Positions 1-64,000 of a DNA stretch of 64,000 bases are shown piece after piece. The first letter of the stretch is position 1; every line of letters begins with the position of its first letter. The stretch lies in assembly GCA_965649265.1 (NCBI GenBank), contig CBFGKC010000005.1:32001-96000 (forward strand), read 5' to 3'. The notes below the pieces were generated by a model, which saw only the letters and a program-made list of their open reading frames with translations, was not told the origin of the DNA and did no database searches. Both the position numbers and the translations under genes were made by a program. The stretch is from a candidate division WOR-3 bacterium (lineage in GTDB: Bacteria; Hydrothermota; Tepidihabitantia; B3-TA06).

Positions 1-2048
1 CGATTGTTACGATCTACGGTTAAGCTTACCGGTATCAAAGGTGTCACGTTTTCACTTACCGCCTGGAGTGGAGGTAACGTCCCGCTGCGACCCATATGCC
101 TGATTGCCGGATCGCCGAAGATGATATGCTCGTAGGTGTTTATATACCGGCTCGTTCCGGATTCAAGGTTGTAATAATTGAGCCTGCCGGCATCGACGGC
201 ATCGCCCAACACGTAGTCGTAGGTTTCGGATTTCTTGAGGTAATTTTCCAGAACGTAACAGTAAAGACCGTTTTGGCCGCCCTGGGACGGATTGGTCCAG
301 CCTTGCCTGCCGAGCGCGGAACGCGTGTGAGCTACCACTGCTACGCTGCCGTAATTCAAGAGGGCTTGAGCAAGGCAGTTCGACTCCTCGGCATAGCCGT
401 TAAGGCACGAAAGCAGAAAAGCGACATTGGGGTTGGTTGTGTTAAGTGTAAATGCATCGCTGCTTACGAGACCGTTCGGCCAGTCGAATTCGGCGTCTTC
501 AGGCACGTTATCGCCGTCGTCCGTCGCCCAGACGCATCGCGCGAAACTGTTCTTCCAGCCGTGGTTGTTCTCGACAAAGACACCGGCGTCTGTATTCTTA
601 AGGGTGCTTTTGAGGTTGTCTTGTGTGAGGGGGACGTCCGGAGTGTAGGCCGAAGGCATTCTTCCATCTTCTTCATAGAGGGTCTTGGCGGATGCTGCTT
701 TTACTATCCCGTTATTCATGAGGTATTCCATGTAGTAAGCGGCATCAAAACCAGCTGCGCCCGAACCGTTCCAGTTCGGATACCAGAGGATCCCTCCGGC
801 AAGAACCGAAGTCTGCTTGTAAGTCGAATTGGTGCTGTTTTCGAACAACCAGGTCTTTTGTAATATCTTGGCTACGGTGCTCGGGTTGGAATTGTTGATA
901 CGTCCGACGTGAAGTTCCATGCCGAAGTCCGGGGCGTCCTGGGGGTTCGGGAAGCCGCCGGCAGAAAGCATTTCACCGTAGTAACCATCCTTGTCGGAAT
1001 CCCATGAAGCGTTATCGGCAGCCGTCAGGTCGCCGTAATAGCAATCCGAAGGCATTGGGGCAACGTCGGCGTCGGGTGTATAGCCGTTAATGTAAGGGGA
1101 AAGAATTCGCATCGGGATATCGGTAAAGTGACCGACTATTAAAAGGTAATTGCAGTCCGTGGCGTTTTCCCTCAGCCAGTTGCGTATCTTCTGGGGAACG
1201 TCGGCCCCTTCGCTTGCTGCAACAATCTCTTCCTTGGTCACTACTTCCACATCAAAACCGGTGCTTTTGCGCCAGTAGGAGTAGCGACTTGTGGAGTCCT
1301 TGAGGGCAGCCGTGGTCAGGATGAGCATTTTAGGTTTGGCAAGAAGTCTTTCTTCAGGCTTGTACCACTCCTGGACCTGAGCCTGGTTGTAAAGCCCCCG
1401 AGGTACATCGGATTCAAGGCTGCCGGCCTCGATAAGTCTTGAGATAAACTCCTGGTGTTCCTTATCTGCAGGCTGGTATGAGATGCGAATCGAAATATTT
1501 TTCGCGACTGAAAGATTGCCGCTTACAGGATCGTACGCAAAAGGATAACACGCGACTGTCACAAGGGAATACTCGCGCTGCTCGTATTTTGAGTATGTTT
1601 CACCTAAAAGATCGGAAAGAGCCTGTTTTCCCGAGTAAACCAGTTCACGGGTAACTTCATAGTCCTTGAATAACTTCTCGACGTACTCACCTGAAGCGCC
1701 GAGCGGCATATCAGGCAAGCTTGCTTCCAAAAGATACTTGCCGTCTACCGGGGAGCGTGTCCCAGTTATCTCTACGTCTTTCACGACACTACCGGGAGGC
1801 AGTACAAAGGTATATGTCGGCATTGGCAAACGTGGATAACCCGCATATGCGGTGTAACCAACTTTCTCCATTTCGATTCTGGAATAACCCTTGTCCAGGG
1901 TGGAAATTGTGAATGCGGGCGTTGTTACATTGAATACAAGGGTTCCCTCATTACTAGTAAGGGTGACACCTCTTGTCACAATCGATCCGGCGACCGTGAT
2001 TGGAAATACGGCCACAAAGAACACAATCAAGGCCACTATCTTTTTCAT
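1..2048 (-). CDS. C25 family (gingipain-like) cysteine peptidase with signal peptide and propeptide; 3' end runs off the window
   Basis: Absent from the ORF track; translated by hand from ATG 2048 (AAGGAG upstream). Signal peptide MKKIVALIVFFVAVF, propeptide-like GYPRLP, YLLIVG, SDCYYGDL, VGRI, catalytic His/Cys contexts NHG and LSCLNG, and FGDPA. Frame stays open to the window edge. Confidence 0.85.
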   Translation of the reverse strand, partial: MKKIVALIVFFVAVFPITVAGSIVTRGVTLTSNEGTLVFNVTTPAFTISTLDKGYSRIEMEKVGYTAYAGYPRLPMPTYTFVLPPGSVVKDVEITGTRSPVDGKYLLEASLPDMPLGASGEYVEKLFKDYEVTRELVYSGKQALSDLLGETYSKYEQREYSLVTVACYPFAYDPVSGNLSVAKNISIRISYQPADKEHQEFISRLIEAGSLESDVPRGLYNQAQVQEWYKPEERLLAKPKMLILTTAALKDSTSRYSYWRKSTGFDVEVVTKEEIVAASEGADVPQKIRNWLRENATDCNYLLIVGHFTDIPMRILSPYINGYTPDADVAPMPSDCYYGDLTAADNASWDSDKDGYYGEMLSAGGFPNPQDAPDFGMELHVGRINNSNPSTVAKILQKTWLFENSTNSTYKQTSVLAGGILWYPNWNGSGAAGFDAAYYMEYLMNNGIVKAASAKTLYEEDGRMPSAYTPDVPLTQDNLKSTLKNTDAGVFVENNHGWKNSFARCVWATDDGDNVPEDAEFDWPNGLVSSDAFTLNTTNPNVAFLLSCLNGYAEESNCLAQALLNYGSVAVVAHTRSALGRQGWTNPSQGGQNGLYCYVLENYLKKSETYDYVLGDAVDAGRLNYYNLESGTSRYINTYEHIIFGDPAIRHMGRSGTLPPLQAVSENVTPLIPVSLTVDRNN

Positions 2049-2138
2049 GAGCATGACTCCTTATTGTTAGCGTTCAGCGATATTCTCCTTTATAAATCGT
2101 CCAGAAATCAGGACCGTTTTCAGAAAATCACCATATGT

Positions 2139-2166
2139 ATTATAGTCCGCAAAAAACATTAATCAA
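2139..2166 (-). promoter_or_regulatory. sigma70-type promoter for the C25 gene
   Basis: TTGATT-N16-TATAAT on the minus strand. Confidence 0.6.
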
Positions 2167-2433
2167 GTCCCGGTTCAGCTATCATGGGTGATAGCATCAA
2201 TAACATTCAAACCACTTCGACGTCCGAGAACCCAGGGATATCCCTTTGTCTCGATCTCGGAAACGGCCGCACTCTCTAACTTTCAATACTGTGCGGTTTA
2301 GAACATTCAAGTTATTAAAGGGAAGACGGGGCCAGCAATAACACAGATTATCACGTTTCTTTTCTTCCCATGTTGTTCTATGTTGGAGATTTCTTGAAAC
2401 TTACAAGAACCCATTAGAAAGGGATACAACACC

Positions 2434-2461
2434 TTGACAGAGGTAAATTTGCTCCTATAAT
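2434..2461 (+). promoter_or_regulatory. sigma70-type promoter
   Basis: TTGACA-N16-TATAAT followed by GGAGGT RBS and ATG 2494. Confidence 0.8.
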
Positions 2462-2493
2462 GTGCGCCGAAAGAACATTTTCGGAGGTAGTGA

Positions 2494-2871
2494 ATGATAG
2501 AAGTTGAATGCCCGACGTGTGAAACACGTTTTATAGTCTCCGGTAAGAAGGAGGTAGGAGATAAGGTTGAATGCCCAAGTTGCGGTGAATTGCTACGTAT
2601 TACAACACTTGATCCTTTGGAAGTAGATTACTGGGATGAAGAGGAAGAGGAGGAGGAAGAAGAAGCGACTCCGGAGGAACCTATTGTTGAGGACACATCA
2701 GAGATAATTGAGGAAGAATTCACTCGAGAAGTAAATATAGAAGACGAAGAAAACGAATCCTTTGAACTACCCGAGAGAAGCCCTCTTTTTGACGATTACG
2801 ACGACGTCGAAGAAGAAGAGGAGGAGTGGGAGGAAGAAACCAATGATGAAGAGGAAGACGAGGATCGTTAA
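2494..2871 (+). CDS. LysW-like zinc-ribbon protein with long acidic tail
   Basis: CPTC...GDKVECPSCGELL..LDPLEV followed by an E/D-rich tail; lacks the C-terminal EDWGE. Confidence 0.65.
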   Translation: MIEVECPTCETRFIVSGKKEVGDKVECPSCGELLRITTLDPLEVDYWDEEEEEEEEEATPEEPIVEDTSEIIEEEFTREVNIEDEENESFELPERSPLFDDYDDVEEEEEEWEEETNDEEEDEDR

Positions 2872-2958
2872 TTAGGACCGATCCATGAAAGCATTTTCCT
2901 TGACACTTTCCGCTCTCAGGACGATGTCATTACCTGAATAATTGAGGAAGAATGCGGC

Positions 2959-2987
2959 TTGACATCTCAGAGCTAAAAGGCTAAAAT
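2959..2987 (+). promoter_or_regulatory. sigma70-type promoter, probably leaderless, for the glmM operon
   Basis: TTGACA-N17-TAAAAT ending 8 nt before ATG 2996; no SD. Confidence 0.65.
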
Positions 2988-2995
2988 AACTCTAA

Positions 2996-4312
2996 ATGGC
3001 AAAGTTTTCAGTATCAGGGCTTCGCGGAGCTGTTGGAACTGACCTTACGCCGTATGATTTCATGCGTCTTTCCAACGCTTATGCCAGCTTTACCAACCAC
3101 GTGCGCATGCTTTGTTCAAGGGATGCCCGCATTACGGGCGCCATGCTTGAGGGTGCGGCGCAAGCAGGCCTTCTTGCGGCAGGATCGGACGTTCTTTCGT
3201 GCAGCGTTGTTACCACTCCCACTTCGGTATACGGGACTAAAGTCCTCGATGTAGGCGGAGGAGTGGTTATAACCGCAAGTCATAATCCCGCAAACGAAAA
3301 CGGACTCAAGTTTCTTGAGAAAGGTCGTTTTCTTGTTCCTTCAAGGAGTGAAGAATTCGTGAAATTCTCATCCGACTTTGAATTCAAAACTTGCGAGCCT
3401 CTCAATTGCGGAGTACTTGAAAAGGGTGATGCGATAAGCGCTCATAAGAAGGCTTTGCTTGAACTCTTCGGGAAAGGAGCCTTTGAACCAAGACTTCGCG
3501 TTGGTCTTGATCCGGTAAACGGCGCAGCGGGAAGCGAGGCAAAGGAAATACTTGAGGCGCTTAATTGCGAAGTTCATGCAATCAACTATGAACCCACCGG
3601 CCGTTTTGCCAGAGGTGGTGAACCCGTTCCGGAGAATCTTGGCGAATTGTGCACGCTAGTTCACGACAAAGGACTCGACGTCGGCTTCGCGTTCGACCCT
3701 GACGGGGATAGACTCGCTTTGGTGGACGAGCTAGGCCGGGCGCCGGGAGAGGAGTACACGGTTCCACTATGCTCCAGATGGGCGCTTGAGAGGAAAAAGG
3801 CTGACCTGGCTGTGAATTTATCGACCTCAAGGATGATTGAAAGCGTCGCGAGGGAGTGGGGGGTAAAGCTTCACCGGACACCCGTGGGTGAGGCGCATGT
3901 CGTCGACAGGCTGTTGGATGTAGGGGGAACGGCGGGAGGAGAAGGCAACGGGGGTTTCATCTACCCTTCATTCAATGCCACTCGCGACGGTCTCCTTGCA
4001 ATGGCCGTCGTGATTGAACTCGTGCGCAAGAACGGACCTCTTTCAGGGTTAGTCGATTCGCTGCCCGTCTACTACATCCGCAAGGATAAGTTCAACGTGG
4101 AATGGTCTCCCCGAATGGTTGAAAAGGTTCGCTCGCTCTTACCCAAGGCGGAAGTGGATACGCGTGACGGCTTGTGGCTTGGTGACGAGGACTTCTGGCT
4201 TCACTTGAGACCCTCAAACACCGAACCGGTGGTCAGGATAGTGCTCGAGGCGAACAATAAGGAGAAAGGGAATACGATACTAACGGAGGTCAAAAAAACA
4301 TGTGCGGAATAG
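2996..4312 (+). CDS. glmM: Phosphoglucosamine mutase / phosphohexomutase
   Basis: ITASHNP phosphoserine loop, DPDGDR metal site, GEGNGG, RPSNTEP; adjacent to glmS. Confidence 0.8.
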   Translation: MAKFSVSGLRGAVGTDLTPYDFMRLSNAYASFTNHVRMLCSRDARITGAMLEGAAQAGLLAAGSDVLSCSVVTTPTSVYGTKVLDVGGGVVITASHNPANENGLKFLEKGRFLVPSRSEEFVKFSSDFEFKTCEPLNCGVLEKGDAISAHKKALLELFGKGAFEPRLRVGLDPVNGAAGSEAKEILEALNCEVHAINYEPTGRFARGGEPVPENLGELCTLVHDKGLDVGFAFDPDGDRLALVDELGRAPGEEYTVPLCSRWALERKKADLAVNLSTSRMIESVAREWGVKLHRTPVGEAHVVDRLLDVGGTAGGEGNGGFIYPSFNATRDGLLAMAVVIELVRKNGPLSGLVDSLPVYYIRKDKFNVEWSPRMVEKVRSLLPKAEVDTRDGLWLGDEDFWLHLRPSNTEPVVRIVLEANNKEKGNTILTEVKKTCAE

Positions 4313-6132
4313 TCGGATACCTGGGAAATCGCGACCTTGAATCGGTAATACTGGTCGGTCTTGAACGACTGGAATACCGAGGTTACGATTCGTGCGGGAT
4401 AGCCGCGGTTGATAATTCGAAGATCGTGATAACAAAAGTCGTCGGAAGGCTCAAGAACCTGAAGGACGCTTTGGCGAAGAACCCGATTAAAGGGTCCGTG
4501 GGTATAGGTCACACTCGCTGGGCAACTCATGGTTCGGTAACCCAGCGCAATGCCCATCCTTTTACCGACCAGGACGGCCGCTTCGCCGTTGTACACAACG
4601 GCATCATTGAGAACCATTCCGAACTCAGGACGAAACTCATAGCCGGCGGGCATCGATTCGAATCGGAAACCGATTCGGAAATAATACCACATCTTTTTGC
4701 CGACAACTATAAGGGCGACATCTTTGAGGCCATTCTCGAGACGGTCAAAGGACTCAAGGGAAGTTTTGCATGGGCTGCGGTATCAAAAGAGCACCCGGAT
4801 ACCCTTATCGGTGTCAGGGTGGGCTCCCCCCTCGTTGCCGGGATAGGTCATGACGAGTTCGCCCTGGCTTCAGATCCGTTGGCCCTCGTGGGAACGAGCC
4901 ATCACATGATTGTGCTCGAAGACAAGGAGTTCGTAATCCTCGAGCGAGGAAAGGAACCCCGCGTTTTCAACTTTGCGGGCGAGAAGATTAAAACCAAGCT
5001 TGCACCGATTGAACTGCGGCCCAAGGCCATCTCGAAGGGACGATACCGCCATTTCATGCGCAAGGAGATTTTCGAGCAGCCCGGTGTCATAGCGGAAAAC
5101 CTCAAGCGCCGATTCCGAAACGGTGACATCTCTCTCGGCTCTGGATTCAGGTTCTACCCTGACGAGATGGCGGACTTCAACAGGATACTCATCCAGGCGT
5201 GCGGCACAAGTTATCATGCAGGTCTCGTGGGCCGGTTTTATCTCGAGAAATTCACGAACATACATTCGGAAGTCGAGATTGCTTCCGAACTCATTGACCG
5301 GACACCTGTTTTCACAAAGCACGATCTTATGGTCGCAATAAGTCAATCTGGAGAAACGGCGGATACAATAGCGGCGCTGCGTGCCGCGCGGCACAATGCC
5401 GATCTAAGAATTCTTTCGATCCTTAACGTCAAGCGAACATCCCTGGACAGGGATTCAGACTCTTCTATATATATCCATGCGGGGCCTGAGATTGGAGTGG
5501 CTTCGACGAAGGCATACACGGCAGAGGTTTTTGCCCTTTTGGCATTGACTCTGGAACTCGCACGCAGACGAGGTAGCCTTAAACCCAAGGAACTAAAAGA
5601 GATAAAATCGGAACTTCAGGAACTTCCCGCAAAGATTTTGACCGTTCTTAAGCAAGATGCCCGGATTCACGAAATAGCCAAACACTTCCAGAAGCGAAAT
5701 TCCTACCTTTTTCTCGGCCGCGGTGTAAATTATCCCACGGCGCTCGAAGGCGCCTTGAAACTAAAGGAAATAAGCTACGTTCACGCAACAGGGTATCCAG
5801 CGGGCGAGATGAAACACGGTCCCATCTCCCTCATCGATTCCAAAACCCCGGTCGTTGTTGTGGCACCGAGGGATTCGACTTACGAAAAAATGAGTGCAAA
5901 TATTGAAGAGGTCTCCGCCCGCGGTGGCCAGGTGATAGCAGTCGGGACAGCAGGTGACAGCGAACTCAAGGCCAAAAGTGCCGAATTCATCCCCGTTCCC
6001 GAAGCTCCGGATTACTTGCTGCCCTTCCTGACGGTGATACCTCTGCAACTACTTGCTTACCACACGGCGGTGTTTCGCGGATGCGACGTGGATAAACCCC
6101 GCAATCTTGCCAAGAGCGTCACGGTGGAATGA
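4300..6132 (+). CDS. glmS: Glutamine--fructose-6-phosphate aminotransferase
   Basis: MCGIVG N-terminus, HTRWATHG, SQSGETAD, C-terminal PRNLAKSVTVE. Confidence 0.97.
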   Translation: MCGIVGYLGNRDLESVILVGLERLEYRGYDSCGIAAVDNSKIVITKVVGRLKNLKDALAKNPIKGSVGIGHTRWATHGSVTQRNAHPFTDQDGRFAVVHNGIIENHSELRTKLIAGGHRFESETDSEIIPHLFADNYKGDIFEAILETVKGLKGSFAWAAVSKEHPDTLIGVRVGSPLVAGIGHDEFALASDPLALVGTSHHMIVLEDKEFVILERGKEPRVFNFAGEKIKTKLAPIELRPKAISKGRYRHFMRKEIFEQPGVIAENLKRRFRNGDISLGSGFRFYPDEMADFNRILIQACGTSYHAGLVGRFYLEKFTNIHSEVEIASELIDRTPVFTKHDLMVAISQSGETADTIAALRAARHNADLRILSILNVKRTSLDRDSDSSIYIHAGPEIGVASTKAYTAEVFALLALTLELARRRGSLKPKELKEIKSELQELPAKILTVLKQDARIHEIAKHFQKRNSYLFLGRGVNYPTALEGALKLKEISYVHATGYPAGEMKHGPISLIDSKTPVVVVAPRDSTYEKMSANIEEVSARGGQVIAVGTAGDSELKAKSAEFIPVPEAPDYLLPFLTVIPLQLLAYHTAVFRGCDVDKPRNLAKSVTVE

Positions 6133-6222
6133 GAGAGAAGGGATGAGGCGTACCGGATTAGGATTTTTAACCCAAACAACCAAAACCGTTCTCAGGATGA
6201 GAGAAGGGTTAAGGAGGTCTTG

Positions 6223-7305
6223 ATGGCCAAAGCTCAAGGAAAGCACGAAAACTCGGAGAAAGACGATCGCAAGCGGGCGCTCGACACAGCAATAGGACAG
6301 GTAGAGAAACAGTTCGGCAAGGGTTCGGTGATGCGCCTTGGCGAAAGGCCAGCCGGTGCAGGAATTAAGGTAATACCTACGGGCTCGCTGTCACTGGATG
6401 TGGCACTTGGAGTCGGCGGTTTCCCACGCGGAAGATTAATCGAGATATTCGGCCCCGAGGCTTCGGGTAAGACAACCCTTACTCTGCAGGCGGTGGCCAA
6501 CGCGCAAAAGCTGGGCGGCCAGGCGGCGTTCATCGATACCGAGCACGCGCTCGACCCGATTTATGCCCAGGCCTTGGGTGTAAATATTGACGACCTTCTC
6601 ATCTCCCAGCCCGACACGGGCGAGCAGGCGCTAGAGATAGCCGAGATCCTAACTCGTTCCGGAGGCATTGATATTTTCGTACTTGACTCGGTGGCCGCTC
6701 TCGCACCACGCGCGGAGATAGAGGGTGAGATGGGCGACTCGCACGTAGGTCTGCAGGCGCGCCTCATGTCCCAGGCGCTCCGGAAATTGACGGCGGTAGT
6801 CTCACATTCCAACACTTGCGCAATCTTTACTAATCAGCTGCGCATGAAGATAGGAGTCATGTGGGGAAATCCCGAGACTACACCAGGTGGCCTCGCACTT
6901 AAGTTCCACTCCTCCGTTAGACTTGATATAAGACGCATTGCCTCGATCAAGAAGGGGGAGGAGGTCATCGGCAGCCGTACACGCGTCAAGGTCGTCAAGA
7001 ACAAGCTTGCACCTCCCTTCAGGCAAGCGGAGTTCGACATTCTATACGGCAAGGGTGTCAACTACCTCGGTGAGCTTGTTGATCTGGGAGTCGATCTCGG
7101 GCTCGTTCAAAAGTCAGGTACGTGGTTCTCCCTGGCCGACGAAAGAATGGGCCAGGGCCGCGACGCAGCCATCGCTTTCCTCGACGAGAATACAACTTCA
7201 AGAGAAAAACTCGACTCAGACGTCAGGAAAAAAATATTTTCTGGAGCAAAGGTAGGCGTTTCCAAATCGGAACCAGACGATGCCGGTGCTGAATCCGAGG
7301 AGTAA
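6223..7305 (+). CDS. recA: Recombinase RecA
   Basis: GPEASGKTT Walker [23 protein letters not shown]; AAGGAGG RBS. Confidence 0.98.
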
Positions 7306-7314
7306 TCCGCTTTA

Positions 7315-7776
7315 ATGAAACTTCAGAGTCCAGAGGAGCAGGTGCGCCAGGCGTCCCTCAGGCTTTTAAAGTACCGCGACCGCAGCACGAGTGAGATGCG
7401 TGAAAGGCTCCGCAAGAAGGGCTTCGATCGTTCGTTAATCGAGACTGAACTAGAATGGCTTCTGGCACAGCGCTTGCTTGACGACGAGAAGTTCACAGGA
7501 GTCTGGATACGTCACAAGCTCGCCATATCCCATAAAGGCAAGAGACTGATAGCCGCTGAGCTGGGTGCTAAGGGGATAAGCCCCGATCTTTTCAGAAAGG
7601 TATGGGCAGAATATCTTGAGGAAGAACAGCGCTCGGCTTTGGAGTGGACGCGCGCGCACGCTTCGGGATATAACCTTCTTGAATTATACGAGAGGCGCGG
7701 CAGGATAAGAGACGGACTCTACAGAAGAGGATACTCGGAGGATGCGATTGAGATTGCACTGAAGGAGATCGGATGA
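7315..7776 (+). CDS. recX: Regulatory protein RecX
   Basis: Directly after recA; LL..R.RS..E...RL..KG, LDD..F, L.RRGY motifs. Confidence 0.88.
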   Translation: MKLQSPEEQVRQASLRLLKYRDRSTSEMRERLRKKGFDRSLIETELEWLLAQRLLDDEKFTGVWIRHKLAISHKGKRLIAAELGAKGISPDLFRKVWAEYLEEEQRSALEWTRAHASGYNLLELYERRGRIRDGLYRRGYSEDAIEIALKEIG

Positions 7777-10358
7777 ATTCAAAAGAACTCAGGCAGGCTT
7801 ACTTGAACTACTTTATTGAACGCGGGCACACGCTCGTCCCGTCGGCACCGCTCGTTCCCAAAAAGGACCCCACAATCCTTTTCAACGTCGCGGGAATGGT
7901 GCAGTTCAAACCCCTGTGGGGAGGTCTTATTGATCCTCTCCCCTATACCAGGGCGACTTCTGTCCAGAAATGCCTGAGGCTCAACGATCTTGACGTAGTT
8001 GGCACCGACGCGACCCATGATACCTTTTTCGAGATGCTCGGCAACTTCTCTTTCGGCGATTATCAGAAGAAAGAAGCAATAAGCTTTGCGTGGGAGTTCG
8101 TGACCTGGTTCATGAAGCTGCCTTTGGAGCGGCTTTGGGTGACTGTGCACGAAACGGATGAGGAGGCTGCAGAGATATGGCGAGACGAGATAGGTATTCC
8201 AAAACACCGTGTGGTCTACCTCGGGGATGCCGACAACTTCTGGGGACCGGTGGGAGGCCGAGGCGCGTGTGGGCCTTCGAGCGAGATATTCTGGGATCTC
8301 AAGTGGAAGAAGGGGGATGAAGGCAGAGGTCCTGCGCACAACGAAGACGAACGGTACACGGAGATTTGGAATCTCGTGTTCCCGCAGTTCGACCAGCAAG
8401 AGGACGGCTCACGCCCCTTCCTGAAATACAGAGGCATCGACACCGGAGCCGGACTCGAGCGCATGACCATGGCCGCGCAGGATGTTGAAACGATATTTCA
8501 CACCGATCTTTTCAAGCCCCTGATGCAGGCGGCGGCGAATACAATAGGCATGACTATCTCCAAGGAGACGTGGGAACCCCTGGCAATAACGGCCGACCAC
8601 GTCCGCGCGATCACAAACGTCATAAGCGAAGGAGTGAGACCGTCAAACACCAAACAAGGTTACGTAGTCAGACGCTTACTGCGGCGCGCGCTCGGGGCAC
8701 TTTATCCCTTCGGCATCGAGGAGCCCCTACTGTACAAGATTTCAGGGCAGGTGATTGAACAGATGCGTCATGTATACCCCGAACTCGAGGAACGCAGAGA
8801 GCAGGTGGCGCTCATGATTAAAGGAGAGGAGGAGCGCTTCCTAAGGACGCTCGAATCGGGCATGAGGTTGTTCGAGGATGCCGCGCACGCCGGCACTATC
8901 GCAGGTCAGGATGCGTTCAAGCTCTACGATACGTTCGGGTTTCCGATAGATCTTACGAAACTACTCGCCAAGCACAAAAAAATAGAGGTCGACCTCGAAG
9001 GCTTCGAACAGGCAATGGAAGGGCAGAGGGAGAAATCGAGAAATGCGTTAGATGTTACATCTGATTTCAAAGAGAAGTGGGTAGGAGATGCCATTGATGT
9101 CGAATTCGTGGGATATGAGGATATTGATATCGAAACCATCATAACATCTCTCGCCTACGACGAAAAGATGGGTGAAGTAAAACTTGCACTTGTGGAGTCG
9201 CCGTTTTATGCCGAAGCAGGCGGGCAGGTAGGGGATACGGGCAGAATTGTCGGAGAGGATTTTGAGATTGAGGTGTTGAAGACGGACTACAATCAGGCCG
9301 GCACAAGAGTCAGTCACGGCAGGTTCCTTAGGGGCGGATTTTCAAAGGAAATCGCTGGAAAGGATGTTCGCGCCTTCGTCGATATCGCACGGCGCAGGGA
9401 GATAGAGCGCGCGCACACCGCGACGCATCTGCTTCACGCGGCTCTGCGCAAGACGCTGGGTGACCACGTCAAGCAGGAAGGTTCTCTCGTCGAGCCTGGA
9501 AGGCTGCGTTTCGACTTCTACCACCCCTCGCCGATGACGCAGGACGAACTGACGGAAGTCGAACGAGCGGTCTACAATTGGGTAATTGAGAATCACGACT
9601 CGACAATCAATGAGATGTCCATCGACGAGGCTCAGGCAAAAGGCGCGCTCGCATTCTTCGGAGAAAAGTACGGAGATAAGGTCCGAGTCGTAGAGATTCC
9701 TGGCATCTCGACGGAGCTTTGCGGTGGAACGCATCTGGAAAGAACCGGCGATATAGGCATGTTTCTCATCAGTTCGGAGTCAGGCGTCGCGGCAGGCATC
9801 CGCAGGATTGAGGCGCTGGTCGGGAACCGCGCATTCGCTGAGATTGAACACGAGCGTGAGACACTCGCAGAGATTTCATCAGCACTAGGTACCGACAAGG
9901 AAAAACTCCTGAAGAAACTCGAGGAGCTAAAACAGAATCTGGCACACGAAACAAAAGCAAGAGAGGCTATTGCCCGGAAATATGCGGAGGGTCTCGTCTC
10001 GGAAATTCTGGGCAGCGCGAACAAATTTGATGAGACGGATTTTGTCTGTGCCAGGGTCGAAGGTGTATCGAGGGACGATCTGCGACTCATCGCGGACTCG
10101 TTGAAATCAAAACGCGAAAACATTGCAGGCCTTCTTGCTTCACCCGACAACTCAAGAATGACAATTCTCTGCTTTTCGTCCAAGTCCTCTTCCCGTAAAT
10201 ACCCCGCGGGCGAAATACTAAAGGCCGTTGCGCCGCGCTTCAAGGGAGGGGGAGGGGGCTCTCCTACGCTCGCCGAAGGAAGTATTGCCGAAACTTCACT
10301 TGAGGATTTGACGTCTGCCTTTATGGATATTGTAAAAAAAGGAAGAGAGGAACTATGA
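7773..10358 (+). CDS. alaS: Alanine--tRNA ligase
   Basis: AGMVQFKP, FFEMLGNFSFGDY, HTATHLLH, ELCGGTH editing motif, GGGG in C-Ala domain. Confidence 0.98.
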   Translation: MNSKELRQAYLNYFIERGHTLVPSAPLVPKKDPTILFNVAGMVQFKPLWGGLIDPLPYTRATSVQKCLRLNDLDVVGTDATHDTFFEMLGNFSFGDYQKKEAISFAWEFVTWFMKLPLERLWVTVHETDEEAAEIWRDEIGIPKHRVVYLGDADNFWGPVGGRGACGPSSEIFWDLKWKKGDEGRGPAHNEDERYTEIWNLVFPQFDQQEDGSRPFLKYRGIDTGAGLERMTMAAQDVETIFHTDLFKPLMQAAANTIGMTISKETWEPLAITADHVRAITNVISEGVRPSNTKQGYVVRRLLRRALGALYPFGIEEPLLYKISGQVIEQMRHVYPELEERREQVALMIKGEEERFLRTLESGMRLFEDAAHAGTIAGQDAFKLYDTFGFPIDLTKLLAKHKKIEVDLEGFEQAMEGQREKSRNALDVTSDFKEKWVGDAIDVEFVGYEDIDIETIITSLAYDEKMGEVKLALVESPFYAEAGGQVGDTGRIVGEDFEIEVLKTDYNQAGTRVSHGRFLRGGFSKEIAGKDVRAFVDIARRREIERAHTATHLLHAALRKTLGDHVKQEGSLVEPGRLRFDFYHPSPMTQDELTEVERAVYNWVIENHDSTINEMSIDEAQAKGALAFFGEKYGDKVRVVEIPGISTELCGGTHLERTGDIGMFLISSESGVAAGIRRIEALVGNRAFAEIEHERETLAEISSALGTDKEKLLKKLEELKQNLAHETKAREAIARKYAEGLVSEILGSANKFDETDFVCARVEGVSRDDLRLIADSLKSKRENIAGLLASPDNSRMTILCFSSKSSSRKYPAGEILKAVAPRFKGGGGGSPTLAEGSIAETSLEDLTSAFMDIVKKGREEL

Positions 10359-11050
10359 ATCTATTTTTTTCAGCCATGTTGCTTTTCAACGCAGGATTCA
10401 GTGACCCGCATATTGCTGACGGGGAAAGACTCATTTACAAGGGATACGATGACGGGAACAAGACATCGAGGGAAATAGTACACATTGTCTACGACAAGGG
10501 TGATTACTACTATTCAACTCACGAACATCTGGATACCACTAAAATAATTGTAAAGTGCAAGGTGCGCAAGTCTGATTTTTCTACAATGCAGGTGATAAAG
10601 GATCGCTCGGGCCGTTTTCAGCTCAGCATAGAGCCCTGTTCGGGAGGCATTTTCGTCAAAGATGGATTCAAGGCAAAGGAGAACAGGATAAACCACTCGG
10701 GAGTTTTTTACGACCGCCATACCCTGCTTGACGTCTTTAGGGCATTCCCGTTTGAAAATCCTCAAAGAATAGAGTTCCCTTTCTTTGAATCTAACGTTGG
10801 AAAGGTCATAACAGGCACTTGCGTATACGACGGTATCGAAACGATAAAAACCGATATCGGTGAATTCAAATGTTACAAACTGACTCTTGGATTCAAGAGC
10901 CAGCTCATCGAGACGGTTTACAAGGTAGCGGTTGCGGGCCGCAGCTTCGATTTTTACTACGAGGTTGCCGAACCACACCGCATGATTTACTGGACTGACA
11001 ACAAAGGAAGTTATTTGAAACTGATCAGAGACGAAAGCGTGGTAAAATGA
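10355..11050 (+). CDS. Secreted hypothetical protein (DUF3108-like)
   Basis: Short hydrophobic N-terminus; ETIKTDIGEFKCYKL motif; ATGA overlaps on both sides. Confidence 0.5.
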   Translation: MNLFFSAMLLFNAGFSDPHIADGERLIYKGYDDGNKTSREIVHIVYDKGDYYYSTHEHLDTTKIIVKCKVRKSDFSTMQVIKDRSGRFQLSIEPCSGGIFVKDGFKAKENRINHSGVFYDRHTLLDVFRAFPFENPQRIEFPFFESNVGKVITGTCVYDGIETIKTDIGEFKCYKLTLGFKSQLIETVYKVAVAGRSFDFYYEVAEPHRMIYWTDNKGSYLKLIRDESVVK

Positions 11051-11763
11051 GCGAAAGCTGGCAGATTGTCGAGGCACTGCTTTTCGCCTCGCCCGACATT
11101 GTTTCTCTTGACCGGCTGGGAAAGGCGGCCGATCTTACCCCTTCCGAGGTAAAAACGTGTATAGAGAAGCTCAACAGGGATTACGAGGCCGAGGGCCGGG
11201 CATTTCACGTAAGGGAAGTAGCCGGCGGCTGGCAGATGTCCACTCATGCCCGTTTTGCACCATGGATAGGTCGCCTTTTACAAAAACGCGGTCGTGACCG
11301 TCTTTCAAAGGCGGCTCTGGAGACGCTGGCCGTGATAGCCCACCGCCAACCCATCAACAAACCGGATATAGACCAGGCACGCGGGATAGATTCCTCATAT
11401 ATACTGACCAATCTTCTCGAACGCAGCCTCATCAAAATCAAAGGTCGCGACAAGCGCGCGGGGCACCCGTTTGTATACGGCACCACTCCCAAATTTCTTG
11501 AATATTTCGGATTGAATTCACTGAAGGATCTACCAGACCTGGAGGAACCTTCCGTCAAGGAAGAAGACATAATGCCGCTCGAGGAGGGGCTGGAGGCTTC
11601 CGAGGGTTCGCAGGCGGAGCTGCCCATCCAAGAGGAACCTAAGGATGATCTTCAAGCGGAACCGGTAGACCCCGAGGCGCTGCATGCCATAGGTTACAGA
11701 ATTGACACGGGCGAGGAGAAAGACAGCGCGACACCAGAAAAGGCCAAAGAAGTTGACACTTGA
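11047..11763 (+). CDS. scpB: SMC-Scp complex subunit ScpB
   Basis: VEALLFAS, LSKAALETLAVIA..QP, YGTT.KFLEYFGL.SL.DLP. Confidence 0.93.
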   Translation: MSESWQIVEALLFASPDIVSLDRLGKAADLTPSEVKTCIEKLNRDYEAEGRAFHVREVAGGWQMSTHARFAPWIGRLLQKRGRDRLSKAALETLAVIAHRQPINKPDIDQARGIDSSYILTNLLERSLIKIKGRDKRAGHPFVYGTTPKFLEYFGLNSLKDLPDLEEPSVKEEDIMPLEEGLEASEGSQAELPIQEEPKDDLQAEPVDPEALHAIGYRIDTGEEKDSATPEKAKEVDT

Positions 11764-12280
11764 ACCGCATGTACCGCAAGCGCTGTTGATTTGCGGGCTT
11801 CTCTCCGCAGACAGGAAGATGCTCGACTCGATAGAAAACCCGCTTAAAACAAAATTGGGAGAAGCGGAACTTCGAAGCGATATATTTCCATTTGAATGGA
11901 CCGATTATTACAACTCCGAGATGGGCGCAGGAATACTCCGAAGATGGCTGGTTTTCAAGGAACCGCGCAATCTTGAAAAGCCCTGGAGCTATAAACTGGC
12001 ATCAACGGAGATCGAAAGGGAGTACTGCAAAGAAGGGCGGCGCACCATTAATATAGACCCTGGATTCATCCGTCTTGACGGGCTATGGCTTCTATCCACG
12101 AAACCCGCCGGACACAGGGCATATTTGGACAGAGGTGTTTGGATTGAGATGACCCTTCGTTTTCTGAAGGATTGCTGCGAGGAAATGCCCTGGACTTACC
12201 CCGATCATCGAGATCCCCAGGCTCAAAAATTCCTCTTAAAAGCCCGAGAGGTCCTGAAAAGAGCTTTGAGAGATGTTTGA
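11702..12280 (+). CDS. DUF4416 family protein (true start possibly TTG 11753)
   Basis: F..TDYY..EMG, R.INIDPG, HR.YL..G, PWTYPD. Confidence 0.75.
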   Translation: MTRARRKTARHQKRPKKLTLEPHVPQALLICGLLSADRKMLDSIENPLKTKLGEAELRSDIFPFEWTDYYNSEMGAGILRRWLVFKEPRNLEKPWSYKLASTEIEREYCKEGRRTINIDPGFIRLDGLWLLSTKPAGHRAYLDRGVWIEMTLRFLKDCCEEMPWTYPDHRDPQAQKFLLKAREVLKRALRDV

Positions 12281-12635
12281 AGTAGAAGTTACCACACCAT
12301 TGAATTTCAGTCACCGCCTTGAAGGTTTTGGAGAAGAATTCGAGTCGGAGCACGAACATACCTGGAGAATAACCGTTACAATCTCAATCGGGGCACTTGA
12401 CACATTCGGAGTGGCAGTGGACTTTGTCAAGTTAAAAAAAGAGTTGGTCGATTTCCTGAATCCATATCAGGGCTGCTTTCTGAATGGTCATGACGCTTTC
12501 AAGGCCACCCCCCCCACCGCGGAGAACATAGCTCAATTGGTCGCAGGATGGTTTCTACAAATCTACCCCGGGCTGGTTAAGTCCGTTGCCGTGGGATCAG
12601 ATAAAGAACTTGCGAGATATCTTGTCTCACACTAG
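12273..12635 (+). CDS. QueD/PTPS (COG0720) family protein
   Basis: FSHRL...HEHTW, VDF..LK, PTAENIA; no Cys before the HxH motif. Confidence 0.8.
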   Translation: MFEVEVTTPLNFSHRLEGFGEEFESEHEHTWRITVTISIGALDTFGVAVDFVKLKKELVDFLNPYQGCFLNGHDAFKATPPTAENIAQLVAGWFLQIYPGLVKSVAVGSDKELARYLVSH

Positions 12636-12678
12636 TTCTGTGGATCCACAAGTTATTGTTCCTCTACCTTCTCGAAAT

Positions 12679-14169
12679 CTAATTTGAAGTTCTTACCGTA
12701 AGAACCAGGGTTTCCCCGGTCTTTCGCAATTCGGCGACAATGGATTTTATCTCAACGGCATCCATGAGCGGGAAAATCTTCTTTTGCACATCTGCCGGTG
12801 TAACTCCCTGGGTTCTGTCTGCTGCGTAAAGAAGATAAGGTTTCAGAACCTCTTTGAATCTTGGCCAGAAGACCCATGCAACGGGCCTTTCAATACCCGC
12901 AGAGGTACACGAGTTTTTGAATTCGCTTGATGCATCCATCGTCCGCCCCGAAGAAAACCTGTCTTTCATCCACGGGATGAGACCAGTATCGCTGGTTACG
13001 ACGAATTGACCGTCATACATAAACCAGGCCATGCCTGCGAACTCCTCCCCAAAATCCAGATAGTGAAAGACCATGTTATCGGATTCAAGTGTGGTATCAA
13101 AGGCTAATGGAAAGAGCCAAGAAGTAGCAGTTTGCCAGCTTTGCTCAGTCTTTCCCGAGGCTTTTATCTTTGTCATCCAGCGCAATGGGGCATACCACTT
13201 GTCCACGTTCCATCCCTGGACAATCACATCGGCCTCACTCCCAAGGTCGGCTGCCATGGAAGCGAAGTTTTTCTCTATCTCGGGATTTCCGAGAACTTCA
13301 ACCTTCTCCTCTTTATCTGAAAGTTTCAAAGCTTCCTTCCATGCCGAATATGGTTCGAGTCCAGAAAGACTCGCAAAAGCGGCCGCATCGTCGGGGATTG
13401 AAGCGTAACTTTGGGGCGCGCGTGCGTTAACGAGAAGGCTTCCAAGAATTCCAGAGGGTCTGTCAAGCTCTAGTGTGAATTCAAGACCCTTCTGAGAATT
13501 TTCAAACGTCCACAGTAGTTTTTTGTACACAAGGTATTTCCCGGGATTCCGCGAAAGGCCGTAGGCAAGTAGATTATTGCCATCTTCAGGAAAAGCCTCC
13601 TCCTCCTTCAATGTCTTGGACGATGCTACGTTCAAGGCCTCAAGCAGCAGCTTCTCGGAAGTAGAGAACCACAGATAGTCTCCGGCAAAAGCAATGGCGG
13701 AACCGTCAGAGAAAACGGCATATGGGAAACCTTCTGCCTTCTTCTCTCTCCCGCGAGAAAGAGCGGCTTTCCACAGCATCTTCACGTTCCAGCGCGGCTC
13801 GGTAATAAGAAGCATCTGACCTTCGCCGTAGTCCGAGTAAATGAAACGCTTTCCTAATATATGCAACGGCTCAAGGTGAGTACGCTCCCGTATCTTCACA
13901 AGCCTCTCCTGATTAGCGAAGTCCTCTTCAATACCGACTTTCTTCACGGTGCGTGAAATCTTCGCTTTTTTATACACCCCACCGGCCAAGTCGAGGTTGA
14001 CTACGATATAACTGTAAGCTCCTTTAGGAAGAAGCTCCTCCAGGACCACGACCTTTCGTTCAAGTTTTGGGGTGTTTGAAAGAAATGCGTAGGCGACTCC
14101 TGCGCCTGCAACAAGCACTCCGAAGGCTATGCCCAATCCAATCAGAATTCTTTTCAAGGTTTTGCTCAT
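12679..14169 (-). CDS. Membrane-anchored hypothetical protein, last gene of the alpha-2-macroglobulin operon
   Basis: 496-aa ORF with single N-terminal TM helix; ATGA-coupled to the upstream gene. Confidence 0.7.
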   Translation of the reverse strand: MSKTLKRILIGLGIAFGVLVAGAGVAYAFLSNTPKLERKVVVLEELLPKGAYSYIVVNLDLAGGVYKKAKISRTVKKVGIEEDFANQERLVKIRERTHLEPLHILGKRFIYSDYGEGQMLLITEPRWNVKMLWKAALSRGREKKAEGFPYAVFSDGSAIAFAGDYLWFSTSEKLLLEALNVASSKTLKEEEAFPEDGNNLLAYGLSRNPGKYLVYKKLLWTFENSQKGLEFTLELDRPSGILGSLLVNARAPQSYASIPDDAAAFASLSGLEPYSAWKEALKLSDKEEKVEVLGNPEIEKNFASMAADLGSEADVIVQGWNVDKWYAPLRWMTKIKASGKTEQSWQTATSWLFPLAFDTTLESDNMVFHYLDFGEEFAGMAWFMYDGQFVVTSDTGLIPWMKDRFSSGRTMDASSEFKNSCTSAGIERPVAWVFWPRFKEVLKPYLLYAADRTQGVTPADVQKKIFPLMDAVEIKSIVAELRKTGETLVLTVRTSN

Positions 14170-14759
14170 CGAGCCTCCTCTTTTATAAGTCGTGCCAGGC
14201 TGTCCCGGCCAACCGCTAATAAAGTTTCTTGTGTCATCAAGGCCGCGGCAAGATATCCCCGCCGCAGCTCCAAAGTATCCCGGCTCCTCAGAAGCCGCTC
14301 TATCACAACAGTATCATCAGGTAAATTTCTCTCGGCTCCAAGTTGCCGTAGCTGCCCGGAGCAGATAACGGCCAACCCCTCATTCATCCAGAGAGGGACC
14401 CTGTAAGGCAAAAGAACCAGGTGCACGTATTCGTGCACTATCGTCTCGTCGAGTACTCCCCTTCCCTCGAGAATCTCCAGAGGCTGGGTAATAAGCTCCC
14501 CGTTACAAACAGAGGCTCCTTGCCAGATTGAGCACCCCGTCCATGCCGCGAAATCGCCGCTTGAAGGAGCAACCCTCATCCTGCAAATCATAGGCTGAGG
14601 AAGACCCAGGTAATCCTCTACTATCTTTTCAGCCTTGGCAATCGTTTCCTGCAATCGCTTTACTTCAGCAGGAGTGTACTTTTCGGACTCCACGATAATT
14701 TTCCATCTACCCCATGGAATTACCGTGGCAAAAAGGAGGATAGCAATTCTCAGTGCCAT
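14166..14759 (-). CDS. Small secreted HEXXH zinc-peptidase-like protein
   Basis: Hydrophobic N-terminus; HEYVH followed by PLWMNEGLA (gluzincin-like third ligand). Confidence 0.65.
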   Translation of the reverse strand: MALRIAILLFATVIPWGRWKIIVESEKYTPAEVKRLQETIAKAEKIVEDYLGLPQPMICRMRVAPSSGDFAAWTGCSIWQGASVCNGELITQPLEILEGRGVLDETIVHEYVHLVLLPYRVPLWMNEGLAVICSGQLRQLGAERNLPDDTVVIERLLRSRDTLELRRGYLAAALMTQETLLAVGRDSLARLIKEEAR

Positions 14760-15775
14760 TCGCTCACCTGGGTTCCTTTGTAGTAGTAGGAAAGTATTTC
14801 ACGGTAATTCTTGCCGTGGGCGGCCATGGCAGCCGCTCCCCACTGGCATAGACCTACGCCGTGACCTAGTCCGTGTCCCTTGAATACAAAATCCTCCCCA
14901 TCCTTCTTTACGTCGAACCACGAGCTTTTGAGTGTTCCCCAACCGAGTGATTTCGCGAGTAAGTCACGGAAATCCCAACCGGAGAATATCATAGACGAGG
15001 AACCCCTGACCCTTATCTGCTGAACCCGAGAATCTGGGGCTAAAGAAACAATCTCAATAGAGGATACGTGTGGCAAGCCGAGAGCCGAGGCCACGAAGTC
15101 AGCCGAAACGCAATATTCCCAACACAGGTCTGGGGAGTTCTTACAGTAATCGTCATTGACCGAAACAAGATAAGACGCTCTTTCATCCGGCCAGATGGAT
15201 CTCGCATCTGCGGTTTTCCCTCCGCATGAGGAATGGTAGAATATCTCACAGGGATTCCCATCATAAGTAAGGACGAGTCCGCGAGTCTCACCCACTGCCT
15301 TAATTGTCAATGGTGTCGTGCTTTCAAGACCGAGGTAGGATTGACAATGAGTAAGATCGCAAAAATCCCAGTCGTCGTTTTGGTGGCGGGATGCGGTATG
15401 CGTGAATGTACGGCACAAAACCGCCTGTGCCTTCAGTGCTTCAAGTCCCGCTCTCGGAACCATCTCGGCTCCGACGACGGATGAAAGATAGGAATCCTCG
15501 TCCAGTTTATTGACAAACACTAACTCGCCGTTTTCGGCTTTCACCTTGAGTGAACCAGGATATCTGCGGTTCATTTCGCCACACTGAATAGTGAAAGAAT
15601 CCACGTCAAGGACCCACTCGATTGATTTGATCCCGTTCACGAAAAGTGTATTAGTCTTGGCCTCCAGACTTACACTGCCTTTCCTGGAAACTACATTCGC
15701 CTTCACAGGATGGTGTGACGAAAGGATATGGACACTCACGGCTGATACCACAAGAAGAATGCTAGCGATCTGCAT
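14750..15775 (-). CDS. SpoIID/LytB-domain lytic transglycosylase
   Basis: YL..VV.AEM, ALKAQAV..RT, CD.THCQ.Y, GHGVGLCQWGA; GGAGGT RBS before ATG 15775. Confidence 0.9.
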   Translation of the reverse strand: MQIASILLVVSAVSVHILSSHHPVKANVVSRKGSVSLEAKTNTLFVNGIKSIEWVLDVDSFTIQCGEMNRRYPGSLKVKAENGELVFVNKLDEDSYLSSVVGAEMVPRAGLEALKAQAVLCRTFTHTASRHQNDDWDFCDLTHCQSYLGLESTTPLTIKAVGETRGLVLTYDGNPCEIFYHSSCGGKTADARSIWPDERASYLVSVNDDYCKNSPDLCWEYCVSADFVASALGLPHVSSIEIVSLAPDSRVQQIRVRGSSSMIFSGWDFRDLLAKSLGWGTLKSSWFDVKKDGEDFVFKGHGLGHGVGLCQWGAAAMAAHGKNYREILSYYYKGTQVSEWH

Positions 15776-16709
15776 ATCCACCTCCGAAGTAGGATGAGAA
15801 TACGAGTCCGGCAAGCTGTGCGGCGTCTTTGCCTTCGCCGCGCTTGAGGAATACTACCAGAGCTATTCTGGGATCGGCGTATGGTGCGAAACCTACGAAC
15901 CAGCCTTGTGTCACCCAGCTTTCGAGAACTGTTGAAGTCCCGGTCTTGCCCGCAACGGCAACAGATGTAATATCGGCCGGTTTTCCCGTTCCCCTTCGCA
16001 CTACGTCACGTAGAAGCGGTCGGACTCGCGCGAGTGCTTTTTGATCAGGGAGAGTTGAGAGCATGATTGCAGAGCCATGAGAAAGCCTCGGCTTGATTAG
16101 ACTGCCGTTTGTGGCAATTCCAGAGATCAAAGCGAGCATAGCCACCGGTGTAAGCTGGATTGCCGCACCCTGACCTATTGAGAATTCACGAAGCGCCGAG
16201 TCTGTAGAAGGAATCTGGATTAGACTCTCCCCCTCGCCCGGCAGGTCAACTCCGACCTTCCCGCTGAGCCTCAGATTTCGAGGAAGCGCAGCAAGCTCTT
16301 CAGCGGTCAGACTTCTGGATAGATTCTGAAAGTAGAGATTGCAGGATTCGACGAGCGCACGGTCAAAATCGACCCAGCCGTGCCCGTCGCGCATCGAGCA
16401 GCGTAGCGTATCCCTCCCCCTCACTTCGATACCCGTACAGAAGAAACTGTCATCGGTTACCGAACCTTTGTCCAATGCGGCGAGAGCGGTCAGCATCTTT
16501 GCTACCGAACCTGGCGGAAATCTCTTTGAGAAAAGGAGATCCTTGTCCGTCGCCGCAATGAGATAGCCCGATTTCAGATCCATTACGGCAATCGCGGCCC
16601 TGTCGCCTGCAATCTCAGAGCATCGCTTCTCGAACTCGGTATAATCAACGAATCTGCCGCCGGCTGCAACTGCGGGAACAGTCAAAAGAATCAGAAAGCC
16701 CAGTATCAC
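15762..16709 (-). CDS. Stand-alone penicillin-binding transpeptidase-domain protein
   Basis: SVAK (SxxK), SCN (SxN), KTGT motifs; GWFVGFAP; signal peptide. Confidence 0.85.
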   Translation of the reverse strand: MILGFLILLTVPAVAAGGRFVDYTEFEKRCSEIAGDRAAIAVMDLKSGYLIAATDKDLLFSKRFPPGSVAKMLTALAALDKGSVTDDSFFCTGIEVRGRDTLRCSMRDGHGWVDFDRALVESCNLYFQNLSRSLTAEELAALPRNLRLSGKVGVDLPGEGESLIQIPSTDSALREFSIGQGAAIQLTPVAMLALISGIATNGSLIKPRLSHGSAIMLSTLPDQKALARVRPLLRDVVRRGTGKPADITSVAVAGKTGTSTVLESWVTQGWFVGFAPYADPRIALVVFLKRGEGKDAAQLAGLVFSSYFGGGYADR

Positions 16710-19700
16710 TCCTTTACGGTTATGATGGACTCGGAGGAATGCCCTGTTTTCTCGGGATAATACATAAGCGATATTCTTGCAGGCATCACATGATAGGTTC
16801 CTGGCAGGTACGGTTCGAGGACATACGAGAGTACACGCTCACCGGTCCAGATATGACTCATGAAGAAGGCGACATGATCGTCATGTATCTCACGGCCGGA
16901 GTACATGTAACCCCACTCATCATCGTAGTCGTAGTAGCCCCACCAGTAGCGCTCGTTCTTTATGGGATAACGGTCGCGATCCTTGGACACTTCAAAGCCT
17001 GCAGGTATGGGGTCAGCAAGCATCACGTATTCGAACTCGTTTTCGCAATCCACGTAGAGCTTCACGAACAGTGGCTCGCCTATCTTGACAGGGCCCTTGA
17101 GTTCTTCCTTGTAGTATACCAACTCGTCATTTTCGACTCTGGGAACGAGCCTGTAGTACCTGCGATGGACCTTGAGCTCGGTGCCGCCTTCGGGGATACC
17201 CTCCTCCTCGCTGTAGAAAGAAAGGACGGAACTGAAGAATAGATTCCCCTGTCCTGTTTTGTGGACCTTAAGGGTATTATTGCCCATTGAGGCGCTCGAA
17301 AAATCGAGTTCGATAGGCCTGTTGAACTCAAGTATATCTTTCTCGGAGACGTTGTAGGAAGCTATCTTGCGGCCGTTCAGGGTAAAATCGATATCAATCT
17401 TGGGTGAGGTGTCGCTCGTGATCTTAAGGAATTCTGCAATTGCCAAGAGGGAGAGTGCGGAATCCTTGGTGGACTTCCAGTGATTTCCTCGGCGCTCGCG
17501 GAGCAGCCAGTATACTATCTTGGGAACCATCTCGTCCTTGGGAGATATGGCCAGGAACGCGCGCAGTGTTGTTGCGGTAACCTCTACGGGGTCATCTCCC
17601 CAATACTCGACTGCCCGAGTTGTTGCGCTCCAGTAAACTATCTCGCCGTCAGATATCGCGTCCTTTTTCAAACGCTCGAGTGCTGCCTTCGCCTTTGCAG
17701 TTTCGCCGACCTTTTGCCAGGTCAACGCGATAAGGGCGCGAGAGTAGGGGTCAAGTTCACCCTTCTCGAGTGATGCAGCCTCTGATTTAATGAGCGAGGA
17801 GTTGTCGCCAGGTGCGAGGGAAAGAACGTAGATCATGTAAGCGCGCTCGACAGTCGCAATATCCTTCCCGTTCGCAAGAAGATTCTTAATGGCCGCAGTG
17901 CCTCGCTCGATGACCTTGGAATTGATGTCGTAACCGAGATTGGAGGCGTAAATTAAGCCGTGCATGACGTACGCAGTCATGTAGTTCATCGTCTGATCGA
18001 ATTCCCACCAGCCCCAACCGCCGTCTGAATGCTGGTAGCCGTATAGCTTCGCCAAGCCTTTCTCTATCATCTTCGGCAGCTCGGCTGCGAGTTTGGGGTC
18101 GCCGCGCTTCGGATCTTTTATGAGATCGGCTACGAGGAGGTCCGGGAAGAAGCTCGACATCGTTTGCTCCGCGCAGCCGTAGGGATATCCGGCAAGGTAT
18201 GAAAGACCCGAAAAGAGGGCTGAACCGATAGTAGGGGTGAGGGTCAAAGAACCTTTAATGCTCTGCATATCAGTACCCTCAGGAATCTTGAACTCTCTAG
18301 TCACGCGCTCGTCGGCGCCGGGCATGAATGCAGAAAGTACAAGGTTACGCTCTACTCCGTGAGGGTTGATGGGGACCTTTATCTGCATTGCATCTGAGAT
18401 ATCGGGAGCGATCGCCTTTGCTATGAGAGTGGCGTCCCCTGTTGCCGTGGCTCTTACCGGCCAGTCTACCCTGTAACTGCCACCAGGTCTTATGTTTTCT
18501 GTGTGAGTCGTCTTGTCGAGAAGCTCGAGCCCGGCTGCTGAGAACGAAAGCTCCACCTCTTGGCTGCTTCTGGTGTAGTTGTGGACTATTGTGGAAATTA
18601 CGAGACTGTCGCGTTCGGTGATGAAGCGCGGAGACATGATGCGAACAAGGAGGTCTTTGGTGACCAGGGTCTTTTCCCTGCTCTCGCCGACCTTAGTGTC
18701 TGGGGTTATTGCCCTCGCCGTGGTTCTCCAAGTAGTCAGATTCTCAGGATACGTAAAGGAAACGCTGGCCTTGCCCTGACCGTCGGTTCTGACAAATGCG
18801 TTCCAGTATGCCATATCCTCGAATCGCTGGCGGACCTGGGGCTCCTCGCGTCCCTTATATGCAGCGAGCACAACGCTGTCCTTGGCCGCGCCTGAGAGAC
18901 GTGAGTACTCCTGTTCGTAGCCGTAGAAGGAGAAGTAGACCGAGGAGGAGGTCGAGACTTCATTGTACCTTTCTCCGTAGAAATAATCCTCTATGGGAGG
19001 TGTTATCTCCTCGGCCAGCGAGTAGAGTGCCTCATCAACGACGGCAAGGGAAAGGTCGGCCTTCACCGGTTTGCCCTTCGAATCCTTGACTACTATGTCG
19101 AGCTTGCCTTTCTCGCCCGGCTCGTAACGGTTCTTGTCTGGTTTCACCTGGATTGCAAGAAGCTCGTTCTTGCGGTTGATCTTGAACTCCTTCTCCTGCC
19201 TGAAGAAATCGCCGTCGTATACCCCGGCGATTGAAAGGTAAGCGTTTGGCACGAACTCCTTGCGGACGTCGAATCTTATGAGCGCGGTGTTTCCCTTGAG
19301 GCTGACGACGTCTACCTTGTATATCCTGTCGGCTTCTATCGAGGCTATCATGTGCGCGTCCTTGTAAGGGGCGATGACTAGCGCCTCGGCCTTGTCGCCC
19401 GGCTCGTAAGTCTCCTTGTCGAACACGATCTGGATCTCGTCAGTATTCCAGGAGTAGTAACCTCCGTAGGAGGATACCCACACCCAGCTCTCCTCGCTCG
19501 ATTGATTGCCGTCAGGGTCTTCGGTTGATGAGTTGAAATAATACGATCCAGCTTCCTTTGGAGTAAAATCAAAACTCGCCTGTCCCATCGGACCCACGGA
19601 GATTGTCCTTCTAGTGACAAGCTGATCTTCCTTGTTCCAGTAGTGCTTGTAGATTTCGATATCGACTACGGCAGCAGCCGGTTTCCCGAAGATGTCGCGC

Positions 19701-21292
19701 GTTTTTACCGAAAGACTCATCTTCTCGCCAGGCTCAACAACGTACTTTGAAGGCCTTACATCTATGAGTATCCCGGATTCTGCAACGAAAGCGTATGCGG
19801 AACCGGTTTCGGATTTACGCGATTCGTCACGAACCTCGGCATCGAATGTGTATCGGTAACTCGCGCCGTCCTTGGGTGTGATGTATTTAAAGACGGCCTT
19901 GCCCTGATCATTTGTCTGCGTCTTCAACTCGTCGACGTACTCGGAGCCGTACCAGTAATAGTCGTCGTAATTGACCCGGTAAACCTTGAGCGACACATCC
20001 GCGCGAGAGACAGGGGCGCCGAAAAAGTAATCGGCCGCAACCGTTATCTTGACCTCGTCACCCTGAACGTAGGCCTCCTTGTCCGCAGATACTTCGACCT
20101 TGTATTCGGGTTTTCGGTATTCCTCGACCCTGAACTGCACGGAATGGTAAGTGCTGTCCACACTGGCGCTCAGGGTGTAGCGGCCAAGACGGCCAGAAGA
20201 AGGAACCACGAGAGAATCCGCGAGTGCACCCCAGGAATCGGTTTTCAAAGTTTTTTTATAGATCTCGTTACCTTCAGGATCGCTGACGATTACTTCCACG
20301 TCCTTCACTTGCGGCGTTCGATAAGTGCCGTTTTCCTTTAATCGAAGAATACCCTTGAAGTATACGACCTGGTCGGGTCTATATATCGGCCGCTCAGTTT
20401 GGAGGTAGAGCTTTGCTCCACTCTTACCCATATATCCCCCCTCCCCTTCGTAGTCGTAGTAATAGTAGTTGTCAAGAATGGCGAAATCATTCCCGTCCTG
20501 CGCCAGTACGCGAAGGTGAGTGGTGTCGAAAGCGGCATGGAAGAGACCCTTGCCGTCCGTCTTCCCTGCGGCGACCTTCGATGTATCGGAAAGGACCATG
20601 ATCTTTGCTCCGCGGCGAGGCTTGCCGTCCGTGGAGGAGACCGCGAAAAGGTAAACGTCCCTGGTATCCTGCTTCGCCACGAGCGACATCTCGCTTACTA
20701 TGACAGGGGTGTATGCGACCCGGGTGCCGTAGTAGGCTTCAACGAGATATACGCCCGGCTCGTCGAGAGCCAGGTCGACATCCTTGTAATGGTAGTCCGA
20801 GTAGTAGTAGTAATCTTCGTTGGTTTTCTTTTTCTTTTCGAACTTGATCTTCCATTCCCTGATGAAAGGGTACCCCTTCAACTTTGGAATGCTCGCCTGA
20901 CCGATTCTCTCAGGTGTTTCTTCCGGTTTCTCGAGCCTCGGGAGGCCTAGAAAATCCCGCAACGACACGCGGCTGTCTTCCCCGATTATCTCGCGGGAAA
21001 GGTAGCGAGTGTTATGCTTCGTGCGGTCGGCAAGACCCTCTATCACGTTGAAGAAATTAGCGGGCTTGACCTTGGCACCAACCCTGGGCGAGCGCACGTT
21101 CTCCTGATGAGAAAAAAACTCTATCGGATCATCGATCCTGTAGAGCCTCATGTATACTTCGTCCGTACCCGAGGCCTCGAGCCTTATCTCGGTGGAGGAA
21201 CCCGGCGCATATATCGAAGGGGTTGAAACGTATATGTAGGGGTGGGCGAAAAGCCCCCCTGCGAGAGTCAATAAGAAAGAAAAAAACTTCAT
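16706..21292 (-). CDS. Alpha-2-macroglobulin family protein
   Basis: TERPIYRPDQ.V.FKG (MG2), VEEYRKPEY, PENLTTWR, YPYGCAEQ thioester, Q.SDGGWGWW; 1528 aa. Confidence 0.95.
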   Translation of the reverse strand: MKFFSFLLTLAGGLFAHPYIYVSTPSIYAPGSSTEIRLEASGTDEVYMRLYRIDDPIEFFSHQENVRSPRVGAKVKPANFFNVIEGLADRTKHNTRYLSREIIGEDSRVSLRDFLGLPRLEKPEETPERIGQASIPKLKGYPFIREWKIKFEKKKKTNEDYYYYSDYHYKDVDLALDEPGVYLVEAYYGTRVAYTPVIVSEMSLVAKQDTRDVYLFAVSSTDGKPRRGAKIMVLSDTSKVAAGKTDGKGLFHAAFDTTHLRVLAQDGNDFAILDNYYYYDYEGEGGYMGKSGAKLYLQTERPIYRPDQVVYFKGILRLKENGTYRTPQVKDVEVIVSDPEGNEIYKKTLKTDSWGALADSLVVPSSGRLGRYTLSASVDSTYHSVQFRVEEYRKPEYKVEVSADKEAYVQGDEVKITVAADYFFGAPVSRADVSLKVYRVNYDDYYWYGSEYVDELKTQTNDQGKAVFKYITPKDGASYRYTFDAEVRDESRKSETGSAYAFVAESGILIDVRPSKYVVEPGEKMSLSVKTRDIFGKPAAAVVDIEIYKHYWNKEDQLVTRRTISVGPMGQASFDFTPKEAGSYYFNSSTEDPDGNQSSEESWVWVSSYGGYYSWNTDEIQIVFDKETYEPGDKAEALVIAPYKDAHMIASIEADRIYKVDVVSLKGNTALIRFDVRKEFVPNAYLSIAGVYDGDFFRQEKEFKINRKNELLAIQVKPDKNRYEPGEKGKLDIVVKDSKGKPVKADLSLAVVDEALYSLAEEITPPIEDYFYGERYNEVSTSSSVYFSFYGYEQEYSRLSGAAKDSVVLAAYKGREEPQVRQRFEDMAYWNAFVRTDGQGKASVSFTYPENLTTWRTTARAITPDTKVGESREKTLVTKDLLVRIMSPRFITERDSLVISTIVHNYTRSSQEVELSFSAAGLELLDKTTHTENIRPGGSYRVDWPVRATATGDATLIAKAIAPDISDAMQIKVPINPHGVERNLVLSAFMPGADERVTREFKIPEGTDMQSIKGSLTLTPTIGSALFSGLSYLAGYPYGCAEQTMSSFFPDLLVADLIKDPKRGDPKLAAELPKMIEKGLAKLYGYQHSDGGWGWWEFDQTMNYMTAYVMHGLIYASNLGYDINSKVIERGTAAIKNLLANGKDIATVERAYMIYVLSLAPGDNSSLIKSEAASLEKGELDPYSRALIALTWQKVGETAKAKAALERLKKDAISDGEIVYWSATTRAVEYWGDDPVEVTATTLRAFLAISPKDEMVPKIVYWLLRERRGNHWKSTKDSALSLLAIAEFLKITSDTSPKIDIDFTLNGRKIASYNVSEKDILEFNRPIELDFSSASMGNNTLKVHKTGQGNLFFSSVLSFYSEEEGIPEGGTELKVHRRYYRLVPRVENDELVYYKEELKGPVKIGEPLFVKLYVDCENEFEYVMLADPIPAGFEVSKDRDRYPIKNERYWWGYYDYDDEWGYMYSGREIHDDHVAFFMSHIWTGERVLSYVLEPYLPGTYHVMPARISLMYYPEKTGHSSESIITVKE

Positions 21293-21330
21293 TCTGCCCT
21301 CCTTGGGGCGTGGAAGGTTTTCATGACCAG

Positions 21331-22038
21331 CTAATCTAAAATCTTGAACCTGTAAAATCCTGCAAAGGACGGGTTCTTTACATCCGGCCTCCAGGTTTCG
21401 TCGTCCAGGGACATAAGTGTTTCAAATTTCACGAGCCGCATCTCTCCCTTGTCCTTCTCGCCAGGGCCGGTGTGATAGATGAGGTAAGGTTCCCCCCTTA
21501 TTTCAAGATAAATCATTACGTGGGAAGGATGGCCCTTGGGTGTAAAGAAAAGAAGATCCCCGGGCAGCACACCCTCTCCCCTGCTTCGCCCCAGAGGTTT
21601 CGTGTGATAGAGCATTAGATGCTTAACATCGGCGAAGTTACCGAGTTTGCCGAGTTTTTTGTCGTCAGGAGCGTAGGGACCGGCGGAAAGTCTGAAGATA
21701 TCGGTTCCGATATAGGGAACATCTGGATAGTTGAAGGTCTCGAGTTCAGGGATGCCCGGATTTAGAAGCTCACCGAATTTCTGCCGCCAGGACTCGTCAT
21801 GTTTACAGAGCGCCTCGCGATATGAGTACCTTACAAGATCGGCGCAATCGACGATATCCTTCGTGGGATCGAGGTACCTTGAAAGTGCAATGGTTGAGAA
21901 CCACTTCCTGAAGTTGGTCCGGTCGGATGGTTCCCTGAGTTCGGCCGCATCCGGAAAACCGTCAGAGTCCCTATCTCTTGCTTCGTGTGGCGTTTGAACA
22001 AAGATACAAAGATAGAATAAAGGGAAAAAAATTACCAT
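21331..22038 (-). CDS. DUF1175 (YfaT-like) protein
   Basis: FR.WF, DCADLVRY.YREAL..HD, PGDLLFF, HVMIY, YHTG, WRP...NP.F.G.YRF. Confidence 0.8.
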   Translation of the reverse strand: MVIFFPLFYLCIFVQTPHEARDRDSDGFPDAAELREPSDRTNFRKWFSTIALSRYLDPTKDIVDCADLVRYSYREALCKHDESWRQKFGELLNPGIPELETFNYPDVPYIGTDIFRLSAGPYAPDDKKLGKLGNFADVKHLMLYHTKPLGRSRGEGVLPGDLLFFTPKGHPSHVMIYLEIRGEPYLIYHTGPGEKDKGEMRLVKFETLMSLDDETWRPDVKNPSFAGFYRFKILD

Positions 22039-22140
22039 CAGCGCCAACCTTCTATCGTCCAGAAATTACACTCCTGAAGGGAGCGGGTGTTTGTTAATAG
22101 GACCCTGCCGAAAAGCCTTTTCATCCTGTCTCCGACTCCC

Positions 22141-22168
22141 AGTATAGAGGAGCATTAAGCCTTGTCAA
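22141..22168 (-). promoter_or_regulatory. sigma70-type promoter of the alpha-2-macroglobulin operon
   Basis: TTGACA-N16-TATACT. Confidence 0.7.
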
Positions 22169-22211
22169 GTAACCAGGCCGTTCTTAGGGTCGATTCGGTA
22201 AAACTATGGAG

Positions 22212-22240
22212 TTGACTTTTTTCCAAGGGGATGCTATTAT
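22212..22240 (+). promoter_or_regulatory. sigma70-type promoter for the SPFH gene
   Basis: TTGACT-N17-TATTAT with TG extension; AGGAGG RBS downstream. Confidence 0.6.
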
Positions 22241-22276
22241 CCTTGGTAATTATCGAAATGACTCCTAGGAGGTTTA

Positions 22277-23230
22277 ATGATTGGATTTCTTGTAGTTGTG
22301 CTACTTCTCGCATTTCTTGCGATTCTTTTCTTCGGCTTCAGGCTGCAGAGACTCTTTATCCGTCATCCCGCAGGAGAAGTGCAGAAGGCAAAACGTCAGG
22401 TTAGACCTGCCGCATACGTCGTGGCTGCGCTGGCCGTCCTCGTTTTAGCCATAGTCGTGAGCTTTATCAGGATTGTGCCAGTCGGGAACGCGCTCGTCAT
22501 CTTCTGGATAATCCCTAAGACCTACAGTGTTTCCCGCGAGGGCATCAATTTCATTCCGCCGATTATAACCCAGACATCACTTTACGATTTACGCAGGACC
22601 GAGTACACCATGTCCAGCGCCGTCGAGGAGGGTCGGCGCAAGGACGCAGACGACGCGCTGTGGGCTCCCACCAAGGAAGGGCTTGAGGTAGGTCTCGATC
22701 TTACGTGCTGGTATCACCTTGACCCGAACAAGGTATTCGATATACATCGACTGATCGGCCCTGACTTTGAGGAGAAGGTCGTAAGGCCGACCATTCGCTC
22801 CGCCGTTCGCCTTACCGTATCCGGTTACACCATAATGGATATATATTCCGGCAAAAGGGAAGCAGTACAGGAGGAGATACAAAGACGCCTGAAGAAGCTC
22901 CTTGAGCCGGACGGGGTAATCGTCGACGGAGTAGCCCTGCGTGATGTTCAGTTCACCGAGGATTTCGCGAAGTCGATTGAGGAGAAACAGATAGCCCAGC
23001 AGAAGGCCGAAAAGATGGAGTATATTCTTCTGCAGGAGCAAAAAGAGGCCGAACGCAAGGGCATAGAGGCCGAGGGTAAGGCAAAGGCCATAGCCATCGT
23101 CTCGCGCGAGCTCCGCGCCAACCCCAACTACATAAAGTATCTGTATGTGGATAAGCTGGCTGACGATGTTAAGGTGATAGTGTCCGACCAGGCGACTATA
23201 ATGGACTTGAAGGGTATCATTGGCCAGTAA
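22277..23230 (+). CDS. Prohibitin/SPFH (band 7) family membrane protein
   Basis: Two N-terminal TM helices, VRPTIRSAVR, LRDVQF...F..SIEEKQIAQQ.AE coiled coil. Confidence 0.9.
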   Translation: MIGFLVVVLLLAFLAILFFGFRLQRLFIRHPAGEVQKAKRQVRPAAYVVAALAVLVLAIVVSFIRIVPVGNALVIFWIIPKTYSVSREGINFIPPIITQTSLYDLRRTEYTMSSAVEEGRRKDADDALWAPTKEGLEVGLDLTCWYHLDPNKVFDIHRLIGPDFEEKVVRPTIRSAVRLTVSGYTIMDIYSGKREAVQEEIQRRLKKLLEPDGVIVDGVALRDVQFTEDFAKSIEEKQIAQQKAEKMEYILLQEQKEAERKGIEAEGKAKAIAIVSRELRANPNYIKYLYVDKLADDVKVIVSDQATIMDLKGIIGQ

Positions 23231-23240
23231 GCTCTTCTTG

Positions 23241-23279
23241 TACCCCAAAAGAATACGGAGTATTCTTTTGGGGACCCCG
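23241..23279. repeat. REP-like palindrome with GGGACCCC tail (copy 1)
   Basis: Perfect 14-bp stem CCCCAAAAGAATAC/GTATTCTTTTGGGG; related copy at 30184-30225. Confidence 0.7.
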
Positions 23280-23522
23280 CCTACTCAGATCCTTAAGAGT
23301 CACTACGTCTTGAAATGACTACGTTTTACGGAGTCCAGGAAGGCGACACTTATGAAGCACCGATACGCTGTTGCTTCGTAGGGACCCCTCTCCTCTTCTT
23401 TAAAGGAGCGTGGATGAGTTCGACCAAACCAAAGCAGACGTTGGCGGTCAGACTTCCAGGAACTGAAGAGTCGCTTTTTAGGATTTCAAACAGCTTTTCG
23501 TGCAAGCTCCCTGAGTAGATTC

Positions 23523-24581
23523 ATGTGGCTTGCCGAACTTGGTGTAGCGGGGTTCAGGAATCTCGCGGAACAGAAGCTCGAATTCGGCGAGCACGCGAAC
23601 ATCGTCTTCGGTTCCAACGGAGCCGGGAAGACCAATCTCCTTGAATCAATCTCAGTGCTCGCTCGCGGCCGCAGCTTCCGGACGCTTCAGGACTCGGAAC
23701 TCCTTGGATTCGATGCGGAGCGGTTCCGTGTTGCAGGAAGGGTGGAGAATGAGCGAGGCCAGACATGGACCGGCCGCGTGTACTTCTCACCGGCGGAGAG
23801 GAAACATTACTTCCTTGAACGACGCGAGATACTCAAACGCTCCCTCTTTTCAGGATGGCTTCCTGCATCTATCTTTCTTCTCGACGACCGCAGGCTTATT
23901 GCAGGCTCGCCCGCGGAACGAAGGGCCTTTCTTGACGAAGCATTGAGTAAACTCTCACGCACTTACGGTTTTCTTCTCTCAGAGTTTCGCAGGGTTCTCC
24001 TTTTTCGTAATGCCCTGCTTAAGAAAGGCTCGGGAGATGATGAATTCAGGGTGTGGGAGAGGCGACTTGCCGAACTCGCCGGGGAGATTGCAGGGCGGAG
24101 GTCGGAATACTGGCAGCGTTTCATCGTGCACTTCGAACGAATGGCCAAGCGTTTCCTGCCTTCCGCCGAGCTCAAGGTGGAATACTTAAGCAACGTAAAG
24201 GAGGAGGAGGATTATGCCGAACTTCTTGAGCGTTCGCGGGAATCGGAGAAGAGATACGGGTTCACCAGCCGCGGTCCCCACAGGGACGACTTCAGGGTAA
24301 GGTTGGGGTCCCGTCCGCTACGTTCGTTCGGCTCTCACGGGCAGCAGAGGCTTGCCGCACTCGCCCTGGCGCTGGCAGAATCGGAGACCGCGCTCGCTGC
24401 GGGCGTTAAGCCCGTGTATCTCATGGACGACGTCGCAGCAGAGCTTGACGATTACAACACCAGACTTCTTTTTGAACTGGTAAGATCGAAGGGCCAGCTC
24501 TTCTATGCCGCGGCAAAACCTCCACGCGACGTGGAAGGGAGAAGATTTCATGTCAAGCAAGGCTCGATCAAGCAAGTTTAA
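23523..24581 (+). CDS. recF: DNA replication/repair protein RecF
   Basis: GFRN, GSNGAGKTNLLE, GPHRDD, SHGQQR, LMDDVAAELD. Confidence 0.95.
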   Translation: MWLAELGVAGFRNLAEQKLEFGEHANIVFGSNGAGKTNLLESISVLARGRSFRTLQDSELLGFDAERFRVAGRVENERGQTWTGRVYFSPAERKHYFLERREILKRSLFSGWLPASIFLLDDRRLIAGSPAERRAFLDEALSKLSRTYGFLLSEFRRVLLFRNALLKKGSGDDEFRVWERRLAELAGEIAGRRSEYWQRFIVHFERMAKRFLPSAELKVEYLSNVKEEEDYAELLERSRESEKRYGFTSRGPHRDDFRVRLGSRPLRSFGSHGQQRLAALALALAESETALAAGVKPVYLMDDVAAELDDYNTRLLFELVRSKGQLFYAAAKPPRDVEGRRFHVKQGSIKQV

Positions 24582-24873
24582 ATCGCTTAAGGAAGCGGCT
24601 TCCGAGATTCTCAACTCAAGGCTCGGCTCAAAATTAGCCGATTATGAGGCAGTAAAGATGTGGCCCGACGCCGCAGGTGCAAAGATCGCATCAAGATGTG
24701 TTGCAATGGGAATAAAATCGGGTATACTTTATGTTACGGTGCCGACAAATGTCTGGCTCACCGAACTCAAAGCACTTAAGAACAAGCTGATAACAAACGT
24801 TAATACAAGGGTTGGACGGGAGGTGGTCAAGGATATCAAATTTATAGCGGGTAATTCTAAGAGGAAGATATGA
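24550..24873 (+). CDS. DUF721 / DciA-like protein
   Basis: Between recF and gyrB; W...AG..IA, L.V.V....W..EL pattern. Confidence 0.8.
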   Translation: MSSKARSSKFKSLKEAASEILNSRLGSKLADYEAVKMWPDAAGAKIASRCVAMGIKSGILYVTVPTNVWLTELKALKNKLITNVNTRVGREVVKDIKFIAGNSKRKI

Positions 24874-26768
24874 ACGAACGCTACGATGCAACACAAATCC
24901 AGGTTCTTAAAGGACTTGAAGGCGTAAGAAGACGCCCCGCCATGTACATAGGTGACGTGAGCGTGCGCGGACTCCATCACCTTGTCTCAGAGATTGTAGA
25001 CAATTCCATTGACGAGGCCATGGCTGGGATATGCAAAAATATCACCATCACGATTCTTGCGGCCGATCAGGTCTCCATTGAAGACGACGGACGCGGTATC
25101 CCGGTGGATACCCATCCCGATTTGGGGGTTTCGGCACTCGAGGTCGTCATGACCGTCCTTCACGCCGGAGCCAAGTTTTCGGGAAAGGTATATACGATAT
25201 CGGGCGGCCTCCACGGCGTCGGTGCCTCGGTGGTAAACGCCCTGTCGGAGTGGCTCGAAGCCGAGGTTTACAGAGACGGCAAGATATATCAGCAGCGCTA
25301 CGAACAGGGAATCCCCCAGGGACCGGTAAAACCTGCCGGTTCCACGAAGAAAACGGGCACGAAGATAACGTTCAAGCCTGATGCAACGATATTCAAAAAG
25401 ACGACGTTCAACCCCGAGGTACTTGCCACGAGACTGCGCGAGGTGGCCTATCTCAATCCCGAGCTTGCCATCAAACTCGTGGATAAAACCGCGAACACCG
25501 AGCAGGTGTTTCACTACAAGAACGGCCTTCTGGACTTCCTCGCTTATATTGACCATGGTTCAAATCGCCTTCACAAACCCGTTTACATCAAAGACGCTCG
25601 CAACGAGATAGAGGTTGAGGCGGCCGTGGAGTATACCGACAGTTTCTCGGAAAATATTATAACTTTTGTAAATACGATTAATACGCACGAGGGCGGAACC
25701 CACATGGTGGGATTCAAATCGGCCCTGACGAAAACCCTCAACGACGCCGCGCGCAAGGCCGCCACACAGAAGTCAAAGAACGTCGAGCTTTCGGGCGAGG
25801 ACGTCCGGGAGGGGCTCTCCGCGGTAATTTCGGTGAGGATGAGGAACCCCCAGTTCGAAGGTCAGACCAAGACCAAGCTGGGGAACAGCGAGGTCAGGGG
25901 CATCGTGGAATCCATTGTATCGGAAGGTCTGTCCCGTCATTTTGACGAGCAGCCGAGGGTCTTGAATCTCATACTCCAGAAGGCCCAGGCTGCCGCGCGA
26001 GCGCGTGAAGCCGCACGCAAGGCACGCGATATCGAACGAAAGAAGAGTCTTCTTTCGTCGGAGACGCTGCCGGGAAAGCTTGCCGACTGTTCGTCGGATA
26101 ACGCAGATGAGTGTGAGCTTTTCATTGTCGAGGGTGAATCGGCAGGAGGTTCGGCAAAACAGGGCCGCGATCGCCGCTTCCAGGCGGTGCTCGCATTGCG
26201 GGGAAAGATTCTTAATGTTGAGAAATCCGCCCTGAACAAGATATTGGCAAATAATGAGATAAAGGCGATAGTGGGGTCGGTCGGAACCGGTTTCGGGGAG
26301 GACAGCTTCGAGCGCGAACGCCTGCGCTACTCGAAGATAGTCATAATGGCAGATGCCGACGTTGACGGTTCACACATCCGCACGCTTCTTTTGACTCTCT
26401 TTTACCGCCACATGAGGGAGTTGATTGAGAACGGCATGATCTACATCGCGCAGCCGCCTTTATACAAAGTAAAGCATGGCAAAAAGGAAGCTTACATATA
26501 CACGGATGATGAACTGGAATCGTACCGTAAGCAGCGCTCCAACCCGGACGGTCTTGAGGTCCAGCGATTCAAGGGTCTGGGCGAGATGAATCCGGAACAG
26601 CTCTGGGAGACCACGATGAATCCGGAAAAACGGATACTCAAAAAAGTGAACGTGGCCGACGCCGCCGAGGCGCACAAGGTATTCTCCGATCTTATGGGTT
26701 CGGAAGTAGGTCCGAGGCGGGAATTCATAGAAACCAACGCGCAATTCGTTGAAAACCTCGATATTTAG
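24870..26768 (+). CDS. gyrB: DNA gyrase subunit B
   Basis: VRRRP.MYIG, EIVDNSIDEA, GGLHGVG, EGESAGGS, DADVDG, KGLGEMN. Confidence 0.95.
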   Translation: MNERYDATQIQVLKGLEGVRRRPAMYIGDVSVRGLHHLVSEIVDNSIDEAMAGICKNITITILAADQVSIEDDGRGIPVDTHPDLGVSALEVVMTVLHAGAKFSGKVYTISGGLHGVGASVVNALSEWLEAEVYRDGKIYQQRYEQGIPQGPVKPAGSTKKTGTKITFKPDATIFKKTTFNPEVLATRLREVAYLNPELAIKLVDKTANTEQVFHYKNGLLDFLAYIDHGSNRLHKPVYIKDARNEIEVEAAVEYTDSFSENIITFVNTINTHEGGTHMVGFKSALTKTLNDAARKAATQKSKNVELSGEDVREGLSAVISVRMRNPQFEGQTKTKLGNSEVRGIVESIVSEGLSRHFDEQPRVLNLILQKAQAAARAREAARKARDIERKKSLLSSETLPGKLADCSSDNADECELFIVEGESAGGSAKQGRDRRFQAVLALRGKILNVEKSALNKILANNEIKAIVGSVGTGFGEDSFERERLRYSKIVIMADADVDGSHIRTLLLTLFYRHMRELIENGMIYIAQPPLYKVKHGKKEAYIYTDDELESYRKQRSNPDGLEVQRFKGLGEMNPEQLWETTMNPEKRILKKVNVADAAEAHKVFSDLMGSEVGPRREFIETNAQFVENLDI

Positions 26769-26776
26769 GAGGATTT

Positions 26777-27835
26777 GTGGAGAGACACGAACTCTTCAAG
26801 GAACTTACTGAAGCCTTTGGACCCTCGGGTTACGAAACCGACGTTCGCACCATAATGGCGCGCCATTTCGAAAAAAACCTGAAAGTTTCTACCGATAATC
26901 TGGGATCGGTCGTCGGATATCATGAGGGCGATGCCAAGGGCCCCAAGGTTCTTCTAGCCGCACACATGGACGAAGTGGGATTCATGGTCAAGAAGGTGAC
27001 CAAGAACGGTTACATCTATTTTCTTCCATTAGGAGGGTGGTGGCCCCAGGTGCTCTTGAGCCAGCGGGTCAAGGTGAGAACGCGTAAGGGTGATTTTGAG
27101 GGTATTGTGGGCTCAAAGGCCCCGCACGCAATGAAGGAGGAGGAGCGCAAAAAAGTTCCCGAGATGGACAACCTTTTCATCGACATCGGTGTTCTTGGCG
27201 AGAACTCTCTTAAAGACGCGGACATACGGCCGGGTGATCCCATAGTGCCTGTTTCGCCGTTCAGCGTGCTTCAAAACGGTGTGCTTGCATCCAAGGCGTG
27301 GGATGACCGCGTGGGCTGCGCCGCACTGTCGGAGATCGCAGAAAAGCTTCCCAAGCACTCATCCAGACTCTATCTCGCGGGAACAGTGCAGGAGGAGGTG
27401 GGGCTGCGCGGTGCAAGAACCGTTGCAGGTCTCGTGGAACCGGATATTTCGATAGCCATTGACGTCTCGCTGTCATCAGATTCGCCGGGCGAGGATTCCG
27501 AGGCGCTAGAGCGTTTCGGAGCGGGCGCGGCAGTCCTCATTTACGATTCGACGATGATCCCGAATCTCAAGTTCAGGGATTTCGTGTGCGAGACTGCCGA
27601 GGCCGAGGGTATTAAATATCATCTCGCCTCCCTGCGCGGCGGCTACGATACGGGTGTCATTCATATATCAAAGATAGGCGTGCCTTCCATAGCCCTCGGG
27701 CTTCCCGCGCGTTACATACATTCGCACGTGGGAGTCATTTATGAGGAGGATTACGCGGCGTTAGAGAGGCTCCTTCGCGCCCTCATCGGACGCCTCGATT
27801 CCTCGAAGGCAGCCGAAATTGCCAAATTCGCATGA
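26777..27835 (+). CDS. M42 family metalloaminopeptidase
   Basis: AHMDEVG, KAWDDRVG, QEEVGLRGA, RYIHS. Confidence 0.93.
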   Translation: MERHELFKELTEAFGPSGYETDVRTIMARHFEKNLKVSTDNLGSVVGYHEGDAKGPKVLLAAHMDEVGFMVKKVTKNGYIYFLPLGGWWPQVLLSQRVKVRTRKGDFEGIVGSKAPHAMKEEERKKVPEMDNLFIDIGVLGENSLKDADIRPGDPIVPVSPFSVLQNGVLASKAWDDRVGCAALSEIAEKLPKHSSRLYLAGTVQEEVGLRGARTVAGLVEPDISIAIDVSLSSDSPGEDSEALERFGAGAAVLIYDSTMIPNLKFRDFVCETAEAEGIKYHLASLRGGYDTGVIHISKIGVPSIALGLPARYIHSHVGVIYEEDYAALERLLRALIGRLDSSKAAEIAKFA

Positions 27836-27845
27836 AGGAGGAATT

Positions 27846-29912
27846 GTGAGCGCAAAGGATCCTAAAAACGTACGCACTTTCGGTTTCTTCGGTCATGGCG
27901 GATCGGGCAAGACCACCCTGGCCGACGCGATACTTTTCTTTACCGGCGCGAACTCCAGACAGGGAAAAGTGGATGCCGGAACATCCATCTTTGACTTTGA
28001 CGAAGAAGAAATTGCCCGCAAGAACAGTCTCAGCCTTGCGCTGGCATCGTGCGAGTACCAGGATCATCTTTTAAGTATCGTTGATACTCCCGGTTATGCC
28101 GACTTCATAGGCGAGATGATTTCCGGATCGCGCGCCGTGGATGTGGGCATTATTGTCGTGGACGCCGGAACAGGAATCGGCGTCGGCACCGAGATGGGCT
28201 GGAAGCGGCTTGTTGACGAACACAAGGGCCGCGCCTTCTTCGTAAACAAACTCTCGAAACCGGATACCGATTTCGCGGCCATTTACAAACAGCTCGTGGA
28301 GGCATTCGGCACATCGATAGCGCCAGTGACTATTCCTATCGGTGCAGGCGCAGGATTCTCCGGTGTAGCCGATCTTATTTCAGAAAAGGCGTTTGTGACG
28401 AAAAACGGAAAAACCGAAGTCCAGGCGATTCCGGATTCAATGAAAGGTGAGTTTGACACCTACAAGGAAAAGATGATCGAGGCTGTTGCCGAGATAGACG
28501 AAAGCCTTTTAGAGAAGTATCTGGAGGGGAACGTCCCGACCACCGCCGAGCTTTTACCGATTTTCAAGAAGGGCGTTGCAGAGGGAAAGATATATCCCCT
28601 GTTTGCGGGAGATGCGCTCTCCATGGCGGGTGTCCAGCCCCTTGTGGACTTCATCGTGGGATTCTTCCCTTCGCCGTTGGACATTCCCGCCCTCAAGGTC
28701 ACAAAGGACGGTCAGGACGCGGAATTCGTCGTTCAGGGCTCAAAGGACACGGTCGCATACGTATTTAAGACAGTATCGGACCCGCATCTGGGCGATCTTT
28801 TATACACACGCGTCTTCTCGGGTGAGATTGCGACCGGCAACACCGTGCAGAACATCGACCAGGGTTCGTCGGAACGAATCGGCCAGGTGCTCGCACTACA
28901 GGGCCGCGAGCGCTCGGATGCAGGCAAACTCACCGCAGGCATGATCGGCGGCCTCGTCAAACTGAAGACGACGGGCACGGGTGATACGCTTACCTCGGGT
29001 GCAAAACTGGCCATAGGGAAGCTTACTTTCCCCAACCCGCCCATATCGGTTGCGGTGGTCCCCCAGTCAAAGGGCGACGAGGAGAAGGTCTCCAACGCGC
29101 TCGCAAGGTTGCACGATGAGGACCCTACCTTTGTCTACCGCTTCGATCCCGAGCTCAAACAACAACTTATATCGGGCATGGGCGAGCTGCACCTGGATGT
29201 CATCCTCTCTAAATTGAAGAAAAAGTTCGGTGTCTCGGTTGAAACCAAGAAGCCGCGCATCCCGTACCGCGAGACCGTAACGGCCAAGGCCGAGGCCCAG
29301 GGACGACACAAAAAACAGTCGGGCGGCCGCGGTCAGTTCGGCGACGTATTCCTGCGTCTGGAGCCCTTGCCGCGCGGCGGTGGTGTCGAATTCGTGGACG
29401 AAATTTTCGGCGGCGCGGTGCCCAAGAACTACATCCCGGCGGTCGAAAAGGGCGTGCGCGAGTTCGTGACGCAAGGCTATCTTGCGGGATATCAAATGGT
29501 TGACGTGCGGATCACGCTTTACGACGGAAGCTACCACACGGTGGACTCCTCCGAAATCGCGTTCAAACTCGCCGCGCAGATTGCCATGAAGACCTGCTGC
29601 GAGAAAGCAAAACCCATTCTGCTCGAACCCGTGCTTTTCGTAGAAGTGACCGTTCCTGAAGAGTTTATGGGCGACGTTATCGGCGACCTCAACTCGAGGC
29701 GCGGACGAATCCAGGGTATGGACGCCATTGGCCGCAACCAGGTGGTCAAGGCGACGGTGCCCGAAGCCGAGATGTACAAGTATGCTACGACATTACGGTC
29801 GGTTACGCAGGGTCGCGGTTTCTTTACCGCGCAGTTCGACCATTACGACCCCGTGCCTCAGGAGGTTTCCGCGAAAGTGATAGAGGAAGCCAAAAAGGCA
29901 AAGGAAGAGTAA
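27846..29912 (+). CDS. fusA: Elongation factor G paralog (EF-G2-like)
   Basis: Five-domain EF-G (GMGELHL, KKQSGGRGQFG, DGSYH.VDSS); divergent G motifs GHGGSGKTT and DTPGYADF; GTG start after AAGGAGG. Confidence 0.88.
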   Translation: MSAKDPKNVRTFGFFGHGGSGKTTLADAILFFTGANSRQGKVDAGTSIFDFDEEEIARKNSLSLALASCEYQDHLLSIVDTPGYADFIGEMISGSRAVDVGIIVVDAGTGIGVGTEMGWKRLVDEHKGRAFFVNKLSKPDTDFAAIYKQLVEAFGTSIAPVTIPIGAGAGFSGVADLISEKAFVTKNGKTEVQAIPDSMKGEFDTYKEKMIEAVAEIDESLLEKYLEGNVPTTAELLPIFKKGVAEGKIYPLFAGDALSMAGVQPLVDFIVGFFPSPLDIPALKVTKDGQDAEFVVQGSKDTVAYVFKTVSDPHLGDLLYTRVFSGEIATGNTVQNIDQGSSERIGQVLALQGRERSDAGKLTAGMIGGLVKLKTTGTGDTLTSGAKLAIGKLTFPNPPISVAVVPQSKGDEEKVSNALARLHDEDPTFVYRFDPELKQQLISGMGELHLDVILSKLKKKFGVSVETKKPRIPYRETVTAKAEAQGRHKKQSGGRGQFGDVFLRLEPLPRGGGVEFVDEIFGGAVPKNYIPAVEKGVREFVTQGYLAGYQMVDVRITLYDGSYHTVDSSEIAFKLAAQIAMKTCCEKAKPILLEPVLFVEVTVPEEFMGDVIGDLNSRRGRIQGMDAIGRNQVVKATVPEAEMYKYATTLRSVTQGRGFFTAQFDHYDPVPQEVSAKVIEEAKKAKEE

Positions 29913-29975
29913 ATTGATTCTATAAGCATCGCTAAAGCGATTCTTATGTAAACCCTGATCAAGAAAATTCTTTAG

Positions 29976-30000
29976 GAAGGCCGGCCTTGAGCCGGCCTTC
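29976..30000 (+). terminator. Probable intrinsic terminator after the EF-G gene
   Basis: 10-bp stem GAAGGCCGGC/GCCGGCCTTC with AT-rich flanks. Confidence 0.6.
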
Positions 30001-30183
30001 AATTTAGCAGTCGACAAGGGAAAATCGGGTTAAAAAAAGCTGGACAAAAGTGGGACAAATTCCGCGGCCCAAAACCGTACTTAGAGCTTTACGCCTCTTT
30101 TGAAATCACATCCCGTTGTCACTTACAATGGCCCACGCAAAGCTAAGTGGATGTGCTGCGAAAACGGGCAAAAAGGGGGGGCC

Positions 30184-30225
30184 TACCCCAAAAGAACACC
30201 GGAGACGTTCTTTTAGGGGACCCCG
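30184..30225. repeat. REP-like palindrome with GGGACCCC tail (copy 2)
   Basis: TACCCCAAAAGAAC...GTTCTTTTAGGGGACCCCG, matching 23241-23279. Confidence 0.7.
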
Positions 30226-30470
30226 ACGACTTTTGGAAAAAGTCTTTCAGAAGCCTGCCTGCCGAAAATCGAGATCGAGGCAAACTTCTGAACTGCCACC
30301 GAGGTGGCAGTCGACCCGGCTTGAAGAAACCCGTCAGTACCTCCCTCACCCGGCTTTATTAAGGGGGGGAGGGGTATTATCTACCTCAGGAAGTCGCTCT
30401 GCGCCTCCTTGGGGATGAAGTGAATGCTCCTTAGATACCAGTCGAAAACGCAGGAGCTTACCTCTGTGTA

Positions 30471-30723
30471 CCCCTTGGGATAAGCTTTATCCCAAGGGGC
30501 ACGCTGAAGTCGGCCCCTACGAACTCAATTCCTCCAACCAGGGGAGCTTACCCTCTCCCTTCGGGAGAGGGCGGGGGTGAGGGAAACGCATCTCCTTCCC
30601 TCGACGGGAAGGGGTGGGGGGCAAGGTAGCGGCTGGGAGCCGCATGGGCCGAACGATAACGTTCGGCAAACGCTCTTCTAGAACGTACACCTCCTCCCAG
30701 CCTCCCCCATCAACGGGGAGGAG
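30471..30723. repeat. Cluster of REP-like GC-rich palindromes
   Basis: CCCCTTGGGATAA/TTATCCCAAGGGG; GTAG-headed REP on minus strand (30496-30520); CCCTCTCCC-TTC-GGGAGAGGG..GGGGTGAGGG (30551-30583); further C/G-rich hairpins. Confidence 0.6.
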
Positions 30724-30735
30724 ATTTAAATGTCT

Positions 30736-32166
30736 CTACCTCACTATCACGATCTTCCGGGTGACGCCCACACTGCCCGATTCGAGCCGCGCGAAGTAGA
30801 CGCCTGCCGAAAATGCCGCGACCTTCACCTCGCCTTGCCTGCGGACGGCTAGACTTGAAACCATCCTGCCCGACGCGTCGTAGAGCTCGATGGTGCCTTG
30901 CTCGCCTTGGCTCAGGGAATATCGCAGGGTGATCTCCGAATTAATTGGCGAGGATATTTCGAGGTGGGGTGTTACGGGTGTTTCTGAGGAGGGTGTTTCT
31001 GAGGAGGGAGGCTCGGTGACACCTACGTTACCTAGCGAGTCGGTCTTGATGAGCCAGAGATCCATTTTTCCTGCGCCGTATGAGTCTGTTCCTCCCATGA
31101 CAATATAGCCGTTGTCCGGGGTAACCAGTACCCTATATCCGTAATCAAATCCACTTCCTCCAAAGATTCTATTGAAACGCTCTCCTCCAAAGTAACCACG
31201 TTCTGATAAAATAAGATCCGGATACTCATCCGTCCTGCATGAAACCCCGGTTACGATGTAAGCATTAGAACCGACACCGTTCTCAACGCAAAAGCCTTCT
31301 TGCTCTCCTTCTCCTCCCCACGCCGCTGTCCAATCATAATTTTCTAAATCAACAAAGTAAGTAGCTCCTAAGAAAATATCGGAAGGATCATCTGGATTTG
31401 GAGAACTCCACCCAACGCAGAGGTATCCGCCCGGCGACCATCTCTCCTGAATATAGTTTATATTACCTCCGGGGCTCTCATCCGTTGAGAAAACCTCACC
31501 TGAAGTGTCTATCCTTACGAAGCGGGTTCCCATTGTAAAAGACTGAACTAACAAAACGTATCCGTATACAAATTGGTGATTAATCTGGGCGCTGATTAGT
31601 AGATCATCCTCACTCTCACCGTAAGTCTTTGTCCATACTGTATCACCATCTCCTTCAATGCGCAGTATCCACACATCTGTACAACCGGCGCCCTCCGATT
31701 CTGTCTCGCCTAAAACCATATACCCCTCCGGCATCTCGAACACGAACTGACCACAATCAGACACACCAGGTAAACCATAACTACGTTTCCATACTGTGTC
31801 GCCAAGTGAATCGGCCTTCACTATCCACAGGTCTCCATCTAATGCCATTTCGCCAGCATCTCTATATCCTGTTATTATGTATCCACCATCCTTTGTTTGT
31901 TGAACATCTTCACCTACATCATTCATAGGTCCACCATACGTACGAGTCCACTGGGTATCACCTTGCTGGTTGACCTTCACCAGCCAGAGATCGTATGCAT
32001 TTGGAGACGTTGAGAAGGATTTTGTAGCACCGGTAATCACATACCCCGAGTCCGTTGTTTGCCGAATGCAACTTCCAAAATCGTCTGCTGTTTCCCCATA
32101 GGTCCGCATCCAGCCGGCAAAAAGGGAAATGAAAGAGACCAGGCTTGTAACAATCACTCGCTTCAC
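30736..32166 (-). CDS. Secreted beta-propeller-like repeat protein with T9SS/FlgD-Ig-like C-terminal domain
   Basis: Signal peptide; repeated W.RTYG...D.G..V.QT.DGGY units; C-terminal LYDASGR.V...AGVYF. Confidence 0.8.
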   Translation of the reverse strand: MKRVIVTSLVSFISLFAGWMRTYGETADDFGSCIRQTTDSGYVITGATKSFSTSPNAYDLWLVKVNQQGDTQWTRTYGGPMNDVGEDVQQTKDGGYIITGYRDAGEMALDGDLWIVKADSLGDTVWKRSYGLPGVSDCGQFVFEMPEGYMVLGETESEGAGCTDVWILRIEGDGDTVWTKTYGESEDDLLISAQINHQFVYGYVLLVQSFTMGTRFVRIDTSGEVFSTDESPGGNINYIQERWSPGGYLCVGWSSPNPDDPSDIFLGATYFVDLENYDWTAAWGGEGEQEGFCVENGVGSNAYIVTGVSCRTDEYPDLILSERGYFGGERFNRIFGGSGFDYGYRVLVTPDNGYIVMGGTDSYGAGKMDLWLIKTDSLGNVGVTEPPSSETPSSETPVTPHLEISSPINSEITLRYSLSQGEQGTIELYDASGRMVSSLAVRRQGEVKVAAFSAGVYFARLESGSVGVTRKIVIVR

Positions 32167-32233
32167 GCGAACCTCCAGTTATATAATCGGGTTACGATAC
32201 GCGGCGGCTGGGGATTGTCAAGTATGATTAAAA

Positions 32234-32371
32234 CCCTCACCGCCCCCTCCCCCCTACCCTATGGGGTGCAGGCACCCCAAGGGACACGCTGTCCATCAAG
32301 GAGGGGGAACTAACGGTACCCCCATCCGCCCGTAACTCCCTCACCCTACTCTCTACCGAAGGGCAAGGGGA
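32234..32371. repeat. REP-like C/G-rich elements
   Basis: Two CCCTCACC-headed units, reverse-complementary to the GGTGAGGG end of the element at 30551-30583; GGGGTGC/GCACCCC hairpin. Confidence 0.45.
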
Positions 32372-32399
32372 AACCTCCTGACCATGCCTTGCAACATCG

Positions 32400-32428
32400 T
32401 TGACACGAGTCCCGGCCGGAACTATAAT
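32400..32428 (+). promoter_or_regulatory. sigma70-type promoter
   Basis: TTGACA-N17-TATAAT. Confidence 0.75.
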
Positions 32429-32503
32429 CGGGGCCTGGTCGGAGAGGGCTCGCAGAGAGTCCGGATTGAGATTTTATTGACAAAATTACAAGGAGAGTTG
32501 GAG

Positions 32504-33871
32504 ATGAAGAAGTTCTTTAACTGGATCGATAAAACCTTCGTGAAGCCTGTGGAGGAATCAAAGATGCCCCTGGGCGCGTTCGTGCTACTTGCCGCCGCCT
32601 ACATACTCGCGCGCAACCTTTTCGAGGGCGCTTTCGAGTCCATGCACCTTCTGGGGCTCTCTACAATCACCCTTCTCGGAGTGGAGGAGATGTTTTTGCA
32701 CCTCATGTTCTCCTGGATGTATCTGTTCATGGTCATCATCGTGCTTCTGAGCTTTACCACCGGGCACGACATCCGCAAGATAACGAGGGTGCTCCTGACG
32801 TACTCCTTCATTATACTGATTCCCCCGTTCGTCGATTTCATCTTCATGCCCGGCGGCTTCCGGCTGGCCTATCCCAACGACATCTCGGTGACTTTCAAGA
32901 TCCTCTACGTTCTCGCAAGGCCCTGGATAATCTTCGACCCGCGGATGGTCTACGAGTATTCGCAGAACCTTCCCTACGGAGCCTCGCCCGGGATGGGCAT
33001 AGAGATAATACTCGGCATCATACTCGTGTTCATCTACACGTGGATGCGGTCCCCGACCACAAAGCGCAGGATAATAGCGCTCGTGCTGATACCGCTGGTG
33101 CTGTTCGGAACCATTCTCCTGACTGGCGGCGCGCAGGTGCTCATGGCCTCTTTCCCCGGCGACGCTCACTTAAGCAAAACCGTTTACTTCTCGGGAGGAC
33201 TGATAACTTCGCCCACGAGAAAGTACGCGCTCATTGTGATTCTTCCCTTCATAGTCGTGCTGTTCGTCGGCCTCTTGCTTTACAACAAGGAAAAAGCCCG
33301 CATGCTAATCCGCTCGATTGACCCGTTCCAGGCCGTTCTCGGAGCCGTTGCCGCGTGCGCCGGATTCCTGTTCGCATGGCTCGGACTCAAGGACGTGCTG
33401 ACCGGCGTCCCTCGCAACCCCTTCGATTACATCGCCCTTCTTGGACTCGCCGTGATGGGCGCTACATCAACCTCGACGAGGCTTTTCCTGTCATCAACGT
33501 GGGACGCGGCCAAGCCCCAGGACGAGCGCAAGACTTTCGCGAGAGCCGCAGGCGGAATGCTCATTCTCACAGTAGCTCTCGCCTGGTGCCTGGGTTACTC
33601 GAACCTCTTTATTCTCGTCGTCTCGCTGGTCTTCGGCCTCATCAACGCCATGCCGCCCCTGCGGCTCGCGCGGTGGAGCGTACCCTCCTCCCTGGCCAAC
33701 TCGTTCGCCGTACTCATGCTCGTCTACTGCGGATATTCGCTTTTCGCGACCGAGCGCACTTTCACCGTATTCCCATGGTGGCTGTCGCTGGCCGTTTTCG
33801 CACCTTTGCTCTTGCTCTTTCTGGCGCGTGAATTCATACTAAGGCGTCAGGTTCCACACAAGGCGGCCTGA
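32504..33871 (+). CDS. Polytopic membrane protein with degenerate UbiA-like C-terminal half
   Basis: Many TM segments; PPLRL motif; no NDxxDxxxD; AAGGAG RBS before ATG 32504. Confidence 0.55.
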   Translation: MKKFFNWIDKTFVKPVEESKMPLGAFVLLAAAYILARNLFEGAFESMHLLGLSTITLLGVEEMFLHLMFSWMYLFMVIIVLLSFTTGHDIRKITRVLLTYSFIILIPPFVDFIFMPGGFRLAYPNDISVTFKILYVLARPWIIFDPRMVYEYSQNLPYGASPGMGIEIILGIILVFIYTWMRSPTTKRRIIALVLIPLVLFGTILLTGGAQVLMASFPGDAHLSKTVYFSGGLITSPTRKYALIVILPFIVVLFVGLLLYNKEKARMLIRSIDPFQAVLGAVAACAGFLFAWLGLKDVLTGVPRNPFDYIALLGLAVMGATSTSTRLFLSSTWDAAKPQDERKTFARAAGGMLILTVALAWCLGYSNLFILVVSLVFGLINAMPPLRLARWSVPSSLANSFAVLMLVYCGYSLFATERTFTVFPWWLSLAVFAPLLLLFLAREFILRRQVPHKAA

Positions 33872-33873
33872 AG

Positions 33874-35052
33874 ATGAACAAGGAACAACGCATAAGCCCG
33901 GCACTCCTCGCAGTGGGCATAGCCGCGGCCCTGGCTCTGGCCGTTCTGCCGCCCCTTCTTTTAAGGCTTTCCCTGCTCTGGTTCATCACCCCCGTCGTCG
34001 CGCTGGTGGCACTTGCGGGCGTATTCTTCAAACGCGCCTGGCTGCTTACGCTCTCGGCAAGTCTTCTCTTGATAGTAATAGTACTCGCCTTCACGAAAGC
34101 GTATCCGACAATGACTCAGAATGAGAAAAACAAACTTTACTCCACCGGGCAGATTGTCAAAGGAGACGTTTACTACGTGAGAGCCGATTACCCCAGGGCG
34201 CTCGAGGCTTACAGGCAAAGCGAAACTCAATGGATCATCGATCCCTGGATCGAGTATCAGCGCGCAAGATGTTACAATTACACAGGGCAGAACCAGACGG
34301 CCTTCGAGCTGTACTTGTACCTGGCGAAGTATCCTTTCGACATACCGCCCGAGATGCTCGAAACAGATTTGGCTCTAGCAGCTCTTAAGGCTTACCTTTT
34401 CGAAGACGGCGAGGCGCTTTTTACACAAGCCATAGACCAGAACTTCAGACCCGGGTACTCCTTTTTCCAGCTCGGGGTATTTAACAGGATGAACGCGCAG
34501 GGCGACAAGGCGGAGGAGATGTTCACTAAGGCACACAGGCTCGGATATGAGCGCTCGGATTGCTCTTCGCTTCTCGGCGAGATTGCCGAGGATCGCAAAA
34601 ACTACGCCCTTGCCGAGGAACTGTACCGCCGCGGCCTGCACGAGAGCTTCGAGAATCTGGCCCTTTACGCCAAGCTGGGCAGCTTACTGCACCGACTGGG
34701 GCGCACCGATGAGGCGCTTAAGATTCTTCTGGACGGGTTCAACATAGCCACTTACGTTCCTTTCAACCCGAGAGCGACCGCGATGATACTCAACAACCTG
34801 GGCTACATATACGGCGACCAGGGCAAATCGGGCCAGGCCATTATGGCCTTCAAACAAGCCATCCACAGCGACCCTACCTTTTATGATTCGTACGATAACC
34901 TGGCATACGTCTACATGCAAACAGGCAGGAACGCCGAGGCTCTTCAAATTCTCCAGACGGCCCTCAAGATGGATCCGAATCACGAAACCGCCAGGCAGTT
35001 GATAAATCAGATAACCGGCGGTTACACCGCATCGCCCGATACCGTAAAGTAA
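33874..35052 (+). CDS. Membrane-anchored tetratricopeptide repeat protein
   Basis: Three N-terminal TM helices, multiple TPR units (NNLG..Y...G....A...F..A...DP). Confidence 0.85.
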   Translation: MNKEQRISPALLAVGIAAALALAVLPPLLLRLSLLWFITPVVALVALAGVFFKRAWLLTLSASLLLIVIVLAFTKAYPTMTQNEKNKLYSTGQIVKGDVYYVRADYPRALEAYRQSETQWIIDPWIEYQRARCYNYTGQNQTAFELYLYLAKYPFDIPPEMLETDLALAALKAYLFEDGEALFTQAIDQNFRPGYSFFQLGVFNRMNAQGDKAEEMFTKAHRLGYERSDCSSLLGEIAEDRKNYALAEELYRRGLHESFENLALYAKLGSLLHRLGRTDEALKILLDGFNIATYVPFNPRATAMILNNLGYIYGDQGKSGQAIMAFKQAIHSDPTFYDSYDNLAYVYMQTGRNAEALQILQTALKMDPNHETARQLINQITGGYTASPDTVK

Positions 35053-35138
35053 TGACCTGGATACAAGAGCGTGCAAGCGAAGAGATCGGGAAACGGGTGT
35101 GAGTACCTTTTTACTTTCGGGAACGGACTTTTAACAGA

Positions 35139-36563
35139 TTAAAGGTCAGCCGCCCTGTTGGGCAGGCTGCCCGGAGCTTCCTCCGGGAAATCATGCGTCT
35201 CCGAGGATCCCCCGGGGAGGTTTTCGTAAATGATATTTTTGCGGCAGTCGGAAAAGATGGTGACGACGGGGCTCCTTACGACGTCGCGCCAGATGAAATC
35301 GAGTCCCATGGAAGAAAGCCTCTCCCGGATCAATCTCGAGAATTGCTTCACGTAAATATCGAGAGGCTGGTTGAGTATTTTTATGGTCTCGCGCAGCAGA
35401 TAGTGCATCTGGGCCGATGAAATTAGAGGGTGATTCCACACGAGGTACTTGGCGTCGTAGTGACGCCAGGTCCGGTCAAAGACACCGTAGCGGGAATCCA
35501 GTTCGTCCCACAGGGGCGTTCCGGGAAACGGGGTTATCACGTTGACCTGATGCGCGTCAAACCCGGCTCCCTTGAGCCGCATCACGTCTTCCATGCTTTG
35601 GCCGGCGTCCATGTGTTCGTACCCGAGCATATAGTAGGCCATGCGGTACATGCCCTTCTTCGCGGAGGTTAGCCTGGTGAATTCGTAAACGTCGTCGACC
35701 CTCTGTTTTTTGTCGACGGCATCCATCGCGTTCTGGCTCATGGTCTCGACGCCGACCAGTGGAAAGCGAAGCCCCCGGTCATACCAGGAATCCAGGTTTC
35801 TCATGAATATCCCCACGCGACTTTGTGCCCACCACCGCATTCTCGATCGGGCAAGCATCTCCGAAACCCTTTCGGCATGCGCGGGATTGAATCCGAAAAG
35901 CTCGTCCAGCACAAAAACGTCCGTTATGCCCCTCTTGCGGTAGGAGGCAAGGACGCGTTCGATGCTTTCGAGATTCACCGGGAAGTGCTTGTGGTCGAAC
36001 GTAGGCGTCTGGCAAAACGTGCATTTGAAAGGACACCCGTGCTGCGTGTAAAGAACCCCGACGTTCATGTATGGTATTTGAAGCCCCGTCATGTAGAACG
36101 AAAGAGGCCAGGTCATGAAAGGGTGCTCGACGTCTCTCACTCGGCGTCCGAACACCTGCGCTACATCGTCCTCCGACGCCCCCATGAACACGCGATCCAC
36201 GCGCGAGGGAATGGAGGGATCAATGGAACCGTAGTTGCCCGCCCAAAGCTCCTTGACTCCTTGCCTCCTCGCCTCCTCGATCATCTCGAGCACCTCCCCT
36301 ATCTCGTTCTGGTAAAAGCTGAAACCTACCACGTCCCAGCCTTCTTTGAGCTTTTCGACGTATTCGTGCCACATGGGGTACTCGAGTATTTCCAGTTCCT
36401 GCACGTTCTGTTTGAGGAATCGAAGGCCGGGCGAGGCGGTACGGAGCATTGATACCCTCGGGTTAAGGTAGACGTTCTGACCCACGTAATCGAGGTAATC
36501 ACCGGGCCACCTGCGGTATACCGTACATAATAGCACACGGGGATTAGAGGACAAGGCCTTCAC
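35139..36563 (-). CDS. Radical SAM protein with B12-binding-like N-terminal domain (paralog 5)
   Basis: GCPFKCTFC; WDVVGFSF...WAGNYG; TPFPGTP; GTG 36563 chosen by alignment to paralogs. Confidence 0.88.
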   Translation of the reverse strand: MKALSSNPRVLLCTVYRRWPGDYLDYVGQNVYLNPRVSMLRTASPGLRFLKQNVQELEILEYPMWHEYVEKLKEGWDVVGFSFYQNEIGEVLEMIEEARRQGVKELWAGNYGSIDPSIPSRVDRVFMGASEDDVAQVFGRRVRDVEHPFMTWPLSFYMTGLQIPYMNVGVLYTQHGCPFKCTFCQTPTFDHKHFPVNLESIERVLASYRKRGITDVFVLDELFGFNPAHAERVSEMLARSRMRWWAQSRVGIFMRNLDSWYDRGLRFPLVGVETMSQNAMDAVDKKQRVDDVYEFTRLTSAKKGMYRMAYYMLGYEHMDAGQSMEDVMRLKGAGFDAHQVNVITPFPGTPLWDELDSRYGVFDRTWRHYDAKYLVWNHPLISSAQMHYLLRETIKILNQPLDIYVKQFSRLIRERLSSMGLDFIWRDVVRSPVVTIFSDCRKNIIYENLPGGSSETHDFPEEAPGSLPNRAADL

Positions 36564-36862
36564 GAAGGCACCTTTACGCATGCAAAAAAAAGGCACAAAA
36601 GCGCCCTTGAGATTCCAAATACCGGACCACTATCCATACCGGCATAATAATATAGCACGAATAATAGATGTCAAGTGAAATCGACAAACCCATATGAAGG
36701 GAGGGGGAGGGGTTGTGGAAACTGACACTTTCAGATACTCGTGTTATTCAAAATAAAGAGAGCCTTGACTTAAGACCGGTCCCGGACCCTTAAAAGAAAA
36801 AGCCGGTGACCTTCTTTCTGCAACACTCGGCGTGAGGTTATATCTTATTTTACGCAGCGGAC

Positions 36863-38215
36863 TCAATTCCTGGGCAGGAATACCTGTTTGCGGTCGTTGA
36901 TTAAGAGCGAGGAGATGGGACCCCTTACGAGATCACGCCAGACAAATCCCAGCCCCTGTCTTTCAAGACGCACCATCGCCAGGCGCAGGAAGTTCTTGAG
37001 GTAAATATCGGTAGATCTGTTAAGGTAATGGATAACGGTGGCGCGCAAATAATGCATTTGAACGGGTGACATCAGAGGGTGGTTCCACACCAGGTGTTTG
37101 AGGTCGAAGTTGCGATACTTCCGTTCAAAGATGCCGTACCTGGCGTCGTATTCGTCCCACAGCGGGGTTTTCGGAAACGGGGTAAGCACCGTTATCGTGT
37201 GCGCGTCGAACCCGGCTCGCTTGAGAAATACCGCGCTTTCTATCGTATCTTCAACCCTCATGTGGGGATAGCCGATCATGGTGTACACCATCCGGTACAT
37301 GTCTTTCTTTTCCCTGGTGCGCCGGGCGTATTCGAGAATTTGCTCGACGCTTTGTTTCTTGTCCAGATCGTCCAGCGACTTCTGATTCATGGACTCAAGG
37401 CCTATAAGTGGGAATCTCAACCCGCGCTCGTACCAGACATCAAGATGACGCATGAACATGGTTGCGCGTGACTGGGCCCACCAGCGAAACTTGTACTTGG
37501 CGAAGAGCCTTGTGAGCTTGTCTGTGTAGCCGGCAAACACACCAAAGAGCTCATCCTGAGGAAACACGTCGGTTATACCCAATTTTTTATAGTAGCGAAG
37601 CACCCTTTCCACGCTTTCAAAATCTATGGTGGACATCCGCGTGTTGAAGGAAGGGGTCTGGCAGAACGTGCACTTGTAGGGGCACCCGCGTTCGGTAAAG
37701 AGAACACCGAGCGTAAGATGGCGGATATTTCCCGGCAGGAAGCTCAAAGGCATGAACAGGGGAGGGTGCTTGACCGATCCTTCGGGCACGCGATATCCGA
37801 ACGCCTGAGCCACGTGATCCTCTCCCGGGCCGATGAAGATGCGGTCGGCTATTTTGGGAATTTTATAATCGAGAGCGCCGTAATTGCCGGCCCAGATCTC
37901 CTTCACTCCATGCCTGCGAGCCTCGTCGGCCATTAGCTCTATCTCGGCGATTTCGTTCTGGTGAAAACTGAACCCGACCACGTCCCAGCCTTCCTTGAGT
38001 TTTTTTACGTAATCGTGCCACATTGGATAGTCCAGTATCTCGACCTCGGGCACGTTCTGCTTGATAAAATGCAGACCGAAACCCATGCGCCGCGGTACGG
38101 TGACCCTCGGAAGATCGTAGGTGGTCTCGCCGACTACGTCCCAGTAATCGGAAGGAAATCTCCTGAAGCACGTGGTCAAAAGCACTCTAGGATTGCTGGA
38201 CAGCACCTTCGTCAC
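36863..38215 (-). CDS. Radical SAM protein with B12-binding-like N-terminal domain (paralog 4)
   Basis: GCPYKCTFC; same conserved blocks as neighbours. Confidence 0.88.
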   Translation of the reverse strand: MTKVLSSNPRVLLTTCFRRFPSDYWDVVGETTYDLPRVTVPRRMGFGLHFIKQNVPEVEILDYPMWHDYVKKLKEGWDVVGFSFHQNEIAEIELMADEARRHGVKEIWAGNYGALDYKIPKIADRIFIGPGEDHVAQAFGYRVPEGSVKHPPLFMPLSFLPGNIRHLTLGVLFTERGCPYKCTFCQTPSFNTRMSTIDFESVERVLRYYKKLGITDVFPQDELFGVFAGYTDKLTRLFAKYKFRWWAQSRATMFMRHLDVWYERGLRFPLIGLESMNQKSLDDLDKKQSVEQILEYARRTREKKDMYRMVYTMIGYPHMRVEDTIESAVFLKRAGFDAHTITVLTPFPKTPLWDEYDARYGIFERKYRNFDLKHLVWNHPLMSPVQMHYLRATVIHYLNRSTDIYLKNFLRLAMVRLERQGLGFVWRDLVRGPISSLLINDRKQVFLPRN

Positions 38216-38386
38216 AGAAAGCTCCGCCGTTGAATACTTCCGTTGTGACCCAACCCGGGAATCTTACGAACAAATTTCACACTTAATGATATCTTTTTCA
38301 TCCCTCGAGTCAATCGGTAAAAAAAAGTCATATCCAGCCCGGAATTCTTGAGGTTACATGCGGAGACAAGATAAACACTTCACCTG

Positions 38387-39781
38387 TTAAACCTCTTTTT
38401 GGCAAAGATTTGTAAAATAAACCTGTTTCCGGTCGTCAATCCTTGTCGAATCCAACGGCCCCTTGACGAGATCGCGCCAGATGAAATAAGGCCCGTCACT
38501 GCGAAGCCTGTTCAAGACCAGTCTCGTAAACCCCCTGCCATATATGTCAAGAGGCTTGTTGAGTGTCCCTATCACGGTTTTCAGGAGGTACTTCATTTCA
38601 CCGGGCAGAATGTGGGGGTGGTTCCAAACGAGGTGTTTGGCGTCGTAATGCGGGTAAGCGCTGTCAAATATTCCATAGCGAGTCGATAGTTCATCCCAGA
38701 GAAGCGTCTTCGGGAAAGGGGTGATGACGTTTACCTGGTGAGCGTCGAATCCCGCTCGCTTAAGCCTTAAAGCGTCCGCAATCGTCTCTTCGGCATTCAG
38801 ATTATCGTAGCCTATCATGTAAAACGCCATGCGATACATGCCCGGTTTTTCGCGTGTGCGGCGCGAGAATTCGTACACCTGTTCTATTCGCTGGCGTTTA
38901 TCTATGCCGTCCATCGCGCTCTGGCTCATCGTTTCCACGCCTATCACCGGAAACCGCAGTCCTCGCTCGTACCACGTATCGAGGTTGCGCATGAACAGGG
39001 CCGCGCGCGACTGGGCCCACCAGCGAATCTTGTGCTTTGCGAAAAGGAGGGTCAGCTTGTCGGCAAACTTTTGGTCTATGCCGAAAAGCTCATCAAGCAG
39101 CATTATGTCGTTTATGCCCAGTTTTTTGTAGTAGGCCACAACCCTTTCGACGCTCTCGAAATTCACCGTATACATGTTGTTTTCGTACACAGGGGTCTGG
39201 CAAAACGTGCACTTGTAAGGGCATCCCCGCTGGGTATACATAACGCCGAGGGTAAGGTGGCGTATTCTGCCCGGCACGAAGTTGATGTGCATCATGCCCA
39301 CTGGATGCTCTACCGCTTCGTTCGTGACGCGTTTTCCGAACACTCGCGCAACCGGGTCCTCCCCCGCCCCCGTAAAAACCCTGTCCACCAGGGCCGGTAC
39401 ATGCTCGTCCAGGGCACCGTGCCCGCCCGCCCATATCTCCTTTATCCCCTGGCGTCTTGCCTCGGCAATCATGCGCTTGACGTGCTCGATTTCACGTTGA
39501 AAGAAACTGAATCCCACAACATCCCAGCCTTCCTTGAGTTTTTGGACGTACTCGTGCCACAAGGGGAACTCTAGTATCTCGACCTCGGGGACGTTTTGCT
39601 TGATGTAGCGCAGACCAAGGTTCATTCTGCGTTCAATTGTTACCCTGGGAAGGAAATATACGTTCTCGCGAATATACTCCCAGTAGTCTGTGTCGTGGGT
39701 TCTGTACGGTGTACAAAGGAGCACCTTCGGGTTCGTCGAAAGCGCTTTCTCCTTTCCTTCACTCGAACTTCTCATTTTCAT
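38387..39781 (-). CDS. Radical SAM protein with B12-binding-like N-terminal domain (paralog 3)
   Basis: GCPYKCTFC; same conserved blocks. Confidence 0.88.
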   Translation of the reverse strand: MKMRSSSEGKEKALSTNPKVLLCTPYRTHDTDYWEYIRENVYFLPRVTIERRMNLGLRYIKQNVPEVEILEFPLWHEYVQKLKEGWDVVGFSFFQREIEHVKRMIAEARRQGIKEIWAGGHGALDEHVPALVDRVFTGAGEDPVARVFGKRVTNEAVEHPVGMMHINFVPGRIRHLTLGVMYTQRGCPYKCTFCQTPVYENNMYTVNFESVERVVAYYKKLGINDIMLLDELFGIDQKFADKLTLLFAKHKIRWWAQSRAALFMRNLDTWYERGLRFPVIGVETMSQSAMDGIDKRQRIEQVYEFSRRTREKPGMYRMAFYMIGYDNLNAEETIADALRLKRAGFDAHQVNVITPFPKTLLWDELSTRYGIFDSAYPHYDAKHLVWNHPHILPGEMKYLLKTVIGTLNKPLDIYGRGFTRLVLNRLRSDGPYFIWRDLVKGPLDSTRIDDRKQVYFTNLCQKEV

Positions 39782-39822
39782 CTCACTCTAAACACCGTTA
39801 CCTTTCACAAAGGGTTTATACT

Positions 39823-39870
39823 ATGTTACAGTTTATTCGGCTGTTGTCAAGTTTACTAGTAAATTTGACA
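39823..39870 (-). promoter_or_regulatory. Promoter with overlapping 26-bp palindrome
   Basis: TTGACA-N16-TAACAT; TGTCAAGTTTACTAGTAAATTTGACA at 39845-39870. Confidence 0.55.
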
Positions 39871-39938
39871 TTGTGGATACAAAAAAGAGCTGTCTGTAAA
39901 GTGCAGACACGAATCCAGGATGTTCTTTGTGGAAAATT

Positions 39939-41273
39939 TCAAATATGGACTTGCTTGCGAGGGTCCAGAAGCATTGCGGCAACGGGTGATTTTAATACGT
40001 CCTGCCACAGAAACCGGAATCCGTCCGACGCGAAGCGCTGCCTTACGAGGCGGGAAAACGAGCGGCCGTAGATATCGAGGGGCTTGTTCAGGAACGCGAT
40101 CGCCGTGTTCCGCAGGCGGTGCATGTTTTGAGCGGAGATGTGGGGGTGTTTCCAGACCAGATACTTGGCGTCATAGTGCCGGTAGGTGCGGTCGATTATC
40201 CCGTAGCGCGAGGAAAGCTCGTCCCACAAGGGTGTCGCCGGGAAAGGAGTGATCACGTTTATCTGGTGCGCGTCAAAGCCCGCCGCCTTCAGCCGGACCA
40301 CGTCCTCAAACGTCTGGTGGGCGTCCATGTGTTCGTACCCTATCATGTAGTATGCCATACGGTACATGCCGCTGCGTTCGCCGGTTCGTCTGATGAATTC
40401 CTCAACTTCCTCGAGCTTTTGTTTCTTGTCTATATTGTTCAGAGCGGTCTGGCTCATGGTTTCAACGCCGACAAGGGGAAACCTGAGTCCGCGCTCGTAC
40501 CAGGAGTCGAGGTGGTTAAGAAAAAGCGACATGCGCGACTGGGCCCACCACCGCATTCCGTACCTGGCGAGTATCTCCGTGATCTCCTCAGCGGACTTGG
40601 GCTTGTATCCGAAAAGTTCGTCGAGAATGAGGACGTCCGTGATCCCTATCTTCTTGTAGTATCTGATTACCCGTTCGATGCTCTCGATGCTGACGGATTG
40701 ATGGTTGGTATCATATACAGGCGTCTGGCAAAACGTGCATTTGAAAGGGCACCCGTGCTGCGTGTACAAAAGACCGATCTGGAGATATGGAATGTCGCCG
40801 GGGATGAAGGTAATGGGCCAGAACATGACGGGGTGCCTGACATCGGTGACACGGCGACCGAATGCCTGCGCCACCGCGTCCTCGGAAACCCCGTGGAACA
40901 CGCGGTCAACCGCTTTCGGGATGACAGGGTTAAGGCTGCCGTACCCCCCCGCCCAGAGTTCCTTCACGCCCTGCCTGCGGGCCTCTTCGGCCATTTTCGA
41001 CACTTCGCCTATCTCGTTCTCGAAGAACGAGAATCCGACCACGTCCCATCCCTCTTTCAGCTTTTCCGCATATTCGCGCCAGGACGGGTATTCGAGTATC
41101 TCGATCTCGGGAACGTTCTGCTTCAGAAAACGCAGCCCGGGCGAAGCCTTGCGCTTGAGGGCCACCCTGGGCGTGAGGTAGACGTTCTCGCCGATGTAAT
41201 CGAGATAATCGTCCCTGAACCGCCTGTAGACGGTTGAGAGAAGAATCTTCGGATTAGTGGAGAGAGTCTTCAC
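39939..41273 (-). CDS. Radical SAM protein with B12-binding-like N-terminal domain (paralog 2)
   Basis: GCPFKCTFC; GTGA-coupled to paralog 1. Confidence 0.88.
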   Translation of the reverse strand: MKTLSTNPKILLSTVYRRFRDDYLDYIGENVYLTPRVALKRKASPGLRFLKQNVPEIEILEYPSWREYAEKLKEGWDVVGFSFFENEIGEVSKMAEEARRQGVKELWAGGYGSLNPVIPKAVDRVFHGVSEDAVAQAFGRRVTDVRHPVMFWPITFIPGDIPYLQIGLLYTQHGCPFKCTFCQTPVYDTNHQSVSIESIERVIRYYKKIGITDVLILDELFGYKPKSAEEITEILARYGMRWWAQSRMSLFLNHLDSWYERGLRFPLVGVETMSQTALNNIDKKQKLEEVEEFIRRTGERSGMYRMAYYMIGYEHMDAHQTFEDVVRLKAAGFDAHQINVITPFPATPLWDELSSRYGIIDRTYRHYDAKYLVWKHPHISAQNMHRLRNTAIAFLNKPLDIYGRSFSRLVRQRFASDGFRFLWQDVLKSPVAAMLLDPRKQVHI

Positions 41274-42619
41274 CCCTCCTCTCCACCGAAGAAAAATTGC
41301 TTGCGTTCGTTGAACAATAGGGAGTGAAGGACCGGTCTGGCAAGGTCATCCCACAGGAAACCGAAGCCCTTCTGGTTTATTCTCTTCTGAGCCATCCTTA
41401 TAACGCCTGCGCCGTAATTGCGCATGGGAACGTTAAGCCGGGCCATCCCGACGCGCTTGAGAAAATCCATTGCCCCGGGGTCGATGGAAGGGTGATTCCA
41501 GACGAGGAAACGCGCATCGTAGCGGTGGTAATCCTTCTCGAAGATGCCGTAGCGCTCCTTGATTTCGAACCACTGGGGCGTCTTGGGATACGGGGTAAGC
41601 ACCGTGAGCTGGTGAGCGTCAAAACCAATAGCTGCAAGTGTTTCGTAGTCTGAAATAACGGATTCCACAGTATCGTTCTCGTATCCTATCATGTAAAAAG
41701 CCATTGTGAAGATTTTCCTCTCCCTGGTGGCGCCCCTGAATTCCTTCATTACCTCGAGATTCGTTCTCTTGCCTATCCTCTTGAGCGTCTCGTCGTTCAC
41801 GCTCTCAACCCCGAAACCGACGTTGACCATGCCGCGGTCGGTCCAGGAATCTATGTGCCTGAGCGTCAGGTCGGCCCTTGACTGCACCCACCAGTGAAAC
41901 CCGTAGCGCGCAAGCATGTCGAGTACCTGTTCGGAGTGAGAGGGAAAGGTGTAAAAAGTCTCGTCTAGTATGAAGAGTTCGTTTATTCCGTGCTTTCGGT
42001 AGTAATGCAGAACCTCTTCGATGGATTCGAGGGGAAGCCTTGCCGGGTGCGGGGAATGAACCGGCGTCTGGCAAAAGGTGCACCTGTAAGGACAGCCGCG
42101 CTGCGTGAAAAGGAGGCCGATTTTCTTATATGGGACCGAAGGGGGTACAACAACCCTGACCGGAATCACTATAGGTGGATGCTTGATTCTTTCGGTTTTA
42201 CGACCGAAGCACTCCTCGAGCAGGCTCTCCTCGACGTAACCGTACCAGATGCGGTCGGCGAAGGCCTCCGCTTCCTCGGACAGGCCGCCGTATCCGCCCG
42301 CCCATATCTCCTTCACGCCCTGCCTGCGGGCCTCGGCGACCATTTCGAGTATCTCGGCAAGGTCGTGTTGAAAGAAGGTGAATCCCACTACGTCCCAGCC
42401 TTCCTTGAGCTTTCGGACGTATTCGTGCCACAGGGGGAACTCCATTATGTGGATGCCGGGAACGTTCTGCTTGAGAAATCTCAGAGACGTTGAGACCGTT
42501 CTTATGAATCCGAAACGGGGCGTGCGGTAGAAATTTGCGCCGACGGCGTCGTAGTAATCGTTCGGGGCGCGGCGGTAAGCGGTTGATATAAGAATCCTGG
42601 GCGAAGAACCTCTACTCAT
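41270..42619 (-). CDS. Radical SAM protein with B12-binding-like N-terminal domain (paralog 1)
   Basis: GCPYRCTFC; appears the most divergent member (LDETF, WWVQSR, FGVES). Confidence 0.88.
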   Translation of the reverse strand: MSRGSSPRILISTAYRRAPNDYYDAVGANFYRTPRFGFIRTVSTSLRFLKQNVPGIHIMEFPLWHEYVRKLKEGWDVVGFTFFQHDLAEILEMVAEARRQGVKEIWAGGYGGLSEEAEAFADRIWYGYVEESLLEECFGRKTERIKHPPIVIPVRVVVPPSVPYKKIGLLFTQRGCPYRCTFCQTPVHSPHPARLPLESIEEVLHYYRKHGINELFILDETFYTFPSHSEQVLDMLARYGFHWWVQSRADLTLRHIDSWTDRGMVNVGFGVESVNDETLKRIGKRTNLEVMKEFRGATRERKIFTMAFYMIGYENDTVESVISDYETLAAIGFDAHQLTVLTPYPKTPQWFEIKERYGIFEKDYHRYDARFLVWNHPSIDPGAMDFLKRVGMARLNVPMRNYGAGVIRMAQKRINQKGFGFLWDDLARPVLHSLLFNERKQFFFGGEEG

Positions 42620-42689
42620 CAAGGGCCCTCATCCCATTTTCATCGGCCGGTTCTTCCTTAATCTTCCGCACCTCTAGACCGGGCTCCAT

Positions 42690-44456
42690 TCACTTGAGAC
42701 TTGCCAGGGGAATAAGCAGCCATGAGGTGTAGTCGGCGACGGCGAGATGGCTCTCGGATGCTGCAACCGCGAGCGCCTTCCCCGGTGTGTCTATGAAGTT
42801 ACCGAGAACCGGAGCCGTTGGGTCCTGGACTCCGACCTCGAGAACCCCCCTTTCGCCGGAAGCAATGTAGAGGGTCGTGCCGGTGAGAGCAAGGCCGTAC
42901 GGCCGCACACCTATGGGAGTGAAGGAAAGCTGCCTCGGCGCCACAGGATTGGACACGTCGAGAATCATGAGCAAGCCCATGGAGTCGGCGACGAACAGCC
43001 TTTGACCATCAAGCAGAAGCGCGACAGGACTGACTGCACCTGGATAAATGGAAATTTCTTCAGGGGTTTTACCCTCCTCCCTCAAGGCAATAATCCTCAA
43101 ACCGGAATCGGGATCGGCCACGTAGGCAATGGAGTCGGTGACGGCAACGTCGAGTGCCTTGATTCCTTCTACCTTCCCCTTGTCCTTCAAAGGTCCACAT
43201 GGACATATCCAGAGAGTCCGCAGCCCCTTGCCTCCCTCTGCGACCACAATCAGTTCGCCCGTGAGGCCGAAACGCAGCGGCTCACCGGGCTGGAATAGTT
43301 CGTATTTCCTTTCCGCACCGGGGAAAGTCTTGATGGAGTAAATTGATACGCCGCGTTCTCCGTCCGCTATATACAGGTTAGTTCCTGAAAGAAGAACTCC
43401 AAGTGCATTTTCGGGTCTCGGATCGGCGTAACCGGTTACGAGAGAGTCCGCATCTTGTTTAACGATGCTCACCCCTCCCCCTCCCTGGGCTATGGCCCAG
43501 AAATCGCCGCTCCTGGAGGTATGCAAAACGGGGGACGAGCGTGAAAAACGCTTGGAGACTGCAAATGCCGAAGGCTTGGAACCTTCGAGAAGAGCTATGC
43601 CCTTCCCGCCCAGCGCGAGGTAAACACCGTTTCTTGCGGGCACGATATCGGAAATGTACCCCTCACGAAAACTCAACGGTGTATCTAAACGTTTGCCGCG
43701 AAAATCAAAGACGGCATAACCCTGGCTCCCCAGAGCCGCATAAAGGGTTTTACCGGAGCAGGTAAGCGAAACTGCCGTGGCCCCTGCGTCGAATCTCAGT
43801 TCCTCCATCGGATGAGCAGGGTCCTTAACGGAAAAAACGACTATCGAAGATTCTCCAAGCCCGACAAACAACTTTCCTGAACCTGCGGCGAGGGTCTTTG
43901 CTCCAGCCAGATTGATCTCGCCTGCAAGGACCGGGGTATTCGTGCAGTCAAAAATCTTGATTCCGTTTCTCGTTAAAGCGTAGAGAAAGTCTCCTGAAAA
44001 AACGATATCCTCCGCGGCTGCGCCGAGGTTCTCGGTTGAAAGCGGCTTTGAAGGATCGCTCTGGGAGCTGATCACAAGAATCCCAGAATTGGTGGCCGCC
44101 GCCAGATGCTTCCCGGATGCGGCAAGAGCCGAAACCTGGCCGCCGGGAGAAAAGAAAGCAGTCTCCCTGAGGCTGTCCTTTACGCTGAATTCCCTTACAT
44201 TTTCTCCCGAAGCCAGCCACACCCGTTCGCCCGATGCGACGATAAGGCTACTGAATTCAGGGGTAGGGATATTGAGGGCACTCGAAAGGCCGTCATCCAA
44301 TTGCGCTATTCCGTAGCCTGTAGCCGCGTAAAGTTTGCCCTTTACCTGGACCAGCGCGGAATAATCGCCGGATATGTAGAAGCTTTTTGTATCGGCGGGA
44401 AGATAACCCGCATTTCCCGCCGAGAATAAAAATGCCGATATTAAGACTGGTATCAT
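42690..44456 (-). CDS. Secreted LVIVD-repeat beta-propeller protein
   Basis: Signal peptide; repeated YVADxxxGL.I.DVSNP..P units; CPCGP motif. Confidence 0.75.
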   Translation of the reverse strand: MIPVLISAFLFSAGNAGYLPADTKSFYISGDYSALVQVKGKLYAATGYGIAQLDDGLSSALNIPTPEFSSLIVASGERVWLASGENVREFSVKDSLRETAFFSPGGQVSALAASGKHLAAATNSGILVISSQSDPSKPLSTENLGAAAEDIVFSGDFLYALTRNGIKIFDCTNTPVLAGEINLAGAKTLAAGSGKLFVGLGESSIVVFSVKDPAHPMEELRFDAGATAVSLTCSGKTLYAALGSQGYAVFDFRGKRLDTPLSFREGYISDIVPARNGVYLALGGKGIALLEGSKPSAFAVSKRFSRSSPVLHTSRSGDFWAIAQGGGGVSIVKQDADSLVTGYADPRPENALGVLLSGTNLYIADGERGVSIYSIKTFPGAERKYELFQPGEPLRFGLTGELIVVAEGGKGLRTLWICPCGPLKDKGKVEGIKALDVAVTDSIAYVADPDSGLRIIALREEGKTPEEISIYPGAVSPVALLLDGQRLFVADSMGLLMILDVSNPVAPRQLSFTPIGVRPYGLALTGTTLYIASGERGVLEVGVQDPTAPVLGNFIDTPGKALAVAASESHLAVADYTSWLLIPLASLK

Positions 44457-44469
44457 TCGTTACTCCAAG

Positions 44470-46230
44470 CTATTTTAAGTTATACGCTTCAACCGCGTAG
44501 GGAGTCACAACTAAAAGCCGACCCTCGCTTACGGCAACACCCCTTGCCTTATCTATATCGATGTTCTGAACTATCTGGGGTGAAGACGGTTTCGATATGT
44601 CCACGGCGTACACGCCTTCCTCTCCCGAGGCGATGAAAAGCGTATCACCGTCTCTGGCAAGCGCCGAAGGGGTACCCTGGAGTTCAAGCACGGCAAGCTC
44701 CTTCGGCCGTGTGGGCCGGGAAACGTTTATTATCGTGAGTGCACCCGATTCATCCAGGCCGAAAAGCAAATCGCCGTCAAGGTAAAGCTTTTCGTAATCC
44801 CTCGAAAGAGGGGTCGTTGCGACCGTTTCAAGATGGGTGCTGTCTTTCCAGGATACGGTCTCGAGCGCACCAGGCGAAACGGATACGAAAGCGAGTTTGG
44901 TTTGCGGACAAATTCGAATATCCAGGGCCCTTCCGCCGACGCTCATTCTTCCCTGCTCCTTCAAAGGCCCGCATGGACAGCGCCAGAAGGAACCAACACC
45001 TTTTGTGTCTTCAGCGGTAAGCACCATCTCGCCTTCGGCATCCAGCCCTCGCAGCATGTATTCAAACTGTAAAAATGCGCGTTTTTCGGGGTGAGCAGGC
45101 TCCTTAATATCCACCGCCTGCAGAAGATTAGTGGCCGTTATGGTGTAGACCTGTGAACCGAAAAGATAAAGCCTTCTTGTTTCGTTCACCCCGGGGAAAG
45201 TCCCGAGGAATGAAAGGGGATCGCCGGTTTCCAGGGTTCTGATTCCACCCTCACCAATGGCAAGAACCGCAATGTTGCCTCTTGCAAGAATGTCGTAGCC
45301 GACGCCCGCGCGCTTGAAAAATATTCCCTGCAGGGCGTTGGGTTTGATTGAAAGATCGACCTTGCCGAAACCAACACCGGTAAGGAGAAGTGCGAGTGAA
45401 TCCTCGAGTGCAAGGCCTGTACCCAGTCCGGACATCCCCTCCTCCTGGGCAAGCACCGGCTTTTTGGGATCGGCGAGAGAAAAAATCGATAAATCGGAAG
45501 TTCCGGATGCAGCCGCAAGTCGGTCCTTGAAGATTGCCAGCCTATTGACCTGTCCTTCCGTCGCTACCCGTGACAAGACACGAACCGAGCCGCGGCGTGG
45601 TTCGACCACCCAAAGGCCGTCATCGCCTGCAGCGATGTAAAGAAGATTATCCTGCTCCAGAACGTCTAAAACGGCAGGCGCCCCGTCGAGCGCAAGCCTT
45701 TTTACCTCAGGCGATTTGGTTTCAAGATCAACAACCCAGAAACCCGCGGTGTCCGCTGCAAGGTAGATTTTGTCCTTCGAAGGCACTATCCTCACCGGGA
45801 CGGCGGGAAGGGCTACTGGTGTACCCGCGATCGCACTGCCGGATGCCAGGTTTTGCCCGTAAAGATTTCCACTCGTATCCGAAAACCAGAGCGTATCACC
45901 CGAGACGGAAAGCGCGGAGATTCCGCCTTCCTTAATCCAGGAGATACCCGCGCTTTTTTTATCTGCGGGGTCCATCTCCAAAACGGCCAGTCCCCGACTA
46001 CCGGCAACGTAGAGATTATCCTTCCACATTCCGAGGTCGTGACTGTACCCGGGCAGGTAATAATTGCCGATACGGTGCATATCCGAGAGGGCAAAAATGC
46101 TCACCCCTCTGCCGTCCGTAACGTAGATGTTTTCTTTATCCATCACAGCCGAACGGAAATCCCCGCCAAAAACGAGCTGCAACGAATGGTCAAAAACGCC
46201 GCTTAAAGCTAAAAAGAGAAGTATTGCCAT
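44470..46230 (-). CDS. Secreted LVIVD-repeat beta-propeller protein (paralog)
   Basis: Signal peptide; LYIA.G..G..VVDIS.P..P units; CPCGP motif. Confidence 0.75.
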   Translation of the reverse strand: MAILLFLALSGVFDHSLQLVFGGDFRSAVMDKENIYVTDGRGVSIFALSDMHRIGNYYLPGYSHDLGMWKDNLYVAGSRGLAVLEMDPADKKSAGISWIKEGGISALSVSGDTLWFSDTSGNLYGQNLASGSAIAGTPVALPAVPVRIVPSKDKIYLAADTAGFWVVDLETKSPEVKRLALDGAPAVLDVLEQDNLLYIAAGDDGLWVVEPRRGSVRVLSRVATEGQVNRLAIFKDRLAAASGTSDLSIFSLADPKKPVLAQEEGMSGLGTGLALEDSLALLLTGVGFGKVDLSIKPNALQGIFFKRAGVGYDILARGNIAVLAIGEGGIRTLETGDPLSFLGTFPGVNETRRLYLFGSQVYTITATNLLQAVDIKEPAHPEKRAFLQFEYMLRGLDAEGEMVLTAEDTKGVGSFWRCPCGPLKEQGRMSVGGRALDIRICPQTKLAFVSVSPGALETVSWKDSTHLETVATTPLSRDYEKLYLDGDLLFGLDESGALTIINVSRPTRPKELAVLELQGTPSALARDGDTLFIASGEEGVYAVDISKPSSPQIVQNIDIDKARGVAVSEGRLLVVTPYAVEAYNLK

Positions 46231-46250
46231 CGCCGGGAAGAGAGCTGGGG

Positions 46251-47009
46251 TCAGCGGTTCTGCAAAATCTGCTGCCGGAGATCAAACTCGCGAGGCATTC
46301 TGATCGGCAACGTTTGATCGATCAGTTCCCGGTTTGTTTCTTTTTTGTACCCGAGATCCTTTACCCTTACGACCATTTTTGCGGCATTGGGCATCATCAG
46401 GCCCGCGTTAAGTTCAATGCGCGTCGGTATGGGATTTTTCTTATCTGTTGTAAAATCATAGAACCTGACTTGAGTGGCGTTGGTTTCTATGCCTGTGGGC
46501 TTCTTTGTTGAGCTGTCAAAAACGTAGCTTAAGCCGGATACCGTTTTGACGATTGTCGAAGTGGCGTCGTTGTAGAATGTGTCAATATCTTTAGGGTCCG
46601 CCGGAATCAGGTTAAAAACCATCAGTATATCCTTGGGCGTAAAAGGCATGCTGTTAGCCCAGCCTGTGCCCTGATTCAGAAACGTCACAAGCTTTACCCT
46701 GCGCATGAAATCATAAATCCATACCGTGTCCGCGTCTCCCCTGAAAAATCCCGCCGGCGCTCCCCCGGGGAGTCGTACGTCGAATATATATTTTCCACTT
46801 TCCCAGTAGAAAAAGAAAGGCATTTGAAGCAGAACCTTGTCCGAACTATCCAACGCCTCGACAAAACCGCTAACCGAAAGAATTTTTGGAGTTTGTCTTA
46901 TCTCCATGAACTTAAGCTCTTCAGGATATGTGGTTTTTGCCTTTGCAGAAACGATAGAAAATAGTACGCCAAAGGCCACTATCAAGTTATAAGCTAAATT
47001 GGACCTCAT
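46251..47009 (-). CDS. Secreted hypothetical protein, possibly LolA/LolB-like fold
   Basis: Signal peptide, AGGAGG RBS, beta-rich pattern (D.VWIYDF, P.RIEL). Confidence 0.5.
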   Translation of the reverse strand: MRSNLAYNLIVAFGVLFSIVSAKAKTTYPEELKFMEIRQTPKILSVSGFVEALDSSDKVLLQMPFFFYWESGKYIFDVRLPGGAPAGFFRGDADTVWIYDFMRRVKLVTFLNQGTGWANSMPFTPKDILMVFNLIPADPKDIDTFYNDATSTIVKTVSGLSYVFDSSTKKPTGIETNATQVRFYDFTTDKKNPIPTRIELNAGLMMPNAAKMVVRVKDLGYKKETNRELIDQTLPIRMPREFDLRQQILQNR

Positions 47010-47052
47010 TATTGTTCCTCCTAGAGGGTATTCAATCTTTATGTAACGAAGA

Positions 47053-47080
47053 ATTATAGAACTGCGCGGCCGAATGTCAA
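47053..47080 (-). promoter_or_regulatory. sigma70-type promoter of the LVIVD/radical SAM operon
   Basis: TTGACA-N16-TATAAT. Confidence 0.75.
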
Positions 47081-47106
47081 GGCAAGAATTTTGTCGACCG
47101 GGTCGG

Positions 47107-47472
47107 TCAATAGAAGTCGTCTATTCCTGATATCTTGAGGTTCGGCTTTGTTTTGGAGAGTTTCTTAAGGGTATCTATCACAACCCAGGTTTCTCCCCAC
47201 GGCAAGGTTGTATCGATGCGAACCATAAGCTCCACATTTTGTGAGATTTTTGAGTAATGCGACCAGAGATCGTCTACATCCATTTTCTTCCGATTCAGGT
47301 AAAGACCCGAAGTCGTGACATTCAGGGTATCGATTTGACCGGAAAAAGGGTGTCCCGTTTTCAGAATCCTTGTGACTACGATGAGGCCTAAAAGCACCGC
47401 TATCGCGATAATCACCGGACCTCTGAGCAAGCTGAGGCGGGGAAGAGGGTTTCTTCGTTCGGGTAAACTCAT
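47107..47472 (-). CDS. ExbD/TolR-like single-pass membrane protein
   Basis: One TM helix, G.YLN, VRID...PWG....VID.LK; promoter TTGACC-N16-TATAAT 6 nt upstream of ATG. Confidence 0.55.
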   Translation of the reverse strand: MSLPERRNPLPRLSLLRGPVIIAIAVLLGLIVVTRILKTGHPFSGQIDTLNVTTSGLYLNRKKMDVDDLWSHYSKISQNVELMVRIDTTLPWGETWVVIDTLKKLSKTKPNLKISGIDDFY

Positions 47473-47609
47473 TTCTAGATTATAGTCATTTAACTTCCGG
47501 GGTCAAAGCTTGAGTAAAAAACCGTGATAGATTTCCTCAGGGGTTGTCAGCGCAGCAGCACTCTTACTTCTTCACGTAAAGCGATATCTCGAAGGGCTAT
47601 GCCGGAGAA

Positions 47610-47635
47610 GGGGGCTTCTATATCAAGAAGCCCCC
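47610..47635 (-). terminator. Hairpin downstream of the lipoprotein gene
   Basis: 10-bp stem GGGGGCTTCT/AGAAGCCCCC. Confidence 0.5.
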
Positions 47636-47671
47636 CCGAAAGGTTCGAATTCTATAAGCTTATACCCGTTG

Positions 47672-48175
47672 TTACTTTTTTGGATACTTCCACAGGTAGT
47701 CCATACGGACCTTTGTCGTCTCGGGTTTCTGATCGACCAGGAAAGCCACAGAGATCGAATCGCCTTCTATCTTCGTGATGGTGCCGTTGTCTATATAGAC
47801 GAAAGTCGTGTCATAGAAACCGCGTCTGACGAGAACGGGTGCGGCCGTTTTAACTTCGTTTTTCTTGAGTGGGATTTTCTTGATCACGTATTCCATTTTG
47901 ATTTTGTACGAGGACTCGCTGAGGTACGATGCAACATCGTTCCAGTGCGATCCAGGCGTGATGGTCACGGTATCACCGTTGATGGCCGACACCGTGGCTT
48001 CGGCCCAATTCGAGCCTCCGTTGTAAGGCTGACCGTACGATATCGTGTAAGGCTGGACGAACACGGCGTCCCCTACCTTGACGACATCGACACTGCCGGA
48101 ACCGCATCCAGGAACCAGCGCTATCCCGAGTATTACAGTTATGATGAGGATTGCTTGAGTAGTCTTTGTTGACAT
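47672..48175 (-). CDS. Hypothetical lipoprotein
   Basis: Lipobox-like LVPGC; AGGAGG RBS; promoter TTGACA-N16-TATATT at 48209-48236. Confidence 0.7.
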   Translation of the reverse strand: MSTKTTQAILIITVILGIALVPGCGSGSVDVVKVGDAVFVQPYTISYGQPYNGGSNWAEATVSAINGDTVTITPGSHWNDVASYLSESSYKIKMEYVIKKIPLKKNEVKTAAPVLVRRGFYDTTFVYIDNGTITKIEGDSISVAFLVDQKPETTKVRMDYLWKYPKK

Positions 48176-48480
48176 TAAGTCCTCCTGCAAAGAAGGTTAA
48201 CGGAGTGAAATATACCCAAGGGCAATACGATGTCAAGTACCATTTAAATAATTAAATTGTGACCATAAGTAAAGCTCCAGTGCTTAGTAAAACGGGGGGG
48301 GAGGAGGGGTTTGCGAGCAAGATTGTCAGCCCCCCTCTTCAAAGAGCCTGCCCGTAAGTCATACTAGAGATGCCGAACAGGACCTCGTTCTCTCACCAGC
48401 TTGACATGGATATCAGGCCAGCCCCCCCCTCGTTTAGCGAACGACTTCGGGCGGCGGCTTTGCACCCGGCGACTAACGGA

Positions 48481-49176
48481 TTATCTTCCCAGTTTCACTA
48501 GCCAGCGCTCTAAAGGGTCCATGTTCTTTGAGTGTTCCAGGCAGAGGTCGAGGAGCCTGGGTGAGGTGACGGTCTTTACCGGGATTGGGGGCGACTTGGC
48601 ATAGAGGGTGTTGTGGCGCAGAAGCTCGGCCCTGGGATGATCGGGTGCGTATCCTGCAGGAACGCGTTTGTAATGCACGTCACCGGTTACATAGTCGCCC
48701 GATTTGCGGACTGCTGCCAGGGCTTTTTCGAGTTCGCGCCCACGCCTGTCGTCGGCGACCGCATCGCGAAAATCCTGAAGTTCTTCCTTGGAAAACTCGT
48801 ACTTCCCCGCATACATGAAGGCAGAGTTCGACTCGAGGTGGAAATAGAAACCGGGATTCGACATCTTTTTGCCCGGACCCTCCCAGAAGAAGATGCCCAT
48901 GTGGGTTTTATATGGCGACTTATCGGCGCTGAAGCGGACATCCCTGTGGATTCTGAAAAGCGAGCCCGAGCCGTTGGTTCTCGTGCTGTAGACGATATCC
49001 TTGGAGACTTCTTTCTGCAGCAGGGCTCCGAATCCGGTGATGAATGCGAGTGCGGGTGCCACAAGCGATTCCTCGTAGACACTCCTGTTGGCTTCAAACC
49101 AGCCCTTTTCGTTATTTCTGGTGAGGTCGGCGAGAAAATCCAGGCCCTTTTCAGGGAATCCTTTAAATTGGTCCAT
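48481..49176 (-). CDS. DUF2461 family protein
   Basis: FL..L..NN.K.WF..NR, FRIHRDVRFS.DKSPYK, K.VP.GY..DHP..ELLR; AGGAGG RBS. Confidence 0.88.
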   Translation of the reverse strand: MDQFKGFPEKGLDFLADLTRNNEKGWFEANRSVYEESLVAPALAFITGFGALLQKEVSKDIVYSTRTNGSGSLFRIHRDVRFSADKSPYKTHMGIFFWEGPGKKMSNPGFYFHLESNSAFMYAGKYEFSKEELQDFRDAVADDRRGRELEKALAAVRKSGDYVTGDVHYKRVPAGYAPDHPRAELLRHNTLYAKSPPIPVKTVTSPRLLDLCLEHSKNMDPLERWLVKLGR

Positions 49177-49186
49177 GGCTCCTCCT

Positions 49187-49633
49187 TTATCGATTTTTCC
49201 CGAACACTCTCCTGCATCTGGAGCACGCTTCAAGATACCAGCTGCCTTTTGCCCCGCATTCGCATGTCCAGCGTTTCTTTTGTCTTGTGAGCCATTCTGT
49301 TTCGCCAAGTTCCTTGAGAAGTTCGAGGTTTCCGATGACTTCAGAGTGATGCACAAGCCCGTCTTCGGAGAACTTTTTGATGCGGGAACAGGGGAACTCG
49401 GCGCAAAGTCCGCAGTGCTCGAGCGAGTGAGCGCGGGCGCACTCGCGTATCCCGCACTCATCACACAAACTTTCGTCGGCCCTGCAGCCGGGGCAGAACT
49501 GGAGCGGTGCATCGGCATACTCTCGGAGCTTACCGGGCAAGTGGGTAAGATGACGCCGGTCTTGCTCGTCGAAGGCAACCTTGAAGCTGCACGCGCCGCA
49601 GAAAAGCCCGCAGTAGCCTGTCAGGTCGTTCAT
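49187..49633 (-). CDS. DUF3795 Cys-rich protein
   Basis: CGLFCGAC, CPGC, C.IRECA, HCGLC.EFPC, extra C-terminal CEC...CSRC. Confidence 0.8.
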   Translation of the reverse strand: MNDLTGYCGLFCGACSFKVAFDEQDRRHLTHLPGKLREYADAPLQFCPGCRADESLCDECGIRECARAHSLEHCGLCAEFPCSRIKKFSEDGLVHHSEVIGNLELLKELGETEWLTRQKKRWTCECGAKGSWYLEACSRCRRVFGKNR

Positions 49634-49637
49634 GATT

Positions 49638-49982
49638 CTAGAGAGTCTTTCTTATCTCTTCGAGATTGGCCTTTGCCTGAGGAGCCATTTTGAAAAATCC
49701 TTCTGCTGTCTCGCAGGCGTAGTCGGGGCAGTAAGCGCAGTTCTCGACGCCCTTGGCCGACGCGCACTTGCGAATGGCGCACTGGGCGCAGTAACCGATA
49801 TGGCGACCCGCCATGTCGGTGCAGCCGTCGCAGTTTATGTCTTCGATTTTGAACTCGGATTTGAACTCATTCGACCACTGCTCGGCGATTTTTGCGCGAG
49901 CCTCGTTGTCGTCGTTCTTGGTTGCTATGTAACCCGGACAGGCTCCGCAGTCAAGCCCGCAGAAAGCGATCATCTTTGACAT
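49638..49982 (-). CDS. DUF3795 Cys-rich protein
   Basis: CGLDCGAC, CDGC, C..C.IRKCA, NCAYC.DYAC. Confidence 0.85.
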   Translation of the reverse strand: MSKMIAFCGLDCGACPGYIATKNDDNEARAKIAEQWSNEFKSEFKIEDINCDGCTDMAGRHIGYCAQCAIRKCASAKGVENCAYCPDYACETAEGFFKMAPQAKANLEEIRKTL

Positions 49983-50001
49983 ATCGTCTCCTTATTTCTT
50001 T

Positions 50002-50039
50002 TGTATACATAAGCTTACTTTAAATTGCTTACTTGTCAA
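50002..50039 (-). promoter_or_regulatory. Promoter plus TGTATACA operator (DUF3795 unit A)
   Basis: TTGACA-N16-TAAGCT then TGTATACA; same layout at 52286-52325. Confidence 0.65.
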
Positions 50040-50084
50040 CCCCTCATTCTATTGTTGCATGGAGATTGAGGAGCGCGCGGCGGT

Positions 50085-50591
50085 TTATTTGACGGGCACC
50101 ATGAAATCGAGTTCGGAGTCCGGATTATCCATACCCTTGAAACGTTCGGCATCGTAGTATTCTATCATATAATCGAAGGAAGGCTCGAGTCTTGCTTTAG
50201 GAAGCCACTTGTTCCATATTTCCTGGGTTTTTGACCAGTTTTCTTTTATTTCCCTCATCGTGAACGTGAAGACGGCGTAGCGGGTTTCGGGGAGTATCTT
50301 CGCGACGAGTTCGAGAGGGATATCCTCGAGGCTCGAGACCTCGAGGCCGGTAAAGATGTATTTGTTTCCGGATTCCTTCTCCTCCTTGAAATCTATCCAG
50401 AGTTCGTAGCCGGACTCCGAGACCAGGTTTTTTAAGGAATCCAGCTTTTTCCCGGTAAATCGAGAGAGTCTTTTCCATAATTCACCGACTGCGTTTTGCG
50501 CAGACCATCCGCCCGCCTTCTCATAGGGCTTCCCGAAGAAATCGACCCCGACAAGGATCAGCTTCTTTCTCTCTGTGATTCTCGGTGTCAC
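50085..50591 (-). CDS. GyrI-like small-molecule-binding domain protein
   Basis: LVGV, LW..L, Y..G.EV, P..RYAVFT, WLP, E.YD. Confidence 0.8.
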   Translation of the reverse strand: MTPRITERKKLILVGVDFFGKPYEKAGGWSAQNAVGELWKRLSRFTGKKLDSLKNLVSESGYELWIDFKEEKESGNKYIFTGLEVSSLEDIPLELVAKILPETRYAVFTFTMREIKENWSKTQEIWNKWLPKARLEPSFDYMIEYYDAERFKGMDNPDSELDFMVPVK

Positions 50592-50622
50592 TATTGGCTC
50601 CTTTTTGAATGCGATGTTAGTA

Positions 50623-51546
50623 TTATTTTTTTCCTCCTTTTTCCTTGTATTTCAAGGCCAGATAGGCGTAGACTGTAACCCATTTGTTGGCCTGGCCGCG
50701 TTTCCCCGTCTTGAAATAGCATCTGGGAGGATCCCAATCAAGGACGTATCTCGATTCCTTGTCTTTTTTGGATTCGAATGCCTTCCACATATCATCGAGT
50801 TCAGGTCTCGTGCCGTAGCCCATCGCGGCCAAGGCGTATGCTGATTCAAGAAGATTGCTTCTCCAGTGAAACGGGAAAACCATGATATTTGAGCTTCTAT
50901 TTGCCGGAACCCCGGGGGAGTCCGTTCGGTAGATGGCGCCGCGGCGAAGGAAGTAGTCAACAAGTTTTCTCGAGCGTGGATGTCCCCACAAATCGGGGAG
51001 CATGGCGAACGCCATCAAGGCTTTGGTCGAACCGTTGATACAGCTTCTGACCGGACGGACCTTGCGCTTGCCCTCGTGCATATCGCACAGGTATCCGCCG
51101 TCGTGACGGGAGGTGGAAAGCATTAGCTCGACGGTTTTCCGGACGCGAGGATCATCACGATATCCGAGCATGATGAATGTCCTGATGTTGTATGCGTAAA
51201 GGCAGGACATGTGACGGCTGTAGTCTCCATCGGGCTTTGTGAGGCAAAGGTAGCGCTCAGCGGCCAGAGCCACGCGAGGGTCACTCTTATCTAAGCCGAG
51301 TTCAGCGAGAAATGACAGGTTGAAATGAGTGGTGATGAAGTCTACGTAGTCAACGTTCGCCCCTACCCCTTTATACTCCCAGTAACCGTCCGGATGCATC
51401 TTCGAGAAGATGCGCTCGGCCTGGTTACTTCCAGGGATCTGCGCTTTGAGCTTTCGGATGGTGGGAGCATCGGGGTTCTCATCCAGAAGCTCAACAAGGG
51501 TTCTGTAGCGAACCGAGGGGTTCTCCTCATCGAGAAGCCAGTCCAC
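50623..51546 (-). CDS. Prenyltransferase/squalene-cyclase-repeat-like protein
   Basis: WLL....PSVRY..L..LL, DG.W, DGG..C, KWVT..A..AL. Confidence 0.6.
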   Translation of the reverse strand: MDWLLDEENPSVRYRTLVELLDENPDAPTIRKLKAQIPGSNQAERIFSKMHPDGYWEYKGVGANVDYVDFITTHFNLSFLAELGLDKSDPRVALAAERYLCLTKPDGDYSRHMSCLYAYNIRTFIMLGYRDDPRVRKTVELMLSTSRHDGGYLCDMHEGKRKVRPVRSCINGSTKALMAFAMLPDLWGHPRSRKLVDYFLRRGAIYRTDSPGVPANRSSNIMVFPFHWRSNLLESAYALAAMGYGTRPELDDMWKAFESKKDKESRYVLDWDPPRCYFKTGKRGQANKWVTVYAYLALKYKEKGGKK

Positions 51547-51563
51547 GACCTGCTGATTGATGT

Positions 51564-51920
51564 CTAAGGGAGACGTGAATCCCTCCTTATCCCTTCGAGC
51601 GTCTGTCTTGCGCCAGGGGCCACGAACTCAAAGTGAACGTTGAGCTTGGCACAGACAAACTCTTCGCAGTGAGCACAGTTGGGGATCCCCCTCCCCCCCG
51701 CGCATCTGCGGATCGGACATTCTTGGCAGTAGGCGATGTGAGGTCCGTTAGGATTGGTGCATCCCAGGCAGTTGACATCTTCGGGGTTGAAGGTCCCCTC
51801 GAACATTTGTGACCACTTCTCCGCGACCTTCACGCGAAGCTCGTCGTCATCTTTGACGGTGGCGATGTAGGCTTCACATGCGGCACAGTCCATTCCACAG
51901 CAGGCGATATGTCTTTCCAT
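51564..51920 (-). CDS. DUF3795 Cys-rich protein
   Basis: CGMDCAAC, CLGC, CQEC.IRRCA, NCAHCEEFVC. Confidence 0.85.
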   Translation of the reverse strand: MERHIACCGMDCAACEAYIATVKDDDELRVKVAEKWSQMFEGTFNPEDVNCLGCTNPNGPHIAYCQECPIRRCAGGRGIPNCAHCEEFVCAKLNVHFEFVAPGARQTLEGIRRDSRLP

Positions 51921-51923
51921 GAC

Positions 51924-52268
51924 TTATTCAGAATTTTTCCGGATTTCTTCGAGCGTCTCGAAGGCTTGCGGCGCGCGCGAGTGAGATTGGATGAGCATCT
52001 CACAGCGGTAGTCTCCGCACGACGCGCAGTTTGCGAGACCCTTTTCGACATTGCACTTGCGTATCCCGCATCCCTCGCAGAAACCTATCCTCTTCCCATC
52101 CTGGGATGTGCAGCCGTCGCAGTCTACATCCCGGGGAGCAAGTTCGTACTCAGGGGTCGACCATATCTTTGCCAGTCTTTCGCGTTCCTCGTTATCGTCC
52201 CTCAGGGTCGCTTGAAACGCCGGACATTCAACACAATTAAGGCCACAAAAAGCCGTCATCTTTACCAT
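51924..52268 (-). CDS. DUF3795 Cys-rich protein
   Basis: CGLNCVEC, CDGC, CEGC.IRKC, NCASC.DYRC. Confidence 0.85.
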   Translation of the reverse strand: MVKMTAFCGLNCVECPAFQATLRDDNEERERLAKIWSTPEYELAPRDVDCDGCTSQDGKRIGFCEGCGIRKCNVEKGLANCASCGDYRCEMLIQSHSRAPQAFETLEEIRKNSE

Positions 52269-52285
52269 ACCTTCTCCTTATCTGG

Positions 52286-52325
52286 TTTGTATACAAAAGC
52301 GTACTTAAAAAAAGCAATTTGTCAA
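52286..52325 (-). promoter_or_regulatory. Promoter plus TTTGTATACAAA operator (DUF3795 unit B)
   Basis: TTGACA-N16-TACGCT then perfect 12-bp palindrome. Confidence 0.65.
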
Positions 52326-52443
52326 CCCCCTCTCGAAAGGTAGTGGCGGATGACGTTTCACCGGCCGGATGGGTATCCACATGAAGGGCGGGGTAAAAAC
52401 TACCCCGCCCTTAACCTGGGAAAGCCATGTGAGATTTACAGGA

Positions 52444-54693
52444 TTAAGTCTCCACAAGTGCGAAACTCGAGTTGTCGGAGGCCTCGTATGCGCGAATTCT
52501 CGAGTGCCCGTCTCGCGTCCGCGGGTAGGTTTCGAGCCTTACCGAAAACGCGCATTTACCGTAAGTATCCAGGAGGTCTTTGACTTTGAACGAATATACT
52601 GCCGGCGTCGGGGCCGAGACCGTAGAACTGAAATACCCCTCCTGGGTACCAGAGATTCCGCGTCGTACCGTCAGCACGTAATTGTAGAGGAAATTGTACG
52701 ATGGGGTCGGATGGTATGCTTCATATTCAATATCCACGTTGTCGTTCGCCTTGTCCGAATAGCCGAGGAACTGGCATTCAAGCGCCTTCAACCCGTTTAG
52801 CGCTATTGATTTTATATCGGCCACGGTCGCCTTGTTGTCCACATGGATATGGCAAATCAAGCTTCCGTCCGCCTCAACGAATAAGCTGTCGTCAACTACC
52901 CCTACCGCGGCGGTAGGCAGAACGAACTTGAAACCTGCGGCTGAAGGTATCAGTTTGTTGCCGTCCTTGTCGAACACTTCAAGACAGAGATCGTATTTAC
53001 CGTCAGACACCAGGGATACGTATCTTCCCTGCGAAGCGTCCCATATTGCCGTATTCCAGATTGCATATGCAAGATCGTCCCTGTTAGCCAGCCAGTTTTT
53101 GGCCGGGTCCGGGACCGCGAACATGTTGTTTTCGTTCGGACCCAGGGTCTCGCCGATAATGGCATACTTTCCCGGTGAAACGGGCGCTATGTATCTGTGT
53201 ACGATCGGCGTATCGATAGCGCTCCAGTTCGTTGTGCCGTGCTTACGGTAAGACCAGCGGTAGAATCGCACCCCATTGCTTGCGGAAATCAGGGTGCGCA
53301 GTCTCGGGTCGAGCTGCATCCTTATGTCGAGCCTGGTGCCGTAGGGATCAGTGCCGTTGTAAAGCCCGCAAGCGGCAGGAAGGGGCGTCGCGGGATCGCA
53401 ATGAGCTTTGATGTGCGCCTGATTCACGCTGTACCATTCGTCCTCGTAGATACCCATAGGCATGATGTATGCATCGGTGATGTTCAAGGGGACGTCATGC
53501 TGGCATACAACCGTATCGGGGTGAGTTACGTGCAAGTGAACCGGGTGCCCGCTCGGATGATTCCAGTATGTGTTGCAGGGAACCGGGTAGCGGTTGTATA
53601 TTACCTTTTCGACTCCGTTGATGTTTTGTTTTACCTTGAACCAGAGATCGGGAATGTCGTCACTGCACAGGGAAACGTATATCTGCTTGTGGAAGCTGCC
53701 GTCGGGCTGGAGTTCCGCGGTACCCAGAAGCTGGCGGCTGTAGTACCTGCACCACCACCACCAGTAGTAGTAAATCCACGGGTACCAGCACAACCAGTAC
53801 CTGAAGGCCTGAAATTTGTCTATCAGAAGATTCCTGAACTGCTCAGTGGTTGTGTCGATTATCTGGGCGACCTTGACCCCTTCCACCGGCTCACTGGCAA
53901 GAAAGGCGCGTCTCTCGTCCAGAGTCTTTTTCTCGATCTCGATACGCATCATCTCCCTTGTCAACGGGAGATTTCCCTGTCTCTCTTTGGCAAAATTCCA
54001 TTCCTTCGGCAGCGATTTCAGTTTTGCGGCCACTATTTCATCTATCTTCTCGACAGTGGTCGGACCCTTGGGTGGAACGGGGGGCTGCGGTGGAGTCCCG
54101 CACCAGTCGTCATCCCAGCTTTCCATCTCCGACCATTCCGCGGGAATGTCCTTTATTTGAACGAGAGGCGATTTCCGGATCACGTCTATTATGCCGTCCC
54201 TTATTCTTTCTATCACAAAGGGCGGAAGGCGTCTGAAACAAGGCCATATTTCTACGTCGTAGATCTCTACCTCGCCGAAGCAGACAGGTATTCCGTCCTT
54301 TTCGACCGTTCCTGCGACAACGTAAGGGACCAAAATCCAGCAGTGCCACAGCTGCCAGGGTATTACGAACTCCAGATTATGTTCGCCTGGAGAACCTTCC
54401 ACCTTTTGTGTCGGGTTTTTCCCTAACGGCTCGAGATTTTTGACGTTTTCATTTTCCGGCGCGATCATGACGACGTAAAAACCTCGTATGGCTTCAACTT
54501 CAATTTTCATGCTGCCTGACGGGGGCTTCCCCTGCGTGGTTTTGAGAGGTTTTTGAACAACCAGACGACCTGAGGGATCAAAAACGTATACCGCAATGCC
54601 GGGCTGCCTCTCTTGCTTTGGCCACTCTTTTTCGTCTTTGGGTCCCTGGAACTCTACGGAGATTCCCAGGATACATAGTTCTCGCGGGTTCAT
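52444..54693 (-). CDS. Large hypothetical protein
   Basis: 749-aa ORF, AAGGAGG RBS, promoter TTGACA-N16-TATACT at 54830-54857; no family recognised. Confidence 0.75.
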   Translation of the reverse strand: MNPRELCILGISVEFQGPKDEKEWPKQERQPGIAVYVFDPSGRLVVQKPLKTTQGKPPSGSMKIEVEAIRGFYVVMIAPENENVKNLEPLGKNPTQKVEGSPGEHNLEFVIPWQLWHCWILVPYVVAGTVEKDGIPVCFGEVEIYDVEIWPCFRRLPPFVIERIRDGIIDVIRKSPLVQIKDIPAEWSEMESWDDDWCGTPPQPPVPPKGPTTVEKIDEIVAAKLKSLPKEWNFAKERQGNLPLTREMMRIEIEKKTLDERRAFLASEPVEGVKVAQIIDTTTEQFRNLLIDKFQAFRYWLCWYPWIYYYWWWWCRYYSRQLLGTAELQPDGSFHKQIYVSLCSDDIPDLWFKVKQNINGVEKVIYNRYPVPCNTYWNHPSGHPVHLHVTHPDTVVCQHDVPLNITDAYIMPMGIYEDEWYSVNQAHIKAHCDPATPLPAACGLYNGTDPYGTRLDIRMQLDPRLRTLISASNGVRFYRWSYRKHGTTNWSAIDTPIVHRYIAPVSPGKYAIIGETLGPNENNMFAVPDPAKNWLANRDDLAYAIWNTAIWDASQGRYVSLVSDGKYDLCLEVFDKDGNKLIPSAAGFKFVLPTAAVGVVDDSLFVEADGSLICHIHVDNKATVADIKSIALNGLKALECQFLGYSDKANDNVDIEYEAYHPTPSYNFLYNYVLTVRRGISGTQEGYFSSTVSAPTPAVYSFKVKDLLDTYGKCAFSVRLETYPRTRDGHSRIRAYEASDNSSFALVET

Positions 54694-54961
54694 TAATCCT
54701 CCTTCGTTACATACTTATCACTTACTCTCCTCAGTTGTGACAGATAAAGGATTTCTTGATTAAACCTCTACTGCGGTACGTTAAAGTTTTCTTGTGACAT
54801 TTAACGAGCCATAACCTCCTTTTAAAAAAAGTATAGAAAAATCTTTCTATTTGTCAAGTCCTTACTCTAGTACCGTCTTTTGTTTTAATCGGTCTGCCGA
54901 GGGACATTCAGGCAATCAGAATCCACGTTTGACAATCTCTGAACTTCTTTTATCATTCTTC

Positions 54962-55990
54962 ATGACACCTGAAATAAGATTGCGCAAATACGAACCCTCT
55001 GATTTTCTGCGCGTGAGGGATTTTCTCGCCGAGAATTACCTGAAGTTCCCGGAGCCGGTCAACTGGGACATGGTTCGCTGGAACTACTCACGCTACTTTA
55101 TTGCGCCCATGATTGGGGCCTGGGGAATCGGCGAGGTTGATGAAAAGATACCGGATGCCACCGGCAAGAGGAGCATGGAGTCTATCCGCTTCTGGGAATC
55201 GTCCATCGGGGTGTGGAAGACGGAGGACGGAGAGATAGCGGGCGTGGTCTGCCCTGAGGAATACGCACCCTGGCATAACGCTTTCGGCAGGGCATACCTC
55301 CAGCGATGCCCCGATTGCGACCATCTCCTGCCCGAGATGCTCGAGTACGCGGAGAGAACGTTTCGCGGCACCCGTAACACCCGTAACACCCGTAACACCC
55401 CTGACTCCCCTGACACACTAGATACACGAAACACAAGGATTTACGTGGCTGAGCATGACATGGCGCTCAACGAAGCTGCCGAGGCGAGAGGATTCGTAAG
55501 GGATGAAGAGCCTTGCATAGACTATATGGAGTACGATCTTGCCGATATTCCCGAGACAACCCTCCCCCCTGGATACCGGTTCGTCTCCATGGCCGAGAAC
55601 AACGACATCGAAAAACGCAGAAAGGTGTTCGGGCTTTCATTCTGGCATCCCGATCCGAACGACTGGCCGACCGCCTACTCATACGAAGAGTTTCAGAAGG
55701 CCCCCGACTACCGCAAAGAGCTGGACCTGGTCATCGAGCGACCGGATGGTGAATGGGTTGCCTGCACAGTCGCCTGGTTTGATGAGTACAACGGCGTTGG
55801 AACGTTAGAGCACGTGGGCGCCGTTCAGCTGGGCATGGGCCGGGAGGTGGTCCTGGAAGGCTTAAGGAGGCTGCGAGACCTGGGTGCCCGGACCGCCCAC
55901 ATGGACTCCGACCTCAGGTTCTACAAAAAAGCAGGATTCAAGAAGCGCTTTTCGATATACAGATGGGTGAAAACCCATAACTACCGATAA
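54962..55990 (+). CDS. GNAT-type acetyltransferase
   Basis: Y..ELDLV...PDG...A....W.D....G.LE.VG, GMGR.VV.EGL.RL, FY.K.GF; promoter TTGACA-N16-TATCAT 5 nt before ATG. Confidence 0.75.
   Translation: MTPEIRLRKYEPSDFLRVRDFLAENYLKFPEPVNWDMVRWNYSRYFIAPMIGAWGIGEVDEKIPDATGKRSMESIRFWESSIGVWKTEDGEIAGVVCPEEYAPWHNAFGRAYLQRCPDCDHLLPEMLEYAERTFRGTRNTRNTRNTPDSPDTLDTRNTRIYVAEHDMALNEAAEARGFVRDEEPCIDYMEYDLADIPETTLPPGYRFVSMAENNDIEKRRKVFGLSFWHPDPNDWPTAYSYEEFQKAPDYRKELDLVIERPDGEWVACTVAWFDEYNGVGTLEHVGAVQLGMGREVVLEGLRRLRDLGARTAHMDSDLRFYKKAGFKKRFSIYRWVKTHNYR
55369..55440 (+). repeat. Intragenic 9-bp tandem repeat
   Basis: CACCCGTAA x3 followed by five progressively degenerate 9-mers. Confidence 0.85.
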
Positions 55991-56033
55991 AACATACTTA
56001 ATGAAGCGCCGTGCCGCAGCCTTAGAATCTCTT

Positions 56034-57812
56034 TTATCTCAGCTCTAATACTCCGTATCTCTTCGGGTCGTACGATATCGGCACCATCCAGTCTGCAGAG
56101 GTGGAGAGCCTTGCCTGTTTGCGCCTGAAATTGAGACCCAGCTTCGAACCGGACTCAGACGTCGCGCCGAGTTCGCTCAGCGGGATTCGCGCCTCCATGC
56201 TCCAGTAATCTTTGCCCTTCATGGTTTTGATTTCGTACTCGCCGTTCCATGAGGCGTCGGCATCCGCGGAGCCCCCGGATACGGTTATTTTCTGATCGAA
56301 CACGGTCCCCAGGGGATTCATGTATATCTGGTAGATGACCCCGGTATCAGGGGAGAGGAAGTATCCGACGCAGTCTTCCCTGTATACCTCGCCGTCCCGC
56401 GCGGTTGCTTTTGCCGCAAGCGAGTCCATGTTTGATTCCTTGCAGTAGGCGGCAAGGTAGAGATTGTCCTTGTCGAAGGCGAACCAGAAGCGCGTGGAAT
56501 CTGTTCCTGAAGATTTGCCGCTCGGCGTGAAAAGCCTTGTGACCGGTGTCTGCCACGCAGCGTCCGTGAGCGCCCCGTCGATAACGGGCGCGCTTTCGGC
56601 CTTCGTGATCGGAGCCGTGCGTGAGAGTACGAGGGATTTGTTGACGGGGTAGCTCCTGCCCTCCCTGTACGGGAACGAGAACGAAACCGAGGGCGCCGGG
56701 TATATGTCGCCCTTATTTTTTAAGACGAATCTGAACGTGTCCTCTGCGCCGGGCTCCAGCGCGAGGAGGAGGGAGGAGGGTGAGGAGGACGACGTGGACG
56801 ACGAGGGCGAGGAGGGCTCCACACTCCAGTCGTCGGAGGTTTCCCAGCGCAGGGTGTCTTTCAGCGTCACCCCGCCGGAGGGGTTCTTTATCACGAGGAC
56901 GACCTGGGAGTCCTTCAGCCCAAGGTCCTCGCTTATAGGGAGGGGACCCTCAAAGGTCACGCAAGAGGAGACGAAATAGTCGATTGCCTTGATGTCGCGG
57001 GCCTGCAGTTCGTCCCAGGGCAGTACCGAACCGAGTCTTATGGGTGCGATACCGATGCCCTCATCGTCCACCGTAACCCATGTGAAATGGTACCCCAGAC
57101 CTGTAGGACCGGTCTCGGCCTGTCCTCCGGAGCTTCCTACCGCCGTGTAGAGGATATTGTCGTATTTGTCGGAGTAATAAAGATGATTGTGCCCGTTGAA
57201 TACCGCGTCCACACCATACTTGCGGAAAAGGCTGTGCAAGGTATCGGGCTTGCCCTGAGCCAGGGACTCGAACCAGAAAGGCTTGTGGAAGAAAACGAGC
57301 GTATAGCGTGCGTTGCGGTTCTTTGCGAGATCGGACTCCAGCCAGGAAAGCTCTGTGCCCGGAAGCTTGTCTGACGATTCCCAGCGGGTGTTGTCGAGAA
57401 CGATGAAATGCAGCCCCTCATGGTCGAACGAATAATAGGGCTTTCCCACCTCGCGCTCGAAAGTGCTCAAGGCCGAATCGGTCGTTATGTCGTGGTTGCC
57501 TGGGGTGAGATGGACGGGCATTGTCAGGGGCGCGATGATCGACTTGAATTCCTTCCATTCGCTTTCGAGTTCCACCGTATCGTTCGTATAACCCTCGATG
57601 GCGTCACCAACCGTCATGACGAAATCGGGCCTGAGCCTTGCTATCTCGGAGACTATCTGTTCATAGATTCCGGGCATGTTCCCGCCCGTCCGGTCGCCGA
57701 TGATTGCAAAGTGCACGCTGGGCTCACTCTTTTTAGCTTGACCGGCGGAAAAAAAACCTGCAGCGATCACGAGAAAAAGGACCGGTAACAATACTTTCTT
57801 TTCAGGATTCAC
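56034..57812 (-). CDS. Secreted calcineurin-like metallophosphoesterase with C-terminal CBM9-like domain
   Basis: GD, GDA, PGNHD, FFH.P, GHNH motifs; P.IDG.L.DAAW, D.DNLY, W..E..IP..ELG. Confidence 0.85.
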   Translation of the reverse strand: MNPEKKVLLPVLFLVIAAGFFSAGQAKKSEPSVHFAIIGDRTGGNMPGIYEQIVSEIARLRPDFVMTVGDAIEGYTNDTVELESEWKEFKSIIAPLTMPVHLTPGNHDITTDSALSTFEREVGKPYYSFDHEGLHFIVLDNTRWESSDKLPGTELSWLESDLAKNRNARYTLVFFHKPFWFESLAQGKPDTLHSLFRKYGVDAVFNGHNHLYYSDKYDNILYTAVGSSGGQAETGPTGLGYHFTWVTVDDEGIGIAPIRLGSVLPWDELQARDIKAIDYFVSSCVTFEGPLPISEDLGLKDSQVVLVIKNPSGGVTLKDTLRWETSDDWSVEPSSPSSSTSSSSPSSLLLALEPGAEDTFRFVLKNKGDIYPAPSVSFSFPYREGRSYPVNKSLVLSRTAPITKAESAPVIDGALTDAAWQTPVTRLFTPSGKSSGTDSTRFWFAFDKDNLYLAAYCKESNMDSLAAKATARDGEVYREDCVGYFLSPDTGVIYQIYMNPLGTVFDQKITVSGGSADADASWNGEYEIKTMKGKDYWSMEARIPLSELGATSESGSKLGLNFRRKQARLSTSADWMVPISYDPKRYGVLELR

Positions 57813-57982
57813 TCTTCCTCCTTGGAGATATATTAACACTATTTTTTTGGAATTTGTTTACTGCTTGAATACTATCTGTAATAGAGCAAATGTCAATGTG
57901 AAACCACTGCCACCCTTATCGCGCGTTAAGAAGCCGAACCTGACTCGTAACTATTATCTTTATCAGATCTTCAGGGATTGGA

Positions 57983-58870
57983 TCACTTTCTATCATCTGC
58001 TTGATGCGTCCACGCATCCACCGCACCGCAGGCGGTGCTGAACACGACGTCGTTCCATGAAGCTATCTCGGAATAAAGCCTGCACCAGCCGTCAATAACA
58101 TTGTGATTTACCCCGCCTCCTTTTCTTTGCACCATACACTCCCACGGATGCCAGAAGAACTGAACTATGTCCACAGCAACCTCATGCCGGTGCTCCCACA
58201 GCTTGCGGAAGGAGTCGATGAACCTCGCGGTATCCTCCCCGATACCTTCGTAGGAGAGGAAGACAGGGATTTCGACTACGGGGGAGGCCCCGGGTTCCCA
58301 TATCTTATCGTAGTCGGGATGGTACGGCCTGAACGCCCTGTGGTCATCCCGGTCCCTGTGCGAGGAATCCTGAACCATCAGATCCTTCACCTGAGGGTGG
58401 TTGACGACCCCGCAGTCTACGAGAACGCCTGTGTCGATCTCAATTCTTGCCTCTTCCAAAGCGCGGAATATCGGGCCGTTCAGATAGAACCATGCCGGGG
58501 CATGTGTTTTTGGATAGGGGAGCCCCTGCGACTCGACCTTCTCAGCATTTTTCTTGAAGAATTTCGGCTGCTCCCTCGGGTCGCCGGCGTGAGTGTGAAT
58601 GCCTATCTCGTCTCCGAGCTTGAACCTTTCAAGGAAGAATTCTTTTCGGACGTCTATTATGTCCGGACTATCGGTGCCGGTCACAGGCCCCTTCTGGCCG
58701 TTGCCGAAGTACAGGCACCACGTAATCGGTATCTTCATACCTCGCTCGGCTTCGATTTTTCCGAACCTTTCTAGGAGCAGGGCCGTTCCCTCATCCAGAC
58801 CTGTATACTCGTCGTCCCACCAGTTGTGCTCGGTGTGAACGACGTTGATGACGTGCATTTTCCCCATCAT
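57983..58870 (-). CDS. Polysaccharide deacetylase-like protein
   Basis: GDEIGIHTH, PYHP, EIPV, F.HPWE. Confidence 0.55.
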   Translation of the reverse strand: MMGKMHVINVVHTEHNWWDDEYTGLDEGTALLLERFGKIEAERGMKIPITWCLYFGNGQKGPVTGTDSPDIIDVRKEFFLERFKLGDEIGIHTHAGDPREQPKFFKKNAEKVESQGLPYPKTHAPAWFYLNGPIFRALEEARIEIDTGVLVDCGVVNHPQVKDLMVQDSSHRDRDDHRAFRPYHPDYDKIWEPGASPVVEIPVFLSYEGIGEDTARFIDSFRKLWEHRHEVAVDIVQFFWHPWECMVQRKGGGVNHNVIDGWCRLYSEIASWNDVVFSTACGAVDAWTHQADDRK

Positions 58871-58998
58871 AAACTCCTATGTCGTTCATGATTGAATTCA
58901 TCCGTTGAATCCGACGGCTCGATTAAAGATATTGCCGATAAAAAAATTCTAGACGAATTAACTACTTTGTCAACTTATGGGAGATATTTGATGCGGTC

Positions 58999-59031
58999 TT
59001 CGGAGAAGGGGCTACGAGCCCCTTCTCCGAA
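58999..59031 (-). terminator. Hairpin downstream of the VOC gene
   Basis: 15-bp stem TTCGGAGAAGGGGCT/AGCCCCTTCTCCGAA. Confidence 0.65.
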
Positions 59032-59039
59032 ATTTAAAT

Positions 59040-59408
59040 TTACTTCACACTCATGTCGGGCTCGATCATCCCGAACTCGTTGCCCTCCGTATCCTCAAAG
59101 TACGCTATCCAGCCCACCCCGGGTATGGAGTTCTTTGCCCGGACTATCTTGCCGCCCGAGCGCTCTACCTTCTTTATGGATTCGTCCAGGTTCTCAACGC
59201 CCAGGGTGTTGACCGAGGAGCCCTTCATGACCTCGCCTTTTGCGAGGCCTCCGTCTATTCCCATCTGGTTCTTTTCGCCGGTCGTGATGAGCCAGTAGTC
59301 GAAGGGCCCGTTCCATTTCTCGAAAGACCAGCCGAACGCTTCCTTGAAGAATTTCATTGCCCTTTCAGGATCCGTCGCGTTAATCTCGAAGTGAACTACT
59401 CTAGCCAT
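59040..59408 (-). CDS. VOC / glyoxalase family protein
   Basis: VVHFEI...DPERA..F....FGW, GIDGG, IPGVG..AYF.DTEGN. Confidence 0.92.
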   Translation of the reverse strand: MARVVHFEINATDPERAMKFFKEAFGWSFEKWNGPFDYWLITTGEKNQMGIDGGLAKGEVMKGSSVNTLGVENLDESIKKVERSGGKIVRAKNSIPGVGWIAYFEDTEGNEFGMIEPDMSVK

Positions 59409-59741
59409 TTCGGCCTCCTTTTGCTCTGAAATTTATACAATTATTATAGGGATTATCCACTATCTGTCAAGTAATTCAAGGAAAGAGGGATGGATATCAG
59501 CTTGGTCACTACCTCGCAGGACATCCCTTCGTTGAAAAAACGGAGTATCCCGGCATCAATCGCTAACCCGTCTCGATCAAATACCCGAAAGTAAAACTTT
59601 ATTTTACATCACCCAACTCAAATCAATACCCCATGAAAGGTCCCCCAGGATTTGTTCAAATGCTCGGTAAAGAGGAGTGAAATCTTCTCCGCTTGCTCAA
59701 CTTATACGTTTACGTACGTTATACATGGATGGGAGTAAGGA

Positions 59742-60263
59742 TCAACCCCCGGTTGCCTTGAGATCATTCTTCCTCCTGTAGTTCTGAACTGCGAGCCTCA
59801 CGCCGTAGATTATCCCTGCCAGGACGAAGGACAGAAGACAGATAACATGGATCTGGCCGCTTGTAAGAAGCCTGTAAAAGGGATTGGCGGTGAGCGGAAA
59901 GAACGGCATGAATTCGGCGTGGAAGATAGAATCCGTGAAGATGTGTAGTGAGGTACCCGAAAAGACGCCGAGGAGAATGAATGAAAAAGTCTGAGATTGC
60001 TCGAGTTTGAGGGCCGAGAGGAGCCGGGCCAAAGGCTTGCGGGTAGCGAAGAGGAGCAGGGATACGGGTATTGATACGAGAAGCCCGCCAAGCAGGGTGT
60101 GAAAGAATCCGTGCAGCGGCTGGTTAAGCTGAAGAAGGATGATCGTCAGGGGTTCGATATCGATAAGGATTGACCCAGCGAGAAAAGCTGGTATATGGAA
60201 TACGCGTTTTATGCCCACTACGGCCGCGAGGCTCGGGCCGAGATGAAAGGGGGTAAACGGCAT
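59742..60263 (-). CDS. Membrane metal-dependent hydrolase-like protein
   Basis: PFTPFH.GP, D.EP, HG..HT, H...D...H, PF.P...NPF. Confidence 0.7.
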   Translation of the reverse strand: MPFTPFHLGPSLAAVVGIKRVFHIPAFLAGSILIDIEPLTIILLQLNQPLHGFFHTLLGGLLVSIPVSLLLFATRKPLARLLSALKLEQSQTFSFILLGVFSGTSLHIFTDSIFHAEFMPFFPLTANPFYRLLTSGQIHVICLLSFVLAGIIYGVRLAVQNYRRKNDLKATGG

Positions 60264-60377
60264 CTCTAGCGCCCTGTTTTGAGAGATATGATTATTTCCA
60301 TCTTTTTTAAGACTCCGCGAAACTGTGAAAAGTGAACCTGATATTTGAGGGTTTCCGAGTCTGGACTGGTCTCTTTT

Positions 60378-60935
60378 CTAGCTGGAGAGAAACACGGCTT
60401 TGTCAATAATACCCTCGATGAATTCCGATTTGGCGTTTGTATATCCTTCACGATCTCGGCCGTACTCGTCTGCAAGCCGCTTCTTGAGTTCGTAGTAGTC
60501 CCTTGCGACTCCGGGATGTGTTCTCAGGTAGTCGCGGAACAGTATGTGCTTATTAAAGAACGGACTCGGATACTTGACAAGGTGCAGATGAACACGCGGA
60601 GCAATCCCCGGGGTTTTACCCAGACAGTAGAACCACTCGTCGTGACCCGGCTCGGGTGTTACGGGTGTTGCTTCCGTGAAATCCACGGCTTCGAGCAGGA
60701 GGCGGCATTCCTCAGCCGCCTGGCGATTCTTGACCCCTGCCATTATGTCCACAATGTCCTTGGCTCCCAGGCCGTGAACGGACGTGCTGCCGATATGCTC
60801 TATGATGAGCGCCATCTCACCGAGCGTGTCGGAGATAACGGCTTTCTCTATTTCGAAGATACCAGGCCAGCGGGAATCATAAGGGACGATTACTACAGGT
60901 GGTTTAACAAAACCGCTTTCAGGTGAGAATTTCAA
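60378..60935 (-). CDS. GrpB (UPF0157) family protein
   Basis: YD..WP..F, EHIGSTSV.GL.AK..VDI, FRDYLR, Y..LK, YT..K..FI. Confidence 0.9.
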   Translation of the reverse strand: MKFSPESGFVKPPVVIVPYDSRWPGIFEIEKAVISDTLGEMALIIEHIGSTSVHGLGAKDIVDIMAGVKNRQAAEECRLLLEAVDFTEATPVTPEPGHDEWFYCLGKTPGIAPRVHLHLVKYPSPFFNKHILFRDYLRTHPGVARDYYELKKRLADEYGRDREGYTNAKSEFIEGIIDKAVFLSS

Positions 60936-61354
60936 CCGTCTTCCCTGTAGACGAACATCACTGCGTCAGGGGATTGCCTTATGCCCCCGGTGGACTCGTA
61001 TAGCCTCATCGCGGCGGCATTCGCTTCTTCGGTGAGCACAAACATCTTGGTCACGTTTCGTTCTCTGCAAATCTTCTTGAGTTCCTGTATCAGACGCTTG
61101 CCTGCGCCTTGTTTTAGATGCTCGGGAAGCACGTCGATGGAGTAGAGGAAGATCATAGGCTTTTCTGTCTCGATCCTTTGGAGCTCGTACGCATAGAGAA
61201 AACCGACCAGTCCACCTTCGGCATATGCTGCAAGGAGATGGTTGGCCTCCCCTGCAAGGAATTCAGGATTGAGTTTGCCCTTCGGCCAGAAACGCTCGAC
61301 TATTCCCTTGGCTAGGGCTTCATCACCCTGTTTGAGTCTTTTGATCTCGAACAT
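60932..61354 (-). CDS. GNAT family N-acetyltransferase
   Basis: V.PE..KQG.G..L, N.AA..LYES.G. Confidence 0.85.
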   Translation of the reverse strand: MFEIKRLKQGDEALAKGIVERFWPKGKLNPEFLAGEANHLLAAYAEGGLVGFLYAYELQRIETEKPMIFLYSIDVLPEHLKQGAGKRLIQELKKICRERNVTKMFVLTEEANAAAMRLYESTGGIRQSPDAVMFVYREDG

Positions 61355-61361
61355 TGGAGTT

Positions 61362-62177
61362 TTAATCTTGAGGACAGGGCCGGCCCCAGGTTATTTGCGC
61401 CCGAACCTCCATCTGGAGCATATCACCCTCGACATGGCGGGAAAGGAGGCTGCGAAGCTCGTCGTCGAATTCGTCCGCGGCGGTCTCGCCCATCTTTACG
61501 CGGGCCATGTCGCTGCGCGAATGGAACTGCTCAATGTAATCATCGACCTTCTGCCTGAAGATCTCCGGAGCGGTCTTCTTTTCTCCGCATATTTCGAAGA
61601 GGCCAGCCTTCACGAGTTCGGCTGGTGCAGTAGTCGGCCTTGGGTACTCGTACCCCCTGGTCCTGCGCCTGAGCGTTCTAAGATCCTCCTCCCACGGCAA
61701 GGTACCGAAGGAGTTGTAGATTATTGCGAGATACCCGTTGGGTGTGAGCGTACTTGCGAACCTGGGCATGACGACGTTCCAGTCGAGCCAGTGAATGCTC
61801 ATGGCCGCAACGATCTGTGCGTACGGGGGATCGAGGACTGCATCCTCTGCATTCCCGAGTATCCAGCGGATCCTGGGACTATTGCCACCCGGCATCATTT
61901 TACCTTCCTCGATCATGGCGGACGAGGGATCGAGCGCGTCAACGCAATCAACGAAATCGAGGATGTTTCGAGCCACCGCGCCGGTACCGCACCCGACGTC
62001 GAGGACGTGACGAGGTTCGTCCTTTATTAGTTCGCGAAGTATCTCGAACGTTTCATCGGGATAGGGTGCCCTGTGGCGATAGGCCTTTACGGCGTCTCTG
62101 TCGAGAAAAGACTCCGCTCTTTCCTTGCTCCACGATTCATGCTTCATTTTCTTTCCCGGCCGCCGACTTGTTCGCAT
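61362..62177 (-). CDS. Class I SAM-dependent methyltransferase
   Basis: Y..R.PYP, VLDVGCGTG, DPS..M, HWLD. Confidence 0.9.
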   Translation of the reverse strand: MRTSRRPGKKMKHESWSKERAESFLDRDAVKAYRHRAPYPDETFEILRELIKDEPRHVLDVGCGTGAVARNILDFVDCVDALDPSSAMIEEGKMMPGGNSPRIRWILGNAEDAVLDPPYAQIVAAMSIHWLDWNVVMPRFASTLTPNGYLAIIYNSFGTLPWEEDLRTLRRRTRGYEYPRPTTAPAELVKAGLFEICGEKKTAPEIFRQKVDDYIEQFHSRSDMARVKMGETAADEFDDELRSLLSRHVEGDMLQMEVRAQITWGRPCPQD

Positions 62178-62212
62178 TCATGCCGCATAATCCTTATTTT
62201 TGAAATCCTCTT

Positions 62213-63856
62213 TTACCTCGCCACTACTATTCTTTCAACCGCTCTTGAGCGATCTGTTTCAAGCGTAACGAAATACACTCCGGGGCTTACCCTTCGGCCC
62301 ATGTCGTCATGACCATCCCAGCTCACGGTGTATCCTCCGGCTGATTTTACCTCATGGACAAGCATTCTCACCTCACTACCTGTAACATCATACAACATCA
62401 TACGGACGTTTGTGGAGGAAGCAAGCTGGTAAGAAATAGTTGCCGCGTCCTTGATTAATACGGGTGTGATTTCGAGCATGGTCATACCCGCTGGTGCGCC
62501 TTCGGAAACCCCGGAAAGCTCTATCGGACCCTTGGGCGCAAGATCCCTGCCCTCGAACGCAGGGTAGTCGAGAGCGTATCGCCGGATCTTGAAAACGTCG
62601 TTACCTGAAGGCACGGTTCCCTGCTTGATCGGACCCGTGGATATCACGGGGTTCACGTAACGCCACACCTCCTCGCCGTCAGGAGTAACCTCAAATAAAG
62701 CCCCATGGGGTCCGTCACATATGAGTGTATTTCCGTTAGGTAAGCGCTGCGCACCAGAGATATATACCGAGAAAAAATCTCCGGGCTCAGGCGCGTTCCA
62801 TGACCAGCAAGGCTCTGTCGGACCGTACGGTAACCCGCCCTGATAGTTGCCTCCCGTGTCCACCGGAGGCGTTATCTCGTCCACCGAAGAGTAGATCCGG
62901 TTAAGATCCTCTCCGCCGTTATTGAATATCAAGATGTTTCCTGCGCCGGGCATGCCCGACTCCACCCACGTACCCGCGTGCGGATAGAATAACTTCTGGC
63001 TCTCCAGGGTCCCGTACCCGTAGTTCCGGGGATTGCCCCAGCGGTACAACAGATCCCCCCCCTTGCCGTATCTGCCGCCCGCATGACCCGCGGCCTCCTC
63101 GGTTGTAGTGCCGTGATCGATGACCCATATCTCGCTGTAAATCCTGCTTGTGAGCACTATCTGGTCGAATTCCTCGTTGTAGCCGATCGAGTTCACATGC
63201 ATAAAGTCAGCCCTCATAGGTTGTTCCGCGTTCAGGTTTATGAGTTCGGGGTAGGCTTTAACCATACCGTAATTATCCTTTGTGGAATCGTAGTTCTGAA
63301 CCAGGTGATCCCATGCATGCCACTGCCAGACTATATCACCCCCGGAGGGTCCGTTCGGCCTGACCTCGATCACGCTTTCAGAGTACAGTCGCCTGCCAAA
63401 AGTGGCAGGATTAGCGCCAGCCTCTATTGCCTGGATGGAATCTTTCAATTCCAGTACAATCATGAGGACGTTACCCGAAGGCAATACCGCTATGTCGTGA
63501 TGCCTGGAATAACCGTCGCCAGAGCAATTGTATCGCCATGCCAGATTACCGTCCCAGTCCAGCTTCTCCACCCCGCTTATTCCGGTAGTACCACCTGTAA
63601 TGAAAGTGCGATAAAGACAGCCGTCCTCGGTAAGATAGGCCATATATCCAGGTATGAATTCGCTCTGCCAGGAATGGACCAGCAAGCCTTCATTGTTGAT
63701 CAGATAGCTGGTCCTGAAAGACATGGGGGAAAACAAAGTGTAACCCTCGAATGAACCGGGATCGTTGCGGATCAAACCCACGGTGTTTTCCTCTGCATTT
63801 ACCAAGATGCTCCCCATCAAACCAACCAGTAAACCCAACAAAATTTTGCTCTTCAT
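62213..63856 (-). CDS. Aryl-sulfate sulfotransferase family protein with FlgD-Ig/T9SS-like C-terminal domain
   Basis: HHD...LP.GN.L, H.NSI, GDLLYRWGNP, AQRLPNGNTLI; C-terminal YDVTG..V...WDG.D..G..V..GVYF. Confidence 0.85.
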   Translation of the reverse strand: MKSKILLGLLVGLMGSILVNAEENTVGLIRNDPGSFEGYTLFSPMSFRTSYLINNEGLLVHSWQSEFIPGYMAYLTEDGCLYRTFITGGTTGISGVEKLDWDGNLAWRYNCSGDGYSRHHDIAVLPSGNVLMIVLELKDSIQAIEAGANPATFGRRLYSESVIEVRPNGPSGGDIVWQWHAWDHLVQNYDSTKDNYGMVKAYPELINLNAEQPMRADFMHVNSIGYNEEFDQIVLTSRIYSEIWVIDHGTTTEEAAGHAGGRYGKGGDLLYRWGNPRNYGYGTLESQKLFYPHAGTWVESGMPGAGNILIFNNGGEDLNRIYSSVDEITPPVDTGGNYQGGLPYGPTEPCWSWNAPEPGDFFSVYISGAQRLPNGNTLICDGPHGALFEVTPDGEEVWRYVNPVISTGPIKQGTVPSGNDVFKIRRYALDYPAFEGRDLAPKGPIELSGVSEGAPAGMTMLEITPVLIKDAATISYQLASSTNVRMMLYDVTGSEVRMLVHEVKSAGGYTVSWDGHDDMGRRVSPGVYFVTLETDRSRAVERIVVAR

Positions 63857-64000
63857 GATTCGTATTCCTTTCGTCCTTTGACGTGCCCCGAGTGTAGCCA
63901 AATAGTGCAACACGAAGTGCTAACTACTTTTTCTTATCTGATCAGTACTATTCTTCTCTTGAGATTTGAACCGGCAGTCTCCAGGCTGCAGAAGTATACT

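Follow-up and report, generated by a model that had tools for sequence, protein, structure and literature searches.

The five-gene array described here encodes uncharacterised representatives of a known general enzyme type: its products are radical SAM enzymes that, as judged from their sequences, belong to a small, unnamed clade of that superfamily. The array is chromosomal and comes from an uncultured WOR-3-like bacterium; it consists of five intact open reading frames (ORFs) on the minus strand (positions 35139-42622) and lies within a window, the whole stretch of DNA that was analysed, of 64,000 nucleotides. The genes are named rS5, rS4, rS3, rS2, and rS1 from upstream to downstream in the order of transcription.

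41270..42622, minus strand: rS5, B-type radical SAM paralog of 450 aa (PF04055 at 73.7 bits)
39939..41273, minus strand: rS4, A-type radical SAM paralog of 444 aa
38387..39781, minus strand: rS3, A-type radical SAM paralog of 464 aa
36863..38215, minus strand: rS2, A-type radical SAM paralog of 450 aa
35139..36596, minus strand: rS1, A-type radical SAM paralog of 485 aa if read from a GTG at 36596

For rS1, the alignment favours the ATG at 36581 as the likely start, which would give a protein of 480 aa.

A preliminary description of this DNA had portrayed the array as intact, same-strand paralogs with common sequence blocks, and this proved accurate. The five copies are 43–67% identical as proteins (67% for rS1 versus rS4) and 53–67% identical as DNA, and their alignment contains all of the blocks KLKEGWDVVGF, EARRxG(V/I)KExWAG, GCP(F/Y)(K/R)CTFCQTP, WWxQSR, GFDAH, and LVWxHP, as well as a KQNVP block that reads KQNVQ in rS1. 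A DNA repeat finder recovered five copies at a spacing of 1.35–1.65 kb, and a tblastn search of the window with rS4 returned exactly the five (E values of 0 to 6e-131), the next match having an E value of 0.63. Outer helices account for much of the sequence divergence between copies, and this part may be neutral.

Placement Within the Radical SAM Superfamily

Each of the five copies scores above the gathering cut-off for PF04055 and possesses one CxxxCxxC cluster motif. Across 60 family members only three Cys residues are invariant, and an auxiliary cluster is accordingly absent. A profile search of 1.84 billion representatives returned 26,832 matches at E ≤ 1e-3 and only 87 at E ≤ 1e-30, and the named members of the clade come from MAGs of WOR-3, TA06, Stahlbacteria, and Zixibacteria. 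Many members bear the generic JGI label “YgiQ (UPF0313) radical SAM superfamily enzyme”.

The copies match no characterised family: with the NCBIfam models, none of the five reached a cut-off (best matches of 60–71 bits versus cut-offs of 481–650) and none of 23 deeper members and five outgroups did so either. The initial impression of no recognisable pathway also holds, no pathway gene being adjacent. The best sub-threshold match was HpnJ for three of the five copies and BchE for rS5, the latter at 71 bits against a cut-off of 481. Generic COG1032 “B12-binding radical SAM” proteins also differ from the array clade in that DUF4070 was found in 8 of 17 neighbours of this type and in none of the 60 scanned clade members. 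The copies do not cluster with any one characterised enzyme, and their homologs, rather than always being single-copy, often number several, apparently on one contig.

Two Types and Old Duplications

Phylogenetically, the clade divides into two deep types, B (rS5) and A (rS4, rS3, rS2, and rS1), with SH-aLRT support of 99% for the B clade and 100% for the A clade. rS5 groups in a 19-row B clade (99% support), and its closest homolog is 86% identical. rS4, whose closest homolog is 82% identical, shares a 12-row subclade with rS1 (99% support), while rS3 is sister (83% support) to a large clade with named members from TA06, Stahlbacteria, Zixibacteria, and one WOR-3 MAG. rS2 groups with the WOR-3 proteins P0011, P0013, and P0017 and has a 97% identical homolog, P0020. 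A single local burst, with rS1–rS4 as one clade, was rejected (delta lnL 213, p-AU 0.0004). Because the tree test rejects the four A copies as a monophyletic group and third-codon identity among the copies is as low as 38–47%, the duplications are, on this sequence evidence, old and the copies retained, in agreement with the retention originally suggested.

In 5 of 27 B-type clusters, the longest contig is of the same size as that of an A-type cluster (4553, 11991, 30542, 52534, and 53287 bp). From these equal sizes of longest contigs, a pair of A and B types appears to recur on shared contigs in relatives.

Architecture and the Cobalamin Question

In an AF2 model of rS4 (pLDDT 91.8), the predicted fold is an N-terminal Rossmann-like domain followed by a partial TIM barrel with the CxxxCxxC motif and a short helical tail. 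The top Foldseek matches were AprD4 (E 7e-19, TMq 0.64), CysS, QCMT/MgmA (9ccb), TsrM, and TokK. When the A-type alignment was compared by hhalign with 17 generic class-B enzymes, all of them PF02310-positive, the two aligned at a probability of 100% (E 3.7e-49) over rS4 residues 44–407, including the N-domain with its DxVGxS and GG blocks. By this profile-profile criterion the N-domain is homologous to B12-binding domains. Together with the five PF04055 matches, the model, Foldseek, and hhalign uphold the initial assignment to radical SAM enzymes of class-B layout.

The accompanying labels of “B12-domain type” and “cobalamin-dependent” need qualification. Fold and profile-profile homology support the first and class-B architecture suggests the second, but the Pfam B12-binding model, PF02310, failed to match any of the five at E ≤ 0.01, and at E ≤ 1 it matched no more than 14 of the 60 family members. 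Since all five are missed and no solved structure is closer than the cobalamin-free AprD4, use of cobalamin can only be inferred from architecture.

The class I B12-dependent enzymes TokK, CysS, TsrM, QCMT/MgmA, and OxsB share domain order and fold with the array (Foldseek E 6e-16 to 7e-11, TMq 0.55–0.64), and profile-profile comparison relates its N-domain to their B12-binding domain; identity, however, is 12–16%, and at the sequence level only the radical SAM core is matched. The lower-axial position is reported to be hydrophobic in radical methylases and polar in TsrM and OxsB (PMC12931638). In the array clade, the column aligned to the Trp of CysS and Trp76 of TokK is instead polar and variable (Asn, His, or Arg), the A type mostly having Asn (21 of 36 members) and the B type His (17 of 26), as read through a transitive alignment in which the step to TokK scores poorly (13.6 bits, i-Evalue 0.17).

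AprD4 (PDB 6FD2), the radical SAM 1,2-diol dehydratase that acts in apramycin biosynthesis, ranks first in the PDB both by sequence profile (E 4e-18, rS4 residues 169–387) and by fold (about 485 columns), and has an equal three-part layout with an N-terminal Rossmann-like domain. It differs in its 17% identity and in its location in an aminoglycoside cluster, nothing similar being found near the array. AprD4 and ArsL are described as lying within the B12 radical SAM network yet not binding cobalamin (PMC12931638), and with this precedent it is conceivable, albeit unlikely, that the array enzymes are also cobalamin-independent. They would then retain a remnant of a B12-type domain and act as isozymes for related substrates, each a sugar or another small polar metabolite that undergoes dehydration, elimination, or group transfer. 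The first rank of AprD4, the undetected PF02310, and the polar, variable lower-axial-aligned column are all consistent with this reading. On the other hand, conservation across the family is strongest in the N-domain (mean column entropy of 1.38, with the core at 1.60 and the tail at 2.19), and this, together with the alignment of that domain to PF02310-positive enzymes, suggests that a ligand or partner site has been kept. Moreover, the NCBIfam AprD4 model gives only 23–50 bits versus a cut-off of 500, and neither an AprD3-like reductase nor a sugar pathway gene was found next to the array.

Operon Structure and Gene Context

A 252-aa gene, LVIVD2, LVIVD1, rS5, and rS4 form, in that order, an apparent operon, with gaps of 13–67 nt before the rS5/rS4 pair, and rS5 is the fourth gene behind the promoter-like site at its head. 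The rS5 stop and the rS4 GTG start share 4 nt (GTGA), closely preceded by a GGAGAGGAGGGG stretch. This arrangement agrees with the earlier view that the first two paralogs end an operon with secreted proteins. That view also gave each of the other three its own promoter, and a promoter-like site (10–11/12) indeed lies in each gap; all such sites were scored against TTGACA-16-TATAAT and are consensus matches only.

47053..47080, minus strand: promoter-like site at the operon head, TTGACA-16-TATAAT, 12/12 consensus
42690..46230, minus strand: two paralogous LVIVD genes (PF08309), double beta-propeller proteins of 588 and 586 aa
39891..39909, minus strand: hairpin followed by a T-run, 30 nt past the rS4 stop
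39823..39850, minus strand: promoter-like site 5′ of rS3, TTGACA-16-TAACAT, 10/12 consensus
38286..38313, minus strand: promoter-like site 5′ of rS2, TTGACT-16-TATCAT, 10/12 consensus
36647..36674, minus strand: promoter-like site 5′ of rS1, TTGACA-16-TATTAT, 11/12 consensus

All six sites of at least 10/12 in the scanned region are intergenic and upstream of minus-strand ORFs, and promoter-like sites total 15 versus 8.9 ± 2.8 in shuffles. Terminator-like sites in the region number 10 versus 16.2 ± 4.2 in shuffles and are thus not enriched, so that the reading of the hairpin as a possible operon terminator is only suggestive.

Separate promoter-like sites at three copies, and the highly similar barrel-lining blocks of rS1, rS3, and rS4, would suit redundant isozymes that all catalyse an identical reaction and are kept for dosage or condition-specific expression. 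We regard this as quite unlikely, given that the duplications are old, with each lineage kept separately in other organisms, and that the A and B types seem to recur as a pair. The barrel also varies: although 50 of 89 strand and loop positions are identical among rS1–rS4 (versus 42 of 127 in the rest of the core), the other 39 differ, and rS5 diverges more, with DETFY for DELFG, HWWVQSR for RWWAQSR, and GMVNVGFGVESVND for GLRFPLVGVETMSQ.

The LVIVD genes are upstream of rS5, co-oriented and closely spaced, and their products, for which an AF2 model was made, have hydrophobic N-termini by hydropathy; they may belong to the same functional unit as rS5 and rS4. The radical SAM enzymes could conceivably modify the LVIVD proteins before export, for example at an invariant W-x-C-P-C-G-P-L-K block, or act on an unrecognised ribosomal peptide. 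The shared apparent operon points in this direction, as do the conservation of WxCPCGPLK in all nine aligned LVIVD proteins despite an overall identity as low as 27%, and protein-modifying class-B precedents such as QCMT/MgmA (9ccb), the second-best PDB sequence match. In addition, two of only seven close LVIVD homologs are on contigs (52,534 and 53,287 bp) of the same sizes as A- and B-type radical SAM contigs. Matches to the radical SAM family, however, number 346 and 261 and far exceed the seven close LVIVD homologs, so the link cannot be general, and it appears only in the closest relatives. Three copies (rS3, rS2, and rS1) lie outside the LVIVD operon, domain and family scans near the array found no RiPP recognition element or leader peptidase, the intergenic gaps hold no small precursor-like ORF, and the NCBIfam MgmA model matched four copies at 20–33 bits (rS3 lowest, rS2 highest) versus a cut-off of 360. 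Protein or peptide modification is accordingly judged improbable.

Proposed Function

A role in lipid or envelope tailoring, as first suggested, found no backing in the gene context: domain, family, and ORF scans revealed no lipid, cobalamin, sugar, or precursor-peptide gene adjoining the array, and an Rfam scan of the window gave no cobalamin riboswitch or other match. The idea is speculation, and we consider it rather unlikely. It holds that the enzymes tailor fatty-acyl, ether, or membrane-spanning lipids by adding methyl groups, rings, double bonds, or cross-links at specific positions, as bacterial counterparts of GrsA/GrsB, Gmm/Cgm/Pgm, Ted, or HpnP/HpnR. Like the array, these systems and HpnJ involve several class-B paralogs per genome; archaeal GDGT and hopanoid tailoring is reported to rely as a rule on paralogous B12-type sets of varied regiospecificity, each paralog modifying an inert hydrocarbon at its own position or step (PMC13459092; bioRxiv 10.1101/2025.10.20.683597). 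Homologs of Mss and Hbs, for membrane-spanning lipids, have been reported from WOR-3 MAGs (bioRxiv 10.1101/2023.10.20.563219), HpnJ tops the sub-threshold NCBIfam list in three of the five copies, and a polar lower-axial column would suit cyclase- or rearrangement-type chemistry. Nevertheless, no lipid gene was found in the window, the proteins are hydrophilic (GRAVY about -0.35), and scores are low for HpnJ/HpnR (41–68 bits versus cut-offs of 578–650) and for the ladderane-lipid model (26–50 versus 360). The archaeal enzymes, under search criteria of at least 495–500 aa (PMC13459092; bioRxiv 10.1101/2025.10.20.683597), are also longer than the 444–480 aa of the array, and Grs, Gmm, and Ted were compared with it by description only.

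The explanation preferred here, with moderate confidence, is that the array encodes soluble, catalytically intact tailoring enzymes carrying out related radical reactions on a single substrate class. Each copy would reductively cleave SAM to a 5′-deoxyadenosyl radical, which would then take a hydrogen atom from an unactivated C–H bond, and the conserved N-domain may be the site for a common cofactor (cobalamin or an equivalent) or a common partner. B-type rS5 would be translationally coupled to A-type rS4, the two types presumably catalysing different reaction steps, and rS3, rS2, and rS1 are three further old A-type copies, each with its own promoter-like site, that may differ by position, substrate preference, or timing of expression. 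We infer this division of labour from sequence divergence only. A small hydrophobic metabolite or lipid would be favoured over protein as the substrate and, if cobalamin is bound, non-methylating chemistry (cyclisation, rearrangement, or desaturation) would be favoured at least equally with methylation. Five copies are a trait of this particular lineage, and the unit that recurs elsewhere appears to be one A-type together with one B-type enzyme.

The array and its transcription layout

The gene array is real and was correctly described in the preliminary description, which reported five intact radical SAM paralogs on one strand; alignment, a repeat finder and tblastn all bear this out, far beyond chance. 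In order of transcription, the genes are as follows:

41270-42622, minus strand: rS5, intact ORF of 450 aa
39939-41273, minus strand: rS4, intact ORF of 444 aa
38387-39781, minus strand: rS3, intact ORF of 464 aa
36863-38215, minus strand: rS2, intact ORF of 450 aa
35139-36596, minus strand: rS1, 485 aa from a GTG start, or 480 aa from an ATG at 36581, the start better supported by the alignment

The five products can be aligned over their full lengths, with identities to rS1 of 55, 57, 67 and 43%, and across all pairs the identity is 43–67% for protein and 53–67% for DNA. The repeat finder recovered five DNA copies at a spacing of 1.35–1.65 kb, and tblastn with rS4 against the 64 kb returned exactly five copies and no fragments. 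The sequence blocks originally quoted as shared were all found, except that KQNVP fails in rS1 only, where it reads KQNVQ.

Immediately upstream of rS5, and separated by gaps of 13–67 nt, are the gene for a 252-aa protein and two genes for LVIVD-repeat proteins, and all three products have hydrophobic N-termini. These tight gaps and N-termini agree with the earlier placement of rS5 and rS4 at the end of an operon with secreted proteins. The genes on this upstream side are:

42690-44456, minus strand: LVIVD-repeat protein
44470-46230, minus strand: LVIVD-repeat protein, 27% identical to its neighbor
46251-47009, minus strand: 252-aa protein whose N-terminus resembles a signal peptide; a 12/12 TTGACA-16-TATAAT site lies ahead of its gene
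47107-47472, minus strand: 121-aa protein with a single membrane helix at its N-terminus; an 11/12 TTGACA-16-TATAAT site lies ahead of its gene

The stop codon of rS5 and the GTG start codon of rS4 overlap as GTGA, with a GGAGAGGAGGGG stretch directly upstream, and this arrangement suggests translational coupling of the two genes. A hairpin followed by a T-run lies 30 nt 3′ of rS4. Each of the gaps before rS3, rS2 and rS1 contains a TTGACA-16-TATAAT-like site with 10–11 of 12 matches, so that the individual promoters proposed for these three paralogs hold as consensus matches rather than at the level of expression. Within the 13.8 kb scanned, all six sites with at least 10 matches were intergenic and upstream of minus-strand ORFs, and promoter-like sites totaled 15 as compared to 8.9 ± 2.8 in shuffled sequence, while terminator-like sites were not enriched (10 observed versus 16.2 ± 4.2 in shuffles). 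Alignment of the three regions upstream of rS3, rS2 and rS1 for a shared operator revealed nothing in common except the promoter hexamers. As a separate observation, a hairpin with a run of eight Ts (36581-36608, minus strand) separates the promoter-like site of rS1 from the probable ATG start and falls inside the ORF in its longer form, as read from GTG; it may act as a leader or attenuator, or may have arisen by chance.

Age of the copies and their distribution in relatives

Two trees were used to place the copies: a FastTree phylogeny of 148 rows (the five window copies, 23 deeper representatives, five outgroups and 115 homologs, i.e., the 117 non-window matches minus two of <400 aa) and an IQ-TREE quick tree on a 59-row subset chosen by the authors. 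Both split the core family in two, with rS5 in a B clade (99% support) and rS1-4 in an A clade (100%). Within the latter, rS1 and rS4 fall in one 12-row subclade (99% support), rS2 groups with WOR-3 proteins (84%), and rS3 is sister to a large clade whose named members are mainly from TA06, Stahlbacteria and Zixibacteria (83%). Among the matches listed, the nearest homologs are 82% identical to rS4, 86% to rS5 and 97% to rS2.

A recent local amplification was considered as a source of the array and is ruled out by two results. Forcing monophyly of rS1-4, a group that was defined for the AU test after inspection of the tree, cost 213 log-likelihood units (p-AU 0.0004), and identity at third-codon positions among the copies is saturated at 38–47%, which points to old duplications under purifying selection. 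The five copies are intact, old paralogs of two deep types, arranged as a coupled A+B pair (rS4 and rS5) and three A copies with their own promoter-like sites.

A similar theme is suggested for relatives, where shared contigs were judged by an indirect proxy, namely equal size of the longest contig of each cluster. By this measure, at least five of the 27 B-type clusters match the longest contig of an A-type cluster (4,553, 11,991, 30,542, 52,534 and 53,287 bp), at least two sizes are common to two B-type clusters (12,776 and 4,711 bp), and at least three are common to two A-type clusters (80,615, 3,075 and 4,933 bp); these counts are lower bounds since many other contigs are <8 kb. This suggests that multi-copy arrays are usual in the clade and that the A+B pair recurs. 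The five copies are a trait of this lineage.

Radical SAM core and class-B architecture

Membership in the radical SAM superfamily is evident from the cluster motif, CxxxCxxC, which occurs as GCP(F/Y)(K/R)CTFC in all five copies, and from PF04055, the only Pfam match, which scores 38.8–73.7 bits in the five copies against a gathering score of 29.5 and is present in 60 of 60 family members scanned. The proteins are hydrophilic, with a GRAVY of about −0.35. [quoted passage not shown]

The layout nevertheless emerges from structure and from profile comparison. An AlphaFold2 model of rS4 built with 60 sequences (pLDDT 91.8, pTM 0.90) consists of a beta-alpha N-domain (residues 10–138), a barrel and a helical tail. 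In a Foldseek search of the PDB, this model matched AprD4 first (E 6.9e-19, TMq 0.64), then CysS, QCMT/MgmA (9ccb), TsrM and TokK (E 6e-16 to 4e-15, TMq 0.56–0.64), followed by MiaB/RimO and OxsB, and the matches to TsrM, TokK, CysS and QCMT were full-length. Searching PDB sequences with the family profile likewise placed AprD4 first (E 4e-18), ahead of 9ccb (1.3e-13) and TokK (1.6e-8), these matches being restricted to the core (rS4 residues about 169–387). By hhalign, the A-type alignment matched 17 generic class-B enzymes, all PF02310-positive, with a probability of 100% (E 3.7e-49) over 357 columns spanning rS4 residues 44–407, N-domain included. In this alignment, EGWDVVGFSF lies opposite the D-x-V-G-I-S block, WAGGYG opposite the GG block, and DRVFxGxxED opposite the D-x-V-x-GEAE block. 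Since the profile–profile match takes in the N-domain, that domain is homologous to B12-binding domains, though diverged from them, and the class-B layout originally proposed is supported by this match and by the full-length Foldseek matches, against zero of five for PF02310 itself. The structural reading was largely right.

Across 60 family members, the only invariant cysteines are the three of CxxxCxxC, and rS4 has three cysteines in total, so that an auxiliary cluster is absent. Tes and Mss carry ligands for an auxiliary [4Fe-4S] cluster besides the radical SAM cluster, according to PMC13459092. Identity with Tes/Mss, considered since WOR-3 reportedly carries Mss, is ruled out by the lack of auxiliary-cluster cysteines, a distinction drawn from described architecture rather than from direct sequence comparison.

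The active sites of the five copies are alike without being identical. In the barrel strands and following loops, 50 of 89 positions are the same throughout rS1-4, as compared to 42 of 127 elsewhere in the core; once rS5 is included, 35 of 89 and 29 of 127 remain identical. The deviant blocks of rS5 include DETFY versus DELFG, HWWVQSR versus RWWAQSR, and GMVNVGFGVESVND versus GLRFPLVGVETMSQ, and the most deviant A copy is rS2. The least conserved windows (residues 151–165, 226–240, 271–300 and 316–330) are mainly helices in the model, except for 151–165, which forms strands, and part of the differences between the conserved blocks may therefore be neutral.

Does the family use cobalamin?

The preliminary description had gone on from this layout to a B12-dependent enzyme, and here the evidence is mixed. 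Of the three parts of the protein, the N-domain is conserved best across the family (mean column entropy 1.38; core, 1.60; tail, 2.19), and its conservation would count in favor of a retained ligand or partner site. AprD4, the closest solved structure, reportedly does not bind cobalamin despite its place in the B12 radical SAM network (PMC12931638), and this counts against a simple extrapolation of cobalamin use. The same source describes a hydrophobic residue beneath the cobalt in radical methylases, such as Trp76 in TokK, and polar residues in that position in TsrM (Arg69) and OxsB (water/Asn186). When TokK, CysS and QCMT were aligned to a generic profile with HMMER, their Trp, Trp and Ile fell in one ungapped column, and hhalign carries this under-cobalt column to Asn86 of rS4, although the TokK leg of the alignment is weak (13.6 bits) and makes the column a lead only. 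Its occupants among 36 A-type sequences are Asn (21), Ser (3), Tyr (3), Ile (2), His (2), Arg (1) and others (4), and among 26 B-type sequences His (17), Asn (4), Tyr (3), Arg (1) and Gln (1); within the window, rS1, rS2 and rS4 have Asn there, whereas rS3 has Arg and rS5 has His. As a lead, the column would point away from a classical radical methylase, and it is conceivable, if rather improbable, that the B-type His, at the position beneath the cobalt in TokK, might represent a cofactor-binding mode new to radical SAM enzymes. Rfam models at gathering thresholds, those of cobalamin riboswitches among them, matched nothing in the 64-kb window. The case for cobalamin is somewhat weakened.

Family placement and literature

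None of the five copies reached the cut-off of a characterized family. Their best NCBIfam scores were 60–71 bits (to HpnJ, PhpK or BchE) versus cut-offs of 481–650; for HpnJ and HpnR, in particular, they scored 56–68 and 41–52 bits against cut-offs of 577.6 and 650. Below HpnJ, PhpK and BchE came AprD4, ApyD, HpnR, MgmA (MJ_0865), MJ_1487, TsrM, KedN5, BzaD and the ladderane-lipid radical SAM model, and with cut-offs of 251–750 and scores of ≤71 bits, BchE, PhpK and these models were likewise missed. The NCBIfam cut-offs were also missed by the 23 deeper family members and the five outgroups. No NCBIfam model for GrsA/GrsB, Gmm/Cgm/Pgm or Ted was among the matches of the five copies.

When a profile of the five copies was searched against 1.84 billion cluster representatives, it matched 26,832 at E ≤ 1e-3 and 7,892 at 1e-10, with just 87 at 1e-30, many of them fragments; this steep drop marks a compact clade within a huge superfamily. 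A word-indexed search with rS4 found 346 homologs, and 13 of the best 120 carry organism names: WOR-3 (7), Ca. Stahlbacteria (2), Zixibacteria (2), TA06 (1) and “bacterium” (1). Ca. Stahlbacteria is a WOR-3 lineage name (PMC12542636). The only annotations on the named homologs are “radical SAM protein” and JGI's generic YgiQ/UPF0313 label, and a search of the ESM Atlas with P0011, a WOR-3 homolog that groups with rS2, returned only generic “B12-binding radical SAM” clusters. A scan of a genome collection for the pattern GCPxxCxFC found at least 80 loci, all of them generic class-B enzymes of 20–29% identity, and the family profile scored ≤131 bits on their ORFs versus 400–900 bits for true members.

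No description of this clade was found in the full-text literature, main texts being covered; the supplements of Garcia et al. and Sahonero-Canavesi et al. may list WOR-3 homologs. By term counts, a WOR-3 genome survey (PMC12542636) mentions cobalamin, B12 and radical SAM nowhere. The five copies are uncharacterized representatives of a known kind of enzyme, and for now they point to missing annotation, not to a novel type of system.

Neighboring genes

The families of the adjacent genes bear out the original remark that the array lacks a recognizable pathway, as no pathway-suggesting neighbor adjoins it. For the 252-aa and 121-aa proteins, neither Pfam nor NCBIfam offered a family, even with the limit relaxed to E ≤ 1, and the genes downstream of the array, which are convergent with the radical SAM genes, are these:

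32384-35052, plus strand: a 495-aa polytopic membrane protein of no family, then a 392-aa membrane-anchored TPR protein whose gene starts 3 nt later

The LVIVD proteins are predicted to be tandem seven-bladed beta-propellers, each with a hydrophobic N-terminus, and their fold is that of a generic propeller, with no informative neighbor in the PDB. Seven close homologs were found (44–68% identity), two of them on contigs of 52,534 and 53,287 bp that are equal in size to A- and B-type contigs. Because these homologs are few relative to the hundreds of clade members, the LVIVD link cannot be general and appears to be confined to the nearest relatives. All nine aligned LVIVD proteins (two from the window and seven homologs) share an unchanged W-x-C-P-C-G-P-L-K block, which occupies residues 416–424 of the 588-aa copy and lies within a loop between two strands in the model. 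We take C-G-P-L-K to resemble the sulfatase C-x-P-x-R modification motif, with K replacing R, and apart from this block nothing hints at a protein substrate. In the three intergenic gaps, none of the small ORFs resembles a precursor peptide.

The window is chromosomal, with recA, alaS, gyrB, fusA, glmS and a gene for a protein with a T9SS tail, a setting in keeping with a WOR-3-like organism related to the FCB group. Several other of its genes are worth recording:

30736-32166, minus strand: secreted 476-aa repeat protein whose C-terminus is a sorting domain for type IX secretion (PF18962, TIGR04183), which fits an organism of the FCB group
16706-22047, minus strand: 1528-aa bacterial alpha-2-macroglobulin beside a DUF1175/NlpC-P60 protein, a transpeptidase-only penicillin-binding protein and a SpoIID-like protein, which together look like an envelope-protection cluster
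48481-49578, minus strand: 365-aa ORF with DUF2461 at residues 146–359 only; its first ~140 residues, outside that domain, are Ser/Pro/Ala-rich, which makes a start codon further downstream probable

Possible roles and significance

Some of biology's most demanding chemistry, on unactivated carbons, is carried out by class-B-type radical SAM enzymes, and to our knowledge the majority of their sequence clusters, which number in the tens of thousands, have no known function. The favored proposal for rS1-5 is that they would apply SAM-derived radical chemistry to one class of substrate, with the A and B types perhaps performing different steps and the extra A copies differing in specificity or regulation.

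Tailoring of a lipid or other envelope component had been suggested from the start, and a lipid would be an attractive substrate because sets of paralogs typify lipid tailoring and because Mss and Hbs have been reported from WOR-3. Such sets include GrsA/B for rings, Gmm/Cgm/Pgm for methylations, Ted for desaturation, and HpnP/R/J (PMC13459092 and bioRxiv 10.1101/2025.10.20.683597). Homologs of Mss and Hbs in WOR-3 MAGs are reported in a preprint (bioRxiv 10.1101/2023.10.20.563219), the published version of which leaves WOR-3 unnamed in its main text (PMC11214058). It is conceivable, if rather improbable, that the A+B pair and extra A copies constitute an undescribed anaerobic pathway of FCB-related candidate phyla that places several different modifications on one envelope lipid. 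At similarly long odds, the lipid might be of the membrane-spanning type predicted for WOR-3, with rings, double bonds, methyl groups or cross-links as its modifications. If true, the array would be a bacterial counterpart of the archaeal Grs/Gmm/Ted set.

Modified bacterial tetraether lipids serve as climate proxies, and we know of no established origin for them; should the substrate prove to be a membrane-spanning lipid, the array would bear on that origin. The clade is compact, sharply set apart from its neighbors and confined to poorly known phyla, which makes it a tractable target, and study of its A+B pair might bring to light an undescribed reaction, or else a new modified metabolite or lipid made by WOR-3-like bacteria.
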